Positions 1 to 64,000 of a DNA stretch of 64,000 nt are shown here, one piece after another. Below the pieces are notes generated by a model. The model searched no databases and was not told the origin of the DNA. It worked only from the letters and a program-made list of their open reading frames with translations. The stretch comes from Alphaproteobacteria bacterium (GTDB lineage: Bacteria > Pseudomonadota > Alphaproteobacteria > RF32 > CAG-239). The stretch is from NCBI GenBank assembly GCA_017445475.1, contig JAFSUB010000001.1, positions 14,834 to 78,833 on the forward strand, read 5' to 3'. The position numbers and the translations under genes were made by a program. How positions within the stretch are numbered: the stretch's first letter is position 1; every line of letters begins with the position of its first letter.

Positions 1-10261: not shown

Positions 10262-11398
10262 TTATACAATATCCTTGTCTTGGGCTGCCAAATTGCGTCT
10301 TGTTAAAGCAAGAAGCATACCCATACCGAGTGCGGAGGCAAACAGCGATGAGCCGCCGTATGAAATAAACGGCAGTGTCATACCTTTTGTCGGAATAAGG
10401 TGCAAGGTTGAGGCCATATTGATAATGCTTTGCAATCCAAACAAGGCAGCCAAACCGGAAGAAGCATAAGAAATAAACAAGTTTTTTTCACCAAGCGAAA
10501 GCCTCATTGTGCGAACAACAACCGCGGCAAACAAGACAACAATCAGCAGACACAGCCAAACGCCGAATTCTTCGCCCGCAACCGCAAAAATAAAATCGGT
10601 GTGCGCATCAGGCAAATGCAATTTAACCGTGCCTTCTCCCGGACCGCGCCCCAGCAAATTTCCGTTTTCAAAAGCTTCCAACGATTTTTTAACCTGATAG
10701 CCGAGCTCACCGCCCGAAAACAAAAATTGGTGCACACGTTCGTGAACATGCGGCAGCGTAAAATAAACACCGATGCTGCCAAGCAAACCCAAAACACCCA
10801 AAACGGAAACAATCGTCATCGGCAGACCGGCTAAAAAGAGCTGAAAACCCCAAATAACACTCACGACAATTGTCATACCGAAATCAGGCTGAGCCAAAAG
10901 CATGGCGATTGTTAAAGCATATAATCCGATTGAAAACAAACTTCCCGGAAAATCGGCCGATTTTTTGCTTCCGTCCAAAAGCCACGCCGAAACAACGGCA
11001 AAGGTGGGTTTAAGAAACTCGGACGGTTGCAGTGTAAAGCCCAAAAGCCTGATCCAGCGTGATGAACCTTTTGTGGAATAGCCGGCAAACAGCGTTATAA
11101 ATGTCAAAACAAAAAAGAGCAGATACAACACAATCGATAAGCGCCGAATATTTTTAAGCCGCAGCATAGAAACCGAAAACAAAATAACAAGCGCAATCAA
11201 AATGAAAACAACTTGTTTTTTGATGAAATGATAGTCCGAAAAATGGTTTGTTCTCGCAACGGCAGGACTTGCTGAAAAAACAAGAAAGGCGCCGATGAAA
11301 ATTGTCAGCATTAAAAGCGCAAGCGTGATTTTATCAACCGTCCACCACCAGTTTGCAATTGCGCTTTTGTTTAATCTTGAAAACGTAACCATTGTCAT
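10262..11398 (-). CDS. ftsW: peptidoglycan polymerase/flippase FtsW (SEDS family)
   Basis: 10-TM SEDS protein with conserved LQPSEF and PFISYGGSS blocks. Confidence 0.9.
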   Translation of the reverse strand: MTMVTFSRLNKSAIANWWWTVDKITLALLMLTIFIGAFLVFSASPAVARTNHFSDYHFIKKQVVFILIALVILFSVSMLRLKNIRRLSIVLYLLFFVLTFITLFAGYSTKGSSRWIRLLGFTLQPSEFLKPTFAVVSAWLLDGSKKSADFPGSLFSIGLYALTIAMLLAQPDFGMTIVVSVIWGFQLFLAGLPMTIVSVLGVLGLLGSIGVYFTLPHVHERVHQFLFSGGELGYQVKKSLEAFENGNLLGRGPGEGTVKLHLPDAHTDFIFAVAGEEFGVWLCLLIVVLFAAVVVRTMRLSLGEKNLFISYASSGLAALFGLQSIINMASTLHLIPTKGMTLPFISYGGSSLFASALGMGMLLALTRRNLAAQDKDIV

Positions 11399-11401
11399 GT
11401 C

Positions 11402-12454
11402 CTAAAACTTAATCAAAGAGAGCAGTCCGAGGAAAGCACAAAAAAAGCCGACACTCCAAAAGACAAGCACAACCTTATTTTCGCGCCACCCGCATTGTTC
11501 GAAATGATGATGAATGGGCGCCATCTTAAAAAATCTTTTGCCGGTTTTTTTATACCAAAAAACCTGAATCATCACCGACAAAGTTTCCATCACAAACACA
11601 AACCCGACAATGGCAAGCAAAATTTCCTGCTTTAAGATAACGGCGGTTGTGCCTAAAAGAGCACCTAAGGCAAGCGAGCCGGTGTCTCCCATAAAAACTT
11701 TGGCTTTCGGTGCGTTGTAATATAAAAATCCCAAGCAAGCCCCCGCAACAGAAGCGGCCACAACGCATATTTCAGCGCTTCTTGCGATAAAGGGAAAGTG
11801 AAAACCCTGCGCAATCGGCGTGCCGACAATATAAGCCATAAGAGCAAAAAATGTGAAAGCCAAAACAAGCAAACCACTTGCCAAACCGTCTAAACCGTCG
11901 CTCAAATTAACGGCATTTGACGTTCCTGAAATCACAATCACGGCAAAAGGAATGTAAAGCCACGACAAATTCAAAACAAACCTGAAATAAGGCACATACA
12001 AAATGTTGCTCGAAGCGTTCGGTGTGGCTGCGGTAATAATTGTGGCCACAACAACAGCCGTTAAAAGCTGGAAAAAAAGTTTTGCCTTTGCCGTTAAAGC
12101 ATTCGGTGTTTGTTTTTTGACTTTAATGTAATCGTCGACGAACCCTGTTAAGCCGTAAACAAAAATCACAATCAGAGACACCCAGACAAAGTGATATTTA
12201 ATGTTTGCAAACAAAACAACGGACAACACAGCAGCTGCTAAAATGAGCAAACCGCCCATGGTCGGCGTGCCTTGTTTTGTGAGCAAATGTGACTGCGGCC
12301 CGTCCGAGCGGATAGGCTGGCCGCTGTGTTGCATCTTATGAAGCAAAAAAATAACGGGTTTTCCAAACAGCAAAACAACAAAAAGTGCACACAAAAAGGC
12401 CGCTAAAGCCCTCATAAACACACATCCGTCAGCGCAAAACAGTGATAACAACAT
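11402..12454 (-). CDS. mraY: phospho-N-acetylmuramoyl-pentapeptide transferase
   Basis: MraY motifs KxxTPTMGG, NAVNLSDGLDGLA, MGDTGSLALG. Confidence 0.9.
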   Translation of the reverse strand: MLLSLFCADGCVFMRALAAFLCALFVVLLFGKPVIFLLHKMQHSGQPIRSDGPQSHLLTKQGTPTMGGLLILAAAVLSVVLFANIKYHFVWVSLIVIFVYGLTGFVDDYIKVKKQTPNALTAKAKLFFQLLTAVVVATIITAATPNASSNILYVPYFRFVLNLSWLYIPFAVIVISGTSNAVNLSDGLDGLASGLLVLAFTFFALMAYIVGTPIAQGFHFPFIARSAEICVVAASVAGACLGFLYYNAPKAKVFMGDTGSLALGALLGTTAVILKQEILLAIVGFVFVMETLSVMIQVFWYKKTGKRFFKMAPIHHHFEQCGWRENKVVLVFWSVGFFCAFLGLLSLIKF

Positions 12455-12544
12455 TACAAATCTTCCTTGAAGTTCAAACCAATAATGAAAGAAGATAAGT
12501 CAAAATATTAAAATAAGTCTTAAAATCACCGCTTTTATTTTGAT

Positions 12545-13408
12545 TTAAGAAGCTATTTTTTTATTTTTGTTTGTGAGAATATTAAGAATTTTTGCAAGCT
12601 CTTCTTTTAGGTTTTGGCGCTCAAGAACAACATCAACCATGCCATGCGTTTGCAAATATTCGGCCTGCTGAAAATTTTCGGGCAGTTTTTCTCTGATGGT
12701 TTGCTCAATCACGCGCTGTCCGGCAAACCCGATTAGGCTGTCTTTTTCGGCAATATTCACATCTCCGAGCATGGCAAACGAAGCAGAAACACCACCTGTC
12801 GTCGGGTCTGCCAAAACCGAAATAAAAGGAATACCTTTTTCTTTGAGCAAATGAATGGCAGCAACGGTTCGTGCCATCTGCATCAGTGAAAGAATACCTT
12901 CCTGCATTCTTGCGCCGCCTGAAGATGCAATTGTTACAAACGGTGCTTTGTTTTTCAAAGAAAGTTCTGCGGCCTTAACAATGCCTTCGCCGACAACGGT
13001 TCCCATTGAGCCGCCCATAAATGTAAAATCCATAATGGCACAAACAACATCAACACCGCCGATTTTTCCGGTTGCAATTTTTAAGGCATCTTTGCTTTCG
13101 GCCAATTTCCGATTGGTTTTAAGCCGCTCTGTGTATTTTTGCGAATCGCGAAATTTAAGTGGATCATCTTGCATTAAAGGCAAATCAATAAGCGTATATT
13201 TTTCATCGTCAAAAAGCATTTTGAGGCGCTTGTCGACATAAAGCCGCAGATGATAACCGCATGAAGTGCAAACGTAAAGCGACTTTTTGAGCTCTTTTGA
13301 AAACAACATCTGATTACATTTCGGGCATTTCACCCACATATTGTTTGCAATCTCTTTGGGCGTTGTTTTTTGAATTTTCGGGCGGACAATATTGATAAAC
13401 CAATTCAT
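12545..13408 (-). CDS. accD: acetyl-CoA carboxylase carboxyltransferase beta subunit
   Basis: N-terminal Cys4 zinc finger CPKC...CTSC and carboxyltransferase domain (FMGGSMG). Confidence 0.9.
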   Translation of the reverse strand: MNWFINIVRPKIQKTTPKEIANNMWVKCPKCNQMLFSKELKKSLYVCTSCGYHLRLYVDKRLKMLFDDEKYTLIDLPLMQDDPLKFRDSQKYTERLKTNRKLAESKDALKIATGKIGGVDVVCAIMDFTFMGGSMGTVVGEGIVKAAELSLKNKAPFVTIASSGGARMQEGILSLMQMARTVAAIHLLKEKGIPFISVLADPTTGGVSASFAMLGDVNIAEKDSLIGFAGQRVIEQTIREKLPENFQQAEYLQTHGMVDVVLERQNLKEELAKILNILTNKNKKIAS

Positions 13409-13428
13409 TTTTTTTATCTCGCGTGCGG

Positions 13429-13860
13429 CTATTTTTTCTTGAAAGAAAACAGACTTTTAAACCTGTCTTTCATCATTTTTTTAGCGTCTTCACGTTCTTT
13501 GATTTTGATGTTTTCGAAGTTTTCCCGAAGGTTTGAAAAGTTTGCGCTCAACTTTTCATGTTCTTTGTGCAGTTTTTCATGCTCTTTGTTTAAGAATTTG
13601 TTGTCTTTTTTGTGCTGGCGTAATTTCGAGCGCAACGGTGCGTTTGAAACATATCCGTCGAGTCTGCCGATTAAATAGCCGACAACAAACAAAACAACAA
13701 TCAGCACGCTGGTTGAAATTTTAAGATGAAGATTAAAGGGTTTCAAAACAAATTCGGCAAAATCGCTGTTGATGGCGGCCAAAACAATCACAATCAGAAA
13801 AACGGGCAGTTCAATAAGTGTGCGGATAAAGTTCATTTTTTCCTCCGTTTCAAAGCTCAA
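13429..13860 (-). CDS. LapA-like (DUF1049) inner-membrane protein
   Basis: Two N-terminal TM helices plus charged C-terminus with KEHEKL repeats; immediately downstream of ihfB as is typical for lapA. Confidence 0.55.
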   Translation of the reverse strand: MSFETEEKMNFIRTLIELPVFLIVIVLAAINSDFAEFVLKPFNLHLKISTSVLIVVLFVVGYLIGRLDGYVSNAPLRSKLRQHKKDNKFLNKEHEKLHKEHEKLSANFSNLRENFENIKIKEREDAKKMMKDRFKSLFSFKKK

Positions 13861-14141
13861 ATTTCAGGGTTGAGCATCGCGTGAAGTTCTTTTCCTGTTT
13901 TAAAATGCACGACACGGCGATAAGACAAATCAACCCGTTTGCCTGTTTTGGGGTTTTTGGCTGTTCGAGGCGCTCTTTTCCTCACACAAAAAGAACCGAA
14001 TCCTCTAAATTCGACACGATTTCCTGTGGCAAGTGCCCCCACAATCTCGCCCAAAATAACGGAAACAATTTTTTCAACATCTTTAATTGTCAGATGCGGG
14101 TTCTTTTGGGCAATTTTAACAATCAATTCCGATTTTTTCAA
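13857..14141 (-). CDS. ihfB: integration host factor beta subunit
   Basis: HU/IHF fold with RGFGSF and RAPRTAKNPKTG; matches IHF-beta more closely than HU. Confidence 0.85.
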   Translation of the reverse strand: MKKSELIVKIAQKNPHLTIKDVEKIVSVILGEIVGALATGNRVEFRGFGSFCVRKRAPRTAKNPKTGKRVDLSYRRVVHFKTGKELHAMLNPEI

Positions 14142-14218
14142 TTTTATACCTCGTTCACGAATATGTTGAATATGACTTTATAAATACAGTCTTAAATGTC
14201 AGATTTCCAGCTTTTTTT

Positions 14219-14875
14219 TTATTTTACACAGACATCTGCCGCTTTTAAATAAAGCGGGGAAAGCAAAGAGCTCAAGCCTTTTTCAAAGCGCTCGATGGCA
14301 ACAAGAGCAAGCATTTCAAGGCTTAAGTGCTCTAAATTTTGTGCCTGTCTGATGTTGTCAGACATTGCTTCATTTTCAAATCGCTTCACCGCATTTCCGA
14401 CCAAAGCGACCGTCTTGTTTGAAATATGTGCTTTAATATCTTCTGCAAAAGCCGTTTGATAGGGCAAAACGGTTTTAAGGTTTTCATCATAGTAGCCGAC
14501 ATAAAAATCATCGCGCTTGGTTTCAATGAGAACAACGTTAAGTTCTTGGTTTTTGGGGTTTTGAATTTGGCGTGCATACACATCAAAAGCGTTCACACCC
14601 AAAACCGTCAAATTGTCAAGCGCAAGGTTAAAAGATTTTGCTGCGGCAAGTCCCGAGCGCACGCCCGTAAACGAACCGGGGCCGGTGCAGACGGCCATCA
14701 AATCAAGCTGTGCGGGCTTTAAGTTGTTGCGCTTCAACATTTTTTCAATTTCCACAAGCAAAACCTCGCTTTGCCCGAAATCCATTTTTTGCGAAAACAA
14801 ATCCACCGTTTTTTTATTCTTCAGCAAAGCGATGTTGCAATAGGCTGTTGTAATGTCAAAAGCAATTGTCCACAT
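14219..14875 (-). CDS. tsaB: tRNA t6A biosynthesis protein TsaB (YeaZ)
   Basis: Inactive Kae1/YgjD-like N-terminal domain (AFDITTAYCNIALL...CTGPGSFTGVRSGLAAAK). Confidence 0.8.
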   Translation of the reverse strand: MWTIAFDITTAYCNIALLKNKKTVDLFSQKMDFGQSEVLLVEIEKMLKRNNLKPAQLDLMAVCTGPGSFTGVRSGLAAAKSFNLALDNLTVLGVNAFDVYARQIQNPKNQELNVVLIETKRDDFYVGYYDENLKTVLPYQTAFAEDIKAHISNKTVALVGNAVKRFENEAMSDNIRQAQNLEHLSLEMLALVAIERFEKGLSSLLSPLYLKAADVCVK

Positions 14876-14975
14876 TTTTTGTTCACCGATTTTAAAAATT
14901 CGTTTACGTTGAGCTGTTTATAATATAAATTTTAACAAGTAACAACGATTATTTTTTTAAAAAAGCAAAGCAAAA

Positions 14976-16616
14976 ATGGATTTTGATGTTTTAAGCACCT
15001 TACTTTATATCAGCATCGTCGTGTGTGCCGTGCTTTGCGTTGCGCTCATTGATTTTAGAATTAAATTTTTGCGCCTCAAGCAAAAAAACTATTTTCTAAA
15101 CCGCGACCGCGAACGATATGCCGAAACAATTTATGCTTCAAAAGACGGTTATTTTGCTTTTGTATATCCTGATGAACGAATCAAAGATCCGCGTCAAACG
15201 GTTCGCGAGCGTTGCTCACGAAGGCTTGCCGTTATGCTTGATTTGAAAAACGGCCGCCAGTCTGATTTTGAAGATGTTTTGGAAACCTTATATAAAGATG
15301 ATGCGCGCAAACTTAAAAAATATCTTTCTTTAATGCAGGAAGAGGGAATCGCCTTTGAAGACACGTTTTTCATCAAAAGCGTCAAAAGGCAATGCCGCGT
15401 TTTCGGCAGCCGCATTCACGGGGCAGACGGCAATTTATATTGCGATATGCTGTGGTTTCGCGATTTAAGCGCCGAACTTTTGAAACTGGAAGAACTCGGC
15501 AAAGAACTGAAGGAAAAAAATGAGCGCATTAAAACATTTGAAGATTTGTTTGATAATCTGGGATTTCCGGTTTATCTTCGAGATGAAAAACTTCAAATTG
15601 TCGCTTTCAACAAAAAATATGCCGAATTTTCAAAAAGAGGCAATCAAGAGGCGCAAAGCACGCGCGAAAAAGCAGAATGGGAAAAAGCGGCAGATGAGCT
15701 TTCAAAGGCGGCCATACAAACCAACAAAGCGCAAAAGAAAAATGTGCAAATCGTTTTCAGGGGCGATGTGCGGCGGTTTGAAATTACGGAAGCGCCTTTT
15801 CACAGTGCGGACAGGCTTGATGACATCGGCACGGTGGGCACAATGATTGATATGACGGAACTTGACACCGTGAAACGAACTTTTAAGGTTCACCAAAACG
15901 CCCATCTTGAAGTTTTGTCGTATCTCGGAACGGCATTTGCCATATTCAACCTTAAATCAGAGCTGATTTTTTATAACAAATCGTTTGCGCAGATGTGGCA
16001 TTTGAGCGCGGAAGAGCTGGATAAAAAGCTGTCTTACGCTTCGTTTTTGAACTTAATTTACAGCAAAAGGCTCATCCCTGAGGTCAGAGATTTTAAGGGC
16101 TATAAGCTTCAGGAAGAAAAACTTTTTTCAACTCTGATTGCCCCAAAAGAAAATCTTGTTCATCTGCCCGATGGGCGAACAATCAGGCGCTTTGTGGCAC
16201 AACACCCGAACGGGCTTATTTTTGCTTATGAAGACGTTTCCGACCGTTTGGAAGCTCAAAGAACAATTCACGAGCTGATGACGGTTCAGCAAAACATTTT
16301 GGACGGTCTTGACGAAGCGGTGTTAATTTTCGGTGCCGATCAAAGGCTCAAATATTATAATCCGAGTTATGTTAAGTTGTTTTCGGCAGACAGGTTGAAA
16401 TTGCAAAATTTGCCTGTTGCCGCCGAGGTTTTTGATATGCAAAAATCCCATCTGGAAAATTCGGAAAATTGGGAAGCCTTAAAAAGCCAGATGTTAAGGC
16501 ATATTTTCGAACTTTGCTCAAGCTTTAAACTTGAATACGGCAACGATTGCCTTCTTGAAGTTAAACCCTTTATTTTAGCAGACGAATCGGTTATGGTGTG
16601 CTATATTAAAAGATGA
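14976..16616 (+). CDS. membrane-anchored PAS-like domain protein (no kinase domain)
   Basis: N-terminal TM helix and repeated PAS-like segments; no H-box or HATPase motifs. Confidence 0.4.
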   Translation: MDFDVLSTLLYISIVVCAVLCVALIDFRIKFLRLKQKNYFLNRDRERYAETIYASKDGYFAFVYPDERIKDPRQTVRERCSRRLAVMLDLKNGRQSDFEDVLETLYKDDARKLKKYLSLMQEEGIAFEDTFFIKSVKRQCRVFGSRIHGADGNLYCDMLWFRDLSAELLKLEELGKELKEKNERIKTFEDLFDNLGFPVYLRDEKLQIVAFNKKYAEFSKRGNQEAQSTREKAEWEKAADELSKAAIQTNKAQKKNVQIVFRGDVRRFEITEAPFHSADRLDDIGTVGTMIDMTELDTVKRTFKVHQNAHLEVLSYLGTAFAIFNLKSELIFYNKSFAQMWHLSAEELDKKLSYASFLNLIYSKRLIPEVRDFKGYKLQEEKLFSTLIAPKENLVHLPDGRTIRRFVAQHPNGLIFAYEDVSDRLEAQRTIHELMTVQQNILDGLDEAVLIFGADQRLKYYNPSYVKLFSADRLKLQNLPVAAEVFDMQKSHLENSENWEALKSQMLRHIFELCSSFKLEYGNDCLLEVKPFILADESVMVCYIKR

Positions 16617-17500
16617 AACCGAAGGGGGCTATTTTGAAAGAAGGCGAGCAAACAGCACAAAAAAGACAAGAGGAAAGCTTGAAAAAAGCCAAAGAAAAAG
16701 GCTTTGGAACACGTGGGCGCCTAAGCCTTAAACACAATGCTTTGGAATCAGATCTTTATCGGCAGGAAAAAGAAAAGAAAAACAAAAAAAAGCTCAAGAT
16801 GAAAGAAAAGAAACTGCCGGTAGGGCTTGCAAAAATGCGTTCGAAAATTCGGGAAGTTTATGATGAGGAAGACGAAGCTGAAGACTATTTAGCACACATC
16901 AAACAGCCCAAAGATGAAGATTTAACGCTTTTTGAAGCTTTAACGGAATCCGAAAAAAAGGCCTTAAAGCAAAAAGAGGCGACAGATACGGTCAGAAAAC
17001 AGCAAGATGTCGGCAAAATGGAGGCGCTGACCGTCGCGCACAATTTTGCCAAAGAGGCGGGTGAAAAAGGATTAAACAAAAAGATGGTTGCCTCGGAAAT
17101 GCAGAATGCACTTTTTGAACCGCAAAACACGCAAGAAAGGGTTGTTGAAAAAACAGTTTCCAAAAAACTCGGAATTCGCGGCAAAATAGAGCAGGGGAAA
17201 ATTATTCAAGCGGCGCGCGGCATTAAAAAAATTGAGCAATTCGGCACCAAAAAATCAATAAAGAATCTTGATTCAAAAGACATTATCAAAGTGGGCGAAG
17301 ATAAAATCGACGAGCAAAAACTGGCCAAATTGATTCTCGAAAAATCGGGGCAGAATGTGCAAAAACGCAAGACTCATCTGAAAACAAACGACGATGTGCC
17401 GCTCAAACATCTCAAGGTGAAAACACCAAGCGACAAGCAAAAAGAAGAAAAGAAAAACGAACAACCTCTTTTCAAAGAAAGCAATAATTTCGGCAGATAA
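16613..17500 (+). CDS. hypothetical K/E-rich low-complexity protein
   Basis: 295-aa ORF, very lysine/glutamate-rich; translationally coupled to the upstream gene. Confidence 0.35.
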   Translation: MKPKGAILKEGEQTAQKRQEESLKKAKEKGFGTRGRLSLKHNALESDLYRQEKEKKNKKKLKMKEKKLPVGLAKMRSKIREVYDEEDEAEDYLAHIKQPKDEDLTLFEALTESEKKALKQKEATDTVRKQQDVGKMEALTVAHNFAKEAGEKGLNKKMVASEMQNALFEPQNTQERVVEKTVSKKLGIRGKIEQGKIIQAARGIKKIEQFGTKKSIKNLDSKDIIKVGEDKIDEQKLAKLILEKSGQNVQKRKTHLKTNDDVPLKHLKVKTPSDKQKEEKKNEQPLFKESNNFGR

Positions 17501-17582
17501 ATCATCTCAAAGATTTGACATTTGATAAAAGCTGATTTATTCTACCCTCAAAGCTAACTTTTATCAAACAGAGGAAAATTTT

Positions 17583-17999
17583 ATGGAAACGCAATATTAT
17601 ACACTTGTTGAAAAACAGGATTTTTATGAAATCATCGAAAACAAATACGGTGAGCTTGCCATTTTTATCGATTCCAGACCTGGGACACCCGTTAATCCGG
17701 TGCTCGATTTTGACGGCAAGAAGACAGCGCTTTTAAGACGTGATGACCGTTTGGCCGTCAGACTTGACAACATTGACGTTGAAACCAAAAACATTTTGGC
17801 GGAAAGAGAATTTGTGATGATTGTTGAGCTTAAAGGCGAAGAGGTTGAGCGTGTGTATGGCGTTCCGGTTGAAAATGTTGAGGAAATTGTGTTTAAGGGG
17901 CGCCAGACGAGGGCCGATGAGCTTATCAGAGCAAAAAGCAAAGAAGAAGTCATTGCCTCGTTCGGTGCTGTCAGATCATGGGTTGGCGGCCAAAAATAA
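17583..17999 (+). CDS. hypothetical protein at the position expected for hprK (no Walker A)
   Basis: 138 aa directly upstream of EIIA-Man/HPr; no P-loop, so not an HPr kinase. Confidence 0.4.
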   Translation: METQYYTLVEKQDFYEIIENKYGELAIFIDSRPGTPVNPVLDFDGKKTALLRRDDRLAVRLDNIDVETKNILAEREFVMIVELKGEEVERVYGVPVENVEEIVFKGRQTRADELIRAKSKEEVIASFGAVRSWVGGQK

Positions 18000-18398
18000 A
18001 TGATAGGTTTGGTTTTGGTAACACACGGCGCGATGGCGGCTGAGTTTTTGTCGGCGATGCAATATGTTGTGGGGCCTCAAAAGCAAATTGAGGCGGTTGG
18101 AATTTTTCCAAACGATGACATTCAAAAACGGCGCTCGGAAATACAAGAAAAAGTGCAAAAAGTCGATGCCGGCAATGGTGTGATAGTTTTAACGGATATG
18201 TTCGGCGGCACGCCGTCGAATTTGGCAATTTCGCTTATGGAAAAAGAAAACATCGAGGTTTTGGCAGGGCTTAATCTGCCGATGCTGATTAAACTTTCGA
18301 ATATGCGCCAGAATGCGTCTTTGAAAGAAGCGGCGCGTGCGGCGGAAGATGCCGGTAAGAAATACATCAATCTGGCTTCAAAACTTTTGGGAGAATAA
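18000..18398 (+). CDS. manX: PTS EIIA, mannose family (PTS-Ntr)
   Basis: MIGLVLVTHGAMAAEF with phosphorylatable His; typical alphaproteobacterial EIIA-Man preceding npr. Confidence 0.8.
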   Translation: MIGLVLVTHGAMAAEFLSAMQYVVGPQKQIEAVGIFPNDDIQKRRSEIQEKVQKVDAGNGVIVLTDMFGGTPSNLAISLMEKENIEVLAGLNLPMLIKLSNMRQNASLKEAARAAEDAGKKYINLASKLLGE

Positions 18399-18399
18399 A

Positions 18400-18681
18400 A
18401 TGCCCGCTGAAAGGTTTTGCAAAGACTTGATTATTCAAAACAAAAAAGGTTTGCATGCGCGCGCGGCGGCAGCTTTTGTGAAGTCGATTGAAGATATTGA
18501 TGCCAAAGTTTTTGTTTCAAAAGGCGGACAGACGGTTGGCGGCGATTCGATTATGGGGTTGATGATGCTTGCGGCCTCCGAAGGTTCGACGATTCACCTT
18601 CAAGCCGAAGGAAAAGAGGCGTCAAGAGCGCTTGAAAAGCTCACGCTGCTTATTGATTCAAAATTCGGAGAAGAAGAATAG
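18400..18681 (+). CDS. ptsH: phosphocarrier protein HPr/NPr
   Basis: GLHARAAA active-site His motif and Ser region GGQTVGGDSIMGLMML; ATG at 18400 with GGAGA RBS overlaps the manX stop. Confidence 0.8.
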   Translation: MPAERFCKDLIIQNKKGLHARAAAAFVKSIEDIDAKVFVSKGGQTVGGDSIMGLMMLAASEGSTIHLQAEGKEASRALEKLTLLIDSKFGEEE

Positions 18682-18758
18682 GCACCGTTTCGCTTCTTGA
18701 GTTTTTTGAAAAAAACACATATATTAAAAGAAAATGTTGCAGATAGGAAAATAAGTGT

Positions 18759-20624
18759 ATGAAAATAAATAAAAATTTTTTGATTTGGGCGTTCATATTC
18801 ATCGCATTGTCTTTTTTTGTGAGCATGAGCGGCAACGGTGCGCGCAAAAATTTGCAAGAAAAACTTGCGTTTTCTGATTTTATGAATGAGGCTGAAAACA
18901 AACGCATTGCCGAAGTTACGGTTGTCGGTAACGATGTGTCGGGAAAAAGAACAGACGGCACGGCGTTTTACACCTACACCCCCTATGATCCGACCATGGT
19001 TGAAACGTTGCGCAAGAGCGGCGTTAAGGTTAATGCAAAACCGGTTGACACAAGTTCGTCAACGTTTTGGGGTGTTTTTGTATCGTGGTTTCCGATGCTT
19101 TTGTTGGTTGGTGTGTGGATTTTCTTTATGCGGCAGGCAAATTCCGGCAACAACAAGGCGATGAGCTTTGGAAAATCACGCGCAAGGCTTGTTGAAAATA
19201 CAAAGAAGGTAACTTTTGCCGATGTCGCCGGAGCAGACGAATCAAAGCAAGAGCTTGAAGAGGTGGTTGACTTCTTAAAAGATCCCAAAAAATTTTCGCG
19301 TCTCGGCGGGCGGATTCCGAAGGGTGTTTTGCTTGTGGGACCTCCCGGAACAGGAAAAACGCTTCTTGCTAAGGCCGTTGCGGGCGAGGCGGATGTGCCG
19401 TTTTTTTCAATATCGGGCTCCGACTTTGTCGAAATGTTTGTCGGTGTCGGTGCTTCAAGGGTGCGCGATATGTTTGCCGAGGCAAAGAAAAACGCGCCGT
19501 GTTTGCTCTTTATTGATGAAATTGACGCTGTCGGTCGCCATAGAGGCGCAGGTTTGGGCGGCGGCAACGACGAGCGTGAGCAAACCTTAAACCAACTTCT
19601 TGTTGAGATGGACGGTTTTGAAGAAAACGAAAATATCATCTTAATTGCCGCAACAAACAGGCCCGATGTTTTAGATCCGGCGCTTCTTCGCCCGGGGCGT
19701 TTTGACAGGCAGGTTGTTGTGAACAATCCCGATATTAAAGGCAGAGAAGAAATTTTGAAGGTGCACGTTAAAAAAGTGCCTTTGGCAAAAGACGTTGATT
19801 TGGCTGTTGTTGCGCGCGGAACGCCCGGTTTTTCGGGCGCGGATTTGGCAAATCTTGTTAACGAGGCTGCCTTGCTTGCAGCGCGCAAAGACAAACGCAA
19901 AGTAACGGCGCAAGATTTTGATGAGGCAAAAGACAAGGTTTTGATGGGTAACGAGCGCAAGTCGATGGCAATGGATGAAAAAGAAAAAATGCTAACGGCC
20001 TATCACGAAGCCGGACATGCCATCTGTTCTTTGAATGTTAAGGAAACAGATCCCATTCACAAAGCAACCATCATTCCGCGCGGCAGAGCGCTCGGTATGG
20101 TGCAGCAACTGCCCGAAAAAGACCAATATTCATACACACGTGCAAAAATGCTTTCAAGGCTAATCATCTTAATGGGCGGGAGAGCCGCCGAAGAGCTGAA
20201 ATTCGGTTATGATGCCGTAACTTCAGGCGCATCTTCGGACATCGCCGCGGCAACAAATTTGGCGCGTTCAATGATAACCGAGTGGGGCATGAGTGATTTG
20301 CTCGGGCCGATTCAATATGCCGACAATTCAAGCGAAGTGTTTTTAGGTCGCTCGGTTACGCAAAACAAAAATATGAGCGAAGAAACAGCGAGGCTTGTCG
20401 ATTCGGAAATTAAACGTCTGGTTACCGAGGCGCATGAGGAGGCGCTGAAAATCTTGAAATCAAAGAAAAAAGATTGGGAAACGCTTGCTGAGGCCATGAT
20501 GGAATATGAAACCTTAACGGGTGATGAAATCAACGCGGTGATTAAAGGCGAAAAAATCGATAAAAGCAAAGATGCGCCGGTGAAAGCGGAAAAGCGCACA
20601 CAATCATCTCTGCCGGAAGTTTAG
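18759..20624 (+). CDS. ftsH: ATP-dependent zinc metalloprotease FtsH
   Basis: Two TM helices, AAA Walker [17 protein letters not shown] zinc-binding motif. Confidence 0.95.
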
Positions 20625-20746
20625 CCTAAAACGCAAAAAATCGTGTTACGGTTTTGTGAATATGGCGCGTTTTTAAAAAATATTACTGGACAAAAAGAAA
20701 AATTTGTGCTATCTTTGAGACAATCAAAGACACAAGGAGAACAGAT

Positions 20747-21856
20747 ATGGCATATAAAGATTATAAGGCAGATGTTGTAAACACAGATGTTTATCTGCTT
20801 GCAAAAGCGCTCGGGTTTGTTTTGTCTCGCACGCCGAAAAATGAAAACGATGTTAATCTTGTTCTTGAAGACATTACAAAATATATTCAAAATCACGAAA
20901 TAACCGAAAAAGAAGCGGCCACTTTGAGCGATGACCAAAAAACGCTTTTAGACGATATTCTAAAACCCAAAGAAGAAACACAGGAAAAATCGGTTTCAAG
21001 AAATGAAACCTTAAATGTGGGGCTCGCGCCTTCTGAAGAGCCGGCAATTGACAACACTTGGATTGAAGAAGAGCGCAAGCTTTGGGAAGAATTTGCCGCT
21101 CAAGTTAATCTGTTTTATGATGAAGAAGACAAAGACAACACCTCCAAAACATCGCTTAAATTTGCTTTAAGCCAAGACGGTGTGTCGCAAGGCGATTTAG
21201 TTTTTATAAGCCGAAATCATTGTCAGGTTGATGCAGATTCAAAATTTGTGATATATCAAGGGCTTGTTGAAACTGCCTTGAAAAAGGACTTGTCATTAAC
21301 TTTTGACCAGTCTTTAGATGAAAAACAACAGTTGATGCTCTTGGCTGCCGTTTTGAAAAATGAGAATCGTTATGAAAACGGCGATAAACTGGAAGTTATC
21401 AATGCGCCGAAAATAGATGAGAATACCTTAAAGTCGGAAGCTTTCAAGGGGCTTGATAAAGACGTGCAGGAAATTTTGAAAGAACAAATCAAACGTCAAA
21501 ATAAGGCACAAAAAGCAGAAAACAAAGAGCAAACGCAGCATGAGAAGAATTTGGAGAAAATCGAAGAGCTGAAAGAAAAAATCTTAAGGGAAAAAGATAG
21601 CGATAAACGCTATAAGCTTCGTCAAAAACAGGCGGCTCTTCAATATCAAAATCTTTCTGATGAGCGCAAAGCGCAAAGAGATAAAGAGCTTTTAGAACGC
21701 GACAGGATTGCCGCTGCGCGTGCCGGCATAACAGAGCCCTATCAAACCAAAAACAAAGGCGGTCAGGATTGGACCGTTCAAGAAGATGGAAACGCGCGCT
21801 ATTCGAAAGAATATCTTGATGTTCTGAAACGAAAATTCGCCAAAGAGAACGATTAA
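20747..21856 (+). CDS. hypothetical charged (K/E/D-rich) protein
   Basis: 369-aa ORF with coiled-coil-like charged C-terminal half; no recognisable domain. Confidence 0.4.
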   Translation: MAYKDYKADVVNTDVYLLAKALGFVLSRTPKNENDVNLVLEDITKYIQNHEITEKEAATLSDDQKTLLDDILKPKEETQEKSVSRNETLNVGLAPSEEPAIDNTWIEEERKLWEEFAAQVNLFYDEEDKDNTSKTSLKFALSQDGVSQGDLVFISRNHCQVDADSKFVIYQGLVETALKKDLSLTFDQSLDEKQQLMLLAAVLKNENRYENGDKLEVINAPKIDENTLKSEAFKGLDKDVQEILKEQIKRQNKAQKAENKEQTQHEKNLEKIEELKEKILREKDSDKRYKLRQKQAALQYQNLSDERKAQRDKELLERDRIAAARAGITEPYQTKNKGGQDWTVQEDGNARYSKEYLDVLKRKFAKEND

Positions 21857-21863
21857 GGGGTTC

Positions 21864-21906
21864 AACAAAAAAAGAATCAAAGAGCTGTCTTTGATTCTTT
21901 TTTTTA
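21864..21906. terminator. bidirectional intrinsic terminator
   Basis: Perfect 13-bp stem AAAGAATCAAAGA/TCTTTGATTCTTT with A-run 5' and T-run 3'; sits between convergent genes (hypothetical + and infA -). Confidence 0.6.
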
Positions 21907-21907
21907 G

Positions 21908-22129
21908 TTAATCTTTGTGGCGGAAAGTGATTCGCCCTTTGGTTAAATCATACGGCGTCATCTCAATATCAACCTTATCGCCCACCATCACGCGAATGCG
22001 AAACTTGCGCATTTTACCTGCCGTATGCGCCAAAATCTCAACGCCGTTTTCAAGCTTAACCCGAAACATTGCGTTCGGCAATTTTTCAACCACCTCGCCG
22101 CTTAATTCCAACAATTCTTCTTTGCTCAT
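21908..22129 (-). CDS. infA: translation initiation factor IF-1
   Basis: 73 aa S1-like protein; [25 protein letters not shown] is nearly invariant IF-1 sequence. Confidence 0.9.
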
Positions 22130-22191
22130 AAAAACCCCTGTTTTTGCATTAAATTTTTATATTCTATACCCTCATTTTTTTTCATTTGCAA

Positions 22192-23817
22192 TTATTTTTT
22201 TAAGGCCTTTGGAAACCTAATTTCAAATACGGTGCCTTTTTTAGGGGCGCTTGAAACAGATATAGATGCCCTAAATTTTTCAACAAGCGATTTCACAATG
22301 GCAAGCCCAACCCCCGTGCCCTGATGCTGATTGAGTTGTCCTTGAGAATAAAAGGGCTGGAAAATGTGCGGCAATTTTTCGGGTTCAATGCCGACACCGG
22401 TATCTTTCATCTTCAGCACAACAAAGTTTTTTTCGCCTGCGGTTGATACAACAATTTTTCCGCCGGATTTCGTTGCCTTTAAGGCATTTTGCGCCAAGTT
22501 TAACACAATCATTTTAAAATCAATGACATTGCCCGATATTTTACATTCCGTTTTTGAAAGTTTCGGCTCAATGTGCACACCGTTTCGCTTTGCTTCATAG
22601 TCTAAAAGTTGCAAAACATCAAAAATTGGGGTTTTGATATCAAAAACTTCTTCAACTTCCGTTCCTTGCCTTGCAAGGTTTAAGAGCCTTTCGGGCAATT
22701 CAATGCTTGAAACAATCTGGTCATAAATAAGCCGCAAATATTTTTTTAAGTCAGAATTTTGCTCTATCTCGGACGATTTGTTTTCAATCAAGGCCTCCGA
22801 TATCATTCTGATAGAGCCCAAATTGTTTTTCATTTCATGCGCAACGGCGGTTGCCAGAAAGCCGAGCGATGAAATTTTTTGTTCGTGTGAAAACTTAATG
22901 TCATCGCTTAAATCCTTAAAAGATTCGATAATAAAGAAATCTTGCGAATTTTTCATTTTCAGCGGTGCAGCACTGATTAAAATCGGACGGCCGTCAACTT
23001 CGCGCATTAAGGTCAGCGCCTTATCTTTCATTGTTTTAATCTCTTTTAAGGGGCAAGTGAAAATTTCTTGCGGGCAAGGATAGTCCACACCATAGGCTTC
23101 ATAACATTTTTGACTTTCCGGATTTTTCTTAAACTGTTTGTTGTAGGTTTGATTGGAAAGAATAATGTTGAAGTTTTTATCAATAACCCTAATTCCGTCC
23201 GGAATCGCGTCGATCAGCGATTGAAAGAACTGTTGAGAATTTTTAATTTCGGCAATGTTGGTTTCAATGTTTTCCATCATTGTGTTAAAAGTAAGCGCAA
23301 GCGTGTCAAGCTCATCAAAAAACACTTGTTTTTTATTAAGCTCAAGATGGGTTGAAAAATCGCCCTGCGACACTTTTTGAGCAACAGACGTCAGCCTTTT
23401 AATCGGGGTGATAATCCACCTTTGAAGCACCAAACCCAAAGAAAAAATTGAAATCAACGACAAAAGCGAGCTTATGCCGATAATTTTCATACCGTCCAAA
23501 AAGGCTTTTGCCTGCTCGTTGAAGTTTTGCTGCATTTGCTCATTCACCGTGCGCTCGCTTGACAAGGCTTGCTGCTTGTCGTCAAGCTCTGCGGTGAGCG
23601 ACGTGTGCCCCTGAATTTTGTTTAATTCACGAGAAAGCATAATGTTTTCGTGCAAAAGTCCCATCACATATTGGTTGCGTTGCGACAAAAGGTAATGCTC
23701 CTGCGAATATTTCTGCACATAAATCAGCATAAACATCGATAAAAAAAGCGTCGCCATAAAAACAAACAGCGCAAATACGGTATAAAATATTTTTTTCTTT
23801 AAGCTGAAAAACATCAA
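22192..23817 (-). CDS. sensor histidine kinase (TM-HAMP-PAS-HisKA-HATPase)
   Basis: Two TM helices, H-box AHEMKNNLGSI, N/G1/G2 boxes (LNLAQNALKAT, DTGVGIEPE, GTGVGLAIV). Confidence 0.8.
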   Translation of the reverse strand: MMFFSLKKKIFYTVFALFVFMATLFLSMFMLIYVQKYSQEHYLLSQRNQYVMGLLHENIMLSRELNKIQGHTSLTAELDDKQQALSSERTVNEQMQQNFNEQAKAFLDGMKIIGISSLLSLISIFSLGLVLQRWIITPIKRLTSVAQKVSQGDFSTHLELNKKQVFFDELDTLALTFNTMMENIETNIAEIKNSQQFFQSLIDAIPDGIRVIDKNFNIILSNQTYNKQFKKNPESQKCYEAYGVDYPCPQEIFTCPLKEIKTMKDKALTLMREVDGRPILISAAPLKMKNSQDFFIIESFKDLSDDIKFSHEQKISSLGFLATAVAHEMKNNLGSIRMISEALIENKSSEIEQNSDLKKYLRLIYDQIVSSIELPERLLNLARQGTEVEEVFDIKTPIFDVLQLLDYEAKRNGVHIEPKLSKTECKISGNVIDFKMIVLNLAQNALKATKSGGKIVVSTAGEKNFVVLKMKDTGVGIEPEKLPHIFQPFYSQGQLNQHQGTGVGLAIVKSLVEKFRASISVSSAPKKGTVFEIRFPKALKK

Positions 23818-24719
23818 TTCTCTCCCAAATCATATTCGTTTTCAAGGGTTGCTTCGTCAACGTGGTGGAGTTTGTAATATGTTAAGGTATAATCCAAAAG
23901 ACCGGCAAAGTTCGGCAAATTGCTGTCCAAAATCATCGTCCAATCAAAACGCTTTCCGTATAAGATGTCGCCCTTTTTGCGTGCTTGAGCGCGGCTTTGG
24001 CGAAATGTCTGATAGTTGATGTTGCTGTTGATTTTGAGCACATAGTCGCTGATACAATCTTCAAGCGAATCGTAAATTTTGTAGGTAAATCCTTCTTCTT
24101 TGCCGCCCGATGGTTCGAGCCCTTCGTTTGAAAACCACATTTTTGTTTGGTAAAGATTATTTGCAAGCTGGGCAACTCTTGATGTTCCCCAATCAGTGTA
24201 TATGGCCGCGGCAGCAAGCAAAATTGAGGGCGGCACAATATCCACTTTTTGCTTTAACTCTGTAAACAATTTTAAGTAGCGGCGCGTATCTTTGAACTTG
24301 GAGCTCACATCATATTTTTGCGCCAGCTCGTCAAGATAATACATATCCGCCTCGTCAAAATCTTTGTTTTGTTCAAAGTCATATTCAAGCGCTTCAATAA
24401 TTTCTCTTTCTTGCAAAACATCTTCATTGGCTTTTAAGATGAGCGGAATCAAAATTTGCATAAATAAGCGATTACGAAGCGTTTTATCTTCCATTAAGGC
24501 CAAATCGGAAGGCAAATTTTTCACAAAAAGCCGCGGATATGCGTTGGCCTGAGGCAAAATATACGTTTCATAGTCAAGCTCTTTGAAGGCTTTGCTCAAA
24601 TTATCAGATGTATAGTCCGAAAAATACGCACCCGTGTTGTTTATTCTTAAATCTTGTGCCACAACAATGAGAGGGAAGAAAAGAAAAAATAAAAACACCA
24701 ACCGTTTCATCATGAACAA
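23814..24719 (-). CDS. hypothetical secreted protein
   Basis: Signal peptide MKRLVFLFFLFFPLIVVAQ; translationally coupled to the kinase gene; possibly glucosaminidase/Bax-like but unsupported. Confidence 0.4.
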   Translation of the reverse strand: MFMMKRLVFLFFLFFPLIVVAQDLRINNTGAYFSDYTSDNLSKAFKELDYETYILPQANAYPRLFVKNLPSDLALMEDKTLRNRLFMQILIPLILKANEDVLQEREIIEALEYDFEQNKDFDEADMYYLDELAQKYDVSSKFKDTRRYLKLFTELKQKVDIVPPSILLAAAAIYTDWGTSRVAQLANNLYQTKMWFSNEGLEPSGGKEEGFTYKIYDSLEDCISDYVLKINSNINYQTFRQSRAQARKKGDILYGKRFDWTMILDSNLPNFAGLLDYTLTYYKLHHVDEATLENEYDLGEN

Positions 24720-24728
24720 ATCCCTTTT

Positions 24729-26315
24729 TTAACGTTTTTTCGCACGTCTGCTCAAAAACAACAATTCGCGCAGTTCGCTCAAGCTCAAAACCTTAAAAGC
24801 AAGAGCAAAAAAGCAAAAGCAAACAAGTCCGAAACAACTCAAGAAGCCCAAAATTCCAAGCTTAATGAAAAAAGCATATTGAAACCAGCCGCCGCTTAAG
24901 CCGTCGATTCCCTTTTGAACACAAAATACGGCAAGCGCCATTAAAATTGAGGCAAATAAAATTTTCAAAATTTTAACGAGCAGCGTTTTTGAACATTTCC
25001 AAAACCCTCTTTTTTTAAGCCCGTAAACATATTGAAAAAGCGAAACAAAAGCTGAAATCGTCGTTGCCGTGGCAATGCCGATATGCCCGAAAGGATACAT
25101 CAAAACGAGGTTAAAAACAAGGTTCACGCTAAACACAACAGCGCTGAATTTAACCGGTGTAACGGTGTCGCCGCGTGCAAAAAAATTGGGCATTAAAGCT
25201 TTCACCAAAACATAACACGGCAAACCGACGGCATAAGCAATTAAAGCATACGCGGTTTTAAGCGTATCCAAAGCGCCGAAACGCCCGTGTTCAAACAAAA
25301 CGTGAACAACGGGACAGGCCAGAACAATCATCAATGCGGCAGCCGGCATTGAAAGAAGCGCGGCATAAAAGAAGGCTTTGTCCTGCGTTTTTTTGCTTTC
25401 TGATGTTTCGGCCGCCTTAAGCTGTTTTGAGAGAATCGGCAAAAGTGCAACGCTGATGGCGGCTCCGACAACCCCGAGAGGCAGTTGTTGCAACCGATTG
25501 GCATAATAAAGCCAAGAAATTGCGCCGGTGCCGACAAGCGAAACCAAAATGGTGTCAAGCGCCATATTGATTTGATAAATTCCGGCGCCGACAACCCCTG
25601 GTGCAATGCGTTTGAAAAGCGTTTTAATCTCGGGATTTTGCAAAATTTTTTTCGGATGAATATACGGCCTTATTTTCACGTCGATTTTGCGCAAAAAGTG
25701 CCGCAGCCAAAAAATTTCCAAAATGCCGGCAAGCGTAATTGCAAAGGCAAAACCGTGTGCCGGCGTTTGGCAAAACGGCACTAAAACGAAGGCGGATAAA
25801 ATCATTGTTAAATTTAAGATAATTGGTGCCATGGCAGGCGCGGCAAATTTTTCAAACGAATTTAAAATGCCCGCTTGAAACGAAACGACAGAGATAAACA
25901 GCAAAAACGGAAATGTTATGCGGCAAAGCGATGTCGCAAGCTCTATTTTGCCGGCATCGCCCGCAAACCCCGGTGCCAAAACGGCAACGATATATGGCAT
26001 AAAAAGCTCAAAAAGCAAAACAAAACAAAGCCAAAACAGCGTTAAAATCGAAACGGATTGTGCCGCAAAGAAAACAGATTTTTTTTTGCCCTCTGAAACA
26101 AGTTTTTGCGAAAACAGGGGCACAAATGCGCTTGTGAAAGCGCCTTCGGCAAAAAGGCTTCGAAAAAGGTTCGGCAATTTAAACGACACAAAAAATGCGT
26201 CAGAAGCCAAACCTGCGCCCAAAAAATTGGCCAAAATCATATCGCGTGCAAAACCGGTTATACGGCTGATAAGTGTGAAGCCGCCGAAGGTTGCGATGGA
26301 TTTAAATAATGACAT
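24729..26315 (-). CDS. murJ: lipid II flippase MurJ (MviN)
   Basis: MSLFKSIATFGGFTLISRITGFARDMILA... is a canonical MurJ N-terminus; 14-TM MOP family; start set at the internal Met at 26315 rather than the upstream ATG at 26432. Confidence 0.85.
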   Translation of the reverse strand: MSLFKSIATFGGFTLISRITGFARDMILANFLGAGLASDAFFVSFKLPNLFRSLFAEGAFTSAFVPLFSQKLVSEGKKKSVFFAAQSVSILTLFWLCFVLLFELFMPYIVAVLAPGFAGDAGKIELATSLCRITFPFLLFISVVSFQAGILNSFEKFAAPAMAPIILNLTMILSAFVLVPFCQTPAHGFAFAITLAGILEIFWLRHFLRKIDVKIRPYIHPKKILQNPEIKTLFKRIAPGVVGAGIYQINMALDTILVSLVGTGAISWLYYANRLQQLPLGVVGAAISVALLPILSKQLKAAETSESKKTQDKAFFYAALLSMPAAALMIVLACPVVHVLFEHGRFGALDTLKTAYALIAYAVGLPCYVLVKALMPNFFARGDTVTPVKFSAVVFSVNLVFNLVLMYPFGHIGIATATTISAFVSLFQYVYGLKKRGFWKCSKTLLVKILKILFASILMALAVFCVQKGIDGLSGGWFQYAFFIKLGILGFLSCFGLVCFCFFALAFKVLSLSELRELLFLSRRAKKR

Positions 26316-26491
26316 AAACAGCCTCTTTCTTTTGAATTTTTTCGCACCCATTTTACAAGCAAAGCTTTTGATTTTCATCAGCAAAAAAAAACTTATGCAC
26401 GGATAAAAAAAATTAAAAAAACCTCTTGACAAAAGAAATCGGACGTGCTATGTTTGGACAAAATAGATGAATTTGTAAGGAATAACAAGAT

Positions 26492-26851
26492 ATGACTGTT
26501 AAAACATTAGATAGGTATAAGAAGCTTCGTGATAAAGCCGCACAAGAGGCAAAAATGTCTGTTCGCGGAGAAGTTTCTCCGGCCAGACCGTGCTTGCTTG
26601 TCGGTTTGTTGCGCGATCCGAAAGTCGGCAAAATGATTGAGCGCACAGAAAAAAGGTATAAAGGTGGTGTGTGTGGCACAAGGCGTTTTCCAAGGCTTAA
26701 TCGTTTGGTGAGCAAATTGTCAGCCTACAATTCGTTTAAGACTTTGGTTTATGGTGAGGTAAGGCAAGACATCGCATCTTCTCAAAAGCTTGAAATGCTT
26801 GCCAAGCAAAATCCGGCCATTAATCGTCTGCACAGCTCCATTGAGCGCTGA
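26492..26851 (+). CDS. conserved hypothetical protein
   Basis: 119-aa ORF with RBS, followed by an intrinsic terminator. Confidence 0.45.
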   Translation: MTVKTLDRYKKLRDKAAQEAKMSVRGEVSPARPCLLVGLLRDPKVGKMIERTEKRYKGGVCGTRRFPRLNRLVSKLSAYNSFKTLVYGEVRQDIASSQKLEMLAKQNPAINRLHSSIER

Positions 26852-26883
26852 TGTTTGAGTATTATTTTTCATTGATGTCCTTT

Positions 26884-26912
26884 GCCGCCCCTTTGTCGGG
26901 GCGGTTTTCTTT
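26884..26912 (+). terminator. intrinsic terminator
   Basis: GC-rich stem CCGCCCC/GGGGCGG followed by TTTTCTTTTG. Confidence 0.5.
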
Positions 26913-26923
26913 TGTTATATCGC

Positions 26924-26962
26924 AAAAAAAAACCGCCGGCACGACCGACGGTTGATTTTTTT
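26924..26962 (-). terminator. intrinsic terminator downstream of pnp
   Basis: Stem AACCGTCGG/CCGGCGGTT on the minus strand followed by a 9-nt U-run; immediately 3' of the pnp stop. Confidence 0.55.
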
Positions 26963-26974
26963 AAGGCAATGAGA

Positions 26975-29122
26975 TTATAAAATCTCTTCGCCCGTTTCTT
27001 GGTCAACGCGTTTGGCAGACAATTTCCACTTGCCGCGATTGTCCATACCGATGCATTTCACCCAAATCGAATCACCTTCTTTATAGAAGTCTGAAACAGA
27101 TGCGATTCTCTCGTTTTTGATTTCGGAGATATGCACCAAACCTTCCGTTGAACCGACAAAACGCACAAAAGCGCCAAAGTCCATAATTTTGGTGATGACG
27201 CCCTTGTAAATCACGCCTTCTTCGGGTTCGGCCACAATATCCATAATGATGTTAAGGGCTTTTTCGCCGTCTTGCGTGTTCACCGAGGCAATTTTAACAA
27301 TGCCGTCGTCCGAAATGTCAATTTTGGTGTTTGTCTTTTCAATAATCTCACGGATAATCTTTCCACCCGTGCCAATCACTTCGCGGATTTTATCAACCGG
27401 AATTTTGAGTGTGATAATGCGCGGTGCAAGTTCCGAAACTTTTTCACGCGGTGCGGCAATGGCCTTTGCCATTTCGCCCAAAATGTGGATTCGCCCTTCG
27501 TGTGCTTGTGCCAAAGCATTTTTCATAATCTCTTCGGTAATAGACGTAATTTTGATGTCCATCTGCAAAGCGGTTACGCCGTCTTTGGTTCCGGCCACCT
27601 TAAAGTCCATATCGCCCAAGTGGTCTTCATCACCCAAAATATCGGTTAAAATGGCCACTCTGCCGTCATCTTCCTTAATTAAGCCCATCGCAATTCCCGC
27701 AACCGGCTTTTTCATCGGAACGCCGGCCGCTTCAAGCGAAAGCGTTGTGCCGCAAACGGTTGCCATTGAGGACGAGCCGTTTGATTCCATAATGTCGGAA
27801 ACAACACGAACAGAGTAGGGGAATTTTTCCTTATCGGTGGGCATCATCGGATGAATTGCACGCCAAGCAAGCTTTCCGTGGCCGATTTCGCGACGTCCCG
27901 GCGAGCCTATTCTGCCGCACTCACCAACTGAAAACGGCGGGAAGTTGTAATAAAGCATAAAGTCTTGACGATATTCTGCCATTAAGCCGTCAATAATTTG
28001 CGCATCGTCATCGGTGCCCAGCGTGGTCACAACCAAGGCCTGTGTTTCACCACGCGTAAACAAGGCAGAACCGTGTGTTGTCGGCAAAACATCAATTTGG
28101 CATTCAATCGGGCGGACGGTTTTCGTGTCGCGTCCATCAATGCGCTTGCCGGTTGACAGCACTTTTTCGCGCATAACTTTATGCATCACGTGCTCAATGG
28201 CGTCTTGCGCATAGCGAACCTCAATTTCGTTTTCGCTGTCAATCGTTTCTTTGAACTTTTCAGCCAAATCACCGAGCATCGTGGCACGCTCTTGCTTGTT
28301 GATAATGTTGAAAGCCTCTTCATACTGCGAGCCGAATTCTTTTTCGGCGCGTTCGCACAAGGCATAATATTCTTCCGGAAACTCCGGATTTGCCCAAGCC
28401 TCTTTGCCGGCTTCTTCCTTTAAGTCGTTAATCATTTTAATAACCGGTTGAAAACTTTCAAAACCAAACATCACCGCACCGAGCATCACATCTTCGGGCA
28501 ATTCGTTTGCTTCTGATTCAACCATTAAAACACCTTCATGAGTTCCCGCAACCGTCAAATCCAGCTCCGAATTTTTGCGTTCGGCAAGCGTCGGATTTAA
28601 GAGATATTGCCCGTTTTGATAGCCAACCTTAACGGCACCGATGGGCCCCAAAAACGGAATGCCCGAAACAGCCAAGGCAGCAGATGCCGCAATCATGGCC
28701 ACAATGTCAGAGTCATTTTTCTGATCATGCGACAGTGTTGTGCATATAATTTGAACTTCATTTTTAAATGCGTCAGGAAAAAGAGGACGAATCGGTCTAT
28801 CAATCAAGCGCGACAGCAAAACTTCACGTTCCGAAGGTTTGCCTTCACGTTTCATAAAACCGCCGGGAATTTTGCCGGTTGCATAATATTTTTCCTGATA
28901 ATTAACGGTTAAAGGAAAAAAATCTTGATCCGGTTTTGCTTCTTTTGCGGCGCAAACGGTTGCCACCACAACGGTTTCTCCATAAGTTGCAACAACGGCA
29001 CCCGTTGCTTGTCTTGCAATTTTTCCTGTTTCCAAAACCAGTTTTCGACCACCCCAATCCATTTCTCGGCGGGATACTTTAAAATCAATCATATTTTTTA
29101 CCTTTCCTATTTTAAACCTCAC
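26975..29122 (-). CDS. pnp: polynucleotide phosphorylase
   Basis: 715 aa: two RNase PH domains, KH ([10 protein letters not shown]) and C-terminal S1 domain. Confidence 0.95.
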
Positions 29123-29198
29123 CCGGCCCCATGCCGGGATTTTTCATCATTAAAACTGCGGAGCCCATGCCCCGCAGTTTTTTATTTTTTTGATAAGT
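29123..29198 (-). promoter_or_regulatory. rpsO-pnp intergenic hairpins (rpsO terminator / pnp leader)
   Basis: Two GC-rich hairpins (ACTGCGGGG...CCGCAGT and CCCGGCATGGGGCCGGG) between rpsO and pnp, where an RNase III-processed pnp leader is expected. Confidence 0.4.
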
Positions 29199-29468
29199 TT
29201 ACTTACGTAAACCCAGTTTTTTAACAATGGCCTGATAACGCGCCTCATCTTTTGCCTTTAAGTGGTCTAAAAGGTGGCGGCGACGGCTGACCATTTTCAT
29301 CAAGCCCAAGCGAGAGTGCAAATCTTTTTTATGCACATTAAAATGCTCGATTAAGGCGTTGATACGATATGTCCAAATTGCGATTTGAACTTCCGGCGAA
29401 CCTGTGTCGCCCGGCTTCAAACCGTATTTTGCAACAATTTCCTGTTTTTGTTCGTTTGTAATCGACAT
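29199..29468 (-). CDS. rpsO: 30S ribosomal protein S15
   Basis: 89 aa, [11 protein letters not shown]...HLLDHLK typical S15. Confidence 0.95.
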
Positions 29469-29479
29469 CTTTTTTTCCT

Positions 29480-30430
29480 TTATTTTGATAAATTAAACAC
29501 GCGAATCGGGACAATAGCCTTCCCCTCAACGCGAACAAGCGCCGTCAAACAATCTTTTTCAAAAGCGGCCAACACCTCATCTTGGCGTTCTGAAACGCCG
29601 TAAGTTGTGGCTGATAACCTTTGTCCAAGCCTTAATTTGAAAGCATCTTCTGCCGAAACGGCCAGCGCCGCGATGTCGCGCAGCACGGTCTGAACTGGCA
29701 TCAGAAAACCTTGTTCGCTCTTTTCATACACCATATTTTTTAAATTTTCCAGCAAAATCGTATCTGAAATCGAAAAATTTGCGCAACGCGTTCTTCTTAA
29801 AGCCGTTAAATGCCCGTAGCTTTGAAGTTTTAGGGCAATATCTTTGCCCAGCGTGCGTATATATGTTCCCTTTGAGCAGCAAACCTTAAATTGAAACGAA
29901 TCGTCTGAAACCTGTTTTAAAAAATCAAGGCTGTATATTTCCACTTCGCGTTCGGCAATTTCAAAATTTTTTCCCTCTCTTGCAAGTTTGTATGCACGCA
30001 CACCCCCGATTTTGATGGCGCTGTAAGCCGGCGGTGTTTGTTTGATTTTTCCGACAAACGCGGGCAGAATGCGCAAAAGCTCATCTTTTGAGGGCACACG
30101 CCCGCCTGTGTGGACAGGCTCGCCTTGTAAATCGTCCGTTGTGGTGTCAAAGCCAAATTTTAAGACAAACTCATATTCTTTTTTGCCGTCTGTCACATAA
30201 GCAATCAACTTTGTTGCCTCGCCGAACGCAATCGGCAACACACCCGTTGCAAAAGGGTCAAGCGTTCCCGTATGGCCGTTTTTGTTGGCATCTAAAAGTC
30301 GGCGCGTGATGTTGACAACCTCGGTTGATCCCATGCCTTGGGGCTTATCAATAACAATCCAACCGTTGATGTTTTTGTGTTTTGTTCGTTTCATAAAAGC
30401 GTTTATAAGCCAAATGCCCCCTTTTTGCAA
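29480..30430 (-). CDS. truB: tRNA pseudouridine(55) synthase
   Basis: TruB catalytic motif [18 protein letters not shown] plus PUA-like C-terminus. Confidence 0.9.
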
Positions 30431-30575
30431 TAAATTATTTTTTTGATAAAAAGATTGTTTTTTTGAGTTTTGCTGACAAAAAATGCCAAAAAAAACAAAA
30501 AAGTGCTTGATTGTAGCGTTTGTTTTTGCTATAACGGAATCAGGGACAAAACTTTGATTTGGAAGGACTTAAGAT

Positions 30576-31094
30576 ATGACAATCAAATCATTTGATGAAA
30601 TGTATGCACAACAGGGCGAAAGGCTTGCTGAAGACTTTGGTAAAGACAAAACTGAAGCCATTTTACATGATGCAAGAAAAATATATGAAACGCTTAAAAC
30701 GCCGGAAGCTATTGATGAGTTTGCCAAATCTGGTTATGAAAAGAGACAAGAAATGGTTAAGGGATTATCCGGTAAACATTTCGTTGGTATGGGACTTGCT
30801 CATAAATTAGCCCGTGATTACGCAGAATATGTTCAAAAAGAGCAACCTCAACCCGTTTTACAAAAGCCTCAAGCAAGTGTTTATGCCGATAAGGTCAGAT
30901 CGAAGATAGAACGAAACGAAAAACATATGCAAAAAGCGCCGAGCTTAAAGGGGATATCAGGGGCTGTTGTTGCCGATGAAATTGCTAAAAGGCTAATTTC
31001 AGGCGAAGAAAATCGTGTTATCACGCCGGAAGTCGGCAAAGAGTTATCCGATTCCATTAAAAAGTCTTGGGCACAAAACAAGCAAAACGTTTAA
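30576..31094 (+). CDS. hypothetical protein
   Basis: 172-aa charged soluble ORF with RBS GGAAGGA; no recognisable domain. Confidence 0.4.
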   Translation: MTIKSFDEMYAQQGERLAEDFGKDKTEAILHDARKIYETLKTPEAIDEFAKSGYEKRQEMVKGLSGKHFVGMGLAHKLARDYAEYVQKEQPQPVLQKPQASVYADKVRSKIERNEKHMQKAPSLKGISGAVVADEIAKRLISGEENRVITPEVGKELSDSIKKSWAQNKQNV

Positions 31095-31278
31095 ATGATG
31101 CAAAAAACGCCTCATCTTTTAAGCTGGGGCGTTTTTTGCGTTTTTTTAATAAAAAGACTTGCAAATTTAAAAAGATGGGGGTATAAGGCATTCACGATGT
31201 TTTTTGTAAAACATCGCAAGAAAAGAAGCCGGAGACTTCTTGCACAAAAAGAAAATTATTGTAAAACATATCAAATAA

Positions 31279-31355
31279 CGGGACGTAGTTCAGCCTGGTA
31301 GAGCGCTTGCATGGGGTGCAAGAAGCCGGAGGTTCAAATCCTCTCGTCCCGACCA
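31279..31355 (+). tRNA. tRNA-Pro (anticodon GGG)
   Basis: Cloverleaf: acceptor CGGGACG/CGTCCCG, U8, D-arm GTTC..GAGC, anticodon stem CTTGC/GCAAG, loop AUGGGGU, T-arm GGAGGTTCAAATCCTCT, discriminator A plus encoded CCA; CGG..CGACCA ends typical of bacterial tRNA-Pro. Confidence 0.85.
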
Positions 31356-31363
31356 TAAAACAC

Positions 31364-31397
31364 AAAGCCTGCCCTTGGGGCGGGCTTTGTGTTTTAT
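31364..31397 (+). terminator. intrinsic terminator after tRNA-Pro
   Basis: AAAGCCTGCCC/GGGCGGGCTTT hairpin followed by TGTGTTTT. Confidence 0.5.
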
Positions 31398-31411
31398 TAT
31401 AACGAAGTGAT

Positions 31412-31427
31412 GGGATTTGAACCTCCG
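31412..31427. repeat. inverted partial copy of tRNA-Pro T-arm
   Basis: Minus strand reads CGGAGGTTCAAATCCCA, a 15/15 match to the tRNA T-arm at 31327-31341; not part of a complete tRNA. Confidence 0.4.
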
Positions 31428-31539
31428 AAAAAGGAGGTTCACAACCAGCGAAAGCGAGACTTTAAGTATCGCGGTCGTTTAAAAAAAACGATGAGCGCCT
31501 GTGCGACCGAGCTTTTTTTATAAAAAGCGAAGGCCAAAA

Positions 31540-31554
31540 CTCTCGTCCCGACCA
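31540..31554. repeat. direct repeat of tRNA-Pro 3' end (att-like scar)
   Basis: CTCTCGTCCCGACCA is identical to tRNA positions 31341-31355 and sits 185 bp downstream, again followed by a terminator hairpin. Confidence 0.55.
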
Positions 31555-31556
31555 AT

Positions 31557-31588
31557 AAAAAAGCCACCGTTTGGTGGCTTTTTTGTTG
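31557..31588 (+). terminator. intrinsic terminator
   Basis: AAGCCACC/GGTGGCTT hairpin followed by TTTTTGTTGG. Confidence 0.5.
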
Positions 31589-31632
31589 GTAAGACAGGAA
31601 TCTCCGGCTTTTTGCAAAGAGCCGAAAGAAAG

Positions 31633-33195
31633 TTATCTATGAAGTTCATGATAATAGGTCTTCATTTTGCGGCGCAAATTCACAAAATCTTGCGGCACGG
31701 AATGATAACCTATGGCATAACGATTAGCGTCTGGGTTCCAATAGCCGTAAGCATAAGAGGCATAGCAAACGCGTAGAGCAATTTCAGGTGATGCTGACTT
31801 GGCGGTAAATTTAATGTTCTTTTTGTCATTGCAATAGGGTTCTCTAAAAAACCTCACTTGCTTAATCAGCCCCATTTGCCATAAATGATAAACAGCTAAA
31901 CCTAAGTTTTTATGATCTTGATGCTGATTTTCACCATTGGCAAAATAAATGGAGGCTACCATCGCGTCAGCGCCATATTGCTTTAGATATTGCACAATTA
32001 TTTTTTCGGCAAAATCTGCCTTCAAAGTGCCGTCAACAGCGCGTTGCGGTAAAATATGTATGTTTTCCGGCGCCACACCCAATATCCGGCAGCTTTCGAT
32101 AAACTCGGCATCTCTGGCGCTTATAAACTCTTGCTCGCTTAATTGACAGTGATGGTGGCCGCTGTGCAAAGCACAATCTTGCCCGTCATTTAAGCGTGAT
32201 CTCACGCAAGATTTGGATCCGTCCGTGCACAAAACAACATGCACGTCATTACCCTTTTGGGCTTCAAAGCAAATATCAATTCCCATGCTCAAAAGTTCAT
32301 CGTCTTGGTGCGGCACAAAATATAAAATTGTGTTTGCTTGTGCGGGTTTGGGCCGAGTTGCCCCGTTTCCATCAAAGGAATCAGCAAAAATTTTTTGCCG
32401 GAAGCAGTCTTTGCCGAATTTTGAATCGAACCAATTTCTGATTTTTTCTAAATTTATATCATTGCCGCCGCGCAAGGTATTATCATAAAATAACCCAATC
32501 TGCTGTGAATTTTTGACATATCGCAAACTCTTAAAAGGGCGCGGTTGAACCACCGGCACATGTGATAAAACTTCAACGGTTTTCAGCCACAAATCGTCCG
32601 TATACAAGCTCAGGTTTTTAATCAAATTTTCATCAAAATATTGCAAATCAAGCAGTCTCGGCGGAAACAGCGAACCGGCGCCGTTTGTTGCCAGCAAACG
32701 CATTGATGGAACACCGATAATTTCATTTTGCTCGTAGGTGAAACGAGCATAAGGCGCAAATTTTTCACCTTGAGGATGCATCACATGGCTCCGCATTGCC
32801 GAAACCGCATGTGGAAATTTTTGATAAGATGCCAACAAACATTTGATCATATCACGCGGATAAATTAAATCATCATCAACCGTAATGACAATGCTGTCGC
32901 GATATTTTTGCAAAGCATAAAAGTATTTTTTATGCGGTTTTAAATCTTGACACCATTCAATGCAAATTTTGTTTTTTTTCGCAAGGTTAACCAGATAGGC
33001 AGGCAGGTCGTCTTCTCGACGAGGAAATTCCGATGTTGCAAGCCACAAAACAATCTTATCCGGTTTTTTGTTTTGCTTAAATATCGATTTTAAAACCGGT
33101 TGCAAACGGTTCATCCGCGGCGGATAAGAAGTCATGGAAACAATAATTTCCGGTGTGTGCTTTTTTTGCCGCCAAAGCTCAAAAATACCGAACAT
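31633..33195 (-). CDS. bifunctional-looking glycosyltransferase (DxD) / LmbE(PIG-L)-family deacetylase fusion
   Basis: N-terminal GT-A-like region with VITVDDDLIYP; C-terminal region with ILYFVPHQDDELLSMG and HQDH (zinc-binding HxDD / HxxH of PIG-L/LmbE deacetylases). Confidence 0.6.
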   Translation of the reverse strand: MFGIFELWRQKKHTPEIIVSMTSYPPRMNRLQPVLKSIFKQNKKPDKIVLWLATSEFPRREDDLPAYLVNLAKKNKICIEWCQDLKPHKKYFYALQKYRDSIVITVDDDLIYPRDMIKCLLASYQKFPHAVSAMRSHVMHPQGEKFAPYARFTYEQNEIIGVPSMRLLATNGAGSLFPPRLLDLQYFDENLIKNLSLYTDDLWLKTVEVLSHVPVVQPRPFKSLRYVKNSQQIGLFYDNTLRGGNDINLEKIRNWFDSKFGKDCFRQKIFADSFDGNGATRPKPAQANTILYFVPHQDDELLSMGIDICFEAQKGNDVHVVLCTDGSKSCVRSRLNDGQDCALHSGHHHCQLSEQEFISARDAEFIESCRILGVAPENIHILPQRAVDGTLKADFAEKIIVQYLKQYGADAMVASIYFANGENQHQDHKNLGLAVYHLWQMGLIKQVRFFREPYCNDKKNIKFTAKSASPEIALRVCYASYAYGYWNPDANRYAIGYHSVPQDFVNLRRKMKTYYHELHR

Positions 33196-33204
33196 AAACA
33201 GATT

Positions 33205-33741
33205 CTAAATTTCAAGCGCATATATATCTTTAACGCGCCAATCCTCACCGTTTGGCACCAAAACATAAATGATTCGTCCTTGACACAATCCAAACCAATT
33301 GCCATCACAGGTGCTGTCTGTATGAATTTCAACCAAATCTGCCGCAATCGGCTTAATTTTTGCAATTTTAAAGCTCATTTTGGTCGGGCGATTTAAGGAT
33401 TCGTCTGTCATAAAAATAAACTTCGGAAGCTTTGATTCGCGACAGCCGGCATAGTCCGGATTTAAGGTGCATTTAACGGCAAATTCAACGGCGCAAGCCA
33501 TCTGGCTGTCTAAAGAACACTTGTTTGAAAGCTTGTCTGCCTGATAATCGTATGTTTTATCACCAAAAACTTTTGCCGCAATAACAGGTGGTTCGTCTGA
33601 ATTTACAATCGGTGCTGAAACCTTTGTTTTCCATGCATATAAACCAACTAAAATAACAATCATTAACACGAACGCAACAATTTTTTTAATCATTTCGCTT
33701 TTTATCTCCTCTTGTTTTAATTGATTGATAACCTTTTTCAC
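33205..33741 (-). CDS. hypothetical Cys-rich exported/membrane-anchored protein
   Basis: Signal-anchor IVAFVLMIVILVGLYAW; seven Cys in the mature part. Confidence 0.4.
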   Translation of the reverse strand: MKKVINQLKQEEIKSEMIKKIVAFVLMIVILVGLYAWKTKVSAPIVNSDEPPVIAAKVFGDKTYDYQADKLSNKCSLDSQMACAVEFAVKCTLNPDYAGCRESKLPKFIFMTDESLNRPTKMSFKIAKIKPIAADLVEIHTDSTCDGNWFGLCQGRIIYVLVPNGEDWRVKDIYALEI

Positions 33742-33789
33742 ATCATAATCAATCGAAAATAAAAATAAAGTAAATTTTTTCGTTAATTC

Positions 33790-33818
33790 TTGCTATTTTT
33801 GCATTTTAAGCGTATGAT
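33790..33818 (+). promoter_or_regulatory. sigma70-like promoter for pilin gene
   Basis: TTGCTA -17 bp- TATGAT, 24 bp upstream of an AAGGGG RBS and the ATG at 33843. Confidence 0.35.
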
Positions 33819-33842
33819 GCAAAGAAAAAAGGGGTTTGTGAT

Positions 33843-34463
33843 ATGGGTTTTGAAAAGAAAAGCAACCAAAACGGTCGAACCATTGTCGAGCTGATTGCGT
33901 ATATCGTTGTGATGGTTGCGATAACGGCGTCGGTTGCGCAAATTGTTGCGCAAGGATTGCATAAATATGAAAGCAGTGCCGTTTTGCAACAGCTTCTTGA
34001 TTTGAAAAAGGTTATTGCGGCGCGTTATGCGGCCGACGGAAACTATCAAAATCTTTCATGGAATGATTTGTGCGCAGACAGAATCGGCCCGAAATCTTTA
34101 ATGCCCGAAACGGATGATTCAACCGGAGAATGCGCCGCCCAACATGGCCGCCACATTTTTGACGGAATCGTTCGTATCGGCTCTGCCGACGTCGGAAAAA
34201 CCTATTACATCGAATTTCAAGAATTGCCTCAAGACGTTTGCGTGCAGCTTGGAACAATTGTTTGGAGCAATATGGACGGTTCTGATTTAGACCGTATGAT
34301 TATCGGGCAAGGCGCAAGTTTGCAAAATCCGAAAACGTGGGTTTGGCAATATTCACCTGTGTCCGAAGCAGACGGCGACAAAGAGCTTCCGGCAAACATC
34401 AGAGATGTTGCTGATTCGTGCACAAGCGAAGATGACAACACCATAAGGTGGTATTTCAACTAA
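33843..34463 (+). CDS. type IV pilin-like protein (prepilin-type N-terminus)
   Basis: Short basic leader ending in G, then RTIVELIAYIVVMVAI with Glu at mature position +5 (class III signal-peptide architecture); Cys pair near C-terminus. Confidence 0.6.
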   Translation: MGFEKKSNQNGRTIVELIAYIVVMVAITASVAQIVAQGLHKYESSAVLQQLLDLKKVIAARYAADGNYQNLSWNDLCADRIGPKSLMPETDDSTGECAAQHGRHIFDGIVRIGSADVGKTYYIEFQELPQDVCVQLGTIVWSNMDGSDLDRMIIGQGASLQNPKTWVWQYSPVSEADGDKELPANIRDVADSCTSEDDNTIRWYFN

Positions 34464-34553
34464 ATTGTGATTATGTTGCAAAAGAGGTTGAAGTTTCGAA
34501 AGCAACTTGTTAAGTTCATTTCTAACAATGATTTATTTTTTTAGGAGATAACA

Positions 34554-34979
34554 ATGGTCAGTTCAATTATATTACCGCCGGATTATAAGCCTTCGAATAA
34601 AGAAGAATATATGAACGAAATGCAGCTTGAGTATTTTCGCCAAAAGCTTGAAGCTTGGAAAAAGACGCTTGTTACGCAATCTGAAGACACGCTTGAAGAT
34701 TTGCGTCAGGGCGGTTTGAACCAGCCTGATGACATTGACAGAGCGGCGCTCGAAACAGACAAGTCGCTTGATTTAAGAACAAAAGACCGCGCACGTAAGC
34801 TGATTTCTAAAATTAACGAGGCATTAGAACGCATTGCAGACGGCACATACGGCTATTGCGAAGAAACGGGCGAGCCGATTGGAATTGAGCGTTTGGAAGC
34901 AAGACCGATTGCAACGCTTTCCATTGAGGCGCAAGAACGCCATGAGCGCATGGAAAAAACCTATGATGACGAAGCATAG
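34554..34979 (+). CDS. dksA: RNA polymerase-binding transcription factor DksA
   Basis: EEYMNEMQLEYFRQKLEAWKK coiled-coil and C4 zinc finger CEETGEPIG...; aligns along the length of E. coli DksA. Confidence 0.85.
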   Translation: MVSSIILPPDYKPSNKEEYMNEMQLEYFRQKLEAWKKTLVTQSEDTLEDLRQGGLNQPDDIDRAALETDKSLDLRTKDRARKLISKINEALERIADGTYGYCEETGEPIGIERLEARPIATLSIEAQERHERMEKTYDDEA

Positions 34980-34998
34980 TTAAAAATCAACAAACAAT

Positions 34999-35571
34999 AT
35001 GACCACGAAAGACTTTATATTGGCGTCTTCTTCGCCGCAGCGCAAGCGTCTTCTCGAGCAAATCGGATTTGCTCCGAAAAGCGTTGCTTCGGCAAACATT
35101 GATGAGGCCGAGTTAAAATTTGAAAAACCATTGCCTTATGTTAAAAGAATGGCGCTTGAAAAAGCCAAAGCCGTGGCAAATCTTTATCCGAACGAAAATG
35201 TTTTGGCCTCAGATACCATCATCACGGTTGGTTTGCGGATTGTGCATAAGTCTGAAACGATTGATGCGCAGCGTCAAGTCATGAAACTTCTTTCGGGGCG
35301 CAACCACAAGGTGATCAGCGCCGTTTGTCTGATAGATAAAAAGGGAAAAATCAGCGAGCGTGTGGTTACAACGCGCATTTTTATGAAACGCTTGAGCCAA
35401 GAAGAAATTGAAACATATCTTCAAAGCAAAGAATGGGTTGGTGTTTGCGGCTACAAAATCGAGGGGATGCTTGCCGGCTTTGTTCAAAAAATGGTCGGCT
35501 CATTTTCGGGCGTGGTCGGATTGCCGCTTTATGAAACAAAAAATTTACTTGAGGGAGCAGGGATAAAATGA
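34999..35571 (+). CDS. maf: Maf-like nucleoside triphosphate pyrophosphatase
   Basis: ILASSSPQRKRLLEQIG N-terminus and Maf fold length (190 aa). Confidence 0.85.
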   Translation: MTTKDFILASSSPQRKRLLEQIGFAPKSVASANIDEAELKFEKPLPYVKRMALEKAKAVANLYPNENVLASDTIITVGLRIVHKSETIDAQRQVMKLLSGRNHKVISAVCLIDKKGKISERVVTTRIFMKRLSQEEIETYLQSKEWVGVCGYKIEGMLAGFVQKMVGSFSGVVGLPLYETKNLLEGAGIK

Positions 35572-36731
35572 AACCGGACACAATTGTTTATGAAAAAAAA
35601 GGCGGAACCGTTCGTTTGGCTGTTTTGCAAAACGGGCAGATGGTTGAGTTTGATATGTTTGACACCACTGCCGCCATTGAAGGAAATGTTTATTTGGGGC
35701 GCATCGTCCACAAGCTTGAAACGGCAGGCGGCCATACGGCTTTTAAGGTGAATATCGGCGACACGGCAGAAGCGTTTTTGAACGCGTATGAGCCCGAGCT
35801 CAAAGAGGTGAATATGTCTGAAGGGCAAAGCGTTGTGGTTCAGATTGCCCAAGAAAAGCGTGCCGAAAAAGGCGCCAAAGTTGTTCGCAACATTCAAATT
35901 GTCGGCACGACGGTTGTGTATCGTCCGTTTCGAACCGACATTGAAATTTCATCAAAAATCACAGACAAAGAGAAGGCAAAAGAATATCGCAGCGCCATCA
36001 GATGCAATGTTTTGGCTCAAGAAGGCTGGGCTTTGCGCACGGCGGCGATAGATTTTGACGTTGACACGGTTTTAGAGGAAATGGTTAAACTGCGCGCCAT
36101 TTATGAAAATATTCGCATCAAAGCGCGCACGGCTGTTGCACCCGCACTGTTATACACAAGAGAAAATCCGTTGTTTGAATATATCCGCCGCCACAAAGAA
36201 AGCTTGAAAAAGGTTGTTGTTAATGACCATAACCTTAAGTCGGAAATTGAAGATTTTATGGATTTAGACGTTGAATATCATGCTGCGCCGTTTGAAACAT
36301 ACGGTCTTGAAGATCAGCTCATTGAGGCGCTTGAAAAGACAATCAACCTTAAGTGCGGCGGCAAGGTTCAGGTTGAGCAGACGAGGGCATTTGTGGCCAT
36401 AGATGTTGACAGCGGTGCCATTAAAGAGGGCGACAAGGTTGATGCCTTAAACAGTGAGGCGGCTGTTGAAATTGCACGCCAAATCAGGCTCAAAAATCTG
36501 TCGGGCAAAATTATTGTTGATTTTGCCGGTTCAAAGGAATATCGATTTATGAAGCCTTTGATGGATTTGCTTTCATCTGAACTTGCCGATGATCCGTGCC
36601 GTGCGCGAACGGTTGGTTTGAGCAAGGCAGGAAACATTGAAATTTTGCGTCAAAGACGGCGTCCGTCGCTGATTGATTTGTTCACAACCGAGTGTCCGAC
36701 GTGTCAGGGAACGGGCAGGGTTGAAAAATAA
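35568..36731 (+). CDS. rng: RNase E/G family ribonuclease
   Basis: N-terminal S1 domain (NVYLGRIVHKLE...AFKVNIGD), DNase I-like catalytic region, C-terminal Zn-link CPTCQGTG; translationally coupled to maf and yacG. Confidence 0.8.
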   Translation: MKPDTIVYEKKGGTVRLAVLQNGQMVEFDMFDTTAAIEGNVYLGRIVHKLETAGGHTAFKVNIGDTAEAFLNAYEPELKEVNMSEGQSVVVQIAQEKRAEKGAKVVRNIQIVGTTVVYRPFRTDIEISSKITDKEKAKEYRSAIRCNVLAQEGWALRTAAIDFDVDTVLEEMVKLRAIYENIRIKARTAVAPALLYTRENPLFEYIRRHKESLKKVVVNDHNLKSEIEDFMDLDVEYHAAPFETYGLEDQLIEALEKTINLKCGGKVQVEQTRAFVAIDVDSGAIKEGDKVDALNSEAAVEIARQIRLKNLSGKIIVDFAGSKEYRFMKPLMDLLSSELADDPCRARTVGLSKAGNIEILRQRRRPSLIDLFTTECPTCQGTGRVEK

Positions 36732-36925
36732 TGGTTAAACCGCACAAATGCCCGATTTGCGGCAAAGAAACAGCAGATGAAAAATATCGTCCGTTTTGTT
36801 CAAAGCGTTGTGCCGATGTCGATTTAGGCCGTTGGTTTGACGGCGCATACGCCGTGCCGGCTGAAAACCTTGATAAAGCAGATTATGAAGAGCTTGAAAA
36901 AGCCCTTGATGATGCGAAAATTTAA
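36731..36925 (+). CDS. yacG: DNA gyrase inhibitor YacG (zinc ribbon)
   Basis: CPICGK...CSKRCADVDLGRWF Cys4 motif, 64 aa. Confidence 0.8.
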   Translation: MVKPHKCPICGKETADEKYRPFCSKRCADVDLGRWFDGAYAVPAENLDKADYEELEKALDDAKI

Positions 36926-37025
36926 GAATGTTTCACGTGAAACATCTTATATATTTATAAGAAAAATCATATACTTATACATCATCAAGGGTGATGTTTT
37001 TTTGCACGTTTTGCCTTTTGTAATG

Positions 37026-37271
37026 TCAGTTGGAACGGCAATCATTTTTTCTTTCGTCAACAAGCCTTATTTCGATGGATTTGTGGAAATATTTCAAAGC
37101 CTCTTCAAAATTTATCCAGCCGACGCGATCTAAGCCGAGCTCAAGTCTTTCATACATGGCGGGACTTGTTTTAAGCGCCCTTGAGCAGGCGGCCATGCTT
37201 GTGTTGTTTCTTCGGCGCTCTTCAAAAAGAATACGGCCGAGCATTTTTTTGATTTGTTTTTGAATTGTCAT
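37026..37271 (-). CDS. small XRE-like HTH protein (cassette copy A)
   Basis: 81 aa; shares near-identical first ~70 aa with the ORF at 54204..54437; HTH-like LGRILFEERRRNNTSMAACSRALKTSPAMYERLELG. Confidence 0.6.
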   Translation of the reverse strand: MTIQKQIKKMLGRILFEERRRNNTSMAACSRALKTSPAMYERLELGLDRVGWINFEEALKYFHKSIEIRLVDERKNDCRSN

Positions 37272-37299
37272 AAGTAACTCCTGTTTTGTTCATGTTTCT

Positions 37300-37500
37300 A
37301 AAAAAAAACCGTTTTGAAAAAATCTCAAAACGGGGAGCTAACAAACTGTTACAGCACAGATGAGCTTATTCGCGCAAAGCCTTATATCGCCCACTCCCCA
37401 ATGTGGAGTTAACTGTAAGATGTTTGTTAAACACCGCAACCAATCGGTTGCAACGCTATTATGGGAAGATTTTTCTTAAATGTAAAGCAAAAATTTGAAG
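37300..37500 (-). ncRNA. conserved structured leader/sRNA candidate ending in intrinsic terminator (copy A)
   Basis: ~200 nt conserved with 54470..54660; hairpins ACTCC-N7-GGAGT and GCAACC-AATC-GGTTGC (copy B has compensatory GCAATC-AACC-GATTGC); minus-strand terminator CCGTTTTGA...TCAAAACGG plus 9 U, 29 nt before the XRE start. Confidence 0.35.
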
Positions 37501-37547
37501 ATGCTCTGATTTTTGCTTTGCAACAAAAGCATAACGGTTGTTGTGCA
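37497..37547. repeat. dispersed ~50-bp repeat (left flank of cargo A)
   Basis: GAAGATGCTCTGATTTTTGCTTTGCAACAAAAGCATAACGGTTGTTG recurs at 39030..39080; related copies at 54674..54711 and 57462..57493. Confidence 0.5.
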
Positions 37548-37635
37548 GATGCCTATGTGTTCACTCTTGCAGATGCAAATTAAGTTTTCTTAAAAAAAAG
37601 AATCCGTATGCCTTAAAAAGTATGCGGATTCTTCT

Positions 37636-38835
37636 TTATATCAGCAGCCAATCCAAAACATTTATTTGTTTAATTCCGTTGTGCGATGTAACGGGGATCG
37701 GATCCATTGTCAGTAAATATTTCGGATTATGGTCATTAATCAGTTGCAGAGGTCTTAATTCGCGTTCCAATACATTTTGTTCAACGGCCGTCCATGCAAC
37801 CTGATAATGTTCAACATCAGTTCCTTGCAAGGCCGTAAAATCAACCTCGTATTCACCGACTTTACCCACAAACACTTTATATCCGCGGCGTATCAGTTCA
37901 AGAAACACAATATTTTCCAAAATATGGCCGTAATCTCGGCTTGTTTGTCCGACAAGCAAATTTCTTAAAGCTATGTCGGCGATATAATATTTTTCACCGG
38001 TTTTCAAATATTCTTTACCCTTAATATCATAGCGAGGGACAGAATATAGAAAATAACAATCTTTAAGCGATGAAATATAACTATCTACCGTGTGTGTGGA
38101 TATGTCCTGACCGTCAGATGACATTGTATCGGCAATTTTTTTAATGGAAACCAAATTACCGATGTTGTCGCTCATAAATTTTGCAACGCGTTTTAAGGCT
38201 GAAGTGTCCGTCAAGCCTCGTCTGTCCGCAATATCTTTAACAATAATTGTGTTGTAAAGGGCATCCAAATAACCTGAAATGTTTTTTGAATCGCCGTTGA
38301 GTAATAACGTAAAAGGAAATGAACTGTCCGTTATATATTTTTGAAACAAATCCGACTTGCTTAAATTTTCAAAAGCTTGACGATATTCTTTGAGGGAAAA
38401 AGGTTGCATTCCGATTTCTATATAACGGCCGGAAAGCAACGTTGCCAGCTCTCCCGAGAGCAAATAAGAATTAGACCCCGTTAAATATAAGTCAACATTT
38501 TTTTTAACAAACAATGCGTCCACGGTTTTTTGAAAATCCGGAACATATTGAATTTCATCTAAGAGGACATAATTCATCTTGTCTGCAATAAGGCGTTCTT
38601 TGATATGTTGATACAATTTTTTATGATTCGTTAAATCTTGATATTTTTCGTCCTCAGATTCTTCAAAATTTATGCGAATGATTTGGTTTTGCTCGACACC
38701 GCTGTTAAGCAAATATGCCTCAAACAAATCAAAAAGGGTTGATTTTCCCGAGCGGCGAATGCCGGTTATAATTTTAATAATGGGTTTGTTTTTAAGGCTT
38801 ATCAGCCTGTCAATATATTCTTGGCGCTTTATCAT
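37636..38835 (-). CDS. AAA+ ATPase of the DUF4143 (AAA_14) family
   Basis: Walker A GIRRSGKST, Walker B VLLDEIQ, C-terminal DUF4143-like region; flanked by direct repeats. Confidence 0.75.
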   Translation of the reverse strand: MIKRQEYIDRLISLKNKPIIKIITGIRRSGKSTLFDLFEAYLLNSGVEQNQIIRINFEESEDEKYQDLTNHKKLYQHIKERLIADKMNYVLLDEIQYVPDFQKTVDALFVKKNVDLYLTGSNSYLLSGELATLLSGRYIEIGMQPFSLKEYRQAFENLSKSDLFQKYITDSSFPFTLLLNGDSKNISGYLDALYNTIIVKDIADRRGLTDTSALKRVAKFMSDNIGNLVSIKKIADTMSSDGQDISTHTVDSYISSLKDCYFLYSVPRYDIKGKEYLKTGEKYYIADIALRNLLVGQTSRDYGHILENIVFLELIRRGYKVFVGKVGEYEVDFTALQGTDVEHYQVAWTAVEQNVLERELRPLQLINDHNPKYLLTMDPIPVTSHNGIKQINVLDWLLI

Positions 38836-39029
38836 GAAACCTCCTTATTTAAAGATAATAATCAAAAAATTTGAAAAGTAAAACTAAAAGTTTATAAAAA
38901 TAATAAAAATTAGAAATTATTTTCAAATTATGGTCAACTCTTCGGACGGTGCGTCAGCGCATCAAGGGAACTCACCTTTGAAGCGTCGCACCTTTGGTGC
39001 ATATACGCTTCTGCTTTGTTATATAAAAT

Positions 39030-39080
39030 AGAAGATGCTCTGATTTTTGCTTTGCAAAAAAGGCATAACGGTTGTTGCGG
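39030..39080. repeat. dispersed ~50-bp repeat (right flank of cargo A)
   Basis: Near-identical to 37497..37547. Confidence 0.5.
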
Positions 39081-39108
39081 TTGTTTTGTTATTTTGATTT
39101 TTTTTTGC

Positions 39109-39137
39109 TTGACATCGCGGCGGATATTTTTTATAAA
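39109..39137 (+). promoter_or_regulatory. sigma70-like promoter for rpmH-rnpA operon
   Basis: TTGACA -17 bp- TATAAA about 75 nt upstream of the rpmH ATG. Confidence 0.45.
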
Positions 39138-39213
39138 GGCACTCTATTAACACCGAGAACCTTTTGAAACAATGAAGGTTTTAAATAAATAACAAATAAA
39201 CCGGAGAAATGAA

Positions 39214-39348
39214 ATGAAAAGAACATATCAACCAAGTAAGCTCGTCAGAGCCCGCCGCCATGGTTTTCGTGCACGTATGGCAACCGTCGGCGGACGGAAA
39301 GTTTTGGCAGCGCGCCGTGCAAGAGGGCGCAAAAAGCTTTCTGCTTAA
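39214..39348 (+). CDS. rpmH: 50S ribosomal protein L34
   Basis: Translates to [44 protein letters not shown] (44 aa, canonical L34); missed by the >=60-aa ORF track. Confidence 0.9.
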
Positions 39349-39360
39349 CATTAAGATGAG

Positions 39361-39783
39361 ATGAAAAAAATTCTTCACTTAAAAAAAAGAAGAGATTTTT
39401 TGCGAGTCGCCGAGGGGATTCGGATGGTTGTTTCAACCGTGATTCTTCAGGCGGCTCCCAGTCTTATTAAGGAAAAAGTTCCTTTTAAGGTTGGTTTTAC
39501 AACAACCAAAAAGCTCGGCAAAGCACACGTCAGAAATCGTGCGCGTCGCAGGCTTCGTGCCGTTGTGCGTGAGGTTTTTGAACAACTTGCGCTTGACAAT
39601 GTGGAATATGTTTTAATCGGGCGCTACAACACGGCGACTTGCCCTTATAAAGACTTGAAAAGTGATGTGAAGTGGGCATTAAAAAAGGCCAATGCAATGA
39701 TTGAAAAGGGCATATATCAATCGCCGCCGCCCGAAAAAAAGGAAAGCAAGAGCAATGAAGACACTGCTGATTTTTCTTGTTAG
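39361..39783 (+). CDS. rnpA: RNase P protein component
   Basis: Basic protein with [10 protein letters not shown] and RNR motif region [12 protein letters not shown]; follows rpmH. Confidence 0.85.
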
Positions 39784-39979
39784 GGGCTATCAAAAGCTCA
39801 TATCGCCATTCATGCCTGATTGTTGCCGGTATAAGCCGAGCTGTTCGGAATATATGGTTGAGGCGCTTAAAAAACACGGTGCCCTCAAAGGCTTGTTTTT
39901 GGGGACAAAGCGCATTTTGCGCTGCCACCCTTTCGGCGGTTCGGGCTATGATCCCGTGCCTGAAAAAGAAGAAGATTGA
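39755..39979 (+). CDS. yidD: membrane protein insertion efficiency factor YidD
   Basis: [23 protein letters not shown]...[13 protein letters not shown]; start set at the internal ATG at 39755. Confidence 0.85.
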
Positions 39980-40053
39980 AGCTTGTGTTTTAAGGTCTTG
40001 TGTTTTGCAAAAAAGTAGATTAAAAAGAACGTAATTTTTTAAAAAAACGTTGC

Positions 40054-41730
40054 TTGAGGGAGTTGTTTATGAAGGAAGAAACCAAAAGTTTGTATTTGGC
40101 CGTTTTTGTTTCGATTTTGATTATTTTCGGGGTTAATCACTTTTTTGCGCCGAAAATGCCGCCAAAAGAAGCACCAAAACCGGAAAAAAAGGTTGAAATT
40201 GGGGTGGAAGCGGTGGCGATATCCGAAACGGTTCAGCCCAAAGATGTTGATGAAATTGTCTCATCTGAGGCGCGCGTTTTGCTTAAAAACAGCTCGCTTG
40301 ACGGTTCTGTTCGTTTGAAAGGCGCCCGTTTTGACTTCTTGAAACTGGTTAAATATAAACAAACACTTGAAGAAAACAGTGAAAATGTTGAGCTTTTTGC
40401 ACCTATCGGTTCGATTCATCCTTATTTTGCGGAGTTCGGATTTTTGTCGTCCGAAAACATCAATCTGCCGAATGCTGACACCCTTTGGGCGGCAAAGGGC
40501 GATTTTTTAACGCCGACAACCCCATTAACGCTTGAGTGGACGAACGGGCAGGGCTTAAAGTTTGTTCGCAAAATCAGCATAGATGAACATTATCTCATCA
40601 CAATCGACCAAACGGTTGAAAACAACACGGCGCGTGCCGTCGTTTTATATCCTTACGGCCGTATTTGGCGCGATTTCGGTGATGCGGCCTCATCGCAAAG
40701 CGTTGTTCACGAGGGCATAACGGCTGTGATCGACGGCGCCTTGAAAGAATTTAAGCTTAAAGACATTAAAGAAGGCGAGCCCAAAACCTTTGAAACCAAA
40801 GAATCATGGGCCGGTTTTTCGGACAGATATTGGTTTTCGGCCCTTATTTTGGATACGTCTGATAAAAATACGCTCAAATTTTCAAAAACCGGCGAGAAGG
40901 CCTATCAAATTGATTACATGGGTGCACCGATAAGCATTGAATCCGGCAAAGCCCACTCAAACACCGTTCGCTTGTTTGCCGGTGCAAAAGAAATTAAGCT
41001 TCTTGACCGCTATGCCAAAAAGGGCGGCATCCAAAAATTTGATTTGGCGATAGATTTCGGGTGGTATTACTTTTTAACAAAGCCGTTCTTTTATATTTTA
41101 GACTTTTTATATGCGCTTATCGGCAATATGGGGTGGGCAATTTTGGTTTTTGCGGCGCTCTTGCGGTTGCTGATGTTTCCGATTGCAAACAAATCGTATG
41201 AGAGTATGTCGAAAATGCGCAAAATTCAGCCCAAAGTTCAGGAAATTCAACAAAAATATCAGGCTGATAAGGTTTTGCTGCAACAAAAAACGATGGAGCT
41301 TTATAAAAAAGAAAAAATCAATCCGGCGTCGGGCTGTCTGCCGATGTTTATTCAAATTCCGATTTTCTTCTCGCTTTATAAGGTTTTAAATATTGCCATT
41401 GAAATTCGCCATGCGCCTTTTGTCGGCTGGATTAAAGATTTGTCAGCGCCTGATCCTTTAACAATCTCCGTTTGGTCGCACATTCCGCTTCCGGCGCTCT
41501 TGGACATCGGCGTGTGGCCGATTTTGATGGGGCTGACGATGTGGTTTCAGCAAAAGCTTAATCCTGCGCCGACAAACAAAGACCAAGCCAGAATGTTTGC
41601 TTTAATGCCCTTTATTTTCACCATTATGCTTGGGCATTTTGCATCGGGCCTTGTGATATATTGGACTTTGAGCAATATTTTATCAATTGTTCAGCAAAGG
41701 GCGATTATGTTCAAAAACGGGGTGAAGTGA
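40054..41730 (+). CDS. yidC: membrane protein insertase YidC
   Basis: N-terminal TM, large periplasmic domain, conserved 5-TM core (PIANKSYESMSKMRKIQP, CLPMFIQIPIFF). Confidence 0.9.
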   Translation: MRELFMKEETKSLYLAVFVSILIIFGVNHFFAPKMPPKEAPKPEKKVEIGVEAVAISETVQPKDVDEIVSSEARVLLKNSSLDGSVRLKGARFDFLKLVKYKQTLEENSENVELFAPIGSIHPYFAEFGFLSSENINLPNADTLWAAKGDFLTPTTPLTLEWTNGQGLKFVRKISIDEHYLITIDQTVENNTARAVVLYPYGRIWRDFGDAASSQSVVHEGITAVIDGALKEFKLKDIKEGEPKTFETKESWAGFSDRYWFSALILDTSDKNTLKFSKTGEKAYQIDYMGAPISIESGKAHSNTVRLFAGAKEIKLLDRYAKKGGIQKFDLAIDFGWYYFLTKPFFYILDFLYALIGNMGWAILVFAALLRLLMFPIANKSYESMSKMRKIQPKVQEIQQKYQADKVLLQQKTMELYKKEKINPASGCLPMFIQIPIFFSLYKVLNIAIEIRHAPFVGWIKDLSAPDPLTISVWSHIPLPALLDIGVWPILMGLTMWFQQKLNPAPTNKDQARMFALMPFIFTIMLGHFASGLVIYWTLSNILSIVQQRAIMFKNGVK

Positions 41731-42365
41731 TGGTTTTTGAAAAGGCTGAAATTTTTGAGCGCGCAAACAAGCTTTTTTCAAAACCGTGCACTTTTATGCT
41801 AGGCGTTGCAAGCTTTGAGCAACTGCCGCCTGCGGATAGGGTTGAAATTGCTTTTGCCGGGCGCTCAAATGTCGGTAAGTCAAGTTTGATTAACGCGCTT
41901 TTTAATTCAAAGAGCATCGCCAAAACTTCATCAACCCCCGGCCGCACACAACAACTTAATTATTTTGATTTTTTAGGGCAAATGTATTTGGTTGATTTGC
42001 CGGGATATGGCTTTGCCAAAGCCCCGCCGCAAGAGGTTAAGCGCTGGCAGCAAGTTTTGCTTTTTTATCTTAAGGGCAGGGCAAATTTGCGGCGCGTTTT
42101 TTTGCTTGTTGACAGCCGAATAGGGCTTAAAGAAGTTGATGAACAGGTTTTTAAAACGCTTGATGAGGCGGCTGTTTCATATCAAATTGTGCTCACAAAG
42201 ATTGATAAAATTTCAAAAGCAGAACTTGAAAAAGTGCAAGAAGATGTTGCATCAAAACTTTCAAAGCACGCTGCAGCGCACACAAAAATCTTGGCGACTT
42301 CTGCCGATAAAAAAATCGGCCTTGAGGAACTCAAAGCCGAAATTGCATCATTTATTGAAGATTAA
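41730..42365 (+). CDS. engB: ribosome biogenesis GTPase EngB (YihA/YsxC)
   Basis: G1 GRSNVGKSS, G3 DLPGYG, G4 TKIDK; ATG overlaps the yidC stop (TGATG). Confidence 0.85.
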   Translation: MVFEKAEIFERANKLFSKPCTFMLGVASFEQLPPADRVEIAFAGRSNVGKSSLINALFNSKSIAKTSSTPGRTQQLNYFDFLGQMYLVDLPGYGFAKAPPQEVKRWQQVLLFYLKGRANLRRVFLLVDSRIGLKEVDEQVFKTLDEAAVSYQIVLTKIDKISKAELEKVQEDVASKLSKHAAAHTKILATSADKKIGLEELKAEIASFIED

Positions 42366-42366
42366 A

Positions 42367-44172
42367 CTAATTGTTATCTTCCAAATCAAGCTTAATATGA
42401 AGCTCTTTTAATTGCTCATCACTGACTGTGTTCGGTGCCTGCATCAAGAGATCTTGTGCCTTTCCGTTTAAGGGGAAGATAATCACATCGCGGATAATCG
42501 GCTCGTCTAAAAGCAACATAACCGCGCGGTCAATCCCCGGAGCACAGCCTGCGTGCGGCGGTGCGCCGTAATGAAACGCGTTGATCATGCCGCCGAATTT
42601 GTTGTCAACCACATCGTGTCCGTAGCCCGCAATTTCAAAGGCTTTATACATGATTTCCGGCTTGTGGTTGCGCACCGCGCCCGAGGCGAGTTCTGCGCCG
42701 TTGCAAACCAAATCATATTGATAAGCCAAAATCTCAAGCGGATTCTTATTCAAAAGTGCATCCATACCGCCTTGCGGCATTGAAAACGGATTGTGCGAAA
42801 ATTCAACGGCGCCCGTTTCTTCATTTTGCTCATAAAACGGAAAATCAACAATCCAGCAGAACCTGAAAGCATCTTTTTCAAACAAGTCAAGTTCTCCTCC
42901 GAGTTTGTTTCTGACAACACCCGCAAATTTGCTGACGGAATCTTCTTTGCCGGCCATAAACAAAACGGCGTCTCCGTCTTTCATTTCAAAGAATTTTTTA
43001 ATTTCATCAAGCTTTTGCGCATCAAAAAAGCGCGACAAACCTTTTGCACCGCTTGCGCCAAAAGCAATATATGCCATGCCGCCCATATTTTGCTCTTTTG
43101 CGAAAGCGTCAAACTTATCAAAAAATGAGCGCGGCTTTTCGGCAGCATTCGGCGCAACAATTGCGCGCACCTTTTGGCCCTCTTGAACCATCCGGTCATA
43201 TAAGCCAAAGCCGGAATTGCCGAACAAAGGTGTTGCATCAACAATAACAAGCGGATTTCTTAAATCGGGCTTATCTGTGCCGTATTTGAGCATAGACTCC
43301 TTAAAGGGTATGCGAATAAACGGCGGCTCGGAAACTTTTCTTCCGTTTGAAAATTCCTTGAAAAGTGTGCCCATCGTGTGTTCCAAAACGGCAAACACAT
43401 CTTCTTGGGTGGCAAAGCTCATCTCCAAATCAAGCTGATAAAATTCGCCGGGGCTTCGGTCGGCACGCGGATCTTCGTCTCTGAAACAAGGCGCAATTTG
43501 AAAATAGCGGTCAAAGCCCGAAACCATCAACAGCTGCTTAAATTGTTGCGGCGCTTGAGGCAGGGCATAAAATTTTCCGGGATTAAGGCGAGAGGGAACC
43601 AAAAAGTCGCGTGCACCTTCGGGTGATGAGGCCGTTAAAATCGGCGTTTGATATTCGGTAAAACCTTGGGCGAGCATCAACTCTCTGATGCGATGTATCA
43701 CCTTTGAGCGCAAAACCATATTGGAATGAATGCGCTCTTTTCTTAAGTCCAGAAAACGATATTTAAGGCGCAGTTCTTCAGGAGAATCATCTTCAAAAGC
43801 AACCTGAAACGGCAACACATCCGCCTCGGAATGCACCACCAGTTTTTTTGCCTTAATTTCAATTTCGCCGGTGGGCATATTTTTATTGACGCTTTGGCGC
43901 ACAATGACTTCGCCTTCAACGCCGATGACGCTTTCAACACGCAAATTTTGAATTTTTTCAAACAAATCGGAAGAAGAATCGAACACGCATTGGGTTATGC
44001 CGTAATGGTCGCGCAAATCAACAAAACAAAGGTTGCCGAGGTTGCGCTTTCGATGAATCCAGCCGGCAATCAAAACCGTTTTGCCGACATCTTCGCGGCA
44101 AAGCTGGCCGCATGTGTGTGTCCGATATTCGTTCATTTTTTTCCTCATAAAAGATGGTTGTTTTTCACTCAT
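42367..44172 (-). CDS. aspS: aspartyl-tRNA synthetase
   Basis: 601 aa; N-terminal OB, class II motifs with canonical arginines (FRDE...R, GLDR), bacterial GAD insertion domain. Confidence 0.95.
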
Positions 44173-44272
44173 TATTAAAACACTCGCCTTTGAATTGCAA
44201 TAAAAAATTTATGATTTTTTTAAAAATGCCGTTTTTAAAAAGGTCTATACATTTCCTTTTTTTTGTTGTATA

Positions 44273-45754
44273 GTGCCGCTTGTTAAAGCAAAGAAACAAA
44301 AAATGATGAAATATTTGAAAAAATATCCCTTCGAGGTTTTTCTTGTTGTTCATTTTGCGCTGTGGAGCTTTGTGCCCCTTTTGCGCAAAAGTTTGCCGAT
44401 GGACAGCATTGAAGCCGTTTCTTGGGGAATGTATTGCGATTTAGGCACCAATAAACACCCGCCTTTGTCGGGTTGGCTTGCCGATTTTTTTTATAGTGTC
44501 ATAGGTTTTGAAACGCCGTTTTCTATATATGCCTTAAGCCAGTTCTGTGTTGTTTTGGGCTTTATATACGTTTTTCGCCTGTCTTGGCTTTTTGTTTCAA
44601 AAGAAAAAGCCGTTTTGGCGGCAATGCTTTTGGAAGGCGTGATATATTACGGCTTTTCGTCGCTTGAATATAACGTCAATGTGGTTTCGCTTGCTCTGTG
44701 GCCGATGTCGGCTTATTACTTTTATAAAGCCGTTAAAAGCAACAAGACGCTTGATTGGGCTTTAACGGGAGCGTTTGCCGGCTTAAATCTTCTCAACAAA
44801 TACACGAGTTTTGTTTTGCTTTTTTCTATGGCGCTTTATATGCTTTTTGATAAAAAAGCGCGTTCAAGGCTCAAAACTTTGAGGCCTTATCTAGCGGCTA
44901 TTGTTTGTGTGATGATTGTGATGCCCCATCTTTTGTGGCTTTATAAACATGACTTTTTTGTTATGAGCTATTTTATGGGACGAGGCGGTCAGGGCAGTTT
45001 TGAAAATATGCCGCTCTTAAAACACATTGTCTATCCCTTAAAATTTATCGGTGCGCAGATTTTGTTTTCAGCGGGAACGCTTTTGATATATTTTTCTGCG
45101 GTGCGCGGCGAACGCAGAACATCAACGCCGCATGAAAAGAGCGACATCAATTTTTTGATTTATATGGGTGTTTTGCCGGTTTTTTTCATGTTTTGCATCA
45201 GTTTGGTGTTTGGGCTTAAGCTTAAAAGTATGTGGGGTTTTCCGAGCCTTTACCTTTTAGGGCTGATTTTGATGGTTTTCTTTGCTTATCAAACGACAGA
45301 GCGCTTGAAAAAAAAGCTGACAGCCGGTGTATATGTGCTGATGTTTGTGTTTGCATTGGCGCAACTGCTTGTCATATCTCTCAACAAAAGCGACAAGTTT
45401 CAGCTCGAGGTCAAAAAATACGGACAAACGATTGAAGCTCTTTGGGCGCAAAACTCCGATAAACCCTTTGAATATGTGGCAGGCGATGTGTGGTGGGCAA
45501 ACAACGCGGCGCTTTTTGCGCCTTCCAAGCCCAAGCCCGTGATTTGGGGCGATGTGAGGCAAAACCCGTGGTTTGACGCAAAAGACATTGAAGATAAAGG
45601 CGCGCTTGTTTTAAGTTCTGATGAGGCGACATATTTTCAAATGCAACAAAAACTCGGGTTTGAGGGAAAACCGCAGATTTTGCGCATTAAAGTGCAAAAC
45701 AGGTTCAAAAAAACGAAAGAAAAAACGATTTATTACGGGTTTTATAACAACTAA
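44273..45754 (+). CDS. ArnT-like (GT39/GT83) polyprenyl-phosphate-sugar:lipid A glycosyltransferase
   Basis: ~12-TM protein with PMT/ArnT-type N-terminal loop (DSIEAVSWGM...HPPLSGW) and C-terminal periplasmic domain; heads an operon with a GT2 and a YdjC deacetylase. Confidence 0.75.
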   Translation: MPLVKAKKQKMMKYLKKYPFEVFLVVHFALWSFVPLLRKSLPMDSIEAVSWGMYCDLGTNKHPPLSGWLADFFYSVIGFETPFSIYALSQFCVVLGFIYVFRLSWLFVSKEKAVLAAMLLEGVIYYGFSSLEYNVNVVSLALWPMSAYYFYKAVKSNKTLDWALTGAFAGLNLLNKYTSFVLLFSMALYMLFDKKARSRLKTLRPYLAAIVCVMIVMPHLLWLYKHDFFVMSYFMGRGGQGSFENMPLLKHIVYPLKFIGAQILFSAGTLLIYFSAVRGERRTSTPHEKSDINFLIYMGVLPVFFMFCISLVFGLKLKSMWGFPSLYLLGLILMVFFAYQTTERLKKKLTAGVYVLMFVFALAQLLVISLNKSDKFQLEVKKYGQTIEALWAQNSDKPFEYVAGDVWWANNAALFAPSKPKPVIWGDVRQNPWFDAKDIEDKGALVLSSDEATYFQMQQKLGFEGKPQILRIKVQNRFKKTKEKTIYYGFYNN

Positions 45755-45766
45755 AAGGAAAAGAAA

Positions 45767-46726
45767 ATGAAAACGGTCAGCATTGTCATTTCGGCTTATA
45801 ACGAAGAAGGAAACATTGAAAAGCTTTATGAAGAACTCACCAAAGAGCTTGATAAAGCAAGCGATGTTTGTTTTGAAATTTTGTTTGTCAACGATGGCAG
45901 TCAAGACGGAACATACCAAAAAATTCAAGCCTTAATTGAAAAAGATGAGCGCGTTAAAATGGTGAACTTAAAGCGAAACTTCGGCCATGAAATTGCGATG
46001 ACGGCCGGAATGGATTATGCCAAAGGCGATGCGGTGATTTTTATGGACGCAGATTTGCAGCATCCGCCGGTTTATATCCCTGAGATGATTGACGCATGGC
46101 AAAAAGGAAGCCAAATTGTGCTTACAAAGCGTGTTGATAATGTGGCCACCTCATGGTTTTACAAACTTTGCGCCAAAACCTTTTATGTGGCGCTTAATCT
46201 GCTTTCGGAAACAAAAATTGGCGAAAGTATGCCCGATTTCAGATTAATTGACCGCCGATATGTCGATTTTTTGAAAGGCTTTAACGAGCAGGACAGGCTG
46301 TTTCGGGGGTTGCTGAGCTGGATTATGCCTCATGACAATGTGAAAGTGATTGATTTTGTTGCGCCTGAGCGTTTTTCGGGCAAAACAAAATATAATTTTA
46401 TCAAAAGCCTGCAGCTTGCCATCAGCAGCATCACGCAATTTTCGGTTCGACCATTGCGCCTTGCGACATATTTGGGCTTTGCCGGTGCGGCGTGTTCGGT
46501 TTTGTTGGGGCTGTATGTGATTTTTGAGCATTTTATTCAACATAATCCGACGCCCGGATATGCAACCATTGTGTCGGTTGTTGGGTTTGTCGGTGCATTG
46601 CAGCTTATCACGCTCGGTATTGTCGGTGAATATATCGGCAAAATCCACATGGAAGTGAAAAAGCGTCCGCTTTATTTGGCAGATCTGATTGAACAAGAAC
46701 GTAAGGACAACAATCTTGAGCGGTAA
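45767..46726 (+). CDS. GT2 polyprenyl-phosphate hexosamine/sugar synthase (ArnC/DPM1-like)
   Basis: VSIVISAYNEEGNI, DGSQDGT, DADLQHPP motifs; two C-terminal TM helices. Confidence 0.8.
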   Translation: MKTVSIVISAYNEEGNIEKLYEELTKELDKASDVCFEILFVNDGSQDGTYQKIQALIEKDERVKMVNLKRNFGHEIAMTAGMDYAKGDAVIFMDADLQHPPVYIPEMIDAWQKGSQIVLTKRVDNVATSWFYKLCAKTFYVALNLLSETKIGESMPDFRLIDRRYVDFLKGFNEQDRLFRGLLSWIMPHDNVKVIDFVAPERFSGKTKYNFIKSLQLAISSITQFSVRPLRLATYLGFAGAACSVLLGLYVIFEHFIQHNPTPGYATIVSVVGFVGALQLITLGIVGEYIGKIHMEVKKRPLYLADLIEQERKDNNLER

Positions 46727-48017
46727 AATCATTTTCAACGCCGATGATTTCGGAATGACACAAGGTGTGAATGCCGCCATTCAAAAAGCCTATAACGAAG
46801 GCATTTTAAATTCGGCAAGTTTGATGGTGGGGCAAAAATATGCCCTCAAAGCCGTTCAAATGGCAGAGAAAATGCCGCATTTAGAGCTGGGGCTTCATGT
46901 TAATTTAACGAATGAACATCCGATTCTTGATAAAAAAGAACTGCCGCTTCTTGTCGGCAAAGACGGCAAGTTCAAAAACGGTTTCTTAAAGCTGTTGCTC
47001 TTGTCTTTTTTGCGCCCGAAGGCTCTAAAAAAAGAGGTGTGTGCGGAAATTCGGGCGCAAATTGAAAAAGCCCAAAAAATGGGCGTCAAACTCCATCATA
47101 TCGACAGCCATCGTCATGTTCATATGATTCCGCTCATTTTTGAAGTGATGCTTGACTTAAAAGAAAAATACGGCATCGGGCGCATTCGTGTGATAAACGA
47201 ATCAATCGTTCAAACGCTTCGCACCAACAAAAGCAAAAGTTTTTTGTTTGACGGCGGTTTGATTAAATATTTTCTTTTAAGGTTTTTTTGTATCTTAAAC
47301 GGGTTTGAAACAAACACATATTTTTACACAATGCTTTATACGTGCAAACTTTCAAAAGATCATTTTCAAAAGGTTTTGGTGCCCAAAGGCTATGAGGCTG
47401 TGGAGATTATGATTCACCCGTCAATTACAAGCATTGACAAACAAAATATGCAAGATGTGTTTGATAAAAGCGTTCTTTTACCTTGGCGTGAAAAAGAGCT
47501 TGAAACACTTTTGGATAAAAGCATTTTAAAAAACTTTGTTTTCGGTGCTTGTTTCCCGTTTTTGTTTGAGCTTTACTTTAAGGTTGAAAAATGGTGGTTT
47601 AAACACATTTCTGAAAAAATGCGTTTTTTGCTTGTGGGCGGCTTTAATACGGTTTTTGCATATGCTGTTTACGCGCTTTTGCTTGAAATTATCGGTTTGC
47701 CTTATTTGTGGGCGCTTATTGTGCAATATTTTATTTCGGTGAATGTGTCGATTGCAACCATGCGTTATTATGTTTTTCAAAGCAAGGGCAATATGCTTGC
47801 CGAATTTTTAAAAGCGTGGAGTGTTTACATCGGTTTGTTTTTTTTAAATACTGTCGGGCTTGCGTTTTTGGTTGAAGTTTTAAAAATCGGTGCGCTTTTT
47901 GCACAAGGCATATATCTTGTTTTTTCAACAATTATCACATATTTGCTGCACAAATATTTTTCTTTTAAGAAGGCATTAAAGAAAAATAAAGACTCTGCCG
48001 TATATCATAAGAAATAA
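46689..48017 (+). CDS. YdjC-family carbohydrate deacetylase fused to GtrA-like membrane domain
   Basis: N-terminal FNADDFGMTQGVNAAI, HIDSHRHVH (YdjC/ChbG metal site); C-terminal 4-TM GtrA-like segment (RFLLVGGFNTVFAYAVYALL). Confidence 0.65.
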   Translation: MNKNVRTTILSGKIIFNADDFGMTQGVNAAIQKAYNEGILNSASLMVGQKYALKAVQMAEKMPHLELGLHVNLTNEHPILDKKELPLLVGKDGKFKNGFLKLLLLSFLRPKALKKEVCAEIRAQIEKAQKMGVKLHHIDSHRHVHMIPLIFEVMLDLKEKYGIGRIRVINESIVQTLRTNKSKSFLFDGGLIKYFLLRFFCILNGFETNTYFYTMLYTCKLSKDHFQKVLVPKGYEAVEIMIHPSITSIDKQNMQDVFDKSVLLPWREKELETLLDKSILKNFVFGACFPFLFELYFKVEKWWFKHISEKMRFLLVGGFNTVFAYAVYALLLEIIGLPYLWALIVQYFISVNVSIATMRYYVFQSKGNMLAEFLKAWSVYIGLFFLNTVGLAFLVEVLKIGALFAQGIYLVFSTIITYLLHKYFSFKKALKKNKDSAVYHKK

Positions 48018-48037
48018 GATTTTTTAGGAAAAACAAC

Positions 48038-48889
48038 ATGAAAGCAATTACGCCAATCGTCGGTATTTCGAAAATTATCAATGCTTATCAAAGCGTTGTT
48101 TGCGGTTTTGACGGCGTGTTAACAAAAGGCGAAGATTTGTTTGAAGAGGCGCTTGATGCCTTAAGCAAAACGGCAGCTCTTCACAAAGACGTGATTGTGC
48201 TTTCAAATTCTGCCATGAGAACCGAGGAAGTGGCAAAATTGTTTTTGCAGGAAAAATTTGATTTGAAAAATCTGAAAGCCATCATCACGGCCGGAGAAAT
48301 TTTGCATTATAAACTCAAAAACACGCATGCCTTCGGAAAAACATATTACAATCTCGGCGATTGTTCGGATAAAGGCGTGTTTTCAAAAACAAATTATGTG
48401 CGTGTTGATGATTTGGGTGCGGCAGATTTTGTTTTTATCGGTGCTGTTCGAGCTGATAAAAAAACGCTTGAAGACTATATTGAAGAGCTTGAAACGGCGG
48501 CGGCAAGAGGGCTGACGCTCGTTTGTGCGGGCACAGATGTTTCTTCTCATCTTAAAGGTGATGTTTGTTTGAGCGCGGGCGCCGTTGCCGAACACTATGC
48601 GGCAATGGGTGGAAAAATCATCACGGCCGGAAAGCCTGATCAGGCCGTTATATCTTATGTGAATGAAAGTTTTAATTTAAGCGGAAAAAAGGTTTTATGG
48701 ATAGGCGATTCTTTGAGCGCAGATGTCAAATCGGCTGACCTTTTGAAAACTGATTGCGTTTTTGTCTCGCAAGGTATTCATATACACGCGTTGGGTGAAG
48801 GGTTTATTCCGGATGTTCAACGCTTAAGGCTGCTTGCCATGAATTATGAGGTATATCCGAATTATGTTATCTCAAAACTTCGTTGGTAA
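48038..48889 (+). CDS. HAD-superfamily hydrolase (subfamily IIA-like)
   Basis: Motif I CGFDGVL and C-terminal GDSLSADV motif. Confidence 0.55.
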   Translation: MKAITPIVGISKIINAYQSVVCGFDGVLTKGEDLFEEALDALSKTAALHKDVIVLSNSAMRTEEVAKLFLQEKFDLKNLKAIITAGEILHYKLKNTHAFGKTYYNLGDCSDKGVFSKTNYVRVDDLGAADFVFIGAVRADKKTLEDYIEELETAAARGLTLVCAGTDVSSHLKGDVCLSAGAVAEHYAAMGGKIITAGKPDQAVISYVNESFNLSGKKVLWIGDSLSADVKSADLLKTDCVFVSQGIHIHALGEGFIPDVQRLRLLAMNYEVYPNYVISKLRW

Positions 48890-48901
48890 AGGAACAAAAA
48901 A

Positions 48902-49432
48902 ATGAAAAAGAGGATTGTGCTGTTTTTTGTGCTTATTTTGCTTTTGTGGCTTGTCAGTTGTCCCATTATTGATGTTGCACGCACAAAAAACTGTCCGCTG
49001 CCTGAAACAAAACAAACCATTTCCGAAAATGAAACGGATATGTTTTTGGAGCATTTTCGCGAATATGTTGCCCGCGGCCTTAACAAAGAAGTGCCTGAAG
49101 AATTTTATACGGACGAGCAAAAGCCGCACGAAAGATTGCCCTTTTTTGTGCGCGCATGGTTCAACAAAAAGTGTATTGCCCCCGAGCGCTTTTATTATGT
49201 GGAGCAAAGGTTGCGCGCTATTGTTAAAATTATGGATGCAAAAGAAAATTTTGAGCGGTTGCAAAACCACTTCAAAGAACAAGATGCGTTTGAAGGCAGG
49301 GAAAAAGAAGCTCATGACAGCGCGTTTGAAAATTTGCAAAAAGAGGCCCTCAACACGGAATTTATTTCAAACGAAGAATTTGAGCTTGTCAGAAAAAGAG
49401 AAGCAAAAATCAGAGCTTTGCTGGGACAATAA
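48902..49432 (+). CDS. hypothetical lipoprotein
   Basis: Signal peptide with lipobox LVSC. Confidence 0.4.
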   Translation: MKKRIVLFFVLILLLWLVSCPIIDVARTKNCPLPETKQTISENETDMFLEHFREYVARGLNKEVPEEFYTDEQKPHERLPFFVRAWFNKKCIAPERFYYVEQRLRAIVKIMDAKENFERLQNHFKEQDAFEGREKEAHDSAFENLQKEALNTEFISNEEFELVRKREAKIRALLGQ

Positions 49433-49434
49433 GA

Positions 49435-50325
49435 ATGGATATTTCAGAACACATATACACCTGCGCGGCATTTAAGGTAAATGCCGAAAAACTTACAGAA
49501 CTCAAGGCATTTTTCAGCGATTTTCCAATTAAAGATGCGCAAGATTGGCCGATGTGCGCAACAAAGAAAAACGGCGAACCGCGATATGTGCGTGTTCAGG
49601 TTCAAGGCGACCGGTTCGGTTTTGAAAAAGCGCTGTATTTGGCGTTTGAGTGTGAAGCCGGCAATGCGAAATATATGATTGCTCAAAAGCTTAAATATGA
49701 TGATGCTTTGCAAATAGAACTTGATTGTATCAGACGCGTTGATAAAAAAGAAAAAACAACCAGTCGATTTGTTTTTCACTTAATGGAACAATACAGCCGT
49801 TTTTTGAAACAATTTGCTTTAACAAGCACTGCTCAAAAAGAAGACACATACCTTAGGCTTGAAGCCCATTCCGGTGTGGCAGACGGTTTTCAAACAAACG
49901 GTGGTTATGTGTGGGCGACGCATCGGTTTGATTTTGAAAATGAAGATGAACTTCTGCGCACGCGTGAAGCTTTCAAGGAGTATGCCTTAAAAAACGGTGT
50001 TGAAATTGAGGAAAAAGACCTTCGCTTGTTTCAATATCCGTGTCATTTTGCGGCTTTTCGCACAAACAAAAAAATTGACGGGCAAAATCTCGGCAAAGCC
50101 TTTTTGCTTCAATATTCATGGCAGGGCAAAATGACGGCAGCCATGTCGGAGAAGTGTGAAATTGCGCGTTATGAACGCACGTTTTATAAACAAAACAAAT
50201 TGGAGGCGGAAAAAGAACTTTCGCCACGTTTTTTGAAAATGATGAAAAAATATAACAAATCGCAAAACCCGACAAAGAACATATTTATGCGCCTTTTTGA
50301 AAACAAAAAACTGCGTGTGCGTTAA
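49435..50325 (+). CDS. hypothetical protein
   Basis: 296-aa ORF translationally coupled to the preceding lipoprotein gene; no recognisable domain. Confidence 0.4.
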   Translation: MDISEHIYTCAAFKVNAEKLTELKAFFSDFPIKDAQDWPMCATKKNGEPRYVRVQVQGDRFGFEKALYLAFECEAGNAKYMIAQKLKYDDALQIELDCIRRVDKKEKTTSRFVFHLMEQYSRFLKQFALTSTAQKEDTYLRLEAHSGVADGFQTNGGYVWATHRFDFENEDELLRTREAFKEYALKNGVEIEEKDLRLFQYPCHFAAFRTNKKIDGQNLGKAFLLQYSWQGKMTAAMSEKCEIARYERTFYKQNKLEAEKELSPRFLKMMKKYNKSQNPTKNIFMRLFENKKLRVR

Positions 50326-50393
50326 TAAAATCATAACCATATCGGCTCTAAAATGATGCCATTGAAAAAAGACAGATTAAAAAGGTTTTTTAA

Positions 50394-51494
<1,101 letters not shown>

Positions 51495-51497
51495 TTT

Positions 51498-52583
51498 ATG
51501 TTTAAGACGCCGTTTTTTAAGAAGAAAAAACCCTTTTTAAAAAAAGATTTGAAACAAGCGCCCAATTATGCGGCGATTGATTTGGGCACAAATTCGTGCC
51601 GTTTGGTGATTGCGACGCCGACACCGACCTCGTTTCACGTTGTTGAAACGTTTTCTAAAATTACACGATTGGGCGAGGGCATCATCAAAGATAACGAACT
51701 TTCCAAAGCGGCCATGCGGCGCACAGTGAACACCTTAAAAGTTTGCAAAAGCGTGATGGACGAATATGCGCCAATTACCCGTTCAAGGTTTGTGGCAACG
51801 GCAGCCTGCCGAAGGGCAAAAAACTGTGCCGAGTTTTTGGCAATGGTTCAAAAAGAGGCGGGCATTAAGCTTGAAATTATTTCGCCGCAGGAAGAAGCAA
51901 GACTTGCCGTTGTCGGGTGTGTGCCGCTTCTAAACCGCAACATTAAGCGTGCGCTTATTTTTGACATCGGCGGCGGTTCAACGGAAATTTCACTTGCGCG
52001 TGTAACCGAAGAAGGCAAAACATTTATTGAAGGGTACGTTTCGCTTCCCTACGGCGTTGTTACAATCTCGGAAGCTTTTCCGAAGCAGGAAATGACCAAT
52101 TTGGCCTATAACACCATTATTGAACGCACACACGGCATTTTGGCGGAGTTTGATGAAAAATACGGTGTGTATGAAGGCATTAAAAATCAAGAAATACAGG
52201 TTATCGGAACATCGGGAACCGTAACGGTTTTGGGCGCGGTTCATTTGGGGCTTGTGCGCTATAACCGTTCGGCGGTTGACGGCCTTTCAATTTCGGGTGC
52301 AGATGTTGAAAACGTGATTAACAAAATTAAAAATATGGGTGATGCCGGCAGGCGTAAACATCGGTGTATCGGTCCGATGAAGGCTGATTTAACCATTTCC
52401 GGTTGTGCCATTATCGAAGCACTGTTGACAATTTTCCCCATCTCGGAAATTACAATTGCAGACCGAGGAATCCGCGAGGGAATTTTGCTTGATATGATTC
52501 ACAATGAAAAGCGTGACAGAAAACATAAAAAGAAAAATTTTAAATCACATCCGCATCACAAAAGGAGAGCAAATGAAGGATAA
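51498..52583 (+). CDS. Ppx/GppA-family phosphatase (paralog 1, actin-like domains only)
   Basis: AIDLGTNSCRLVIA, DIGGGSTE, EALL motifs; no HD domain; basic C-terminal tail. Confidence 0.75.
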   Translation: MFKTPFFKKKKPFLKKDLKQAPNYAAIDLGTNSCRLVIATPTPTSFHVVETFSKITRLGEGIIKDNELSKAAMRRTVNTLKVCKSVMDEYAPITRSRFVATAACRRAKNCAEFLAMVQKEAGIKLEIISPQEEARLAVVGCVPLLNRNIKRALIFDIGGGSTEISLARVTEEGKTFIEGYVSLPYGVVTISEAFPKQEMTNLAYNTIIERTHGILAEFDEKYGVYEGIKNQEIQVIGTSGTVTVLGAVHLGLVRYNRSAVDGLSISGADVENVINKIKNMGDAGRRKHRCIGPMKADLTISGCAIIEALLTIFPISEITIADRGIREGILLDMIHNEKRDRKHKKKNFKSHPHHKRRANEG

Positions 52584-53541
52584 AGTTCTTGCGAGCATTG
52601 ATTTGGGTTCCAATTCTTGTCGCCTCAGAATTGCAACGCTTGAGGGCAATCTCCTTTATAAAGATTCGAAGCCGACCAAATTGGGCGAGGGATTGTTTCA
52701 AACCAAAAAATTGAGTGCGGATTCTATGAACCGTGCACTTGCGGTTTTTCAAGATTTTGCGGAAAAGATGAAGGCACACCATGTTGAAGCCTATCGGGCA
52801 ATTGCAACGGCGGCCTGTCGAATGGCGCAAAACGGGAAGATGTTTGCAAACGAAGTTGAAAAGCAAACAGGTATTAAAATTGAAATTATCGACACAAAAG
52901 AGGAAGCAAGGCTCAACTTAAAAGGTGCTTTGTTCAACGCTCCGAAAGAAAGCGAATATGTTGTGGTTTATGATTTAGGCGGCGCCTCAACCGAAATAAC
53001 GCTTGCAAAAAACAACGCTTCGTGCGAAATTTTGCACACCATCTCAATTCCGCTCGGTGCGCGCAACGCTTCAGAAGGCTATGATTTGCGGGAGTTTCAG
53101 CTTAAAAAAGCTCAAAAGCTTTCAGACGATATTAAAGGTTATGTTCAAGCTTTTATTGAAGATTCACACTTAAAAGATTATCAGGATAAATGTTGCCTGA
53201 TTGCAACCTCAAGCACGCCCTTGCGCCTTTGCTCAATGGTTCATCACGACGGTTTTTATGCGCGCGAAAAAAATGATGGTAAAATCTTAAAAACAACCGA
53301 TGTAGACAAGGCCGTTCAAACCTGCTGTGAAATGAGCCTTGCCGAACGCGCAAATTCGCCGTATGTCGGAAGCGACAGAGCTTCTGTTTTTGTGGCAGCC
53401 TGTGTGATTTTTAAAAGCATTTACGACACGCTCGGTTTTAGAGAGCTGACCGTATCATTCAAGGGGGCGCAATACGCCATGTTAGAGGAGTTAAGAAATG
53501 CCGAAACTGACAAAGTCCGCAAAGCTTGTTCGCGGTCATAA
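52573..53541 (+). CDS. Ppx/GppA-family phosphatase (paralog 2)
   Basis: SIDLGSNSCRLRIA, DLGGASTE; ATG at 52573 with AAAGGAGAG RBS overlaps the end of paralog 1. Confidence 0.75.
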   Translation: MKDKVLASIDLGSNSCRLRIATLEGNLLYKDSKPTKLGEGLFQTKKLSADSMNRALAVFQDFAEKMKAHHVEAYRAIATAACRMAQNGKMFANEVEKQTGIKIEIIDTKEEARLNLKGALFNAPKESEYVVVYDLGGASTEITLAKNNASCEILHTISIPLGARNASEGYDLREFQLKKAQKLSDDIKGYVQAFIEDSHLKDYQDKCCLIATSSTPLRLCSMVHHDGFYAREKNDGKILKTTDVDKAVQTCCEMSLAERANSPYVGSDRASVFVAACVIFKSIYDTLGFRELTVSFKGAQYAMLEELRNAETDKVRKACSRS

Positions 53542-54190
53542 GAGTTTGACGGTTCGCGTTAAAACTTCAAAATATCGAAAACCGTCGTCAAACCGCTGGC
53601 TTGAGCGCCAATTAAACGACCCGTATGTTGCCGAGGCGCAAAAGCAGGGCTATCGTTCACGCGCCGCATTTAAGCTGATTCAGCTTGATGAAAAATACAA
53701 GTTTTTGCAAAAAGGAAAAATCATTGTTGATTTGGGGTGCGCCCCCGGCGGGTGGACTCAGGTTGCGGCTATCAAAAATAAGGGCTCGGGGCAGATTGTT
53801 GGTATTGACATTTTGGAGACCTCGCCAATTGAGGGAGCAACGCTTATATGTGAGGATTTCACATCAAAAGATGCGCCCGAAAAATTAAAATCGCTTTTAG
53901 AAGGTAAGGCAGACGTTGTTTTAAGCGATATGGCGGCCAACACCACCGGACACCAGCAAACCGACCATTTGCGCACGATTGCGCTTGTTGAGGCGGCGTA
54001 TGAATTTGCCAAAGAGGTTTTAAAAGAAGGCGGCATTTTTATTGCCAAAGTTTTTCAAGGCGGAACGGAGGGCGAACTTTTGGCCGATATGAAAAAGAAT
54101 TTTGCAAAAGTGTCGCATTTTAAGCCCGATGCCAGCCGTCAGAGCTCGCCGGAAACATACGTTGTTGCCGAAGGGTTTAAGGGCATATAA
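53498..54190 (+). CDS. rlmE: 23S rRNA (uridine2552-2'-O)-methyltransferase RlmE/FtsJ
   Basis: SRAAFKL, DLGCAPGGW, DMAAN motifs. Confidence 0.9.
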   Translation: MPKLTKSAKLVRGHKSLTVRVKTSKYRKPSSNRWLERQLNDPYVAEAQKQGYRSRAAFKLIQLDEKYKFLQKGKIIVDLGCAPGGWTQVAAIKNKGSGQIVGIDILETSPIEGATLICEDFTSKDAPEKLKSLLEGKADVVLSDMAANTTGHQQTDHLRTIALVEAAYEFAKEVLKEGGIFIAKVFQGGTEGELLADMKKNFAKVSHFKPDASRQSSPETYVVAEGFKGI

Positions 54191-54203
54191 AAACAACGGC
54201 CGC

Positions 54204-54437
54204 TTATTTTTGTTTTAGCTCGTCAACAAGCCTTATTTCGATGGATTTATGGAAATACTTCAAGGCCTCTTCAAACTTTTTCCAGCCGACGCGATCTAAG
54301 CCGAGCTCAATTCTTTCATAGGTGATGGGTTTTATTTTAAGCGCCTTGCAGCAGGCGGCGGTGTATGTGTTGTTTCTTTGGCGCTCTTCAAAAAGAATAC
54401 GGCCGAGCATTTTTTTAATTTGTTTTTGAATCGTCAT
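54204..54437 (-). CDS. small XRE-like HTH protein (cassette copy B)
   Basis: 77 aa, paralog of 37026..37271 (MTIQKQIKKMLGRILFEER...); C-terminus diverges at the junction with the core gene. Confidence 0.6.
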   Translation of the reverse strand: MTIQKQIKKMLGRILFEERQRNNTYTAACCKALKIKPITYERIELGLDRVGWKKFEEALKYFHKSIEIRLVDELKQK

Positions 54438-54469
54438 TGTTTTTAACTCCTGTTTTGTTCATGTTTCTC

Positions 54470-54660
54470 AAAAAAAACCGTTTTGGAAAAAAATCTCAAA
54501 ACGGGGAGCTCAAAAACTGTCCTAATACAGATTTCCTTATTCGCGCAAAGCCTTATTTCGGAAACTCCCCAATGCGGAGTTGAAATTAGGAAGATGTTTT
54601 TGAAACACCGCAATCAACCGATTGCAAGGTTATTATGGAAGATTTTGAAGAAATGTAAAG
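54470..54660 (-). ncRNA. conserved structured leader/sRNA candidate ending in intrinsic terminator (copy B)
   Basis: Same element as 37300..37500: AACTCC-N7-GGAGTT hairpin, GCAATC-AACC-GATTGC hairpin, terminator CCGTTTTGG...CAAAACGG plus U-run just upstream of the XRE start. Confidence 0.35.
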
Positions 54661-54673
54661 AAAAAAAATTGAA

Positions 54674-54711
54674 GATGCCTTGAAGTTTTTGAGCGCGCTC
54701 AAAAAATAGGC
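54674..54711. repeat. dispersed repeat (left flank of cargo B)
   Basis: GATGCCTTGAAGTTTT (16/16 with 57478..57493), palindrome GAGCGCGCTC, then GGCATGACGGGTT; second partial copy GCCATGACGGGTTGTG at 54758..54773. Confidence 0.45.
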
Positions 54712-54806
54712 ATGACGGGTTTTATAGATGTTTTGAATTTTTCGCTTAAGCGAAAAACAGCCATGACGGGTTGTGCTGTTTTTTCTCCATTCCGAACGAA
54801 AACAAA

Positions 54807-56009
54807 TTAAATATTTCTTTCTTTTTTCTGTTCGGTAATATTTATTTGTGATGATACTTGTTTTTGAGAAGTTTTATCGGGAAACGTATAGTTTATCCCA
54901 AGTGGATTGCTGGCCAACAACATACTGTCTGAATTGACGTATCTTGATATGAAAGCATCAATACCTAATCCGAAACTCATAGATTTAGGCAGTCCCCACT
55001 TCATATAAGACATTTCGTTTACATATTCCAAATTATTGTTGTTCTTCTGTTCTTGTAAAGCTTCCTTAACTTTACTATAATCTGTTTCATCACAATAACC
55101 ATGAGCCGTTAATCGACCATTTATATACCATTTAATTTCTGTTTTTAATCCGTTTTCATCAGGTGCGACAAGCGGATTTGAAACCGGCGCGTTAATCAAT
55201 ATTGTATTTTTAAACTCCGGAATTCTTCTTTGATATTGAATGCCTAATTCTGCCAAATTATTATAGTCAACTATATCAGGCGTCCCTTTCTCCGGTGTTT
55301 CAAAACCGTATTTCTTGCACAAAGTACTCATAATTCTACTTACTTTTGTCATGAATCTTAAAAGCTGAGGTTTTGTATAATCTAAAGAAACGAATTCCAA
55401 AGTGCACATTTCCGGAACATGGTTTGCGTCGGAATTTTTGTTGTAAAATACACTCCCGATTGTATAAACGGATTTTAATAAAATCGCGGCTGTTTGTTTA
55501 AGTTGATTTTCCGGAGTAATGCGCAAATAAACAGGCTCTTTATCAAACTGTCCCTTGGTTTGAAACGGAGGTATGGCAGAGCCGGTTCTTTCTCTTTCCA
55601 AGACTTTACAGGGTGTATTTTCAAATCCGTCTTTATCTAAAAGCTCGGAAATTTTCTGTATCAGTTCTTGCTTAAGCCGATAAACATCAATTTGCTTGCC
55701 TGCATTGCGGGCATTGCTTTGGGCATAGCGCTCACAGCCTTTAGAATTATTCGGTAAATTTTTAAACTCGTCCCATGTTTGACACGGACTTACCCACAAA
55801 ATTCTCTCAATTTTTAATACATTTTCTCCACTTTGGTTTTTTATGAATTTTCCGGTAGCGGCAAAACAATCTCCTTTTTTTAAAGCTTTCTTGTGATATA
55901 GATTTTTATCAAAAACAATTTGTTCCTTTTTACCATCACTTGTATATGTTTCGGCAAAAATCACGGATTTATGCTTCCTTACATTCAATATTCGAAAGAT
56001 TTTTTTCAT
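54807..56009 (-). CDS. class II (LysRS/AsnRS-subclass IIb-like) aminoacyl-tRNA synthetase paralog with N-terminal OB fold; motif 2/3 arginines apparently substituted
   Basis: Aligns to LysRS blocks: FENTPCKVLERERTGSAIPPF, VFYNKNSDANHVPEMCTLEF versus FRNEGISVRHNPEFTMMEL (R to Y, E to K), SFGLGIDAF versus GLGIGIDR (R to A); AT-rich relative to neighbours. Confidence 0.6.
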   Translation of the reverse strand: MKKIFRILNVRKHKSVIFAETYTSDGKKEQIVFDKNLYHKKALKKGDCFAATGKFIKNQSGENVLKIERILWVSPCQTWDEFKNLPNNSKGCERYAQSNARNAGKQIDVYRLKQELIQKISELLDKDGFENTPCKVLERERTGSAIPPFQTKGQFDKEPVYLRITPENQLKQTAAILLKSVYTIGSVFYNKNSDANHVPEMCTLEFVSLDYTKPQLLRFMTKVSRIMSTLCKKYGFETPEKGTPDIVDYNNLAELGIQYQRRIPEFKNTILINAPVSNPLVAPDENGLKTEIKWYINGRLTAHGYCDETDYSKVKEALQEQKNNNNLEYVNEMSYMKWGLPKSMSFGLGIDAFISRYVNSDSMLLASNPLGINYTFPDKTSQKQVSSQINITEQKKERNI

Positions 56010-56023
56010 GATTTTTTACCTTT

Positions 56024-56731
56024 TTAGGGAATTTGTTTAACCTTACGGTCATCTCTGCAAGTCATGATTTTTATCGAACCATCTTGAAAAACCAGTGCAG
56101 TGCAATCATCCATACTCCATCCTTGTATGTTTTTTTGTTTCAGTTTGTCATTTATCCTTTGTTTCTCATCTTCAGTCAGCCAGTCGTAATGTGGGACACC
56201 AAATCCTTTAATAAATCCCAAACCTCTAACCAAATCGAGTTGCTCAATATTTTCTATATCATCCATATTATCGTAATATTCAAACCAGCAAATGGCGCCT
56301 GCAGAGATACCGGCTAAAACAATTCCCTTTTGGTAGGCTTCGTATAAGATATCGCCAAGTTTATATTTTTGCCAAATGTTCAGCATGGTTGTTGTATCTC
56401 CGCCACCGACATAAATAATATCACTTGAAAATATTTTGTTTCTAATTTCTTGTATGGAAATTGATTCCTCTACCAAATTTAAAGGTTCAACGGAATGGCA
56501 CCCCAAACGTCCCTTAAAATGATTCTCTACAACTTCCAGATAACTTTTTTTATCACCTGAAGCCGTGCCGACAAAAAGCATTTTAGGATGCTTTTTTCCC
56601 GTTGCATCAACAATAAAACGATCAATCAGAGTTGTTTCCACGTCTGTTTGCACAGAAGTACCGTCCGGCAAAACCTTTATTCTTCCTATTTCCCCTCCAC
56701 CGACAGCTATAATCATTTTTTTCATTTTCAT
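56024..56731 (-). CDS. S51-family peptidase (peptidase E / cyanophycinase-like)
   Basis: IYVGGGDTTTML, nucleophile block LAGISAGAICW, His in VPHYDW; 15-bp gap to the aaRS-like gene. Confidence 0.7.
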   Translation of the reverse strand: MKMKKMIIAVGGGEIGRIKVLPDGTSVQTDVETTLIDRFIVDATGKKHPKMLFVGTASGDKKSYLEVVENHFKGRLGCHSVEPLNLVEESISIQEIRNKIFSSDIIYVGGGDTTTMLNIWQKYKLGDILYEAYQKGIVLAGISAGAICWFEYYDNMDDIENIEQLDLVRGLGFIKGFGVPHYDWLTEDEKQRINDKLKQKNIQGWSMDDCTALVFQDGSIKIMTCRDDRKVKQIP

Positions 56732-56749
56732 TGCCTTTAATTATTGTTT

Positions 56750-57343
56750 TTACCTGTTTTTTGTTTTTCGATAATTGTATAAATCTTCAAAAATTTTTGT
56801 ATTTTGTCTTTCACGCTTTTTTAAATATTCTTTCACTTGTTCAGCCCGCTCTGCAACAGAGCCTGCCACCAAATTATATTTTATTTTATGATGATTCATA
56901 AATTCTATTATTTGTTCATGTAAAATATCTTTGGTTCCCTCATCTCCACGCATCATACTGGTATCAAATGCAATATGCGGATCACACACAAAAACAACAT
57001 CTTGTGTTTTGTAAAATTCTAACGCTCTTTCTTTGAGCTCGGGAAATTCTCTGCCAAACGAATATTTATTTCCCAAATAAAAGATTAACGGTCCGCTGTC
57101 GATAAATAAATATTTTTGTGCTTTTTTTTCCAAAATTTCGATGTCATAATTTTGCAAATCGGCTGCCTCAATAAAAACATCGTTCGTAATTTGTGCAATG
57201 CCTATGCCACGTTTGGTCATAACATCACGCATACGTTCTGGAGCGTGAGGCTCACCATACATGTCGGCACAATAGCGACACAGAGTAGATTTACCCGTGC
57301 TTGACGCTCCTGAAAAATTAATTTTTAAGATTTTATTACTCAT
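56750..57343 (-). CDS. P-loop NTPase / small-molecule-kinase-like protein (NadR-kinase/AAA_28-like)
   Basis: Walker A INFSGASSTGKSTL near N-terminus, Walker-B-like LFIDSG; 197 aa; 18-bp gap to the peptidase gene. Confidence 0.55.
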   Translation of the reverse strand: MSNKILKINFSGASSTGKSTLCRYCADMYGEPHAPERMRDVMTKRGIGIAQITNDVFIEAADLQNYDIEILEKKAQKYLFIDSGPLIFYLGNKYSFGREFPELKERALEFYKTQDVVFVCDPHIAFDTSMMRGDEGTKDILHEQIIEFMNHHKIKYNLVAGSVAERAEQVKEYLKKRERQNTKIFEDLYNYRKTKNR

Positions 57344-57461
57344 TTTTTGTTTGTCCGTAACATTGCCGTAATGATATCCTAAACAAATATTTTTGTCAAC
57401 ATATATTTACAAATCGATTAAATAATTATGGAATAATTTCTTAGATTTTGGTTTGTTATAT

Positions 57462-57493
57462 TGGCATGACGAGTGGTGGATGCCTTGAAGTTT
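57462..57493. repeat. dispersed repeat (right flank of cargo B)
   Basis: GGCATGACGAGTGG followed by GATGCCTTGAAGTTTT, matching the left-flank elements in rearranged order. Confidence 0.45.
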
Positions 57494-57569
57494 TCAAATA
57501 ATGCTTGATATTTGCTTTAAAATGTATCATATTTGCTCACAAATCAGTGATGAATTGGAAAAAAGGAAA

Positions 57570-58313
57570 ATGGAAAAAAAAGAAAAGAAAAAGGAAAGTG
57601 TGTGGGATACCCTTAAAACAATTGTATACGCCATTTTAATTGCGCTTTTAATCAGAAGTTTGTTTTTTGAGCCGTTTCGCATTCCCTCGGGTTCGATGTA
57701 TCCAACATTGGAAGTCGGCGATTATCTGTTTGTTTCAAAATATACTTACGGTTATTCCAAACACTCGTTTCCGTTCAGTTTGGCGCCGATTAAGGGGCGG
57801 ATTTTTGCAAAAAAGCCTAAGCGCGGGGATATTGTCGTTTTTAAATATCCCAAAGACAACCGCACGGATTTTATCAAACGCATCATCGGACTTGAAGGCG
57901 ATACAATCCAAATGAGCCGCGGAAGGCTTTATATCAACGGCGAGCTTGTTGATCGCGAGCCGGTCGGAAAATATGTTTTAAGCGAATATGTTGTGCGTCC
58001 CGAGCAGTATGAAGAATATGTCGAAACACTGCCGGAAGGCTTGAAACACCGTATTTTGGAAATTTCAGATTATGAAAGCAAGGTTGATAATATGTCCAAA
58101 ATCGTTGTTCCGGAAGGCCATTATTTTGTGATGGGCGACAACCGCGACCGCTCGGACGACAGCCGTGTGCATGTCGGCTTTGTGCCCGAAGAAAATTTGG
58201 TGGGCAAGGCGCGGTTTTTGTTTTTTTCACACAACGACAAAGCAAAATGGTATAAACCGTGGACATGGCCGAAAGCCATACGATATTCAAAAATTTTCAG
58301 CACCCTTGAATAG
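57570..58313 (+). CDS. lepB: signal peptidase I
   Basis: Catalytic Ser block IPSGSMYPTL, GDNRDRSDDSR box E; ATG at 57570 with AAGGA RBS. Confidence 0.9.
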   Translation: MEKKEKKKESVWDTLKTIVYAILIALLIRSLFFEPFRIPSGSMYPTLEVGDYLFVSKYTYGYSKHSFPFSLAPIKGRIFAKKPKRGDIVVFKYPKDNRTDFIKRIIGLEGDTIQMSRGRLYINGELVDREPVGKYVLSEYVVRPEQYEEYVETLPEGLKHRILEISDYESKVDNMSKIVVPEGHYFVMGDNRDRSDDSRVHVGFVPEENLVGKARFLFFSHNDKAKWYKPWTWPKAIRYSKIFSTLE

Positions 58314-58321
58314 GACTTTGA

Positions 58322-58981
58322 ATGCAAGCACTTGAACAAAATTTGGGTTATTCTTTCAAAAACAAAAGTCTGTTAGAACAGGCTTTAACGCACAGAAGCA
58401 TTAGCGGACATATTCAAAAAAACTATGAACGGCTTGAGTTTTTGGGCGACAGGGTTTTAGGGGTTGCCATTGCACATTTGCTTTATTTTGCTTTCAAAAA
58501 CGAGCCTGAAGGTTCGCTTTCTCCGCGCCTTGTTGAATTGGTGCGCAAAGAAACAGTTGCGGAAGTTGCAAGAGAGCTGAAGCTTAATGAATATATCAAA
58601 GCAATGCCCAAGACGCTTTGCTTAAATGAAAATGTGCTTTGCGATGTGATGGAAGCCGTGATAGGCGCGGTTTGCATTGAAGCAGGCTTTGAAAAAGCCA
58701 TTTCGCTTGTCGACAGACACTTTAAAAAACACATTGAAAAGAGCGCAAAACCCAAACGCGACAGTAAAACGATTTTGCAGGAAGCGGCACATCGTTTGCA
58801 AGAAGTGCCTGTTTACGAGCTTGCAAAAAAAGAAGGCACAGAGCATGAACCCGTTTTTTACATCAAGGTTTCCGTTAAAAATGCGGGAACGGCTGTCGGC
58901 TCGGGCAAAAACAAAAAGCAGGCCGAGCAAGATGCGGCTATGCGGCTGATGGAAATTTTGGAGAAGAAAGATGGGAAATGA
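58322..58981 (+). CDS. rnc: ribonuclease III
   Basis: RNase III signature ERLEFLGDRVL and C-terminal dsRBD. Confidence 0.9.
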   Translation: MQALEQNLGYSFKNKSLLEQALTHRSISGHIQKNYERLEFLGDRVLGVAIAHLLYFAFKNEPEGSLSPRLVELVRKETVAEVARELKLNEYIKAMPKTLCLNENVLCDVMEAVIGAVCIEAGFEKAISLVDRHFKKHIEKSAKPKRDSKTILQEAAHRLQEVPVYELAKKEGTEHEPVFYIKVSVKNAGTAVGSGKNKKQAEQDAAMRLMEILEKKDGK

Positions 58982-59873
58982 GCCGACACGCGCCGGTTTT
59001 GTCAGCCTTATCGGTGCGCCGAATGCCGGAAAATCGACCATTGCAAACCACTTTGCAGGCTCAAAAGTTTCAATTGTTTCGCCCAAAGCTCAAACGACAC
59101 GAACGGTTGTTAAGGCCATCGGTATTTTTGAAAACACGCAAATCATTTTTTTGGATACACCCGGCATTTTCAGCCCAAAGCGCCGCTTAGACAGGGCAAT
59201 GCTTGCCGCCGCATGGGGCGGTGTGAAAGACGCAGACATTGTTGCTTTGGTGATTGATGCCAAAAAGGGCTTTAACGGCGAAACAAGAGCCATTGTTCAA
59301 AAACTTAAGGATGACAACATTAAAGCTGTTTTAATCTTAAATAAAACGGATTTAATCAAACAAGAAAAACTGCTGGCTTTAAGCAGGGAAATAAACGAGA
59401 TGTATGCGTTTGAGCAAACATTTATGGTTTCGGCCTTAAAGGGTGAACATCTTGAAGATTTTTATCACTATTTGGCCTCAAATTTGCCGATAAGCCCGTT
59501 TTTATATCCCGAGGATCAGATGTCGGATATGCCGCTAAAGCTTTTGGCCTCTGAAGTGGTGCGCGAAAAAATGTTTTTGTATCTGCGCGATGAGCTGCCC
59601 TACAGCTCAACGGTTGAGCCCGAGCTTTGGCAACGCCGCGATGACGGAACAATCAGAGCAGAGATAACGATTTTTGTTGCGCGTGATAACCAAAAAATCA
59701 TCGTGCTCGGCAAAGGAGGGCAGATGATTAAAAAAATCGGCACGGCGGCGCGAAAAGAGCTTGAAGAAATGCTTGATGAGCGCATACACCTTTTCTTGTT
59801 TGTGAAGGTGCGCGAAAATTGGGAAAATGACCCAGCAAGATATGGGCTTTGGGGTTTGACTTTCAATGCCTGA
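58971..59873 (+). CDS. era: GTPase Era
   Basis: G1 GAPNAGKST, G3 DTPG, G4 NKTD, C-terminal KH domain; canonical lepB-rnc-era order. Confidence 0.9.
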   Translation: MGNEPTRAGFVSLIGAPNAGKSTIANHFAGSKVSIVSPKAQTTRTVVKAIGIFENTQIIFLDTPGIFSPKRRLDRAMLAAAWGGVKDADIVALVIDAKKGFNGETRAIVQKLKDDNIKAVLILNKTDLIKQEKLLALSREINEMYAFEQTFMVSALKGEHLEDFYHYLASNLPISPFLYPEDQMSDMPLKLLASEVVREKMFLYLRDELPYSSTVEPELWQRRDDGTIRAEITIFVARDNQKIIVLGKGGQMIKKIGTAARKELEEMLDERIHLFLFVKVRENWENDPARYGLWGLTFNA

Positions 59874-59898
59874 TTGAAAAATCAAAAAAAGTGCATAT

Positions 59899-60234
59899 AT
59901 GCTTTGTCATAAAAAAAGACAAGGGAGTGCTTTGATGGAAGTTTTTTTATTTGTTGCGCTGGTTTTTATATACATTTTAATGGCTTTTTCGGTTCCGGAT
60001 CTTATTCAAAAAAGGGTTTGGTTTATGGCTTTTTCGGTTTCTTTTGTATTAACGGCTGTTTCGATTTTATTTATTTCAACGAGCAAGCAAACAGTTTTGA
60101 TGCAAGAAAGCGAAATTAACTGGTATTATATTTTGTATTTGTTCGGTTCGATGTCGGTTATTTTGGGGCTGATTAACATGTGGATATATCGAAAAGGTGT
60201 TATCCGCCTTTTTAAAAACGAGGAAGAGGAATAG
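59899..60234 (+). CDS. hypothetical small membrane protein
   Basis: 111 aa with three predicted TM helices. Confidence 0.35.
   Translation: MLCHKKRQGSALMEVFLFVALVFIYILMAFSVPDLIQKRVWFMAFSVSFVLTAVSILFISTSKQTVLMQESEINWYYILYLFGSMSVILGLINMWIYRKGVIRLFKNEEEE

Positions 60235-64000: not shown

Follow-up and report, generated by a model that had tools for sequence, protein, structure and literature searches.

Why does the 3′ end of an intact tRNA gene recur a short distance downstream of that gene, with no recombinase gene in between? We encountered this arrangement behind a tRNA-Pro gene in a 64-kb stretch of DNA, referred to here as the window. An earlier note on this DNA took the repeat to be the footprint of site-specific integration, left by a decayed or excised element or by successive integration events, and proposed that the genes just downstream could be remnants of an island. 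This window represents core chromosomal DNA from an alphaproteobacterium of gut or rumen type that has not been cultured. Pfam scans of ~55 of the window's ORFs identified a dcw cluster, ftsH, murJ, pnp-rpsO-truB, dksA-maf-rng-yacG, rnpA-yidC, aspS, a CcrM-like methylase gene and lepB-rnc-era. The closest matches to its TruB protein among species-representative genomes (56-73% identity) come from Alphaproteobacteria MAGs, and the ENA and Logan metagenome assemblies contain near-identical contigs. Logan contigs end at 31308 and 31565, positions that are uninformative on their own. G+C content is flat over 31-35 kb.

The sole tRNA that ARAGORN and Rfam detect in the window is tRNA-Pro(GGG), which occupies 31279-31355 on the + strand and is intact, with an encoded CCA (Rfam tRNA score of 59.1 bits). 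All features described below lie on the same strand. The last 15 nt of the gene, CTCTCGTCCCGACCA, occur exactly at 31341-31355 and 31540-31554 and nowhere else in the 64 kb, with 184 nt between the copies and 199 nt from start to start. Chance would yield ~0.02 matches per 64 kb even with two mismatches allowed, and two matches were found in 0/100 shuffled sequences. The locus therefore has the layout expected of an attL/attR pair, in which the 3′ part of a tRNA is repeated and the intact tRNA stands at one end; partial tRNA copies are established as attR sites (PMC9897764). Between the direct repeats, positions 31413-31427 carry an exact inverted copy of CGGAGGTTCAAATCC, which comprises the 5′ strand of the T-stem, the T-loop and the next two bases. 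A direct partial copy of the T-arm follows at 31433-31446 (12/14 positions matching), and an inverted tRNA fragment at 31598-31616 matches tRNA positions 31317-31335 at 17/19 positions, where none is expected.

Each tRNA end is followed by a hairpin that was recognized as an inverted repeat and by folding. The first, T1, lies directly 3′ of the tRNA at 31355-31397 and has 20-nt arms that are 95% complementary; the second, T2, lies at 31551-31590 and has 18-nt arms that are 94% complementary. Both are G+C-rich and carry the T tract of rho-independent terminators, and both look like bidirectional intrinsic terminators. A simple terminator scan flagged neither, because the A and T tracts pair within the extended stems. 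The features from which the earlier note started are thus real: a 15-nt tRNA-Pro end repeated some 185 bp downstream, an inverted 15-nt T-arm copy in between, and a hairpin after each tRNA end.

Several further elements surround or fill the repeat. A putative promoter (CTTGCA, 18 nt, TATAAG) was located at 31157-31190 by reading the sequence and by alignment with the related locus L061, in which the box lies ~14 nt upstream of the tRNA. In the window, an ~85-nt stretch separates the box from the tRNA. Repeat searches reveal within this stretch a hairpin at 31216-31245 that is composed of tRNA-like pieces, one direct (AAGAAGCCGGAG, matching tRNA 31320-31331) and one inverted (CTTCTTGCAC, matching 31316-31325), and that is conserved in five related loci (L059, L062, L080, L081 and L083). 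Downstream of T1, the inverted T-arm, a GAAAAA loop and the direct partial copy GGAGGTTCACAACC (31433-31446) form hairpin A at 31413-31446, as defined by repeats. A conserved core at 31441-31512 begins with the motif ACAACCAGCGAAAG and continues as a three-way junction. Next comes an A+T hairpin, AGCTTTTTTTATAAAAAGC, at 31510-31528 (repeat and fold), whose motif TTTTTTTATAAAAAG recurs at the edges of the cassette that carries orf172, a compositionally odd, variable gene upstream of the tRNA. The second tRNA-Pro 3′ copy, identified from repeats and alignments, spans 31530-31554; its T-stem/T-loop part, GAAGGCCAAAA, is degenerate, and only 31540-31554 is exact. In L081 the exact stretch of the second copy extends to 22 nt, from the T-loop to CCA. 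The distal copy retains a degenerate 5′ strand of the T-stem. The idea that its T-loop was split by the core was weakened, since the arrangement is equally compatible with two partial copies and with a single split copy. After T2, repeats define a truncated further unit at 31591-31628, consisting of a short spacer and the inverted fragment 31598-31616. This unit ends at the stop codon of a gene for a fused GT/PIG-L protein, and homology to the related loci L059 and L062 resumes at 31629.

Loci of close relatives, retrieved through homologues of the GT/PIG-L protein, share the gene order yacG-rng-maf-dksA-pilin-orf162-GT/PIG-L ... truB-rpsO-pnp-murJ and differ between GT/PIG-L and truB. Three of them (L062, with 87% protein identity, and the JGI contigs L079 and L082) have an empty site, in which a terminator and then an ADP-ribosylglycohydrolase gene come directly after the tRNA, and a second tRNA end is missing. 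The site is occupied in L059 (97%), where a module sharing ~80% identity with that of the window comes after the tRNA and leads on to a degenerate second copy (AGGTCAAATCCTCTTCAACCCGACCA), the next elements being a terminator and a GNAT gene. The L059 insert, ~0.9 kb in length, is placed exactly at the tRNA end and is closed by a third, degenerate tRNA end, ..GAGACCA, followed by AATACATAA, where homology with L062 resumes. That resumption coincides with the final 5 nt of a tRNA end, so that the occupied and empty alleles differ by a segment with breakpoints at the repeats. The window carries the module and lacks both the GNAT and the ADP-ribosylglycohydrolase genes, and its right-hand breakpoint lies after T2, not at the second copy. 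A further breakpoint of this kind is seen between L080 and L081, which remain collinear, at 85.7% identity, until the second copy ends and are unrelated from there on.

Related genomes therefore differ at this locus instead of sharing one invariant arrangement, the outcome that the earlier note had said would speak against integration. Of its integration footprint, a repeat that behaves like an att-type duplication at a truly variable site is supported, and the decayed island is not. Likewise, the truncated unit after T2 fits its suggestion of successive events, but the interior is conserved in other contexts and has not simply decayed. The TruB-anchored loci of 46 related species contain no orthologous site, as truB adjoins a tRNA-Pro gene in none of them. 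The tRNA is absent beside the more distant GT/PIG-L homologues P0004, P0006, P0007 and P0011, whose contexts differ. The 46-species scan yielded taxonomy and some modules captured by chance.

The module is not confined to this gene neighborhood. A metagenome scan with the 53-nt 3′ part of tRNA-Pro returned six contigs, three of which have empty sites. The modules of L080 and L081, which reside between rpmB and rpsU/serS and between rpmB and thrS, respectively, are 71-81% identical to those of the window and L059. Locus L084 (ihfA-merR ... DUF2147-like context) shares the architecture and has a different interior, with a 95-nt direct repeat at a 228-nt period. Identical tRNA-Pro genes thus carry the module in four different gene contexts, the comparison sequences being metagenome contigs throughout.

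Other tRNAs carry it as well. An nhmmer profile made from the four homologous Pro modules only matches DNA 3′ of tRNA-Leu(TAA) both in L049 (E = 3e-11) and in L025, a close relative of L049, as well as DNA 3′ of tRNA-Met(CAT) in L023 (E = 7e-10). At tRNA-Met, tRNA-Leu and tRNA-Ala, the flanking hairpin matches the T-arm of the cognate tRNA. The distal copy is also cognate in both Leu loci, and the Met unit is without one. Behind tRNA-Ala(GGC) in L023 there are two tandem units of ~250 bp and a truncated third, and each tandem unit closes with 16 nt that exactly repeat the Ala 3′ end. From these examples a common order can be read: tRNA, T1, inverted cognate T-arm, short loop (GAAAAA at the Pro and Met modules), direct 5′ strand of the T-stem plus TTCA, the motif CTACMAGCGARAG and the homologous core (both seen at Pro, Leu and Met modules), distal tRNA end, T2. 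The distal end consists of a degenerate T-stem and then an exact cognate stretch from the T-loop to CCA, and is decayed in L059 and in the Leu modules. Arrays tend to finish with a truncated unit made of a terminator plus an inverted T-arm, of which 31591-31628 in the window is an example, and the duplication extends over the entire terminator at several loci.

Sequence divergence among these modules does not follow that of their hosts. Nearly every pair of modules is 76-81% identical, a star-like pattern that holds whether the hosts are near or distant. The flanks of the window and L059 are 93-99% identical and mark near-conspecific hosts, despite the divergence of their modules. In addition, T2 of the window is 90% identical to the terminator that follows tRNA-Leu in L049 and 85% identical to T1 of L081, and T2 of L059 is 85% identical to T1 of L080. 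The same terminator types are thus common to Pro and Leu modules with their order swapped, and the terminators therefore belong to the module family. The divergence pattern, the swapped terminators and the break between L080 and L081 may all be signs of exchange rather than of vertical descent.

The explanation that we prefer, and whose prospects we judge to be about evenly balanced, sees the repeat as the boundary of a small insertion module that lacks an integrase, has att-like repeats at both ends, sits at a recombination hot spot and would be mobilized in trans. The repeat architecture, its recurrence at several tRNAs, its presence and absence with breakpoints at tRNA-end copies and the tandem arrays are observed directly, as are the covarying stems considered below; mobility of the units, a crossover in the T-loop, a trans-acting recombinase and a role for the structured core are what we infer. 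We attach middling confidence to the corresponding view of the 15-nt repeat, namely that it is a distal attR-like copy of the tRNA-Pro 3′ segment, and that the ~200-bp non-coding module lies between the tRNA and its former downstream flank.

On this mechanism, units would enter by site-specific recombination in the segment of the tRNA that runs from the T-loop to the 3′ end, and the distal copy would originally have reached from the T-loop to CCA, about 22-30 nt. An incoming unit would bring a replacement 3′ end and a terminator, and the tRNA would stay intact because the unit supplies them. T1, as part of the unit, would now serve as the terminator of the tRNA. Repeated events might push older units downstream while deletions trim them, and the outcome in the window would be one full unit, a truncated second unit and the loss of the ADP-ribosylglycohydrolase gene that relatives have kept. 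As neither the unit nor the window encodes a recombinase, the enzyme would act in trans. One feature of the module sits uneasily with this mechanism, in that an inverted copy of the cognate T-arm does not belong to a classical att site.

Searches for the enzyme and for a parent element agree with the earlier note that no integrase is present. Pfam detects no integrase or transposase among the ~55 ORFs of the window, and phmmer searches with five phage integrases find no match in the window or in the relatives' loci, which total ~0.93 Mb. No protein could be encoded in the 184-nt interior, and the segment between the repeats contains no recombinase gene. The lack of an integrase or transposase in the unit, the window and the relatives' loci (~0.93 Mb) counts against an insertion module. 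The module is also absent from IMG/VR, the INPHARED phages and the PLSDB plasmids, which hold no full-length integrase-bearing relative, and no parent or helper integrative element was found in IMG/VR, phages, plasmids or the retrieved loci. Three IMG/VR matches to a 17-nt core pattern were rejected as chance, since none of them scored with the covariance model at the matched positions and none has a tRNA. Literature searches on miniature or integrase-less tRNA-site elements returned nothing that matches.

The tRNA-Pro end itself is nonetheless a genuine att target in other hosts, as IMG/VR shows. A 25-nt tRNA-Pro end is present in 11 IMG/VR contigs, in nine of which it is a 3′ fragment only, beginning in the anticodon stem-loop, and the ORF beside the fragment encodes a Phage_integrase protein in 5/5 contigs tested. 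These att sites are of the anticodon-loop type and unrelated to the module.

Further information comes from the core. RNAalifold, applied to an alignment of six sequences (four Pro and two Leu), folds it into a three-way junction with a short P1 stem (GCG/CGC, 31448-31450/31496-31498) and two hairpins, P2 (31454-31472) and P3 (31474-31492). Pairing is maintained in 93.6% of cells, both sides have changed in 8/16 pairs, and 0/500 shuffles are as good, for a structure that was derived from and tested on the same six sequences, a small sample. Slid controls reach 17-44%. The P3 element has four unrelated sequences in the four Pro modules and is always a hairpin of 5-7 bp, the junction bases are conserved, and G-U pairs favor the + strand. 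A covariance model of the core matches the window at 31412-31512 with 105 bits, and its matches with E < 0.01 in 0.93 Mb of related DNA all adjoin a tRNA. Covarying hairpins are unexpected of a double-stranded attP arm and suggest a function as single-stranded RNA or DNA, which speaks against the insertion module as drawn above.

A different explanation, which we regard as unlikely, takes its lead from this structure. The module would specify a structured non-coding RNA associated with tRNA genes and would be transcribed in the tRNA direction, by read-through of T1 or from a promoter of its own, ending at T2. The T-arm and 3′-end copies would then be functional, for example as a mimic or decoy of the upper half of a tRNA, and the repeat would be part of the gene rather than a scar. 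The covariation, the conserved junction bases and the strand preference of the G-U pairs all favor an RNA, as do the terminator-like hairpin at the 3′ end of the module and the way that hairpin A tracks each cognate tRNA. In predicted folds of L059, L080 and L081, moreover, the 5′ flank pairs with the distal acceptor strand and leaves CCA free. However, pairing of the 5′ and 3′ parts follows automatically from the inverted repeat, and the use of the same six sequences to derive and to test the core structure weakens the case it makes. The module has no match among 4227 families of Rfam 15, alphaproteobacterial sRNAs included, even at E = 10; only the tRNA passes, and the remaining matches are terminator look-alikes far below threshold. 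No convincing promoter is seen between T1 and hairpin A. The decay of the distal tRNA-end copy in L059 and the Leu modules also speaks against an RNA gene, as does the absence of the module from close relatives with no visible substitute. Nor would such a gene be expected to show tandem and truncated units or breakpoints at tRNA-end copies.

Known RNAs were considered as well. Strings resembling a hammerhead ribozyme (GAAA, GUC and (C)UGAUGAG-like) surround three stems in the module, but the corresponding core bases are not conserved between modules and no Rfam match is found. A permuted tmRNA was likewise rejected, with tmRNA_permuted scoring 11.6 bits against a threshold of 47 through a match due to the T-arm, as was a decayed tRNA on either strand, for which ARAGORN gives only low-threshold noise.

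Less probable still is an origin by local replication error, in which template switching at the terminator palindrome would have produced an inverted triplication of the tRNA 3′ third and its terminator, later remodeled by insertions and deletions. The order of parts (direct copy, T1 palindrome, inverted copy, short loop, direct copy) fits the direct/inverted/direct arrangement with palindromic junctions of the described ODIRA model (PMC4689423). The inverted copy reaches, in degenerate form, into the acceptor strand in L059, L080 and L081, and L049, L084 and the tRNA-Ala array of L023 each contain two near-identical terminators. Duplication of a whole terminator in several loci is also to be expected from local tandem duplication and is to that extent a point against a mobile unit. 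A replication error leaves unexplained, however, why tRNA-Pro, -Leu and -Met should share a homologous ~95-nt core and terminators, why this core should interrupt the third copy, why near-conspecific hosts should show star-like divergence, and how a ~0.9-kb insert with a GNAT gene came to be closed by a third tRNA end. Furthermore, the window's own sequence from T1 to the inverted T-arm lacks complementarity to the tRNA end.

We consider it very unlikely that a classical integrase-bearing island once lay here and has almost entirely decayed or been excised, with the genes for GT/PIG-L, the exported protein and the pilin as its leftovers, even though a direct repeat of a tRNA 3′ end is its classical signature, phage integrases that use the tRNA-Pro end exist and the flank is variable. 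The downstream genes lie outside the repeat pair, and all three (GT/PIG-L fusion, 162-aa ORF and pilin) are syntenic in relatives with an empty site. The GT/PIG-L and pilin genes have ordinary G+C content, GC3 and codon usage, and GC3 is somewhat low (0.368) in the short 162-aa ORF for the exported protein, the window averaging 0.436 with an sd of 0.048. Alphaproteobacteria MAGs encode full-length homologues of GT/PIG-L whose identity reaches down to 49%. These genes are conserved core neighbors rather than island remnants, and the role that the earlier note had suggested for them conflicts with synteny and, in the case of the two larger genes, with the composition check that it had proposed. 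Nor is the interior neutral debris, because its sequence persists in four other contexts at 71-81% identity and its stems covary.

A MITE was dismissed, as there is one copy in 64 kb, all confident covariance-model matches in 0.93 Mb are tRNA-adjacent, terminal inverted repeats are lacking at the ends of the core, and the inverted pieces are tRNA-derived.

Returning to the insertion module, we note that the limits of large islands are routinely drawn from partial tRNA copies, which are taken for their scars. In the present case the scar encloses only ~185 bp, a segment that is itself conserved, structured and tailored to each tRNA. These modules are unusual, compared with textbook inserts flanked by tRNA copies, in their ~185-bp size, the lack of a recombinase, the inverted cognate T-arm, the covarying core and their occurrence at several tRNAs. 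They may, with a probability somewhat below even, represent a previously undescribed class of miniature site-specific element or of tRNA-linked RNA. More specifically, they may constitute an undescribed family of ~0.2-kb, non-coding, tRNA-specific modules, each composed of a T-arm mimic, a three-way-junction core, a replacement 3′ end and a terminator, that insert at the T-loop-to-3′-end segment and build up in tandem, with a recombinase provided in trans that might use a folded single strand as its substrate, or else are structured RNAs linked to tRNAs. If the units move, they would form an unusually small class of site-specific elements and would shape the set of genes beside tRNAs, such as those for ADP-ribosylglycohydrolase and GNAT in the relatives or the ABC-3C defence island in L086. 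Should they instead be RNAs, theirs would be a new tRNA-linked RNA family. Either way, software that finds islands by pairing tRNA fragments would misread loci of this kind.

Among known systems, the module most readily invites comparison with the attL/attR sites of tyrosine integrases, as found in prophages, genomic islands and ICEs (T-loop sublocation class). Like them, it is flanked by an intact tRNA on one side and by a partial 3′ copy on the opposite side, with exact identity from the T-loop to CCA (22 nt in L081), and it is present or absent with breakpoints at these copies, which can be nested or in tandem as in accretion at tRNA sites. It differs in spanning only ~185 bp, in encoding nothing and in the lack of an integrase anywhere in the 64 kb, and also in its inverted cognate T-arm, its covarying three-way junction and the occasional duplication of a whole terminator. 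CIMEs, which are att-flanked and miss their own recombination and transfer genes, offer a second parallel. The module, too, is flanked by att-like repeats, carries no recombination or transfer genes by Pfam, and is arrayed at one target site. Described CIMEs are kilobases long and derive from a recognizable ICE or IME that is able to mobilize them, whereas the module measures ~0.2 kb and the searches revealed neither a parent element nor a helper for it.

Duplications of the TID/ODIRA type share with the module a short segment in direct/inverted/direct order and palindromic junctions at a terminator hairpin. In the module, by contrast, the interior and terminators are homologous across tRNA loci, and the arrangement is polymorphic between near-identical hosts. 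Finally, some recombination sites are used as folded single strands, among them integron attC and the hairpin of the CTX-phage attP, which is used by XerCD. The module differs from both in having no integron integrase and no dif site and in targeting a tRNA gene. Like those sites, it conserves structure while its sequence varies, and hairpin A folds into a near-copy of the double-stranded T-arm target.

Comparison of window positions 29480-31278 with the corresponding loci of related species (L005-L050) reveals that the gene order truB-rpsO-pnp is kept across all 46. In none of the 46, however, does tRNA-Pro, orf172 or the block with the glycosyltransferase-deacetylase (GT/PIG-L) fusion gene occur within 10 kb upstream of truB, and because of this absence we regard the truB/tRNA-Pro junction as a lineage-specific rearrangement point. 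The variable orf172 gene (30576-31094), upstream of the tRNA, lies in a cassette (30455-31140) that carries the 17-nt direct repeat TTTTTTTRATAAAAAGA on both sides and is missing in L059, a relative that bears the module. A tract of ~930 bp that holds this cassette (30273-31203) is ~99.4% identical to the empty-site locus L062, whereas its flanks reach only 88-93%. The gene has a low GC3 of 0.31 and no match in Pfam, and by appearance orf172 looks like a recently exchanged cassette.

The interval between tRNA-Pro and GT/PIG-L also varies. An ADP-ribosylglycohydrolase gene located here is intact in two empty-site relatives, L062 (9554-10363) and L082, and carries an in-frame stop in L059 (7371-8263). 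Its second codon is a stop in a third empty-site relative, L079 (near 7260), and in the window the gene is deleted between 31590 and 31633. Judged from these sequences, loss of the gene appears to be ongoing.

In two module-bearing relatives, L080 and L081, the 5' half of tRNA-Pro occurs a second time, at oriented positions 3149-3187 and 2563-2601, respectively, ~250 nt upstream of the genuine gene. The copy extends from tRNA position 1 to the anticodon loop and includes the leader, with an intact tRNA downstream. The 3' part of the extra DNA is a hairpin-bearing stretch that is found upstream of the window tRNA (31195-31278). This arrangement amounts to a mini-insertion of ~250 bp at the anticodon loop, in mirror image. 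Logan contigs from SRR12529377 stop at window positions 31308, inside the tRNA, and 31565, inside the terminator-like hairpin T2, and the module is therefore missing from those contigs. Such ends could result from tRNA k-mers common to several species, from palindromic k-mers or from population heterogeneity.

Other repeats and atypical patches are present in the window. A direct repeat of ~470 bp with 85% identity (37054-37515 and 54220-54691) is separated by 17 kb, and a second, of 53 bp and 92% identity (37491-37543 and 39025-39077), lies on both sides of an AAA_14/DUF4143 gene (37636-38835). This gene looks like another small inserted cassette, since L062 lacks it between yacG and rpmH-rnpA. 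A low-GC patch of atypical composition for the window (54807-57343; GC 0.35, GC3 0.31-0.32) encodes a Peptidase_S51 protein, an AAA_28 protein and a 400-aa class II aaRS-like protein with a weak tRNA-synt_2 match, separate from aspS (42367-44172). Pfam matches are lacking for several sizeable ORFs, at 60235-62865 (876 aa), 20747-21856 (369 aa) and 16613-17500 (295 aa), for an adjoining pair of 186 and 296 aa (48915-50325), and for an ORF of 162-178 aa beside GT/PIG-L (33205-33741).

An orphan partial unit is present on the minus strand of L086 (8500-8640), in a fetched stretch with neither a tRNA nor an integrase. A short tRNA-like end (..ACACCGCCA) is followed by a terminator, a hairpin of inverted and direct T-arm (GGGATTTGAACCCTC/GAGGGTTTGA) and CTAC. 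The unit adjoins genes at 8813-13599, and the adjoining island encodes a Bro-N protein, an ankyrin-repeat protein and an ABC-3C conflict system (DUF2326, MC6/MC7, HNH-CTD10).

Follow-up and report, generated by a model that had tools for sequence, protein, structure and literature searches.

A single polypeptide of a gut alphaproteobacterium joins a GT-A glycosyltransferase domain to a PIG-L/LmbE-type de-N-acetylase domain. We consider it probable (roughly 0.6) that the first domain transfers a HexNAc residue, which the second then de-N-acetylates, during the synthesis of a cell-envelope glycan. The gene lies in a stretch of 64,000 nucleotides that was analyzed as a whole and is referred to here as the window. 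A first-pass annotation had proposed a DxD glycosyltransferase fused to an LmbE/PIG-L deacetylase in one polypeptide, and this proposal holds, as the 520-aa frame is intact and all catalytic motifs are present. Both folds, the intact catalytic motifs, the conservation of the fusion and the recurrent pairing of the two domains are direct observations.

Architecture and conservation of the fused protein

In the list of open reading frames the gene appears as one uninterrupted frame with an ATG start, and the protein that it encodes is laid out as a GT-A domain, a linker and a PIG-L domain. The features of the gene are as follows.

31633..33195, reverse strand: whole bifunctional ORF, 520 aa (ORF list, homologs, AlphaFold2 model)
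32383..33159, reverse strand: GT-A glycosyltransferase domain, KfiA/PmHS2/EXTL-like, aa 13–271, with invariant D107-D108-D109 (DxD)
32341..32382, reverse strand: inter-domain linker, aa 272–285, 14 residues, predicted to be disordered (pLDDT <50)
31636..32340, reverse strand: PIG-L/LmbE (CE14-type) de-N-acetylase domain, aa 286–520, with HxDD...HxxH and PF02585
31532..31553, reverse strand: terminator-like hairpin with a T-run behind it, about 80 nt 3' of the fusion stop codon (consensus scan only)

The consensus scan found three terminator-like sites where shuffled sequences gave an expectation of 5.2, and the hairpin is thus weak evidence. The protein was modeled with AlphaFold2 from a 25-sequence alignment spanning 49–97% identity, which gave a mean pLDDT of 84.8 and two compact domains at aa 13–271 and aa 286–520; the first-pass sizes of about 250 and 200 aa were therefore roughly right. 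The pTM is 0.60, probably because the orientation of the domains to each other is undefined. In the alignment the linker columns are gapped and unconserved, and linker length varies among homologs. D107-D108-D109, H296, D298, D299, E300, H425, D427 and H428, on the other hand, are invariant in all 25 sequences. Hydropathy analysis (KD19) reaches a maximum of 1.04 and reveals no hydrophobic segment, transmembrane segment or signal peptide, and thus the fusion protein is predicted to be soluble and cytoplasmic.

A search of a large protein database returned 27 full-length homologs with the same domain order (502–545 aa, 49–97% identity) from independent assemblies, and a 97%-identical ORF occurs on three independent contigs. 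These observations rule out an assembly artefact and also a fusion created by sequencing error, which the first-pass annotation had named as a refuting condition. Where a source is named, the homologs come from "Alphaproteobacteria bacterium" MAGs of rumen, pig and other gut samples. The clade collapses to essentially one representative in a library clustered at 50% identity and is therefore narrow. Public records name its members merely "PIG-L family deacetylase"; the transferase half is missed because it scores under the Pfam thresholds, and assigning it has value for annotation.

The N-terminal glycosyltransferase domain

The sequence VITVDDDLIYP is found at aa 103–113, and the N-terminal domain has a GT-A fold with the DxD motif after the fourth beta-strand. 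In Pfam the N-terminal half reaches 20.5 bits against Glycos_transf_2 (PF00535 / CAZy GT2), under the gathering cutoff of 23.3, and a weak GT64 match (17 bits against a cutoff of 21.3) is seen only in one homolog, the stand-alone GT domain P0107. The GT-A resemblance that had been pointed out earlier is nevertheless borne out by the fold and by a match to KfiA. Among sequences with solved structures, KfiA (5z8b) is the best match of the domain (E=8e-6 with the single sequence), and the family profile of the domain finds it at E=3.4e-6 with the DDD motifs aligned. This sequence match spans only the nucleotide-binding half of about 110 aa, at 28 bits and about 20% similarity; PmHS2 is matched at E=0.056.

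In a fold search the four top structural neighbors of the domain were PmHS2, KfiA, EXTL3 and EXTL2, all of them retaining alpha-1,4-HexNAc transferases that take part in heparosan or heparan synthesis. As modeled, the domain is structurally nearest to families GT45 and GT64 among glycosyltransferases. Because the KfiA similarity covers the nucleotide-binding half only, we take the likely donor specificity and anomeric outcome from the ranking of folds.

The domain belongs to a large family: at E<=1e-30 the library clustered at 50% identity yields 1,114 representatives, and 206 of the 261 matches that we collected are GT-only proteins. The family occurs, among others, in Clostridia of the gut, Collinsella, Bifidobacterium and Methanomassiliicoccaceae. 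Strains of Bifidobacterium, Collinsella and Coprococcus in culture have the GT-domain family, and a carrier of the fused form was not found among cultured organisms. The domain is often located behind a GT2 domain, and this GT2 plus KfiA-like layout of many members resembles the bifunctional synthases of the PmHS type.

The C-terminal de-N-acetylase domain

The domain search that had been suggested for the C-terminal half gives a match to PF02585 well above the gathering cutoff (65.7 vs 28.2 bits, E=7.7e-18), at aa 291–437 and over profile positions 1–127 of 129. The domain has the Rossmann-like alpha/beta fold of the LmbE type and carries PHQDDELL at aa 295–302 (H296, D298, D299) and HQDH at aa 425–428 (H425..H428). 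H296-Q-D298-D299-E lines up with the H-P-D-D-E motif of MshB. H296, D299 and H428 are predicted to be Zn ligands, D298 the catalytic base and H425 a further catalytic residue. Its profile score, its fold and its catalytic residues make the domain a bona fide member of PIG-L/LmbE. It represents a distinct subfamily, marked by a C-x2-H-x3-H insertion and by the conserved C-terminal motif W-x-P...RY-x-IGYHS, and C341, H344 and H348 may form a metal site.

The first-pass annotation had placed the enzyme in a mycothiol, bacillithiol or GPI type of pathway. On this reading the enzyme would serve a mycothiol-, bacillithiol- or aminoglycoside-like route in which GlcN-X is made from a small acceptor, for example malate, inositol or a cyclitol. 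The PIG-L family does include MshB, BshB and BtrD, weak partial matches to the BshB1, MshB and Mca models are found over the N-terminal HxDD motif, and the alphaproteobacterial genes are solitary, which genes of small-molecule pathways can be, in two lineages directly after an NAD-salvage operon. Against this, the NCBIfam equivalogs score 11–18 bits where the cutoffs are 182–277 (BshB1, TIGR04001, 18.3 vs 182.5; MshB, TIGR03445, 14.0 vs 224.35; Mca, TIGR03446, 11.4 vs 277.15), and no cysteine ligase is present in any neighborhood examined. The glycosyltransferase is of the KfiA-like GT-A type, unlike the GT4 enzymes MshA, BshA and BtrM or, more broadly, the GT4/GT-B enzymes MshA, BshA and PIG-A, and the distant fused homologs occur within polysaccharide or teichoic-acid-like clusters. 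We thus regard a small-molecule product as highly improbable, and the pathway assignment is unsupported.

Recurrent pairing of the two domains

Fusion of these subfamilies in the reverse order, PIG-L then GT, is also seen in 13 proteins of Clostridia (including P0028–P0034, P0039, P0040 and P0044). Each domain is 34–46% identical to that of the query, and the HxDD...HxxH zinc and catalytic residues are kept. The reverse-order fusions are found within large glycopolymer clusters. Besides Stealth and TagF-like phosphotransferases, these encode an ABC-2 transporter pair along with numerous multidomain GT2, GT4, GT8 and GT10 proteins, and the gene directly downstream of the fusions belongs to the ROK family.

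In neighbor-joining trees, calculated for each domain with midpoint rooting and without bootstrap support, the reverse-order fusions do not form the sister group of the same-order clade, which suggests independent fusion events. The query GT domain lies nearer to GT-only multidomain proteins, and the query PIG-L domain nearer to the GT-less PIG-L proteins P0057, P0116 and P0175. Homologs split into two genes, which the first-pass annotation had suggested looking for, do exist. In a rumen MAG of Endomicrobiaceae (L018) the GT gene (340 aa) and the PIG-L gene (242 aa) are adjacent, co-directional and 12 nt apart, and both nest within the fused clade in the trees. Separate GT and PIG-L genes lie no more than a few kb apart at seven other loci (L019, L022, L026, L027, L032, L066 and L068). 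Fusions in both orders together with adjacent split genes indicate that the two domains are functionally coupled. Such coupling is not obligatory, because many genomes have one of the domains with no copy of the other inside 8 kb. The coupled GlcNAc transfer and de-N-acetylation that had been proposed from the first reading is thus plausible, and it is strengthened by the fusions in both orders, the split genes and the relatives of the GT domain; its mycothiol, bacillithiol and GPI framing is unsupported.

These data indicate linkage and not the sequence of reactions, and both domain orders exist, which leaves room for a scheme in which the steps are exchanged. The PIG-L domain would first de-N-acetylate an acceptor GlcNAc (e.g., Und-PP-GlcNAc or a GlcNAc-lipid), and the GT domain would then add a sugar, not necessarily HexNAc, to the GlcN-acceptor, as neither sequence nor fold fixes the donor specificity of this domain. 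In GPI biosynthesis, de-N-acetylation comes ahead of mannosylation. Every one of the nearest structural relatives of the GT domain is a HexNAc transferase, however, which agrees with a transferase that supplies the substrate of the deacetylase. Most characterized PIG-L enzymes likewise act on the alpha-GlcNAc product of a preceding glycosyltransferase, as in the pairs MshA/MshB, BshA/BshB, PIG-A/PIG-L and BtrM/BtrD. We therefore hold the exchanged order to be unlikely, though it is the foremost competitor of transfer followed by de-N-acetylation.

Genomic neighborhood

Two genes next to the fusion in the window are relevant here.

33205..33693, reverse strand: co-directional upstream gene, Cys-rich, with a membrane anchor at the N-terminus, 162 aa from the ATG at 33693
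33843..34463, forward strand: PilS/bundlin-like type IV pilin-like gene, about 650 bp upstream of the fusion and divergent

The stop codon of the 162-aa gene is 9 nt ahead of the fusion start, and the gene is a probable operon partner of the fusion in the source genus only. An alternative GTG start at 33741 would give 178 aa. Its KD19 value is 2.37 at residue 17, and the protein has no family match in Pfam. The 162-aa gene and the pilin accompany the fusion in L001–L003 and L094 (relatives of 87 and 97% identity), and both are absent by tblastn from all other fusion-bearing loci examined.

The first-pass annotation had drawn on the pilin and on a tRNA integration scar in suggesting that the enzyme may glycosylate a surface structure. 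Glycosylation of the neighboring pilin-like protein, or of another surface protein, would agree with the close divergent arrangement of the two genes and with its persistence in these four loci. The pilin association is kept only within the genus, at 87–97% identity, and thus reflects shared ancestry and not a functional link. In addition, the fusion protein is predicted to be cytoplasmic, and no oligosaccharyltransferase partner is encoded nearby. Of the readings considered in this study we give pilin glycosylation the least credence, and the argument from the pilin and the tRNA scar is not sustained.

Recent horizontal acquisition of the gene, as island cargo at tRNA-Pro, was also considered and is unsupported: the fusion gene has an ordinary composition (GC 41.3%, GC3 40.7%; window GC 41.9%), and synteny is retained in the 87 and 97% relatives. 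Around tRNA-Pro, the spacer alone varies among syntenic relatives.

Sugar-nucleotide genes, which had been proposed as a check of the neighborhood, do not flank the fusion in the window. The nearest glycan genes in the window form an ArnT/GT2/YdjC-GtrA cluster 11 kb from the fusion. The rest of the window is of housekeeping character (ftsZ/A/Q, murB, ftsW, mraY, pnp, rpsO, truB, dksA, maf, rng, yidC and aspS). The source organism is Gram-negative, as the window encodes YidC with a periplasmic domain and the ArnT/GT2/YdjC-GtrA cluster.

In other alphaproteobacteria the fusion gene stands alone and its neighbors change lineage by lineage. No operon partner conserved beyond the genus was found among nine alphaproteobacterial contexts and by tblastn with the neighbor proteins, and no conserved glycan-gene neighborhood surrounds the alphaproteobacterial fusions examined. 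In one lineage the neighbors are LicD, IspD and a GNAT protein, the last encoded 123 nt downstream in L006, and in another a DegT aminotransferase. A Mac/Hexapep acyltransferase gene lies 13 nt downstream of the fusion in L095, and L092 has a polysaccharide deacetylase in divergent orientation together with a Hexapep acyltransferase, the latter within 1 kb of the fusion.

These three acyltransferase loci suggest a variant in which the free amine would be an intermediate, and a separate acyltransferase would convert it to a non-acetyl N-acyl hexosamine in the final glycan. The closest non-GT PIG-L relatives (P0057, P0116 and P0179, 448–455 aa) are also extended at the C-terminus by a region that gives a weak FR47/GNAT match. 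That match is weak indeed in P0057 (E=0.008), Mac/Hexapep enzymes are usually O-acetyltransferases, and no acyltransferase is encoded near the fusion in the window or in its close relatives. Reacylation is thus improbable for the protein studied here. It extends the transfer and de-N-acetylation scheme and does not exclude it.

Proposed function and significance

Taking these lines together, we infer the donor sugar, the stereochemistry, the order of the reactions and the acceptor as follows. The protein would act as a soluble cytoplasmic bifunctional enzyme, in which the GT-A domain works first and the PIG-L domain second. At the cytoplasmic face, the GT-A domain would transfer an alpha-linked HexNAc from UDP-HexNAc, most likely UDP-GlcNAc, to a glycan acceptor that is lipid-linked or still growing. 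The zinc hydrolase domain of the PIG-L/LmbE type, tethered to it, would then strip the N-acetyl group and leave a free-amine hexosamine (GlcN). The product would most likely be a cell-envelope glycan of this Gram-negative gut alphaproteobacterium, such as LPS core, O-antigen or capsule. An envelope glycan is suggested by analogy, since the distant reverse-order fusions lie in glycopolymer clusters with ABC transporters, and an LPS or capsule-type glycan as acceptor would be our best guess.

The protein is a new fused form of a known two-step chemistry, and its novelty is modest. If the proposal is true, a single polypeptide places a positively charged glucosamine in a surface glycan, a task performed in other bacteria by two proteins (WabH/WabN, MshA/MshB and the like). 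Free-amine hexosamines alter the charge of the surface, affect how well cationic peptides are resisted and change immune recognition. A module this compact, shared widely by gut and rumen microbes, would then be relevant to host-microbe interaction and possibly useful as a tool in glyco-engineering. A broader view is that the GT domain stands for an extensive family of alpha-GlcNAc transferases of the heparosan/heparan type, unrecognized by Pfam and widespread in gut anaerobes, and that gut and rumen microbes make glycans, heparosan-like or otherwise built with alpha-GlcNAc, that contain N-unsubstituted glucosamine. We regard this view as quite doubtful. If it were true, the recurrent pairing with PIG-L would match, in bacteria, the first step of heparan sulfate N-deacetylation, and it might serve host mimicry or the modulation of charge.

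Comparison with known systems

On the transferase side, the relatives to be compared are KfiA of E. coli K5, the GlcNAc-transferase domain of PmHS2 (CAZy GT45) and EXTL2/EXTL3 (GT64), to which the fusion is about 20% similar in the first half of the domain only. Unlike heparosan synthases, it lacks a GlcA-transferase partner (KfiC or a GT2 domain), either fused or adjacent in the window. We know of no PIG-L domain in the known heparosan or heparan enzymes, and N-deacetylation in animals is carried out by NDST enzymes, which are unrelated to PIG-L. On the deacetylase side, the domain is 15–22% identical to MshB, BshB, PIG-L, Dbv21/Orf2* and diacetylchitobiose deacetylase (LmbE/PIG-L, CE14). To our knowledge the characterized members of this family are stand-alone proteins, in contrast to the GT-fused protein described here. 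In the literature on PIG-L/LmbE-glycosyltransferase fusions, bifunctional enzymes and KfiA/GT45, no description of a GT plus PIG-L fusion was found.

Two other systems arrive at free-amine hexosamines in the envelope by transfer followed by deacetylation, as proposed for the fusion: LgmABC of Bordetella and FlmF2-NaxD-FlmK of Francisella. Their route runs through Und-P-HexNAc synthesis, deacetylation by YdjC and ArnT-like transfer. It is carried out by a membrane GT2, a YdjC deacetylase and a GT-C enzyme acting across the membrane, and these families are unrelated to those of the fusion. A candidate system of this type is present in the same window.

44273..48017: candidate LgmABC/FlmF2-NaxD-FlmK-type system

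In Klebsiella, the GlcNAc transferase WabH and WabN, a deacetylase for LPS-GlcNAc, together produce alpha-GlcN in the LPS outer core (PMC8552709). The logic is like that proposed for the fusion, namely transfer and then deacetylation in a Gram-negative envelope glycan, carried out there by two separate proteins and here by one polypeptide. WabH is a GT4-type enzyme, so that the likeness would be one of analogy and not of family membership. By this analogy, the WabH/WabN pair is the closest functional precedent for the fused enzyme.

Cysteine and histidine residues of the PIG-L domain and possible re-acylation

A short segment of the fusion protein concentrates conserved Cys and His residues.

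about 32089..32229, minus strand: Cys/His-bearing segment of the fusion protein, aa 323-369

Within it C323 and C369 are invariant, and C341, H344 and H348 are almost invariant and sit in an insertion that is particular to this PIG-L subfamily and that P0040, a fusion of the reverse order (PIG-L then glycosyltransferase), does not carry. Judged from the sequence, this Cys/His set may constitute a second, structural metal site. The nearest relatives of the PIG-L domain that lack a glycosyltransferase (P0057, P0116 and P0179; 448-455 aa) have an additional region at the C terminus, about 200 aa long, that matches FR47/GNAT weakly. In three lineages of Alphaproteobacteria (L095, L006 and L092), acyltransferase genes (Mac/Hexapep, GNAT) adjoin the fusion gene. 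Taken together, the FR47/GNAT-like region and the neighboring acyltransferase genes give a hint that some organisms re-acylate the amine once it has been freed.

Split genes and reverse-order fusions

In a rumen MAG of the Endomicrobiaceae the two domains are encoded by separate, adjacent genes.

locus L018, 7932..9695: glycosyltransferase gene (340 aa; the C terminus of the product is a basic tail) and PIG-L gene (242 aa)

Both genes lie in one frame, with one stop codon and 12 nt between them, and both products are placed within the fused clade, which is otherwise alphaproteobacterial. This arrangement could be a secondary split, the ancestral state, or the result of inter-phylum transfer. 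As for the reverse-order PIG-L-glycosyltransferase fusions, a ROK-family gene stands directly downstream in two different Firmicutes-type glycopolymer clusters.

locus L009, 12345..13229: ROK-family gene (sugar kinase or regulator)
loci L010/L011, 11361..12242: ROK-family gene (sugar kinase or regulator)

Genomic surroundings of the fusion gene

The spacer holding the tRNA-Pro gene differs among close relatives of the same genus (window 30455..31632 versus L001 7470..9462 versus L094 7554..9387).

31279..31355: tRNA-Pro(GGG)
30576..31094: 172-aa ORF, common to the window and L094; L001 has a 160-aa ORF instead

In L001 and L094 an ADP-ribosylglycohydrolase gene is convergent with the fusion gene and overlaps its 3' end, unlike in the window, from which it is missing. 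On the other side, an orphan pilin-like gene is flanked by dksA and by the pair formed by the fusion gene and the 162-aa gene.

33843..34463, plus strand: type IV pilin-like gene that scores 27.4 bits against Pfam PilS and 22.8 bits against Bundlin; its product has a hydrophobic helix at the N terminus
3615..4937: T2SSE-family ATPase, distant from the pilin-like gene

No pilus assembly genes were seen in the neighborhood of the pilin-like gene within the window. Further window genes include a DNA methylase gene, a pair of Ppx/GppA paralogs and three large ORFs that matched nothing in Pfam at E<=1e-2 to 1e-4.

60235..62865, minus strand: 876-aa ORF
20747..21856, plus strand: 369-aa ORF
49435..50325, plus strand: 296-aa ORF
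50397..51494: CcrM-like N6/N4 DNA methylase carrying a RAMA domain
51498..53541: two Ppx/GppA paralogs in tandem

A possible second transfer-then-deacetylate gene set

Some 11 kb away from the fusion gene, three genes stand in a row on the plus strand.

44273..48017, plus strand, in order:
PMT_2/ArnT-like GT-C, 493 aa
GT2, 319 aa
YdjC deacetylase-GtrA transmembrane domain fusion, 442 aa

This set would be a second transfer-then-deacetylate pathway, unrelated to the fusion gene, and by analogy it looks like one that puts a free-amine hexosamine on lipid A or another periplasmic acceptor; it resembles systems of the Bordetella LgmABC and Francisella FlmF2-NaxD-FlmK type.

Follow-up and report, generated by a model that had tools for sequence, protein, structure and literature searches.

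Which part of a small accessory block is the unit that is gained and lost, and how can such a block enter a chromosome when no recombinase gene lies nearby? These questions are raised by the spacer between yacG and rpmH in a 64-kb window, by which we mean the whole stretch of DNA analysed here. A preliminary description of the window had reported in this spacer a small XRE-like gene, a conserved non-coding element of ~200 nt and a ~50-bp repeat bracketing a DUF4143 ATPase. All of these pieces exist at or near the positions that were reported.

A lineage-specific block between yacG and rpmH

Comparison with relatives identifies the block between yacG and rpmH as a genuine insertion that is specific to the lineage, because two sister lineages with flanks 90-92% identical carry yacG directly beside rpmH. 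The block spans 37004..39081 on the minus strand (~2.08 kb, with junctions placed to within ~9 nt) and is missing from contigs L028, L031 and L036. An empty yacG-rpmH junction in related genomes, proposed earlier as a check, is thus present in L028/L031 and in L036, with about 200 bp from yacG to rpmH and the same gene order. Flank identities of 92.3, 90.2 and 90.5% place these empty lineages outside the occupied clade. The sole useful relative from a Rng-based scan of genome collections, RUG14252, has a different gene after yacG on a short contig and says nothing about an empty junction.

The left junction falls directly after the T-tract of the yacG intrinsic terminator (36979..37003, plus strand; a hairpin and T7 called by a terminator scan), and homology to the empty site in L028 stops at 37003. 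At the other end, the likely rpmH promoter TTGACA-17-TATAAA (39109..39137, plus strand), which was read by eye without a scan call and is conserved in the empty site, has been kept immediately outside the insert. Imperfect AT-rich repeats of 7-9 bp (TGTTTTTTT / TTGTTTTGTT) flank the insert. Its left end (GCA-CGTTTTGCCTTTTGT) matches, in inverted orientation and at 12/13 positions, the 5' arm of the repeat, here called D8, at its right end; this inverted motif was sought downstream of the other copies and none was found. A separate MITE occupies the same slot in L004.

Read along the minus strand, the block consists of D8, a structured element (E2), the AAA_14/DUF4143 ATPase, a second D8, a promoter, a leader RNA with its terminator, and the HTH gene. 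The promoter, RNA and HTH gene are referred to below as the module, and the ATPase as the cargo. The cargo ATPase is a P-loop protein encoded at 37636..38835 on the minus strand, and its assignment in the preliminary description was confirmed (AAA_14, 2e-31; DUF4143, 4.6e-18). It is also a full-length match to the PADLOC family PDC-S01 (E 2.8e-148, residues 1-398), a candidate defence family. This likeness concerns the cargo of copy A only and is uninformative on the platform. The cargo is foreign in composition, with a GC content of 33-37% where the flanks have 43-48%. Cargo genes have their own candidate promoters and a terminator-like hairpin, which lies just downstream of the ATPase stop at 37598..37633. 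The hairpin was called by the scan on the plus strand; we read it as the ATPase terminator on the minus strand, where a T-run follows the stem.

The HTH gene

The module gene encodes an 81-aa protein (37026..37271, minus strand), identified by its open reading frame, predicted fold and profile homology. The AF2 model (pLDDT 81.6) has four helices, and its top PDB matches are all HTH proteins of the XRE/Cro-C1 type (C.BclI, HipB, SinR and ClgR; TM 0.6-0.7). A Pfam search of the HTH proteins of the window, HTH_3 and HTH_31 included, gave no HTH match above the cut-off. The term XRE-like is therefore upheld by the predicted fold and its structural matches but not by Pfam. A leader-linked homologue in L023, which shows profile homology to the window protein at 27% identity, matches HTH_31 at E 0.0017, below the cut-off. 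Between copies, pN/pS of the HTH gene is 0.2-0.6. The protein would regulate the promoter type that the copies share.

The leader RNA

The most distinctive part of the locus is the leader, an RNA that covaries strongly and comes with a promoter and a terminator of its own. The preliminary description had recognised a conserved non-coding element of ~200 nt here; the element exists but was under-read. On the minus strand, a sigma-70-type promoter TTTACA-17-CATAAT (37458..37486; scan 10/12, conserved in copies) precedes the structured RNA body (37334..37451), which is defined by covariation counts and a covariance-model match. The match covers 37266-37451 at 142.5 bits. The RNA is ~150 nt long and is built of a P1 hairpin (37436-37451), then a long rod, then an intrinsic terminator (37300..37333) with a stem of 9-11 bp and U9. 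Closed by GGUG:CUCC, the rod branches at a three-way junction and has an internal loop (GAUAUAAG/CGAAUAA) that is conserved. Its 5' strand lies at 37411-37435, P3 at 37394-37409, P4 with the conserved internal loop at 37361-37393 and the 3' strand at 37334-37356, all on the minus strand. The Shine-Dalgarno (SD) sequence GGAGUU of the HTH gene (37276..37281, minus strand) is invariant in 12 copies and complementary to the leader segments AACUCC and RRCUCC.

Support for the rod comes from comparison of these 12 copies, a sample from one clade only. In the alignment, 97.5% of cells are paired, against 38-54% in slid controls, although it was hand-built to fit the structure and paired percentages are inflated accordingly. 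Double changes occur in 20 pairs, and none of 500 shuffles reached the observed values. For the terminated RNA, folding predicts the rod as the MFE structure in 9 of 11 copies, and in the remaining two the rod is no more than 0.8 kcal/mol from the MFE. A first RNAalifold model (a P2 hairpin, a CUGU/ACAG hairpin, and b:c and a:SD pairing) was replaced by the rod because X:X' and Y:Y' covariation is seen; the old pairings remain only as a possible alternative fold. In the full-length RNA, the SD is paired in all 11 MFE structures, and this alternative is the predicted MFE or no more than 3 kcal/mol away, with an energy difference to the rod of -2 to +9.5 kcal/mol. The alternative rests on invariant bases without covariation.

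How might such a leader act? A classical terminator/antiterminator switch is not evident, because the terminator does not overlap the rod. We suggest that the RNA would act in cis, as an attenuator or riboswitch-like leader gating the HTH regulator. Most transcripts would end at the leader terminator, and in those that read through, either anti-SD segment, AACUCC or RRCUCC, could mask the SD as long as it is not itself tied up in the rod.

No leader match was obtained in Rfam 15 at the gathering threshold, which only a tRNA elsewhere in the window reached. A permissive scan of 36900-39250 returned only sub-threshold chance matches (E >= 0.17), and the diverged copies L016, L017, L024 and L026 had no match up to E = 1. 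A weak covariance-model match (19 bits) at 29122-29229 was set aside, since the sequence there consists only of hairpins and T-runs that are read as ordinary terminators. The leader has been retained ahead of HTH homologues just 27% identical, and once ahead of a BspA-type LRR gene. Its helices evolve rapidly: in P1, Y, X and P4, 35-40% of positions differ between copies, whereas the remaining RNA is 97% identical. The HTH genes of the same copies differ at 9-16% of synonymous sites, so the leader helices diverge faster, even between orthologous copies (copy B of the window and L014).

The leader resembles terminator-containing 5' leaders (riboswitches, orphan candidates and attenuators) in its promoter, covarying domain, terminator and SD within ~30 nt, in its anti-SD and SD-mimic segments, and in an association with its gene that survives deep protein divergence. 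It differs from known 5' leaders in matching no Rfam 15 family, in the position of its terminator outside the structured domain and in helices that outpace synonymous sites. The gene that follows encodes a very small transcription factor, or in one case an LRR surface protein, and gives no ligand clue. Taken from alignment and folding, the leader is a well-supported candidate for a new, previously undescribed structured RNA class.

The D8 repeat

The ~50-bp repeat reported on both sides of the cargo is the 53-nt hairpin repeat D8. Its proximal copy lies at 37491..37543, with one arm partly decayed, and its distal copy at 39025..39077, at the outer edge of the insertion (both minus strand). The two are 92% identical and flank the ATPase gene. 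D8 is an AT-rich imperfect palindrome with conserved outer arms (CGTYATGCC) and a variable centre, and its copies stand in direct orientation around the cargo. The inner stems vary in sequence and length with pairing kept (GC-GAA-GC, GAGCGCGCTC and CGCTTAAGCG), and the DNA fold has z-scores of -2.3 to -3.1 in 4 of 6 copies. D8 lies directly upstream of the -35 box, except that the distal copy is followed by E2 and no promoter. E2 is a structured element of ~90 nt (38930..39020, minus strand; z -3.2) that follows a D8-type hairpin and also occurs twice in L004.

Regex and profile searches of ~250 kb of lineage DNA found D8 at module loci only, plus once with E2 in L004. The 64-kb window holds four full copies and remnants, all at module loci; in about 190 kb of other DNA from the clade and from its more distant relatives, none was found. 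The more distant module copies lack D8. A resemblance between the D8 core and the leader Y helix was noted in copy B and in L004 but not in L014 or L016, and is probably a low-complexity coincidence.

A second copy between rlmE and lepB

The preliminary description had reported the same arrangement with other cargo at 54.2-57.5 kb. The arrangement does recur, but only a degraded D8 stands at the far end of the cargo. This block B (54184..57495, minus strand) lies between rlmE and lepB and is not shared with relative L037, a distant comparison at 73-76% nucleotide identity. Its edges are the rlmE stop and the outer D8. In both A and B, the lineage-specific block extends from the outer D8 to just beyond the stop codon of the HTH gene.

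All features of block B lie on the minus strand. The HTH paralogue has 77 aa (54204..54437); the genes of copies A and B align over 225 nt at 88% identity, and 114 nt of upstream non-coding DNA at 79%. Leader RNA B matches the model at 54435..54625 with 167.6 bits, a match that also spans the SD and ATG, and has its terminator at 54470-54504 and P1 at 54610-54625. The promoter, TTTACA-16-CATAAT, lies at 54632..54659. Beside it, two tandem D8 hairpins with the cores GAGCGCGCTC and CGCTTAAGCG fill 54660..54783 (54660-54723 and 54722-54783) next to the leader. The cargo is an operon of three genes (54807..57343) for a NadR-like kinase (56750-57343), an S51 peptidase (56024-56731) and a truncated class II aaRS paralogue (54807-56009). 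At the outer edge of the block, a profile search detected the degraded distal D8 pair (57463..57505). The orthologous B site in L014 (MAG GCA_017613075.1) carries an intact copy of D8 plus promoter at 7481-7575; on either side of the cargo there, the D8-plus-promoter repeat ends precisely at the -10 box.

Distribution of the module

Copies of the XRE/leader module, of which the preliminary description had proposed seeking more, lie at the yacG, rlmE, mlaC, ferritin and engB sites, so that the clade has at least five chromosomal sites. A single genome carries several paralogous copies. All members of the family found so far come from one narrow clade of uncultured Alphaproteobacteria, which is known through metagenome assemblies.

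The site between ferritin and rpe separates the module from its companions. The spacer is empty in L040-L042, a sister lineage. In L011, 29 nt have given way to 489 nt that hold the -10 box, the leader, the HTH gene and a promoter pointing outward. A bare promoter-RNA-HTH unit is thus a presence/absence polymorphism here, with neither D8 nor cargo. This copy supplies the outward promoter TTGACA-17-TACGAT to rpe, and the insert is flanked by imperfect AT-rich repeats of 7-9 bp (TTTACTTGA / TTTCCTTGA). A 'degenerate D8' once suspected at this site belongs to the native sequence and is shared by the empty allele.

Because the bare module is polymorphic at ferritin|rpe and the distant copies lack D8, the conserved vehicle is the promoter-RNA-HTH unit. 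On this comparative evidence the invariant core is the promoter, RNA and HTH gene, not the repeat, and D8 may be incidental, as it is absent from the distant copies and from the ferritin copy. The core is found alone or with low-GC cargo upstream, the cargo being bracketed by direct D8 copies.

Explanations for the arrangement

The idea of a cassette-like insertion platform was partly borne out: there is an insertion, multiple copies, a module-tied repeat and cargo of foreign GC content, but no site with swapped cargo was found. No site was found that keeps the module while cargo differs or is absent, and empty sites lack module and cargo together. The absence of an integrase or transposase, also reported earlier, holds for the Pfam families among the ORFs of the 64-kb window (five ORFs have no Pfam match), and neither IntI nor recombinase genes appear in its Pfam gene tables. 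No match was obtained when the module was compared by BLAST with plasmids and the whole insert with phages, or when viral contigs were scanned with leader patterns, and there are no phage genes near the module.

Our best reading, to which we give a probability of roughly 45%, is a family of recombinase-less accessory islets in which D8/promoter repeats allow cargo gain and loss and an attenuator-type leader gates the regulator. The units would spread by host recombination on the D8/promoter direct repeats, with no enzyme of their own. Short AT-rich microhomologies in promoter-terminator spacers are also proposed as recombination substrates. This mechanism is read solely from the geometry of the repeats, and the junctions carry only short, imperfect AT-rich repeats.

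Could the repeats instead be plain regulatory sites? It is possible, although unlikely, that these are ordinary horizontally acquired islets with a local regulator, and that D8, together with the promoter, is a shared cis-regulatory site with no role in mobility. D8 would then be an operator, UP-like element or insulator, duplicated since cargo and regulator are co-regulated, and the islets would have been taken up by transformation and integrated through homologous recombination of flanking core genes. The repeat end at the -10 box in L014 is what a conserved promoter would give and not a recombination scar, and the place of D8 upstream of the -35 box, the lack of a recombinase in the window and the lack of convincing TIRs or TSDs agree with this account. 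The nearest structural relatives of the HTH protein (C.BclI, C.AhdI and HipB) are autoregulators that bind palindromic operators. The HTH protein is indeed like restriction-modification (R-M) controller (C) proteins and HipB antitoxins in its best structural match, its 70-80 aa, its accessory DNA and a palindrome by its own promoter. Unlike them, it has no Pfam match and no R-M or toxin partner, an RNA leader stands between its promoter and gene, and the core of the palindrome does not follow changes in the recognition helix. The last point is seen in L016, which combines an A-type recognition helix with a B-type D8 core, and the reading of D8 as operator of the adjacent HTH protein was rejected because of this discordance. 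Stems that vary yet pair argue for a single-strand hairpin rather than a fixed duplex operator. The regulatory account also fits poorly with a distal D8 in copy A that precedes E2 and not a promoter, with D8 exactly at the outer edge of both blocks, and with a bare module that has also inserted alone.

A bolder reading seems distinctly doubtful to us: that promoter, RNA and HTH gene form a new kind of self-contained recombinase-less element, whose RNA is a new regulatory class, whose diversifying helices give each copy a private specificity, and which recruits defence and metabolic genes between hairpin repeats. If this were true, private specificity would serve orthogonal control among paralogous copies or the spread of the element itself.

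An improbable alternative is a non-autonomous, gene-carrying MITE-like transposon whose ends stem from the D8 arm and which is mobilised by a transposase with its gene at another place in the genome; the outer D8, as an alternative end, would co-mobilise the cargo. The inverted 12/13 match at the left end of insert A would suit such an end, but it has no counterpart downstream of other copies. The 7-9-bp AT-rich duplications at insert A and the ferritin-site insert could be target duplications, but they are of low complexity and mismatched despite flanks ~92% identical. The element is multi-copy with empty sites at yacG|rpmH and ferritin|rpe, and the slot in L004 holds a separate MITE; the ferritin event, however, replaced 29 bp and was not a clean insertion, and no transposase is seen in 64 kb. 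The units are like regulatory-signal MITEs (e.g., Correia elements) in being small, multi-copy, placed in intergenic promoter/terminator spacers and equipped with outward promoters. They are unlike MITEs in encoding a protein and an RNA of ~150 nt, in TIRs and TSDs that are weak or absent, and in one insertion that replaced target DNA.

The leader could also be an immunity- or orthogonality-type regulatory RNA and not a metabolite sensor, in which case the module would be the control region left by a satellite or prophage-like element that has decayed. We consider this quite improbable. The P1/P7 c4 and P4 CI RNAs would be its analogues, and each copy would owe a specificity of its own to complementary segments that diverge fast. 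Helices that differ by 35-40% against 9-16% synonymous HTH differences, even between orthologous copies, would be expected under this account, as would several paralogous copies per genome and an XRE-type partner gene. The variable segments pair in cis, however, for which ordinary structural constraint can account too, and mosaic recombination between alleles (L008, L020) could yield the same pattern. The surroundings contain no phage genes, searches of phage, plasmid and viral collections gave no match, and no Rfam family was matched in any scan.

An integron-like cassette array (CALIN) or XerCD/dif module, with D8 as an attC- or dif-like site and the recombinase elsewhere, is very improbable and already largely refuted. 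Like integron cassettes, attC sites and CALINs, the blocks have hairpin palindromes around variable accessory genes beside a fixed promoter-bearing platform, and D8 has the conserved arms, variable centre and direct orientation around cargo that this account would need. Neither integron core site, R'' (RYYYAAC) or R' (GTTRRRY), was found on either strand of six D8 regions (window, L014 and L004), there is no IntI, and the ferritin-site copy has no D8. Unlike integrons, the blocks have self-expressed cargo, with candidate promoters and a terminator-like hairpin, and one cargo slot per locus, and it is the platform itself that is either present or missing. They share with pdif modules and other Xer-dependent elements the concept of recombinase-less accessory modules bounded by short repeated sites. 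They have no 28-bp dif-like site, however, as the best match at D8 has 11-12 mismatches in 28, no better than the window background of 10, and their loci are scattered over the chromosome instead of lying at dif or on plasmids.

Finally, that D8 is a ubiquitous REP/BIME-type repeat beside these genes by chance, an objection raised in the preliminary description, can practically be dismissed, for although D8 is short, AT-rich, hairpin-forming and intergenic, the regex and profile searches find it, in the DNA covered, only at module loci and once with E2 in L004.

Significance

The promoter, terminator and secondary structure of the RNA are defined well enough for probing and for reporter constructs. 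It is unusual for RNA helices to outpace synonymous sites in their evolution, and this behaviour is testable. Clean pairs of occupied and empty sites indicate that small units bring a candidate defence gene into the promoter-terminator spacers of core operons with no recombinase gene nearby. The family thus bears on the biology of defence islands, and on how 'orphan' islets may move.

Organization of the loci and their cargo

Copy A, the block between yacG and rpmH, is read in the direction from rpmH to yacG. Its first element is the distal copy of D8, a hairpin repeat of ~53 nt (39077-39025), which is followed by E2, a structured element of ~90 nt (39020-38930), and by the gene for a 399-aa ATPase (38835-37636). 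A terminator-like hairpin directly 3' of the ATPase stop (37633-37598) was found by the scan on the + strand and is read here as the ATPase terminator; all other elements are on the minus strand. The second D8 (37543-37491) precedes a sigma-70-type promoter (TTTACA-17-CATAAT; 37486-37458) and ~150 nt of non-coding DNA, whose 3' end is a canonical intrinsic terminator (stem 37333-37309, then T9). A Shine-Dalgarno sequence (SD; GGAGTT) then leads to an 81-aa ORF (37271-37026), the last element before yacG. The paralogous locus at 54.2-57.5 kb (copy B, between rlmE and lepB) has the identical order with three different cargo genes. The basic order (small gene, leader, repeat, cargo, repeat) and its recurrence had been recognized in the preliminary description, and all the elements described there could be located in the window.

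The ATPase of copy A consists of AAA_14 and DUF4143 and is a full-length match to the PADLOC candidate defence family PDC-S01. The cargo of copy B (54807-57343) forms one operon encoding a NadR-like P-loop kinase, an S51 (cyanophycinase/PepE-like) peptidase and a truncated, 400-aa class II aaRS paralogue nearest to LysRS/EpmA. All of these proteins score far under their own family cut-offs, and a role of the operon in amino-acid ligation or modification is possible. The GC content is 33-37% in both cargo segments, compared with 43-48% in the flanking core genes.

The 81-aa protein had been labelled XRE-like. It has no match in Pfam, NCBIfam or PADLOC. The label is nonetheless right at the level of fold, since the AlphaFold model is a confident four-helix structure, its best PDB matches are all XRE/Cro-C1 HTH proteins (including C.BclI, HipB, SinR and ClgR), and a 27%-identical, profile-level homologue that also lies behind the leader RNA has a weak HTH_31 match. 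In a word-indexed search of 5.8 billion proteins the only matches were six clusters, which all belong to the same uncultured lineage of Alphaproteobacteria, and a profile search of 1.84 billion representatives gave ~25 full-length small relatives besides many spurious TPR-like matches. The pN/pS of 0.2-0.6 between gene copies indicates that the ORF is a real gene.

Insertion between yacG and rpmH

The ribosomal protein L34 sequence is common to several related lineages. In three contigs of related genomes, L028 (192 kb), L031 and L036, rpmH follows ~200 bp after yacG and the gene order on both sides is otherwise identical. This empty junction, looked for in relatives, proves the insertion that had been proposed. 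Homology between the window and L028 breaks off at 37003 and restarts at 39082, placing the insertion point directly 3' of the yacG terminator T-tract and just 5' of the retained rpmH promoter. The occupied genomes (the window, L008 and MAG GCA_017613075.1) are 94-97% identical to each other and thus closer than the empty ones (window-L028 92.3%, window-L036 90.2%, L028-L036 90.5%), so that a single insertion event is the most parsimonious account of these sequences. A separate observation concerns L021:9443-10415 (RUG14252, Rng 80% identical), where the next gene after yacG is not rpmH but one that encodes a secreted, cysteine-rich protein of ankyrin/EGF-like type.

The unit that is gained and lost

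A search for further copies of the module, the unit of promoter, leader RNA and HTH gene, added bPH_2|mlaC and ferritin|rpe to yacG|rpmH and rlmE|lepB, giving four sites by context look-ups, and one MAG alone carries the module at three of them. A metagenome pattern scan yielded four additional, diverged copies, including one after engB and one in which the leader stands before a BspA-type LRR gene in place of the HTH gene. The ferritin|rpe copy has neither cargo nor D8, and this spacer is empty in the sister lineage L040-L042. In L011, 29 nt of the native rpe promoter are exchanged for 489 nt (L011:9792-10280 vs L040:4952-4980) comprising a -10 box, leader, HTH gene and outward TTGACA-17-TACGAT promoter, with the left junction within a TTTAC -35-like motif. 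Since the bare module replaces these 29 nt of native promoter and supplies an outward one, expression of the core gene rpe seems to have been re-wired, with the insert now providing its promoter.

Cargo-bearing blocks extend from the outer D8 to just beyond the HTH stop. Together with the bare ferritin|rpe copy, these edges indicate that the unit that comes and goes is the promoter-RNA-HTH core, with cargo optional. At rlmE|lepB, homology to the more distant relative L037 ends at the rlmE stop and restarts at 57496, exactly outside the degraded outer D8, and L037 carries a different 0.76-kb filler (L037:5760-6520). In this relative, whose LepB is 86% identical, the filler combines a TTGACA promoter with a leader of ~230 nt and an ORF of 87 aa that has no Pfam match, and the spacer is apparently a hot spot for the insertion of small units.

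Repeats and junctions

Regex and profile HMM searches found four full copies of D8 in the window, plus remnants. In ~250 kb of related DNA, D8 occurs only beside modules, apart from one D8-E2 pair between convergent genes in L004; by this distribution, D8 is specific to module loci. The repeat is an imperfect palindrome, rich in AT, whose outer arms are conserved (CGTYATGCC ... GRCATC), and its inner stems differ (GC-GAA-GC, GAGCGCGCTC, CGCTTAAGCG) yet keep their pairing. The idea that the core type tracks the recognition helix of the neighbouring HTH protein was rejected, as the core does not follow the helix. At the far end of the cargo in L014 (GCA_017613075.1), a D8 copy runs through the -35 and -10 boxes, stops there, and is joined to what is left of the 3' part of the kinase gene; its counterpart in copy B of the window is degraded.

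E2 (38930-39020; L004:9425-9510; L004:2290-2393) always follows a D8-type hairpin, and one E2 lies between convergent genes, far from any module. Its predicted hairpin is strong (GAAGCG..GCACC AAA GGTGC..CGCTTC; DNA fold z -3.2). At the mlaC-site module of L004, the slot that the ATPase gene fills in copy A, between E2 and the proximal D8, is taken by a ~190-bp MITE-like insertion (9523-9716) whose terminal inverted repeats are 12 bp long (ATCACCCTCTCC / GGAGAGGGTGAT).

D8 contains no attC core sites or dif-like sites. The insertion junctions have only short, imperfect AT-rich repeats; a 12/13 inverted match to a D8 arm at the opposite end of insert A was not seen at the other module copies. 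The preliminary description had reported no integrase or transposase, and recombinase families were indeed undetected throughout the window.

Structure and proposed function of the leader RNA

The leader RNA is the most distinctive feature of the locus. Twelve copies were placed in a manual alignment, with invariant sequences as anchors. A 6-bp hairpin, P1, is followed by a rod whose base pairs GG.G with C.CC; above it lie helix Y:Y' (9-10 bp), an internal loop and helix X:X' (7-8 bp). The three-way junction at the top carries an invariant hairpin, P3 (CUCC/GGAG), and a covarying helix, P4, whose cap consists of a mini-hairpin and a conserved internal loop (GAUAUAAG / CGAAUAA). Directly 3' of the rod comes the terminator. 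Standard pairs occupy 97.5% of cells, a figure favoured by the fitting of the alignment to the structure by hand, and 20 of 46 pairs have both-side changes; X:X' alone has nine different sequences among the twelve copies. None of 500 shuffles reached the observed values, and slid partners give only 38-54% pairing. When the terminated RNA is folded without constraints, the rod is the MFE structure in 9 of 11 copies and within 0.8 kcal/mol of it in the other two. A covariance model matches known copies only (37266-37451 and 54435-54625) and detects no leader in the empty-site lineages; no Rfam family matches the RNA.

Promoter and terminator would delimit an RNA of ~150 nt. There is no room for a promoter of the HTH gene itself, so its expression must come from read-through. 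In the rod fold, the SD mimics GGGGAGU and GGUGUU hold two anti-SD-like segments, AACUCC and RRCUCC, both of them invariant, and a local hairpin of likewise invariant bases (GGUGUU/AACAUC) is in competition with the base of the rod. In the predicted MFE of the full-length RNA, the SD is paired in all 11 copies. For each copy the alternative fold, whose pairs show no covariation, is either the predicted MFE itself or less stable by no more than 3 kcal/mol; its difference from the rod fold is -2 to +9.5 kcal/mol. From these competing SD-pairing folds, the terminator and the anti-SD segments, we infer that the leader may be an attenuator or riboswitch-like element. It would act through termination together with sequestration of the SD, with the rod/junction domain as the sensor.

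Divergence of the leader helices

Helices P1, Y, X and P4 differ between copies at 35-40% of positions, compared with only 9-16% of synonymous sites in the HTH genes of the same copies and ~97% identity in the remaining RNA. Against L004, L011 and L014, the paired segments (37334-37451, 54505-54625) show several-fold faster divergence than the synonymous sites in the neighbouring gene, and unpaired conserved parts are nearly invariant. This is seen even between orthologous copies at one site in two strains. Two explanations are candidates. Copy-specific pairing may be under diversifying selection, the principle on which the P1/P7 c4 and P4 CI RNAs work, or the helices may derive from a diverse allele pool by mosaic recombination. 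The L008 leader (L008:1643-1829) is chimeric, B-like in P1 and the 5' strand of Y and A-like elsewhere, with two mismatches in Y. In L020, a contig of 990 nt, upstream sequence of copy A leads into coding sequence of copy B with the rlmE flank. Such sequences indicate either recombination between paralogous modules or assembly chimeras that mimic it.

Concluding remarks

The idea of a cassette platform that shuttles accessory genes stands in part. The repeats do flank the cargo and coincide with the edge of the block. However, no independent exchange of cargo, recombination site or enzyme was found in the sequences compared, and the true conserved vehicle is the RNA-plus-HTH unit. In the explanation that we tentatively prefer (probability about 0.45), the blocks form a family of accessory islets that lack a recombinase; they would spread, and would acquire or shed cargo, through host recombination acting on D8/promoter repeats and on AT-rich microhomologies. 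In these islets the leader would gate a small XRE-fold regulator and, if the proposed reading is true, would be a new attenuator-type RNA.

Follow-up and report, generated by a model that had tools for sequence, protein, structure and literature searches.

The minus strand of the window (the whole stretch of DNA analyzed here, 64,000 nucleotides [nt] from an alphaproteobacterial genome) carries two copies of one structured RNA, at 37300-37457 (copy A) and 54470-54631 (copy B). They belong to a structured RNA family that is real, with unusually strong comparative support, that is apparently undescribed so far, and that is of the leader or attenuator kind. Comparison of the homologous sequences indicates that it is probably a new family of cis-acting leaders that work as riboswitch-like attenuators. 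At both sites, the module has the same order: a sigma70-like promoter, a noncoding RNA of ∼150 nt, an intrinsic terminator, a Shine-Dalgarno sequence (SD), and a small open reading frame (ORF). A preliminary description of this DNA had listed a structured RNA with conserved, covarying helices on this strand; every listed element was found in both copies, and the hairpins that it named are parts of one larger fold with the promoter directly upstream. The features are as follows.

37458..37486, minus strand: promoter of copy A (−35 box TTTACA at 37486..37481, 17-nt spacer, −10 box CATAAT at 37463..37458; 10 of 12 matches in a consensus scan)
37300..37457, minus strand: structured RNA, copy A (covariance-model match 37457..37302; predicted transcript about 37451..37300; bit scores of 190 [R1] and, with filters off, 155 [R2])
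37436..37451, minus strand: P1 of copy A, 5′-terminal hairpin GCAACC-GAUU-GGUUGC
37422..37435, minus strand: 5′ strand of P2 of copy A, GGUGUUUAACAAAC; its first 5 nt are G1 (GGUGU, 37435..37431)
37412..37418, minus strand: 5′ strand of P3 of copy A, UUACAGU; its partner is 37355..37349
37393..37409, minus strand: P4 hairpin of copy A, ACUCC-ACAUUGG-GGAGU; G2 is GGGGAG at 37399..37394
37362..37392, minus strand: P5 stem of copy A, GGGC/GCUC, surrounding the internal loop GAUAUAAG/CGAAUAA
inside 37362..37392, minus strand: P5a of copy A, small hairpin GC-UUU-GC
37349..37355, minus strand: 3′ strand of P3 of copy A, GCUGUAA, with conserved CUG (37359..37357) and CAGUU on its flanks
37334..37346, minus strand: 3′ strand of P2 of copy A, GUUUGUUAGCUCC
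37337..37332, minus strand: C2 of copy A, CUCCCC, running from the last part of P2 into the terminator, of which it includes the first two C residues
37300..37333, minus strand: predicted intrinsic terminator of copy A (stem-loop 37333..37309 and U9 37308..37300; terminator scan)
37272..37299, minus strand: spacer of copy A, with an A-rich tract (a possible partner of the U tract, helix P7) and the SD AGGAG at 37282..37278
37026..37271, minus strand: small ORF of copy A, 81 amino acids, XRE-fold helix-turn-helix (HTH) protein
54632..54659, minus strand: promoter of copy B, TTTACA-N16-CATAAT (consensus scan)
54470..54631, minus strand: structured RNA, copy B, including the terminator (153 bits [R1], 144 bits [R2])
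54504..54478 (hairpin) and 54477..54470 (U8), minus strand: predicted terminator of copy B, 32 nt from the ATG at 54437
54204..54437, minus strand: small ORF of copy B, 77 amino acids, a paralogue of the copy A protein with 81% identity

The minimum free energy (MFE) folds of copies A and B share one architecture (copy A, −49.4 kcal/mol with a z score of −3.85; copy B, z score of −2.57), as the preliminary description had proposed to check. P1 is followed by a long stem, P2-P3, which is broken by a small conserved internal loop and leads to a three-way junction from which P4 and P5/P5a branch; no gap separates the 3′ strand of P2 from the terminator. The internal loop of P5 (GAnAUAAG/CGAAUAA) is conserved and pseudo-symmetric, and P5a beyond it is small and variable. 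P4 is the ACTCC-N7-GGAGT hairpin noted earlier and is present at 37409..37393 in copy A and from 54580 in copy B. Between the two copies, compensatory differences were found in P1, P2, P3, and P5. P3 reads UUACAGU/GCUGUAA in copy A and UCCUAAU/AUUAGGA in copy B, and P5 reads GGGC/GCUC and UUCC/GGAA, respectively. In P1, GCAACC-GATT-GGTTGC (copy A, 37451..37436) is matched by GCAATC-GGTT-GATTGC in copy B, a true exchange of C-G for U-A, which bears out the earlier claim of compensation in the first hairpin. The loops given for this hairpin in the preliminary description correspond to a plus-strand reading. At the DNA level, the 16 bp of P1 form a palindrome that closely follows the −10 box.

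A G+C-rich stem-loop stands directly before a U tract, as in intrinsic terminators, and terminator function is predicted. The terminator of copy A is as strong as first described, with 11 pairs in the scan, 9 of them uninterrupted Watson-Crick pairs, followed by 9 U residues and separated by 28 nt from the ATG at 37271. The consensus scan missed the terminator of copy B because its stem is bulged; the covariance model does align it. The spacer of copy B also carries the SD AGGAG.

The similarity between copies A and B extends from ∼35 nt upstream of the −35 box to the stop codon. The preliminary description had spoken of cassette copies, but this common part comprises only the promoter, the RNA, and the ORF (∼0.45 kb), and there is no larger repeated cassette, since the flanking genes are unrelated housekeeping genes (an AAA_14/DUF4143 ATPase gene, yacG, the RNase G gene, maf, and dksA near copy A; a class-II aminoacyl-tRNA-synthetase-like gene and rlmE near copy B). 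Within the window, the core pattern occurs twice (0.00 expected), as does an exact 19-mer from the P5 region (0.04 expected), and the covariance model detected copies A and B only, also with filters off.

A protein search returned only 6 close relatives, all in metagenome-assembled Alphaproteobacteria. Their contigs revealed that each genome has four or more paralogous modules, which lie in unrelated contexts and are all preceded by this RNA. Because 6 relatives were too few, homologues were gathered with a DNA pattern and with a covariance model built from a hand-annotated seed; this seed was used in place of a MAFFT alignment of 8 copies that had misplaced P3, so that RNAalifold then missed it. 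The core DNA pattern matched 82 stretches in a species-representative genome collection, ∼79 of them real, and nearly all came from uncultured gut or rumen Alphaproteobacteria of human, deer, rabbit, and other hosts. With the covariance model, 100 copies were identified in 34 species-level assemblies, a single genome having as many as 11. In metagenomes, a second pattern, free of any requirement for the 5′ strand of P4, gave at least ∼105 further copies; ∼25 of the 120 metagenome loci listed are chance or CRISPR-repeat matches. The family thus comprises at least ∼200 copies in at least 34 species-level genomes and in metagenomes, and the RNA is also present in human-gut data. A phage origin is unsupported, as two scans of viral contigs gave no real copy.

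The preliminary description had proposed a covariation check on more homologues, and covariation was massive in both large sets, with compensatory changes in 39 to 40 of 46 pairs. In the genome set, 94.5% of the alignment cells were standard pairs, compared with 41 to 47% with slid partners, and changes on both sides were found in 39 of 46 pairs; cells with double changes numbered 944, compared with 117 to 182 in the slid controls, and none of 500 shuffles reached the observed values. The metagenome set replicated this result among the matches listed (94.0% paired, 40 of 46 pairs, and 910 double-change cells). Because the alignments follow the model structure, these pairing counts are somewhat inflated, but the gap to the slid controls (36 to 47% paired over both sets) is too large for model fitting to account for the covariation.

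All 6 pairs of P1 covary, with 98 to 100% of cells paired, and the P1 loop shows no conservation. Double changes occur in 10 to 11 of the 13 pairs of P2, compensatory changes in all 7 pairs of P3, and covariation in every pair of P5 and P5a and in 9 of 9 modeled pairs of the terminator stem. Covariation is absent from just one entire helix, P4 (AACUCC/GGGGAG), and from the base of P2 (approximately its first five pairs). P4 was also invariant in the metagenome set, which had been retrieved without requiring its 5′ strand. Six segments of the RNA core (AACUCC, GGGGAG, GA.AUAAG, CGAAUAA, CUG, and CUCCCC) are at least 97% conserved, an invariance that is in part ascertainment, because the retrieval patterns demanded GGGGAG and the loop motif. 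The RNA therefore has an aptamer-like fold backed by covariation, as expected of a riboswitch.

Symmetric covariation could in principle also arise at the DNA level, with the inverted repeats serving as palindromic operators for a dimeric XRE protein. The genes do code for dimer-type HTH proteins, and the P1 palindrome lies right after the −10 box. This explanation is nevertheless highly improbable, as G-U and U-G cells outnumber A-C and C-A cells (289 versus 85), which argues for pairing on this RNA strand and not for a DNA palindrome. Moreover, the nested helices span more than 100 nt, terminator included, the element lies downstream of the promoter, and P1 varies in sequence independently of the recognition helix. 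A role of P1 as an operator specific to each paralogue was rejected, since the same P1 was found with different proteins.

A search of the whole window against Rfam 15 at the gathering score returned tRNA only; at a permissive E value, the best match in 37200-37700 reached 23 bits, compared with a gathering score of 57, and Rfam 15 matched nothing at the RNA sites of 17 homologous loci. Literature searches found no description of this RNA. A survey of the human microbiome lists 3,161 unnamed structured-RNA candidates, and HTH_XRE is the commonest domain directly downstream of them (15 candidates) (Fremin and Bhatt 2021, PMC8040213). These candidates resemble the RNA described here in having HTH_XRE downstream and in coming from human-gut data, and no name, structure, or function is given for them. 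In 200 of the 408 files of its supplement, which cover part of the 3,161 candidates, the core motifs gave no match.

In 89 homologous copies, position 1 of the model coincides with the end of a promoter consensus (cTTGCAAAAt-N17-TaAtat), so that the transcript would start at about the base of P1. The preliminary description had considered, as an alternative, an sRNA derived from the 3′ untranslated region of a cargo operon. We rejected this origin because a promoter belonging to the RNA itself lies at a constant distance from it and because the upstream genes are unrelated between copies; upstream of copy A, the preceding gene also ends in its own terminator. Upstream of the promoter, no palindromic operator recurred consistently within the family, and the palindromes in this region are mostly the terminators of the upstream genes.

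In most complete copies, the SD and the ATG follow within about 20 to 35 nt, and inspection of the sequences revealed no conserved promoter in the interval between terminator and SD. As the ORF has no recognizable promoter of its own, it would be expressed only by read-through of the terminator. An exact complement of the U tract, at least 5 nt long, precedes the SD in the spacer of most ORF-linked copies. This complement tracks interruptions of the U tract, with a C for a G interruption in 41 copies and a G for a C interruption in 13 of 19 (for example, UUUUGUUUU:AAACAAAA versus UUUCUUUU:AAGAAA). If the U tract and the spacer pair (helix P7), the read-through transcript would have a conserved structure of its own, which would argue for RNA and ORF acting as a single unit.

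Copies without an ORF were also found. These orphan copies have their own promoter and terminator and stand in tandem arrays of 2 to 3 units, with intact structure and conserved across several species, and nearly every array ends in an SD and ORF. The orphan copies are more easily explained if the RNA released at the terminator is itself functional.

A stand-alone gene for a trans-acting sRNA has to be weighed at this point. In such a gene, the terminated RNA of ∼150 nt would be the product, acting for example through CUCC/GGAG pairing with ribosome-binding sites or by titration of a protein, and the ORF would be cotranscribed by leaky read-through at a fixed ratio. We regard this as rather doubtful, although the strong promoter and terminator, the 5′-terminal hairpin that is typical of stable RNAs, and the structurally intact tandem orphan units of several species all fit it, as do AACUCC and CUCCCC, which resemble anti-SD sequences and are complementary to the SD of the family, GGAGUU. 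However, nearly every array closes with an SD and ORF at a fixed short distance and with the U-tract complement in the spacer, the position as a leader is always kept before varied downstream genes, and CUCC and GGAG are base paired in the stable fold. Furthermore, a GC-rich relative without a terminator (L108, described below) would give no discrete small RNA. A function in trans is compatible with the attenuator reading, as terminated riboswitch RNAs can act in trans (SreA of Listeria).

The genes behind the RNA were in most cases small XRE regulators. The XRE label of the preliminary description stood at the level of fold and family, whereas a Pfam search of the window proteins themselves gave no match. 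An iterative profile built from the copy A protein recruited 62 of 64 different ORFs behind the RNA, and some family ORFs at the same position pass the Pfam HTH_3 or HTH_31 threshold. The AlphaFold model of the copy A protein (pLDDT of 81.6) gave C.BclI, HipB, ClgR, and SinR as top Foldseek matches in the PDB (probability of 1.00; TM scores of 0.6 to 0.69, about 0.64). Since the model matches controller proteins, HipB, ClgR, and SinR, the assignment to the XRE (Cro/C1-type HTH) fold is correct at the fold level as far as the predicted structure goes. The XRE proteins are extremely divergent, above all in the recognition helix, and share only fold-determining residues and a C-terminal strand, K...I.L.D. 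An exhaustive protein profile search was dominated by TPR-like noise, and PADLOC returned no match for the small proteins.

Other classes of genes were found behind the same RNA. BspA-type LRR_5 secreted proteins are encoded at 7 loci, 4 to 5 of them confirmed by Pfam (L168, L119, L136, L189, and L091) and the others identified by sequence (L165 and L177). Further loci code for an outer-membrane beta-barrel protein (L186), a protein with a prepilin-like N terminus that is not confirmed by Pfam (L150), and a canonical HTH_3 regulator of 160 amino acids (L112). These non-XRE genes likewise follow the terminator and an SD, with a spacer of about 22 to 40 nt (about 100 nt in L177). The RNA thus occurs as a same-strand 5′ leader in more than one gene context, as riboswitches do.

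The relation between RNA and ORF was also informative at orthologous loci. In a related strain, the locus of copy B has a flanking gene that is 99.8% identical, an ORF that is 94% identical, and an RNA that is only 77% identical, with the new stems intact; the locus of copy A in a relative carries a chimeric RNA whose 5′ half is of the copy B type. RNA segments have therefore been swapped between paralogues while the ORF stayed in place, and the RNA need not match its ORF. The swaps, together with an RNA core that is far more conserved than the proteins, argue for a common function that is not specific to a paralogue.

These data bear on a specific partnership between the RNA and the XRE protein, in which the HTH protein would bind its own leader or would form a ribonucleoprotein or a pair with the RNA like those of type III toxin-antitoxin systems. 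The linkage of the RNA to an XRE ORF is tight in most copies, the pseudo-symmetric internal loop would suit a dimer, and the order of promoter, noncoding RNA, terminator, and protein gene is that of type III toxin-antitoxin loci (ToxIN, CptIN, and TenpIN), where the Rho-independent terminator is expected to give an excess of RNA over the protein mRNA. We nonetheless consider such a partnership quite improbable. The core of the RNA is invariant, whereas the proteins have almost only fold-determining residues in common, RNA variants have been exchanged without the ORF, and identical P1 hairpins stand beside different types of protein. Type III antitoxin RNAs consist of tandem repeats of 34 to 36 nt, whereas this RNA is a single complex fold in which Tandem Repeats Finder detected no repeat, so that it does not classify as a type III antitoxin. 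Type III toxins are endoribonucleases of the ToxN/AbiQ type, whereas the protein here has an XRE DNA-binding fold that PADLOC did not match, and it does not classify as such a toxin. In contrast to type III systems, this RNA also precedes unrelated genes, among them the LRR, outer-membrane, and pilin-like ones. The downstream protein shares its four-to-five-helix HTH fold and its size with the C proteins of restriction-modification systems, with HipB, and with Cro-like repressors, and no partner toxin or restriction-modification genes were found nearby. To our knowledge, no conserved structured leader RNA has been described for C proteins, HipB, or Cro-like repressors.

Support for the attenuator reading also came from alternative pairings that are conserved across the family. 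The first five nucleotides of P2 (GGUGU/GGAGU) are complementary to ACAUC/ACUCC located 8 to 19 nt downstream, a pairing termed Alt-1 here; in copy A, it joins G1 (37435..37431) to ACAUC (37423..37419). Alt-1 was found in 85 of 90 copies (22 expected) and, among the matches listed, in 67 of 72 copies (10 expected), with the compensatory variants GGUGU:ACAUC, GGAGU:ACUCC, GGUGC:GCAUC, and GAUGU:ACGUC, and its formation precludes P2. For a second alternative pairing, G2:C2 (GGGGAG:CUCCCC), complementarity is complete in 59 of 62 metagenome copies among the matches listed. The best complement of the 5′ arm of the terminator is the 3′ strand of P4, in 67 of 90 copies and, among the matches listed, in 59 of 72, and P4 is the only consistent complement of this arm. 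The conservation of these pairings suggests a switch. The conformer with Alt-1 and GGGGAG:CUCCCC lies 6.2 kcal/mol above the MFE in copy A (9.1 kcal/mol on average) and, being energetically weaker, would need kinetic or factor assistance. Alt-1 could also be a mere cotranscriptional folding intermediate. The candidate antiterminator and the terminator overlap by only 2 nt.

A mechanism consistent with these features would be as follows. The promoter looks like a constitutive sigma70 promoter, and the gene would be on only when RNA polymerase passes the terminator. In the default OFF fold, G1 (GGUGU) in the 5′ strand of P2 would be paired with C2 (CUCC) in the 3′ strand, P4 would be formed as AACUCC:GGGGAG, and the full terminator would form beside P2, so that transcription stops and a stable RNA of ∼150 nt is released. 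In the alternative fold, ACAUC would hold G1 in the local hairpin Alt-1, and GGGGAG:CUCCCC would strip two basal C-G pairs of the terminator beside the U tract, which would favor read-through. One common signal, such as a small molecule, second messenger, or shared protein, may set the balance by binding the conserved three-way junction and the symmetric internal loop. The comparative data show the fold, its covariation, the arrangement of promoter and terminator, the multicopy distribution, the variety of downstream genes, and the conserved alternative complementarities; formation of the alternative fold in the cell, its lowering effect on termination, and ligand control are inferred.

A constitutive leader that senses nothing would dispense with these steps. 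In this case, the terminator would fix a low level of read-through, and the RNA would be a 5′ stabilizer or insulator for weakly expressed genes. The default fold is indeed far more stable than any alternative, and the terminator is compatible with P2, so that competition is not obligatory. Yet such a leader would have no need of a three-way junction, of an internal loop whose unpaired nucleotides are at least 97% conserved in 34 or more species-level genomes, or of an invariant P4 while the other helices drift, and the conserved alternative complementarities would be superfluous, which together make this explanation unlikely.

The preliminary description had also named a riboswitch, attenuator, or cis-regulatory leader, and this reading gained support from the other gene classes downstream, from the conserved alternative pairings, and from a different expression platform in one relative, a case that consists of a single divergent sequence (L108, 42.6 bits). 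This GC-rich relative keeps P2, P3, P4, P5, and P5a and has two extra hairpins. It has no U-tract terminator; instead, a CCCUCCA segment can pair with the SD UGGAGGG. Its downstream gene is not an XRE gene and codes for a protein with a Tat-like signal, and parB and primase genes adjoin.

Among known systems, the RNA family is like terminating riboswitches and orphan riboswitch candidates in its multistem fold, its conserved junction and loop nucleotides, its position as a 5′ leader, and its several copies per genome, and like terminating riboswitches also in its intrinsic-terminator platform, replaced in L108 by SD sequestration. It differs from riboswitches in that most copies precede tiny, hyperdivergent XRE regulators, which is unusual, and in the overlap of only 2 nt between candidate antiterminator and terminator. 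By gene context, the nearest are the c-di-GMP-I and -II (GEMM) riboswitches, which are associated with regulators and with pilin-like and surface or adhesin-like genes; the RNA described here matches neither class, nor any Rfam 15 family, in sequence or structure. GEMM regulons comprise similar genes, and regulons of second-messenger riboswitches resemble the gene set of this RNA, which provides a lead. We tentatively raise the possibility that the RNA forms a new riboswitch class, perhaps for a nucleotide second messenger or a host-gut signal, that gates a battery of diversified XRE regulators together with LRR, outer-membrane, and pilin-like proteins.

If so, one RNA sensor would be wired to many different transcriptional outputs. 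Placing a sensing RNA ahead of as many as 11 divergent transcription factors in a genome, with one input fanned out, would be an unusual design. The association with surface proteins is a hint that gut commensals may use the RNA to control how they interact with hosts or surfaces. The family adds a complex-folded RNA to a lineage without cultured representatives or known RNA regulators, and its fold, alignment, and covariance model open the way to ligand screens and metatranscriptome checks.

Pairing between CUCC and the SD was predicted in nearly all folds of the read-through transcript. With only 4 to 5 bp, it would have to compete with P2, and a contribution to regulation at the level of the SD is a weak idea drawn from these predicted folds.

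Sequence comparison of the two window copies of the structured RNA, copy A (37300-37457) and copy B (54470-54631), with orthologous loci of related strains (L006 1637-1794 and L011 2801-2969) showed that the flanks were 99 to 100% identical to the window and that the open reading frames (ORFs) at these loci were 94 to 95% identical. The RNA itself was 94% identical to the window copy at the copy A locus and just 77% identical at the copy B locus. At the copy A locus of the relative, the RNA was chimeric, with a 5' half of the copy B type that breaks two pairs in the long stem P2. The paralogues appear to exchange RNA segments through gene conversion.

Upstream of the promoter of each module (promoter, RNA, terminator, and small ORF for an XRE-fold helix-turn-helix protein) in the window lies a unit of ∼50 nucleotides (nt), which copy A has as a single unit and copy B as a tandem pair:

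37495-37540, minus strand, one ∼50-nt unit 5' of the copy A module promoter
54669-54774, minus strand, two tandem ∼50-nt units 5' of the copy B module promoter

The unit consists, in order, of AACC(C)GTCATGCC, five to six T residues, a GC-rich palindrome, five A residues, and TCAArGCATCTTCAA. Among the few relatives available for comparison, the core of the palindrome seems to vary in step with the recognition helix of the protein encoded downstream, with GCGAAGC or TTGCAAAGCAA accompanying the helix TSPAMY and GAGCGCGCTC accompanying IKPITY. The unit is a possible operator; in a family-wide comparison of the regions upstream of the promoters, it was not found to be general across the RNA family.

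Three further genes were recorded in the window:

37636-38835, minus strand, AAA_14/DUF4143 ATPase directly upstream of copy A
33843-34463, plus strand, type IV pilin-like gene with PilS/Bundlin domains
31279-31352, plus strand, tRNA gene, the sole Rfam match in the window

The ATPase is a full-length match to the PADLOC candidate defence family PDC-S01 (E value of 2.8e-148). No copy of the RNA precedes the pilin-like gene, which lies at a distance of 3 kb from copy A. Among relatives, the BspA-type leucine-rich repeat (LRR) proteins encoded downstream of the RNA at five loci (L168, L119, L136, L189, and L091) share the conserved C-terminal motif K(R/K)IYT(I/V)(D/E)EA..V....N...I.YR, which may serve in protein sorting or anchoring.

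Further RNA family members were recorded outside the window:

L108 520-775 (Ga0209643_1005839), divergent, GC-rich (59%) family member
L023 458-842 and L082 around 3675-3837, insertion-interrupted RNA genes of genome CALXTR

The L108 RNA has additional hairpins, is without a U-tract terminator, and is followed by a gene encoding a protein with a Tat-like signal. It probably sits on a mobile element, because ParB_N and DnaG-type primase genes adjoin it. In CALXTR, the same ∼240-nt insertion splits two RNA gene copies after the conserved CAGUU, and the 3' end of the RNA continues downstream of the insertion. Three-unit arrays are present at four loci. At L139, L160, and L073, the RNA genes are spaced at ∼220 to 260 nt, and every one of them has a promoter and a terminator of its own; the three copies at L188 are spaced at ∼510 nt, which is enough for the RNA and a putative small ORF.

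Follow-up and report, generated by a model that had tools for sequence, protein, structure and literature searches.

The operon described here most likely makes an amino sugar on a lipid carrier and transfers it to the cell envelope, where LPS is the probable target. Its three genes encode four modules: a GT-C glycosyltransferase (ORF1), a GT2 glycosyltransferase (ORF2), and a YdjC-type deacetylase fused to a GtrA-family membrane domain (ORF3). We think it likely that together they form a cassette that decorates the envelope with a free-amine hexosamine (HexN) via a polyprenyl-phosphate carrier. The YdjC-GtrA fusion appears to be a single, derived, clade-restricted union of neighboring genes that are translationally coupled in sister lineages; the cassette itself is chromosomal and vertically inherited.

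The whole stretch of DNA analyzed, hereafter the window, is 64,000 nucleotides long. The three ORFs called in it (ORF1, 44273-45754; ORF2, 45767-46726; ORF3, 46689-48017; all on the plus strand) are abutting and co-oriented, exactly as the preliminary description had placed them, and catalytic motifs are intact in all parts of the cassette. Pfam matches were obtained for ORF1 (PMT_2, PF13231, E 9e-35), ORF2 (Glycos_transf_2, PF00535, E 9e-32), and both parts of ORF3 (YdjC, PF04794, E 3e-58, amino acids 13-279; GtrA_DPMS_TM, PF04138, E 5e-16, amino acids 312-426), with E-values that, for sequence matches, lie well past chance. ORF1 probably starts at ATG 44303 rather than at GTG 44273, because its homologues are 482-488 amino acids long (483 in P0121, which is 94% identical) and because a promoter-like site, located in the 100-nt gap after the divergent aspS gene, ends at 44274 and would place the transcript start 3' of the GTG. 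For ORF3, a start at TTG 46716 fits the homologue lengths of 420-433 amino acids (433 for both P0001 and P0002, with 97% and 89% identity), and ORF3 then overlaps the end of the GT2 gene, stop codon (46724-46726) included, by 11 nt. The HAD-IIA hydrolase gene that follows (TIGR01459, 98 bits, narrowly below the cut-off) has a homologue directly downstream in all fused-clade loci and in none of the split-clade loci, and is possibly a further operon member. The cassette has an ordinary, host-like GC content and is surrounded by core-chromosome housekeeping genes. The host bacteria are uncultured Alphaproteobacteria of the gut and rumen.

Table 1. Features of the cassette and its flanks, in window coordinates
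Feature	Position	Strand	Basis or remark
Promoter-like site TATACA-17-TATAGT	44246..44274	+	Consensus scan, 9/12 matches; weak evidence
GT-C glycosyltransferase, PMT_2-only subfamily, 483 aa	44303..45754	+	Mechanical ORF begins at 44273
GtrB/ArnC-type GT2, 319 aa	45767..46726	+	PF00535; PDB sequence matches
YdjC (ChbG/HpnK/NaxD-type) deacetylase domain, aa 1-275 of the 433-aa fusion, predicted cytoplasmic	46716..47540	+	PF04794
Fusion junction, aa 276-300	47541..47615	+	Comparison with split relatives
GtrA-family 4-TM domain (aa ~301-417) and Lys-rich cytoplasmic tail	47616..48017	+	PF04138; AF2
HAD-IIA hydrolase gene	48038..48889	+	PF13344 and PF13242; 20 nt downstream of the fusion gene, co-oriented

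The two enzymes assigned to the lipid-linked half of the pathway were readily classified. Judged by its sequence, ORF2 is a polyprenyl-phosphate glycosyltransferase with a predicted cytoplasmic catalytic domain: it matches the PDB sequences of GtrB (5EKP, E 4e-71) and of ArnC structures (E 1e-35), is 31% identical to ArnC, carries a DADLQHPP motif, and ends in two hydrophobic segments (amino acids 235-253 and 268-286) that fit two TM helices. Its best NCBIfam match was PgfS (270 bits, under the cut-off). While this establishes the enzyme class, the sugar would be an N-acetylhexosamine (HexNAc); to our knowledge neither GtrB nor PgfS, the top-scoring relatives, is a known HexNAc transferase. 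The YdjC domain shares the NADDFG, GLHvnLT, and hIDSHrHVH motifs with ChbG and EF3048. In alignments with 2I5I, 7VI8, and 8JQE its metal-binding and catalytic motifs coincide, and its fold also matches ChbG (E 7e-13). A conserved hydrophobic stretch (amino acids 176-194) is a candidate membrane-dipping helix. The pathway logic of a GT2 followed by a deacetylase, already proposed in the preliminary description, fits these data, and the GT2, YdjC, and GtrA domain assignments given there are correct. Both enzymes have counterparts at locus L084, a cassette that combines a true ArnT-clade GT-C with a 'flippase-like' LPG_synthase_TM protein in GtrA's slot. The GT2s are 51% and the YdjC domains 40% identical, so that at the sequence level the lipid-linked half of the pathway appears closely conserved between the two cassettes.

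The GT-C enzyme gave a different picture. ORF1 is a predicted periplasmic transferase using a polyprenyl-phosphate-sugar donor. Its structure model has a confident GT-C_A fold (pLDDT 93.7), with multiple TM segments, an invariant acidic residue (Asp/Glu) in periplasmic loop 1, a KHPP motif of the Lys/Pro phosphate-binding type, and a periplasmic C-terminal domain. It had been described as an ArnT-family enzyme, a claim that did not survive the sequence comparisons. Of the models named for an HMM check, PF04138, PF04794, and PF13231 matched the cassette as expected, but ORF1 had no match to PF02366 even at E<=1, none in NCBIfam, the ArnT equivalog NF009784 included, and none among PDB sequences by phmmer or profile. 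The hhalign probability was ~1% against E. coli ArnT and likewise ~1% against the L084 GT-C. As controls, E. coli ArnT scored 211 bits with PF02366 and matched 5EZM at E 2e-31, and the L084 GT-C scored 71 bits with PF02366 and 142 bits with NF009784, which marks it as ArnT-clade by sequence. ArnT ranked first among the fold matches of ORF1, by a small margin over Pmt4, ALG12, and AglB. As far as sequence can tell, ORF1 thus lies outside the ArnT family (GT83) and resembles ArnT at the fold level only. The nearest PLSDB relatives of ORF1 were mostly rhizobial 'GT39' genes. In InterPro, the PF13231 family is apparently named for RgtA-D, the rhizobial transferases that add galacturonic acid (GalA) to core and lipid A. 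A homologous PMT_2-only GT-C is paired with a GT2 and a YdjC protein in Variovorax paradoxus.

The origin of the fusion was traced by comparison of 80 related loci, of which 28 are fused, 51 split, and one truncated. In the split loci gtrA comes straight after ydjC as a gene of its own, for a stand-alone GtrA of ~157 amino acids; the two genes overlap by a few bases or are parted by a single in-frame stop, the latter at the junction point in six loci. Wherever the contig shows it, the order GT-C, GT2, YdjC, GtrA is constant in all 80 loci, and the genes overlap or leave tiny gaps. In a neighbor-joining tree of GT2 and YdjC that took in 26 of the 28 fused loci, the 26 fused taxa formed one clade nested within the split taxa. 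On this evidence the cassette is a four-part unit and the fusion most likely a single late end-to-end join, which argues that YdjC and GtrA cooperate already when split. A frameshift artifact was considered and rejected: the fusion is the same single ORF in 28 species-level genome loci and ~80 protein clusters, with strong conservation on either side of the junction and at the junction itself. When 1.84 billion representative proteins were searched, the 150 top-scoring of 15,660 matches contained the full-length fusion in just one 50%-identity cluster (P0078), besides a fragment. The preliminary description had presented the fusion as undescribed; it is indeed real and rare, but it joins genes that are neighbors in sister lineages and already carries a label from database pipelines (a JGI name). 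Since the fused GtrA is a separate neighboring gene elsewhere, we regard the arrangement as a modest variant of known systems and not as a new kind. One lineage has the fused gene without adjoining GT-C and GT2 genes; there the fusion protein may act with different partners, or the pathway may be in decay.

At the junction, the split relatives have a YdjC that ends in '…LLDKNVAEGIN' and its stop codon, and a GtrA that starts with 'MIKPFIKLYLWAENIWF…LRFLLVGGFNTV'. The fused proteins have ~8 bridging residues followed by the amphipathic N-terminal helix of the once stand-alone GtrA (…LYFKVEKWWF…), and Y287, E291, W294, and F295 are invariant across the fused family. AF2 places the four helices of the GtrA domain at amino acids 300-326, 330-354, 360-388, and 393-415. 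The tail past the last hydrophobic segment, with nine K/R against one D/E, fits an N-in/C-in topology of the domain. The domain has invariant motifs (LVGGFNTV, TMRYYVF, and HKYFSF) and invariant polar residues inside the TM helices (N311, Q337, N343, R350, Q397, and H412). It is a candidate translocator or substrate-handling module for a polyprenyl-phosphate-linked sugar.

In the proposed pathway, the GT2 would move HexNAc from a UDP-sugar onto undecaprenyl phosphate (Und-P) at the cytoplasmic face, and the cytoplasmic YdjC domain would strip the N-acetyl group to give Und-P-HexN, a step suggested by NaxD/LgmC-type homology and the intact active site. NaxD deacetylates Und-P-GalNAc (PMC11279074). 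The GtrA domain, covalently tied to the deacetylase in a fixed 1:1 stoichiometry, would then take the lipid-linked product and either move it across to the periplasmic leaflet itself or retain it until it crosses. Systems of GT2, flippase, and GT-C are in general use for glycosylation in the periplasm, and GtrA has been proposed as their flippase (PMC11127046). Finally, the GT-C would pass HexN to a conserved periplasm-facing acceptor. A conserved acceptor rather than a variable O-antigen is suggested by the ordinary GC content, by the conservation of the cassette across a broad clade, and by the absence of cassette relatives from the 2.9 million viral contigs searched. The relatives carry LpxA-like, KdsB-like, and Mla genes, which indicates that LPS is present. 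Lipid A and inner core, taken together, are somewhat favored as the acceptor; HexN on LPS would reduce the negative surface charge. A lipid A phosphate in particular is something we infer with caution, and would put somewhat below an even chance, because ORF1 has no ArnT sequence match and the lead of ArnT among its fold matches is slim.

Alternative readings of the cassette differ mainly in the acceptor. One is that it is orthologous to Bordetella LgmABC and Francisella FlmF2-NaxD-FlmK, so that an ArnT/LgmB-type GT-C would place GlcN or GalN on the 1-phosphate, the 4'-phosphate, or both phosphates of lipid A and confer cationic-peptide resistance. The component enzymes correspond, the GT2 and YdjC are near those of the ArnT-clade cassette L084, the cassette is conserved and chromosomal in bacteria that make LPS, and cationic peptides abound in the gut and rumen. 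This orthology is nevertheless less likely than not: sequence comparison detects no similarity of the GT-C to either ArnT or the L084 GT-C, the NCBIfam ArnT model recognizes the L084 GT-C but not ORF1, and LgmB and FlmK, by contrast, are described in the literature as an ArnT orthologue and a PmrK homologue. Moreover, lipid A lacks free phosphates in many Alphaproteobacteria, where Rgt enzymes add GalA to it (PMC7663294), and a phosphate acceptor should not be assumed. Transfer of HexN in the manner of Gtr systems to O-antigen, capsule, another periplasmic glycan, or the LPS core, instead of a lipid A phosphate, seems unlikely to us. GtrA with a GtrB-like GT2 is the hallmark of such three-component systems (PMC11127046). 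The closest PLSDB relatives are mainly rhizobial 'GT39' genes, as noted above, and the single Pfam match of the GT-C is to what we take to be the Rgt family. O-antigen gtr clusters are, however, typically phage-borne and strain-variable, whereas this cassette is missing from the viral contigs and host-like in GC content, has no polysaccharide genes among the neighboring window ORFs, and combines clade-wide synteny with many invariant GT-C residues, as fits a conserved acceptor. HpnI/HpnK-type head-group chemistry on hopanoids or other lipids, or PMT-like protein O-glycosylation, is very improbable. HpnK is the top NCBIfam match of the YdjC domain, but its score of 178.9 bits is below the cut-off of 232.6; the GT2 matches no HpnI model, the scanned window ORFs include no genes of the hpnJ, hpnH, or shc type, and the hpn pathway does not require a GT-C. 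We know of no case of protein O-glycosylation in which a polyprenyl monophosphate donates deacetylated HexN.

A separate question is what the GtrA domain does. It is conceivable, though not our preferred reading, that it is a membrane anchor or substrate-presenting scaffold, with translocation carried out by something else or occurring spontaneously. Flippase activity has never been directly demonstrated for a GtrA protein (PMC11127046), and PMC12992685 cites a challenge to the flippase role of Rv3789. Also in line with an anchoring or scaffold role, the Bordetella locus can do without its fourth gene, lgmD (PMC4993483), no GtrA is annotated in the Variovorax cassette, and the YdjC domain has a conserved hydrophobic helix of its own. 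Against mere anchoring, the invariant polar residues lie within the TM helices, and the unrelated LPG_synthase_TM protein in the GtrA slot at L084 suggests that the slot is defined by function. In DPMS, the GtrA-like TM domain, there fused to an enzyme, has furthermore been observed holding flipped Dol-P-Man (PMC12992685). More speculatively, and we consider this doubtful, the cassette might represent a second, non-ArnT class of aminosugar transferase system that places HexN on a conserved LPS site off the classical phosphates, such as inner core/Kdo or a lipid A position that has lost its phosphate. If so, the YdjC-GtrA fusion would be 'Rosetta-stone' evidence that GtrA docks on the enzyme making its cargo, GtrA proteins would be dedicated Und-P-aminosugar translocators, and a single polypeptide would offer a tractable model for the long-unproven GtrA flippase function.

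Among known systems, the Lgm model reportedly proposed by Shah et al. in 2013 (Und-P-GlcNAc to Und-P-GlcN, flipping, and transfer) follows a logic that matches the cassette. Bordetella LgmABCD (BP0399-BP0396), which acts on lipid A phosphates, likewise combines in one operon a GT2, a YdjC-type deacetylase, and a GT-C with a fourth component, a membrane protein, and lgmA-C are required for GlcN on lipid A (PMC4993483). In contrast to ORF1, LgmB is a recognized ArnT orthologue (PMC4993483, ref. 27; PMC11895810), and the fourth module of the cassette is of the GtrA type and fused to the deacetylase, whereas the Lgm operon encodes a separate membrane protein. Francisella FlmF2/NaxD/FlmK, which puts GalN on the lipid A 1-phosphate, also has a GT2 (for Und-P-GalNAc), a YdjC deacetylase acting on a lipid-linked sugar (NaxD), and a GT-C (PMC2233673, PMC11279074). 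Unlike the cassette, it has no dedicated flippase described and no fusion, and FlmK was found as a PmrK/ArnT homologue (PMC2233673), which ORF1 is not by sequence. According to annotation, the Arn pathway shares the order proposed here: N-acylated loading on Und-P (ArnC), de-N-acylation by the ArnD deformylase, flipping by ArnE/F, and GT-C transfer by ArnT. ArnD is, however, not of the YdjC fold, the flippase belongs to another family, and ORF1 is unrelated to ArnT by sequence.

The O-antigen glucosylation system GtrA-GtrB-GtrC of Shigella and Salmonella likewise consists of a GtrB-type GT2, a 4-TM GtrA, and a periplasmic GT-C (PMC11127046), and all three parts occur in one cluster here. Gtr sugars are unedited and the systems usually prophage-borne and serotype-specific, whereas the cassette has a deacetylation step, is chromosomal, and has no copies on the viral contigs searched. 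The type-III DPMS of Pyrococcus furiosus resembles ORF3 in having a cytoplasmic enzyme N-terminal to a PF04138 4-TM domain proposed to flip its product, but the fused enzyme is a GT2 synthase instead of a deacetylase, and the polar-pocket motifs of DPMS are reportedly missing in GtrA proteins (PMC12992685). Rhizobial RgtE with RgtA-D/RgtF is also alphaproteobacterial, and in it a GT2-made bactoprenyl-phosphate sugar is transferred by GT-Cs onto lipid A or core (PMC7663294). The Rgt sugar is the anionic GalA, in a system with neither deacetylase nor GtrA, whereas the cassette would deliver a cationic HexN and has both YdjC and GtrA. The Rgt GT-Cs presumably belong to PMT_2, the sole family matched by ORF1.

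The three abutting plus-strand ORFs that the preliminary description had placed at 44273-48017 were found at exactly those coordinates, and Pfam searches confirmed that the third encodes YdjC and GtrA_DPMS_TM domains. The operon is flanked by a divergent aspS gene on one side and a co-oriented HAD-IIA hydrolase gene on the other. For the GT-C, the most likely start codon is ATG 44303, since its homologs are 482-488 aa long and a promoter-like site extends to 44274. For the fusion protein it is TTG 46716, which would give 433 aa, as in homologs P0001 and P0002, and which has an 11-nt overlap with the stop codon of the GT2.

Coordinates and content of the cassette, its comparators, and other features mentioned in the text
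Feature	Sequence	Coordinates	Strand	Content or match
ORF1, GT-C	Window	44273-45754	+	PMT_2 (PF13231), E 9e-35 (Pfam)
ORF2, GT2	Window	45767-46726	+	Glycos_transf_2, E 9e-32 (Pfam)
ORF3, fusion	Window	46689-48017	+	YdjC, E 3e-58, then GtrA_DPMS_TM, E 5e-16 (Pfam)
Hydrophobic stretch	Window	47241-47297		Residues 176-194 of the fusion protein (433 aa)
Tandem paralogs	Window	51498-52583 and 52504-53541	+	Ppx/GppA family; ORFs overlap by 80 nt
Low-GC segment	Window	~54000-58000		GC 0.36-0.37, against about 0.42 elsewhere
PIG-L ORF	Window	31636-33195	-	520 aa; PIG-L (GlcNAc-PI de-N-acetylase family) domain at aa 291-437
876-aa ORF	Window	60238-62865	-	No Pfam match at E<=1e-5
Cassette in another lineage	L084	2984-7188		PMT/PMT_2, GT2, LPG_synthase_TM, and YdjC
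Variovorax paradoxus VAI-C locus (L092)	CP063167.1	400914-404618		Full-length homolog of the window GT-C, E 3e-25
P0078 lineage	L090/L091	9126-12190		Fused gene and HAD gene
Other YdjC architecture	L082	7001-9598		

The gene content of the window is that of ordinary core chromosome (dcw cluster, ftsH, pnp, yidC, engB, a ccrM-like methylase gene, ppx, ftsJ, lepB, rnc, and era), and the GC content of the operon, 0.40, is near the value for most of it. The tandem Ppx/GppA pair is kept downstream of the cassette in relatives. Minus-strand genes in the low-GC segment encode a 400-aa class-II aaRS-like paralog (PF00152, E 2e-11), a Peptidase_S51 protein, and an AAA_28 ATPase. This segment looks like an insertion or rearrangement, because the syntenic relatives L089 and L090 carry RsmB-LpxA-GT2-GT4 there, after ftsJ, instead. 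The PIG-L ORF, whose N-terminal ~290 aa had no match in Pfam or NCBIfam, is a candidate second sugar deacetylase of the window, unrelated to YdjC.

All close homologs of the GT-C and the fusion protein came from uncultured Alphaproteobacteria of gut and rumen metagenomes. A scan with one genome per species yielded 243 relatives, of which the best 80 were all gut or rumen alphaproteobacterial MAGs, a few with obviously wrong bin labels. Five of the records (L019, L041, L043, L048, and L054) are titled Lachnospiraceae, Eubacteriales, Bacteroidaceae, or [Ruminococcus] gnavus yet hold the alphaproteobacterial locus, and are probably mis-binned contigs or mislabeled bins. PLSDB tblastn matches in Proteus, Pantoea, and Pandoraea were to GT39 genes standing alone, without GT2 or YdjC partners. 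Two Proteus mirabilis records, NZ_OL790812.1 (L085) and NZ_OL790811.1, are 4-Mb entries of the plasmid collection that are evidently chromosomes; their PMT_2-type GT-C shares 22% identity with that of the window.

The four modules were located by tblastn in all 80 loci, and the order GT-C, GT2, YdjC, GtrA was constant wherever the contig was long enough. YdjC and GtrA formed one ORF in 28 loci, including three in which a shared reading frame and a single ORF settled the assignment, and two ORFs in 51; the remaining locus was cut by the contig end. In split loci, the gtrA start overlaps the ydjC stop by 4-8 nt, and in six of these the frames are continuous except for one TAA, TAG, or TGA codon. 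The split YdjC ends in …LLDKNVAEGIN and the split GtrA begins with an amphipathic helix, the same helix that forms the "linker" of the fused proteins. Given these two termini, the two proteins are joined end to end in the fusion, with about 8 residues bridging them. A frameshift or assembly artifact was rejected as its source, since 28 genomes share it.

A neighbor-joining tree of concatenated GT2 and YdjC, rooted with L084 (a cassette from another lineage), placed the 26 fused taxa included in it in one clade, nested within split taxa and with no split taxon inside. This monophyly and nesting indicate that the fusion arose once, as a derived event, and led us to reject repeated independent fusions inside the clade. 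The downstream HAD-IIA gene is common to the fused clade. When 1.84 billion representative proteins were searched with a profile, 15,660 relatives were returned, and the best 150 of these included only one full-length fusion cluster plus a fragment; the others were stand-alone YdjC or GtrA proteins and a few YdjC-formyltransferase or methyltransferase fusions. The fusion, of which the preliminary description knew no earlier account, is real in 28 of the 80 loci but is an evolutionarily shallow join of neighboring genes.

Other YdjC architectures were seen in P0326, P0340, and P0372 and in locus L082. Among them are YdjC joined to a formyltransferase domain, a methyltransferase-YdjC fusion, and a YdjC gene with genes for a FemAB-like acyltransferase and a formyltransferase after it; such architectures suggest aminosugar editing pathways that deacetylate and then re-acylate. 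In the lineage of fusion homolog P0078 (L090/L091), the fused gene and the HAD gene occupy the same neighborhood, but no GT-C or GT2 gene adjoins them, and a 162-aa ORF and a gap stand where these would be. Either the partners are encoded at another site or this lineage is losing the pathway.

Both halves of the fusion protein are strongly constrained (mean column identity, 70%), and many polar residues in the GtrA transmembrane helices are invariant. The AF2 model, a confident one (pLDDT 87.9, pTM 0.82), has four helices past residue 300, and charges are distributed as expected for a YdjC domain in the cytoplasm followed by an N-in/C-in GtrA bundle. The YdjC domain shares the fold of ChbG/EF3048/CmCBDA-type enzymes and retains the Asp/His motifs, which align with those of ChbG, EF3048, and CmCBDA. 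Within this domain is a conserved hydrophobic stretch, FDGGLIKYFLLRFFCILNGF, which falls outside the region alignable to soluble ChbG and EF3048. The stand-alone YdjC of L084 has this stretch too, and it may be a membrane-dipping helix that reaches a lipid-linked substrate.

The GT2 matches GtrB, a polyprenyl-phosphate glucosyltransferase, with E 4e-71 and is much nearer to it than to ArnC, where the match is E 1e-35 and identity to the E. coli enzyme 31%. It has two C-terminal transmembrane helices and carries the DADxQHPP signature given for this class of polyprenyl-phosphate GT2 enzymes (PMC12992685).

The preliminary description had assigned the GT-C to the ArnT/LgmB type. Its predicted structure (pLDDT 93.7) matched C. 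metallidurans ArnT best in Foldseek (TM 0.62, against 0.45-0.49 for OST and PglB), and the model places it among GT-C_A enzymes with an ArnT-like overall architecture; the fold alone does not identify the acceptor. The sequence comparisons all spoke against ArnT. The GT-C had no match to PF02366 even at E<=1, no NCBIfam match of any kind, and no match among PDB sequences, whether the query was the single sequence or a profile of 33 sequences, and hhalign against E. coli ArnT gave a probability of about 1%. As a positive control, E. coli ArnT matched CmArnT (E 2e-31) and PF02366 (211 bits). Published work describes LgmB as an ArnT ortholog (PMC4993483 ref. 27; PMC11895810) and FlmK as a PmrK homolog (PMC2233673); the window GT-C was set against ArnT and L084 sequences. 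By sequence it lies outside the ArnT clade, which is one half of what the preliminary description had named as refuting its reading, the other half being a grouping with protein O-mannosyltransferases or O-antigen GT39 enzymes.

The L084 cassette, reached through a distant YdjC relative, has a GT-C that clearly belongs to the ArnT clade (E. coli ArnT, E 3e-27; 5EZM, E 3e-26; NCBIfam ArnT model, 142 bits) and has no similarity to the window GT-C. Its GT2 and YdjC are 51% and 40% identical to those of the window. The Variovorax GT-C has a PMT_2 match only, without similarity to ArnT or the L084 GT-C; it adjoins, divergently, GT2, YdjC, and SnoaL-like genes, and GtrA is not annotated. V. paradoxus VAI-C is a cultured betaproteobacterium and a possible experimental model. 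Since L084 falls in the ArnT clade and the window and Variovorax enzymes match PMT_2 only, one GT2-YdjC "Und-P-HexN module" is paired with at least two unrelated GT-C subfamilies. The fourth component also differs: GtrA, an MprF-like flippase domain, or none.

The enzyme classes, intact motifs, operon organization, topology signals, and fusion history are established here. Support is strongest for a model in which a Gtr-like three-component system of periplasmic glycosylation (PMC11127046) includes deacetylation at the lipid level as an inserted step, one documented for NaxD (PMC11279074) and the lgm locus (PMC4993483). HexNAc on an Und-P carrier would be deacetylated by YdjC, handed over to GtrA, translocated by it, and transferred to an envelope component. 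Joining of the deacetylase and GtrA in one protein argues for their physical cooperation. The unrelated "flippase-like" protein (LPG_synthase_TM, with an MprF-like domain) in the GtrA slot of L084 supports a role in translocation over mere anchoring, although flippase activity of GtrA is unproven in general (PMC11127046; PMC12992685). The hopanoid HpnIK pathway had in its favor that the best curated family for the YdjC domain is HpnK, a deacetylase of lipid-linked GlcNAc; we rejected it because scores were below cut-off, no hpn genes are nearby among the window ORFs scanned, and a GT-C is present.

A phage-borne gtr-like seroconversion module was likewise rejected, given the housekeeping context and the lack of cassette relatives on viral contigs. 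The same lack, together with vertical inheritance across a broad clade and host-like composition, makes a conserved acceptor more likely than an O-antigen that varies between strains. LPS is available, as relatives have genes for LpxA-like, KdsB-like, and Mla proteins, and we somewhat favor LPS (lipid A or inner core) as the acceptor; lipid A phosphate specifically is a tentative candidate, with the balance tilted slightly against it. The proposed logic of GT2, deacetylase, and GT-C is largely supported; the ArnT affiliation and the lipid A target proposed with it are not established.

Should the pathway operate as proposed, abundant uncultured gut and rumen Alphaproteobacteria would have a constitutive chromosomal route to cationic envelope modification, with effects on antimicrobial-peptide and polymyxin tolerance and on innate immune (TLR4) recognition of commensal LPS. 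The fused/split pair marks the deacetylase and GtrA as functional partners and is a natural construct for studying GtrA-family translocation of polyprenyl-phosphate sugars, a role so far only proposed for Gtr, GtcA, and Rv3789. The cassette is of interest mainly because it gives a natural way into GtrA function and may mark a second family of aminosugar transferases, one distinct from ArnT. The system is of a known kind; what is new is the variant with a fused YdjC-GtrA protein.
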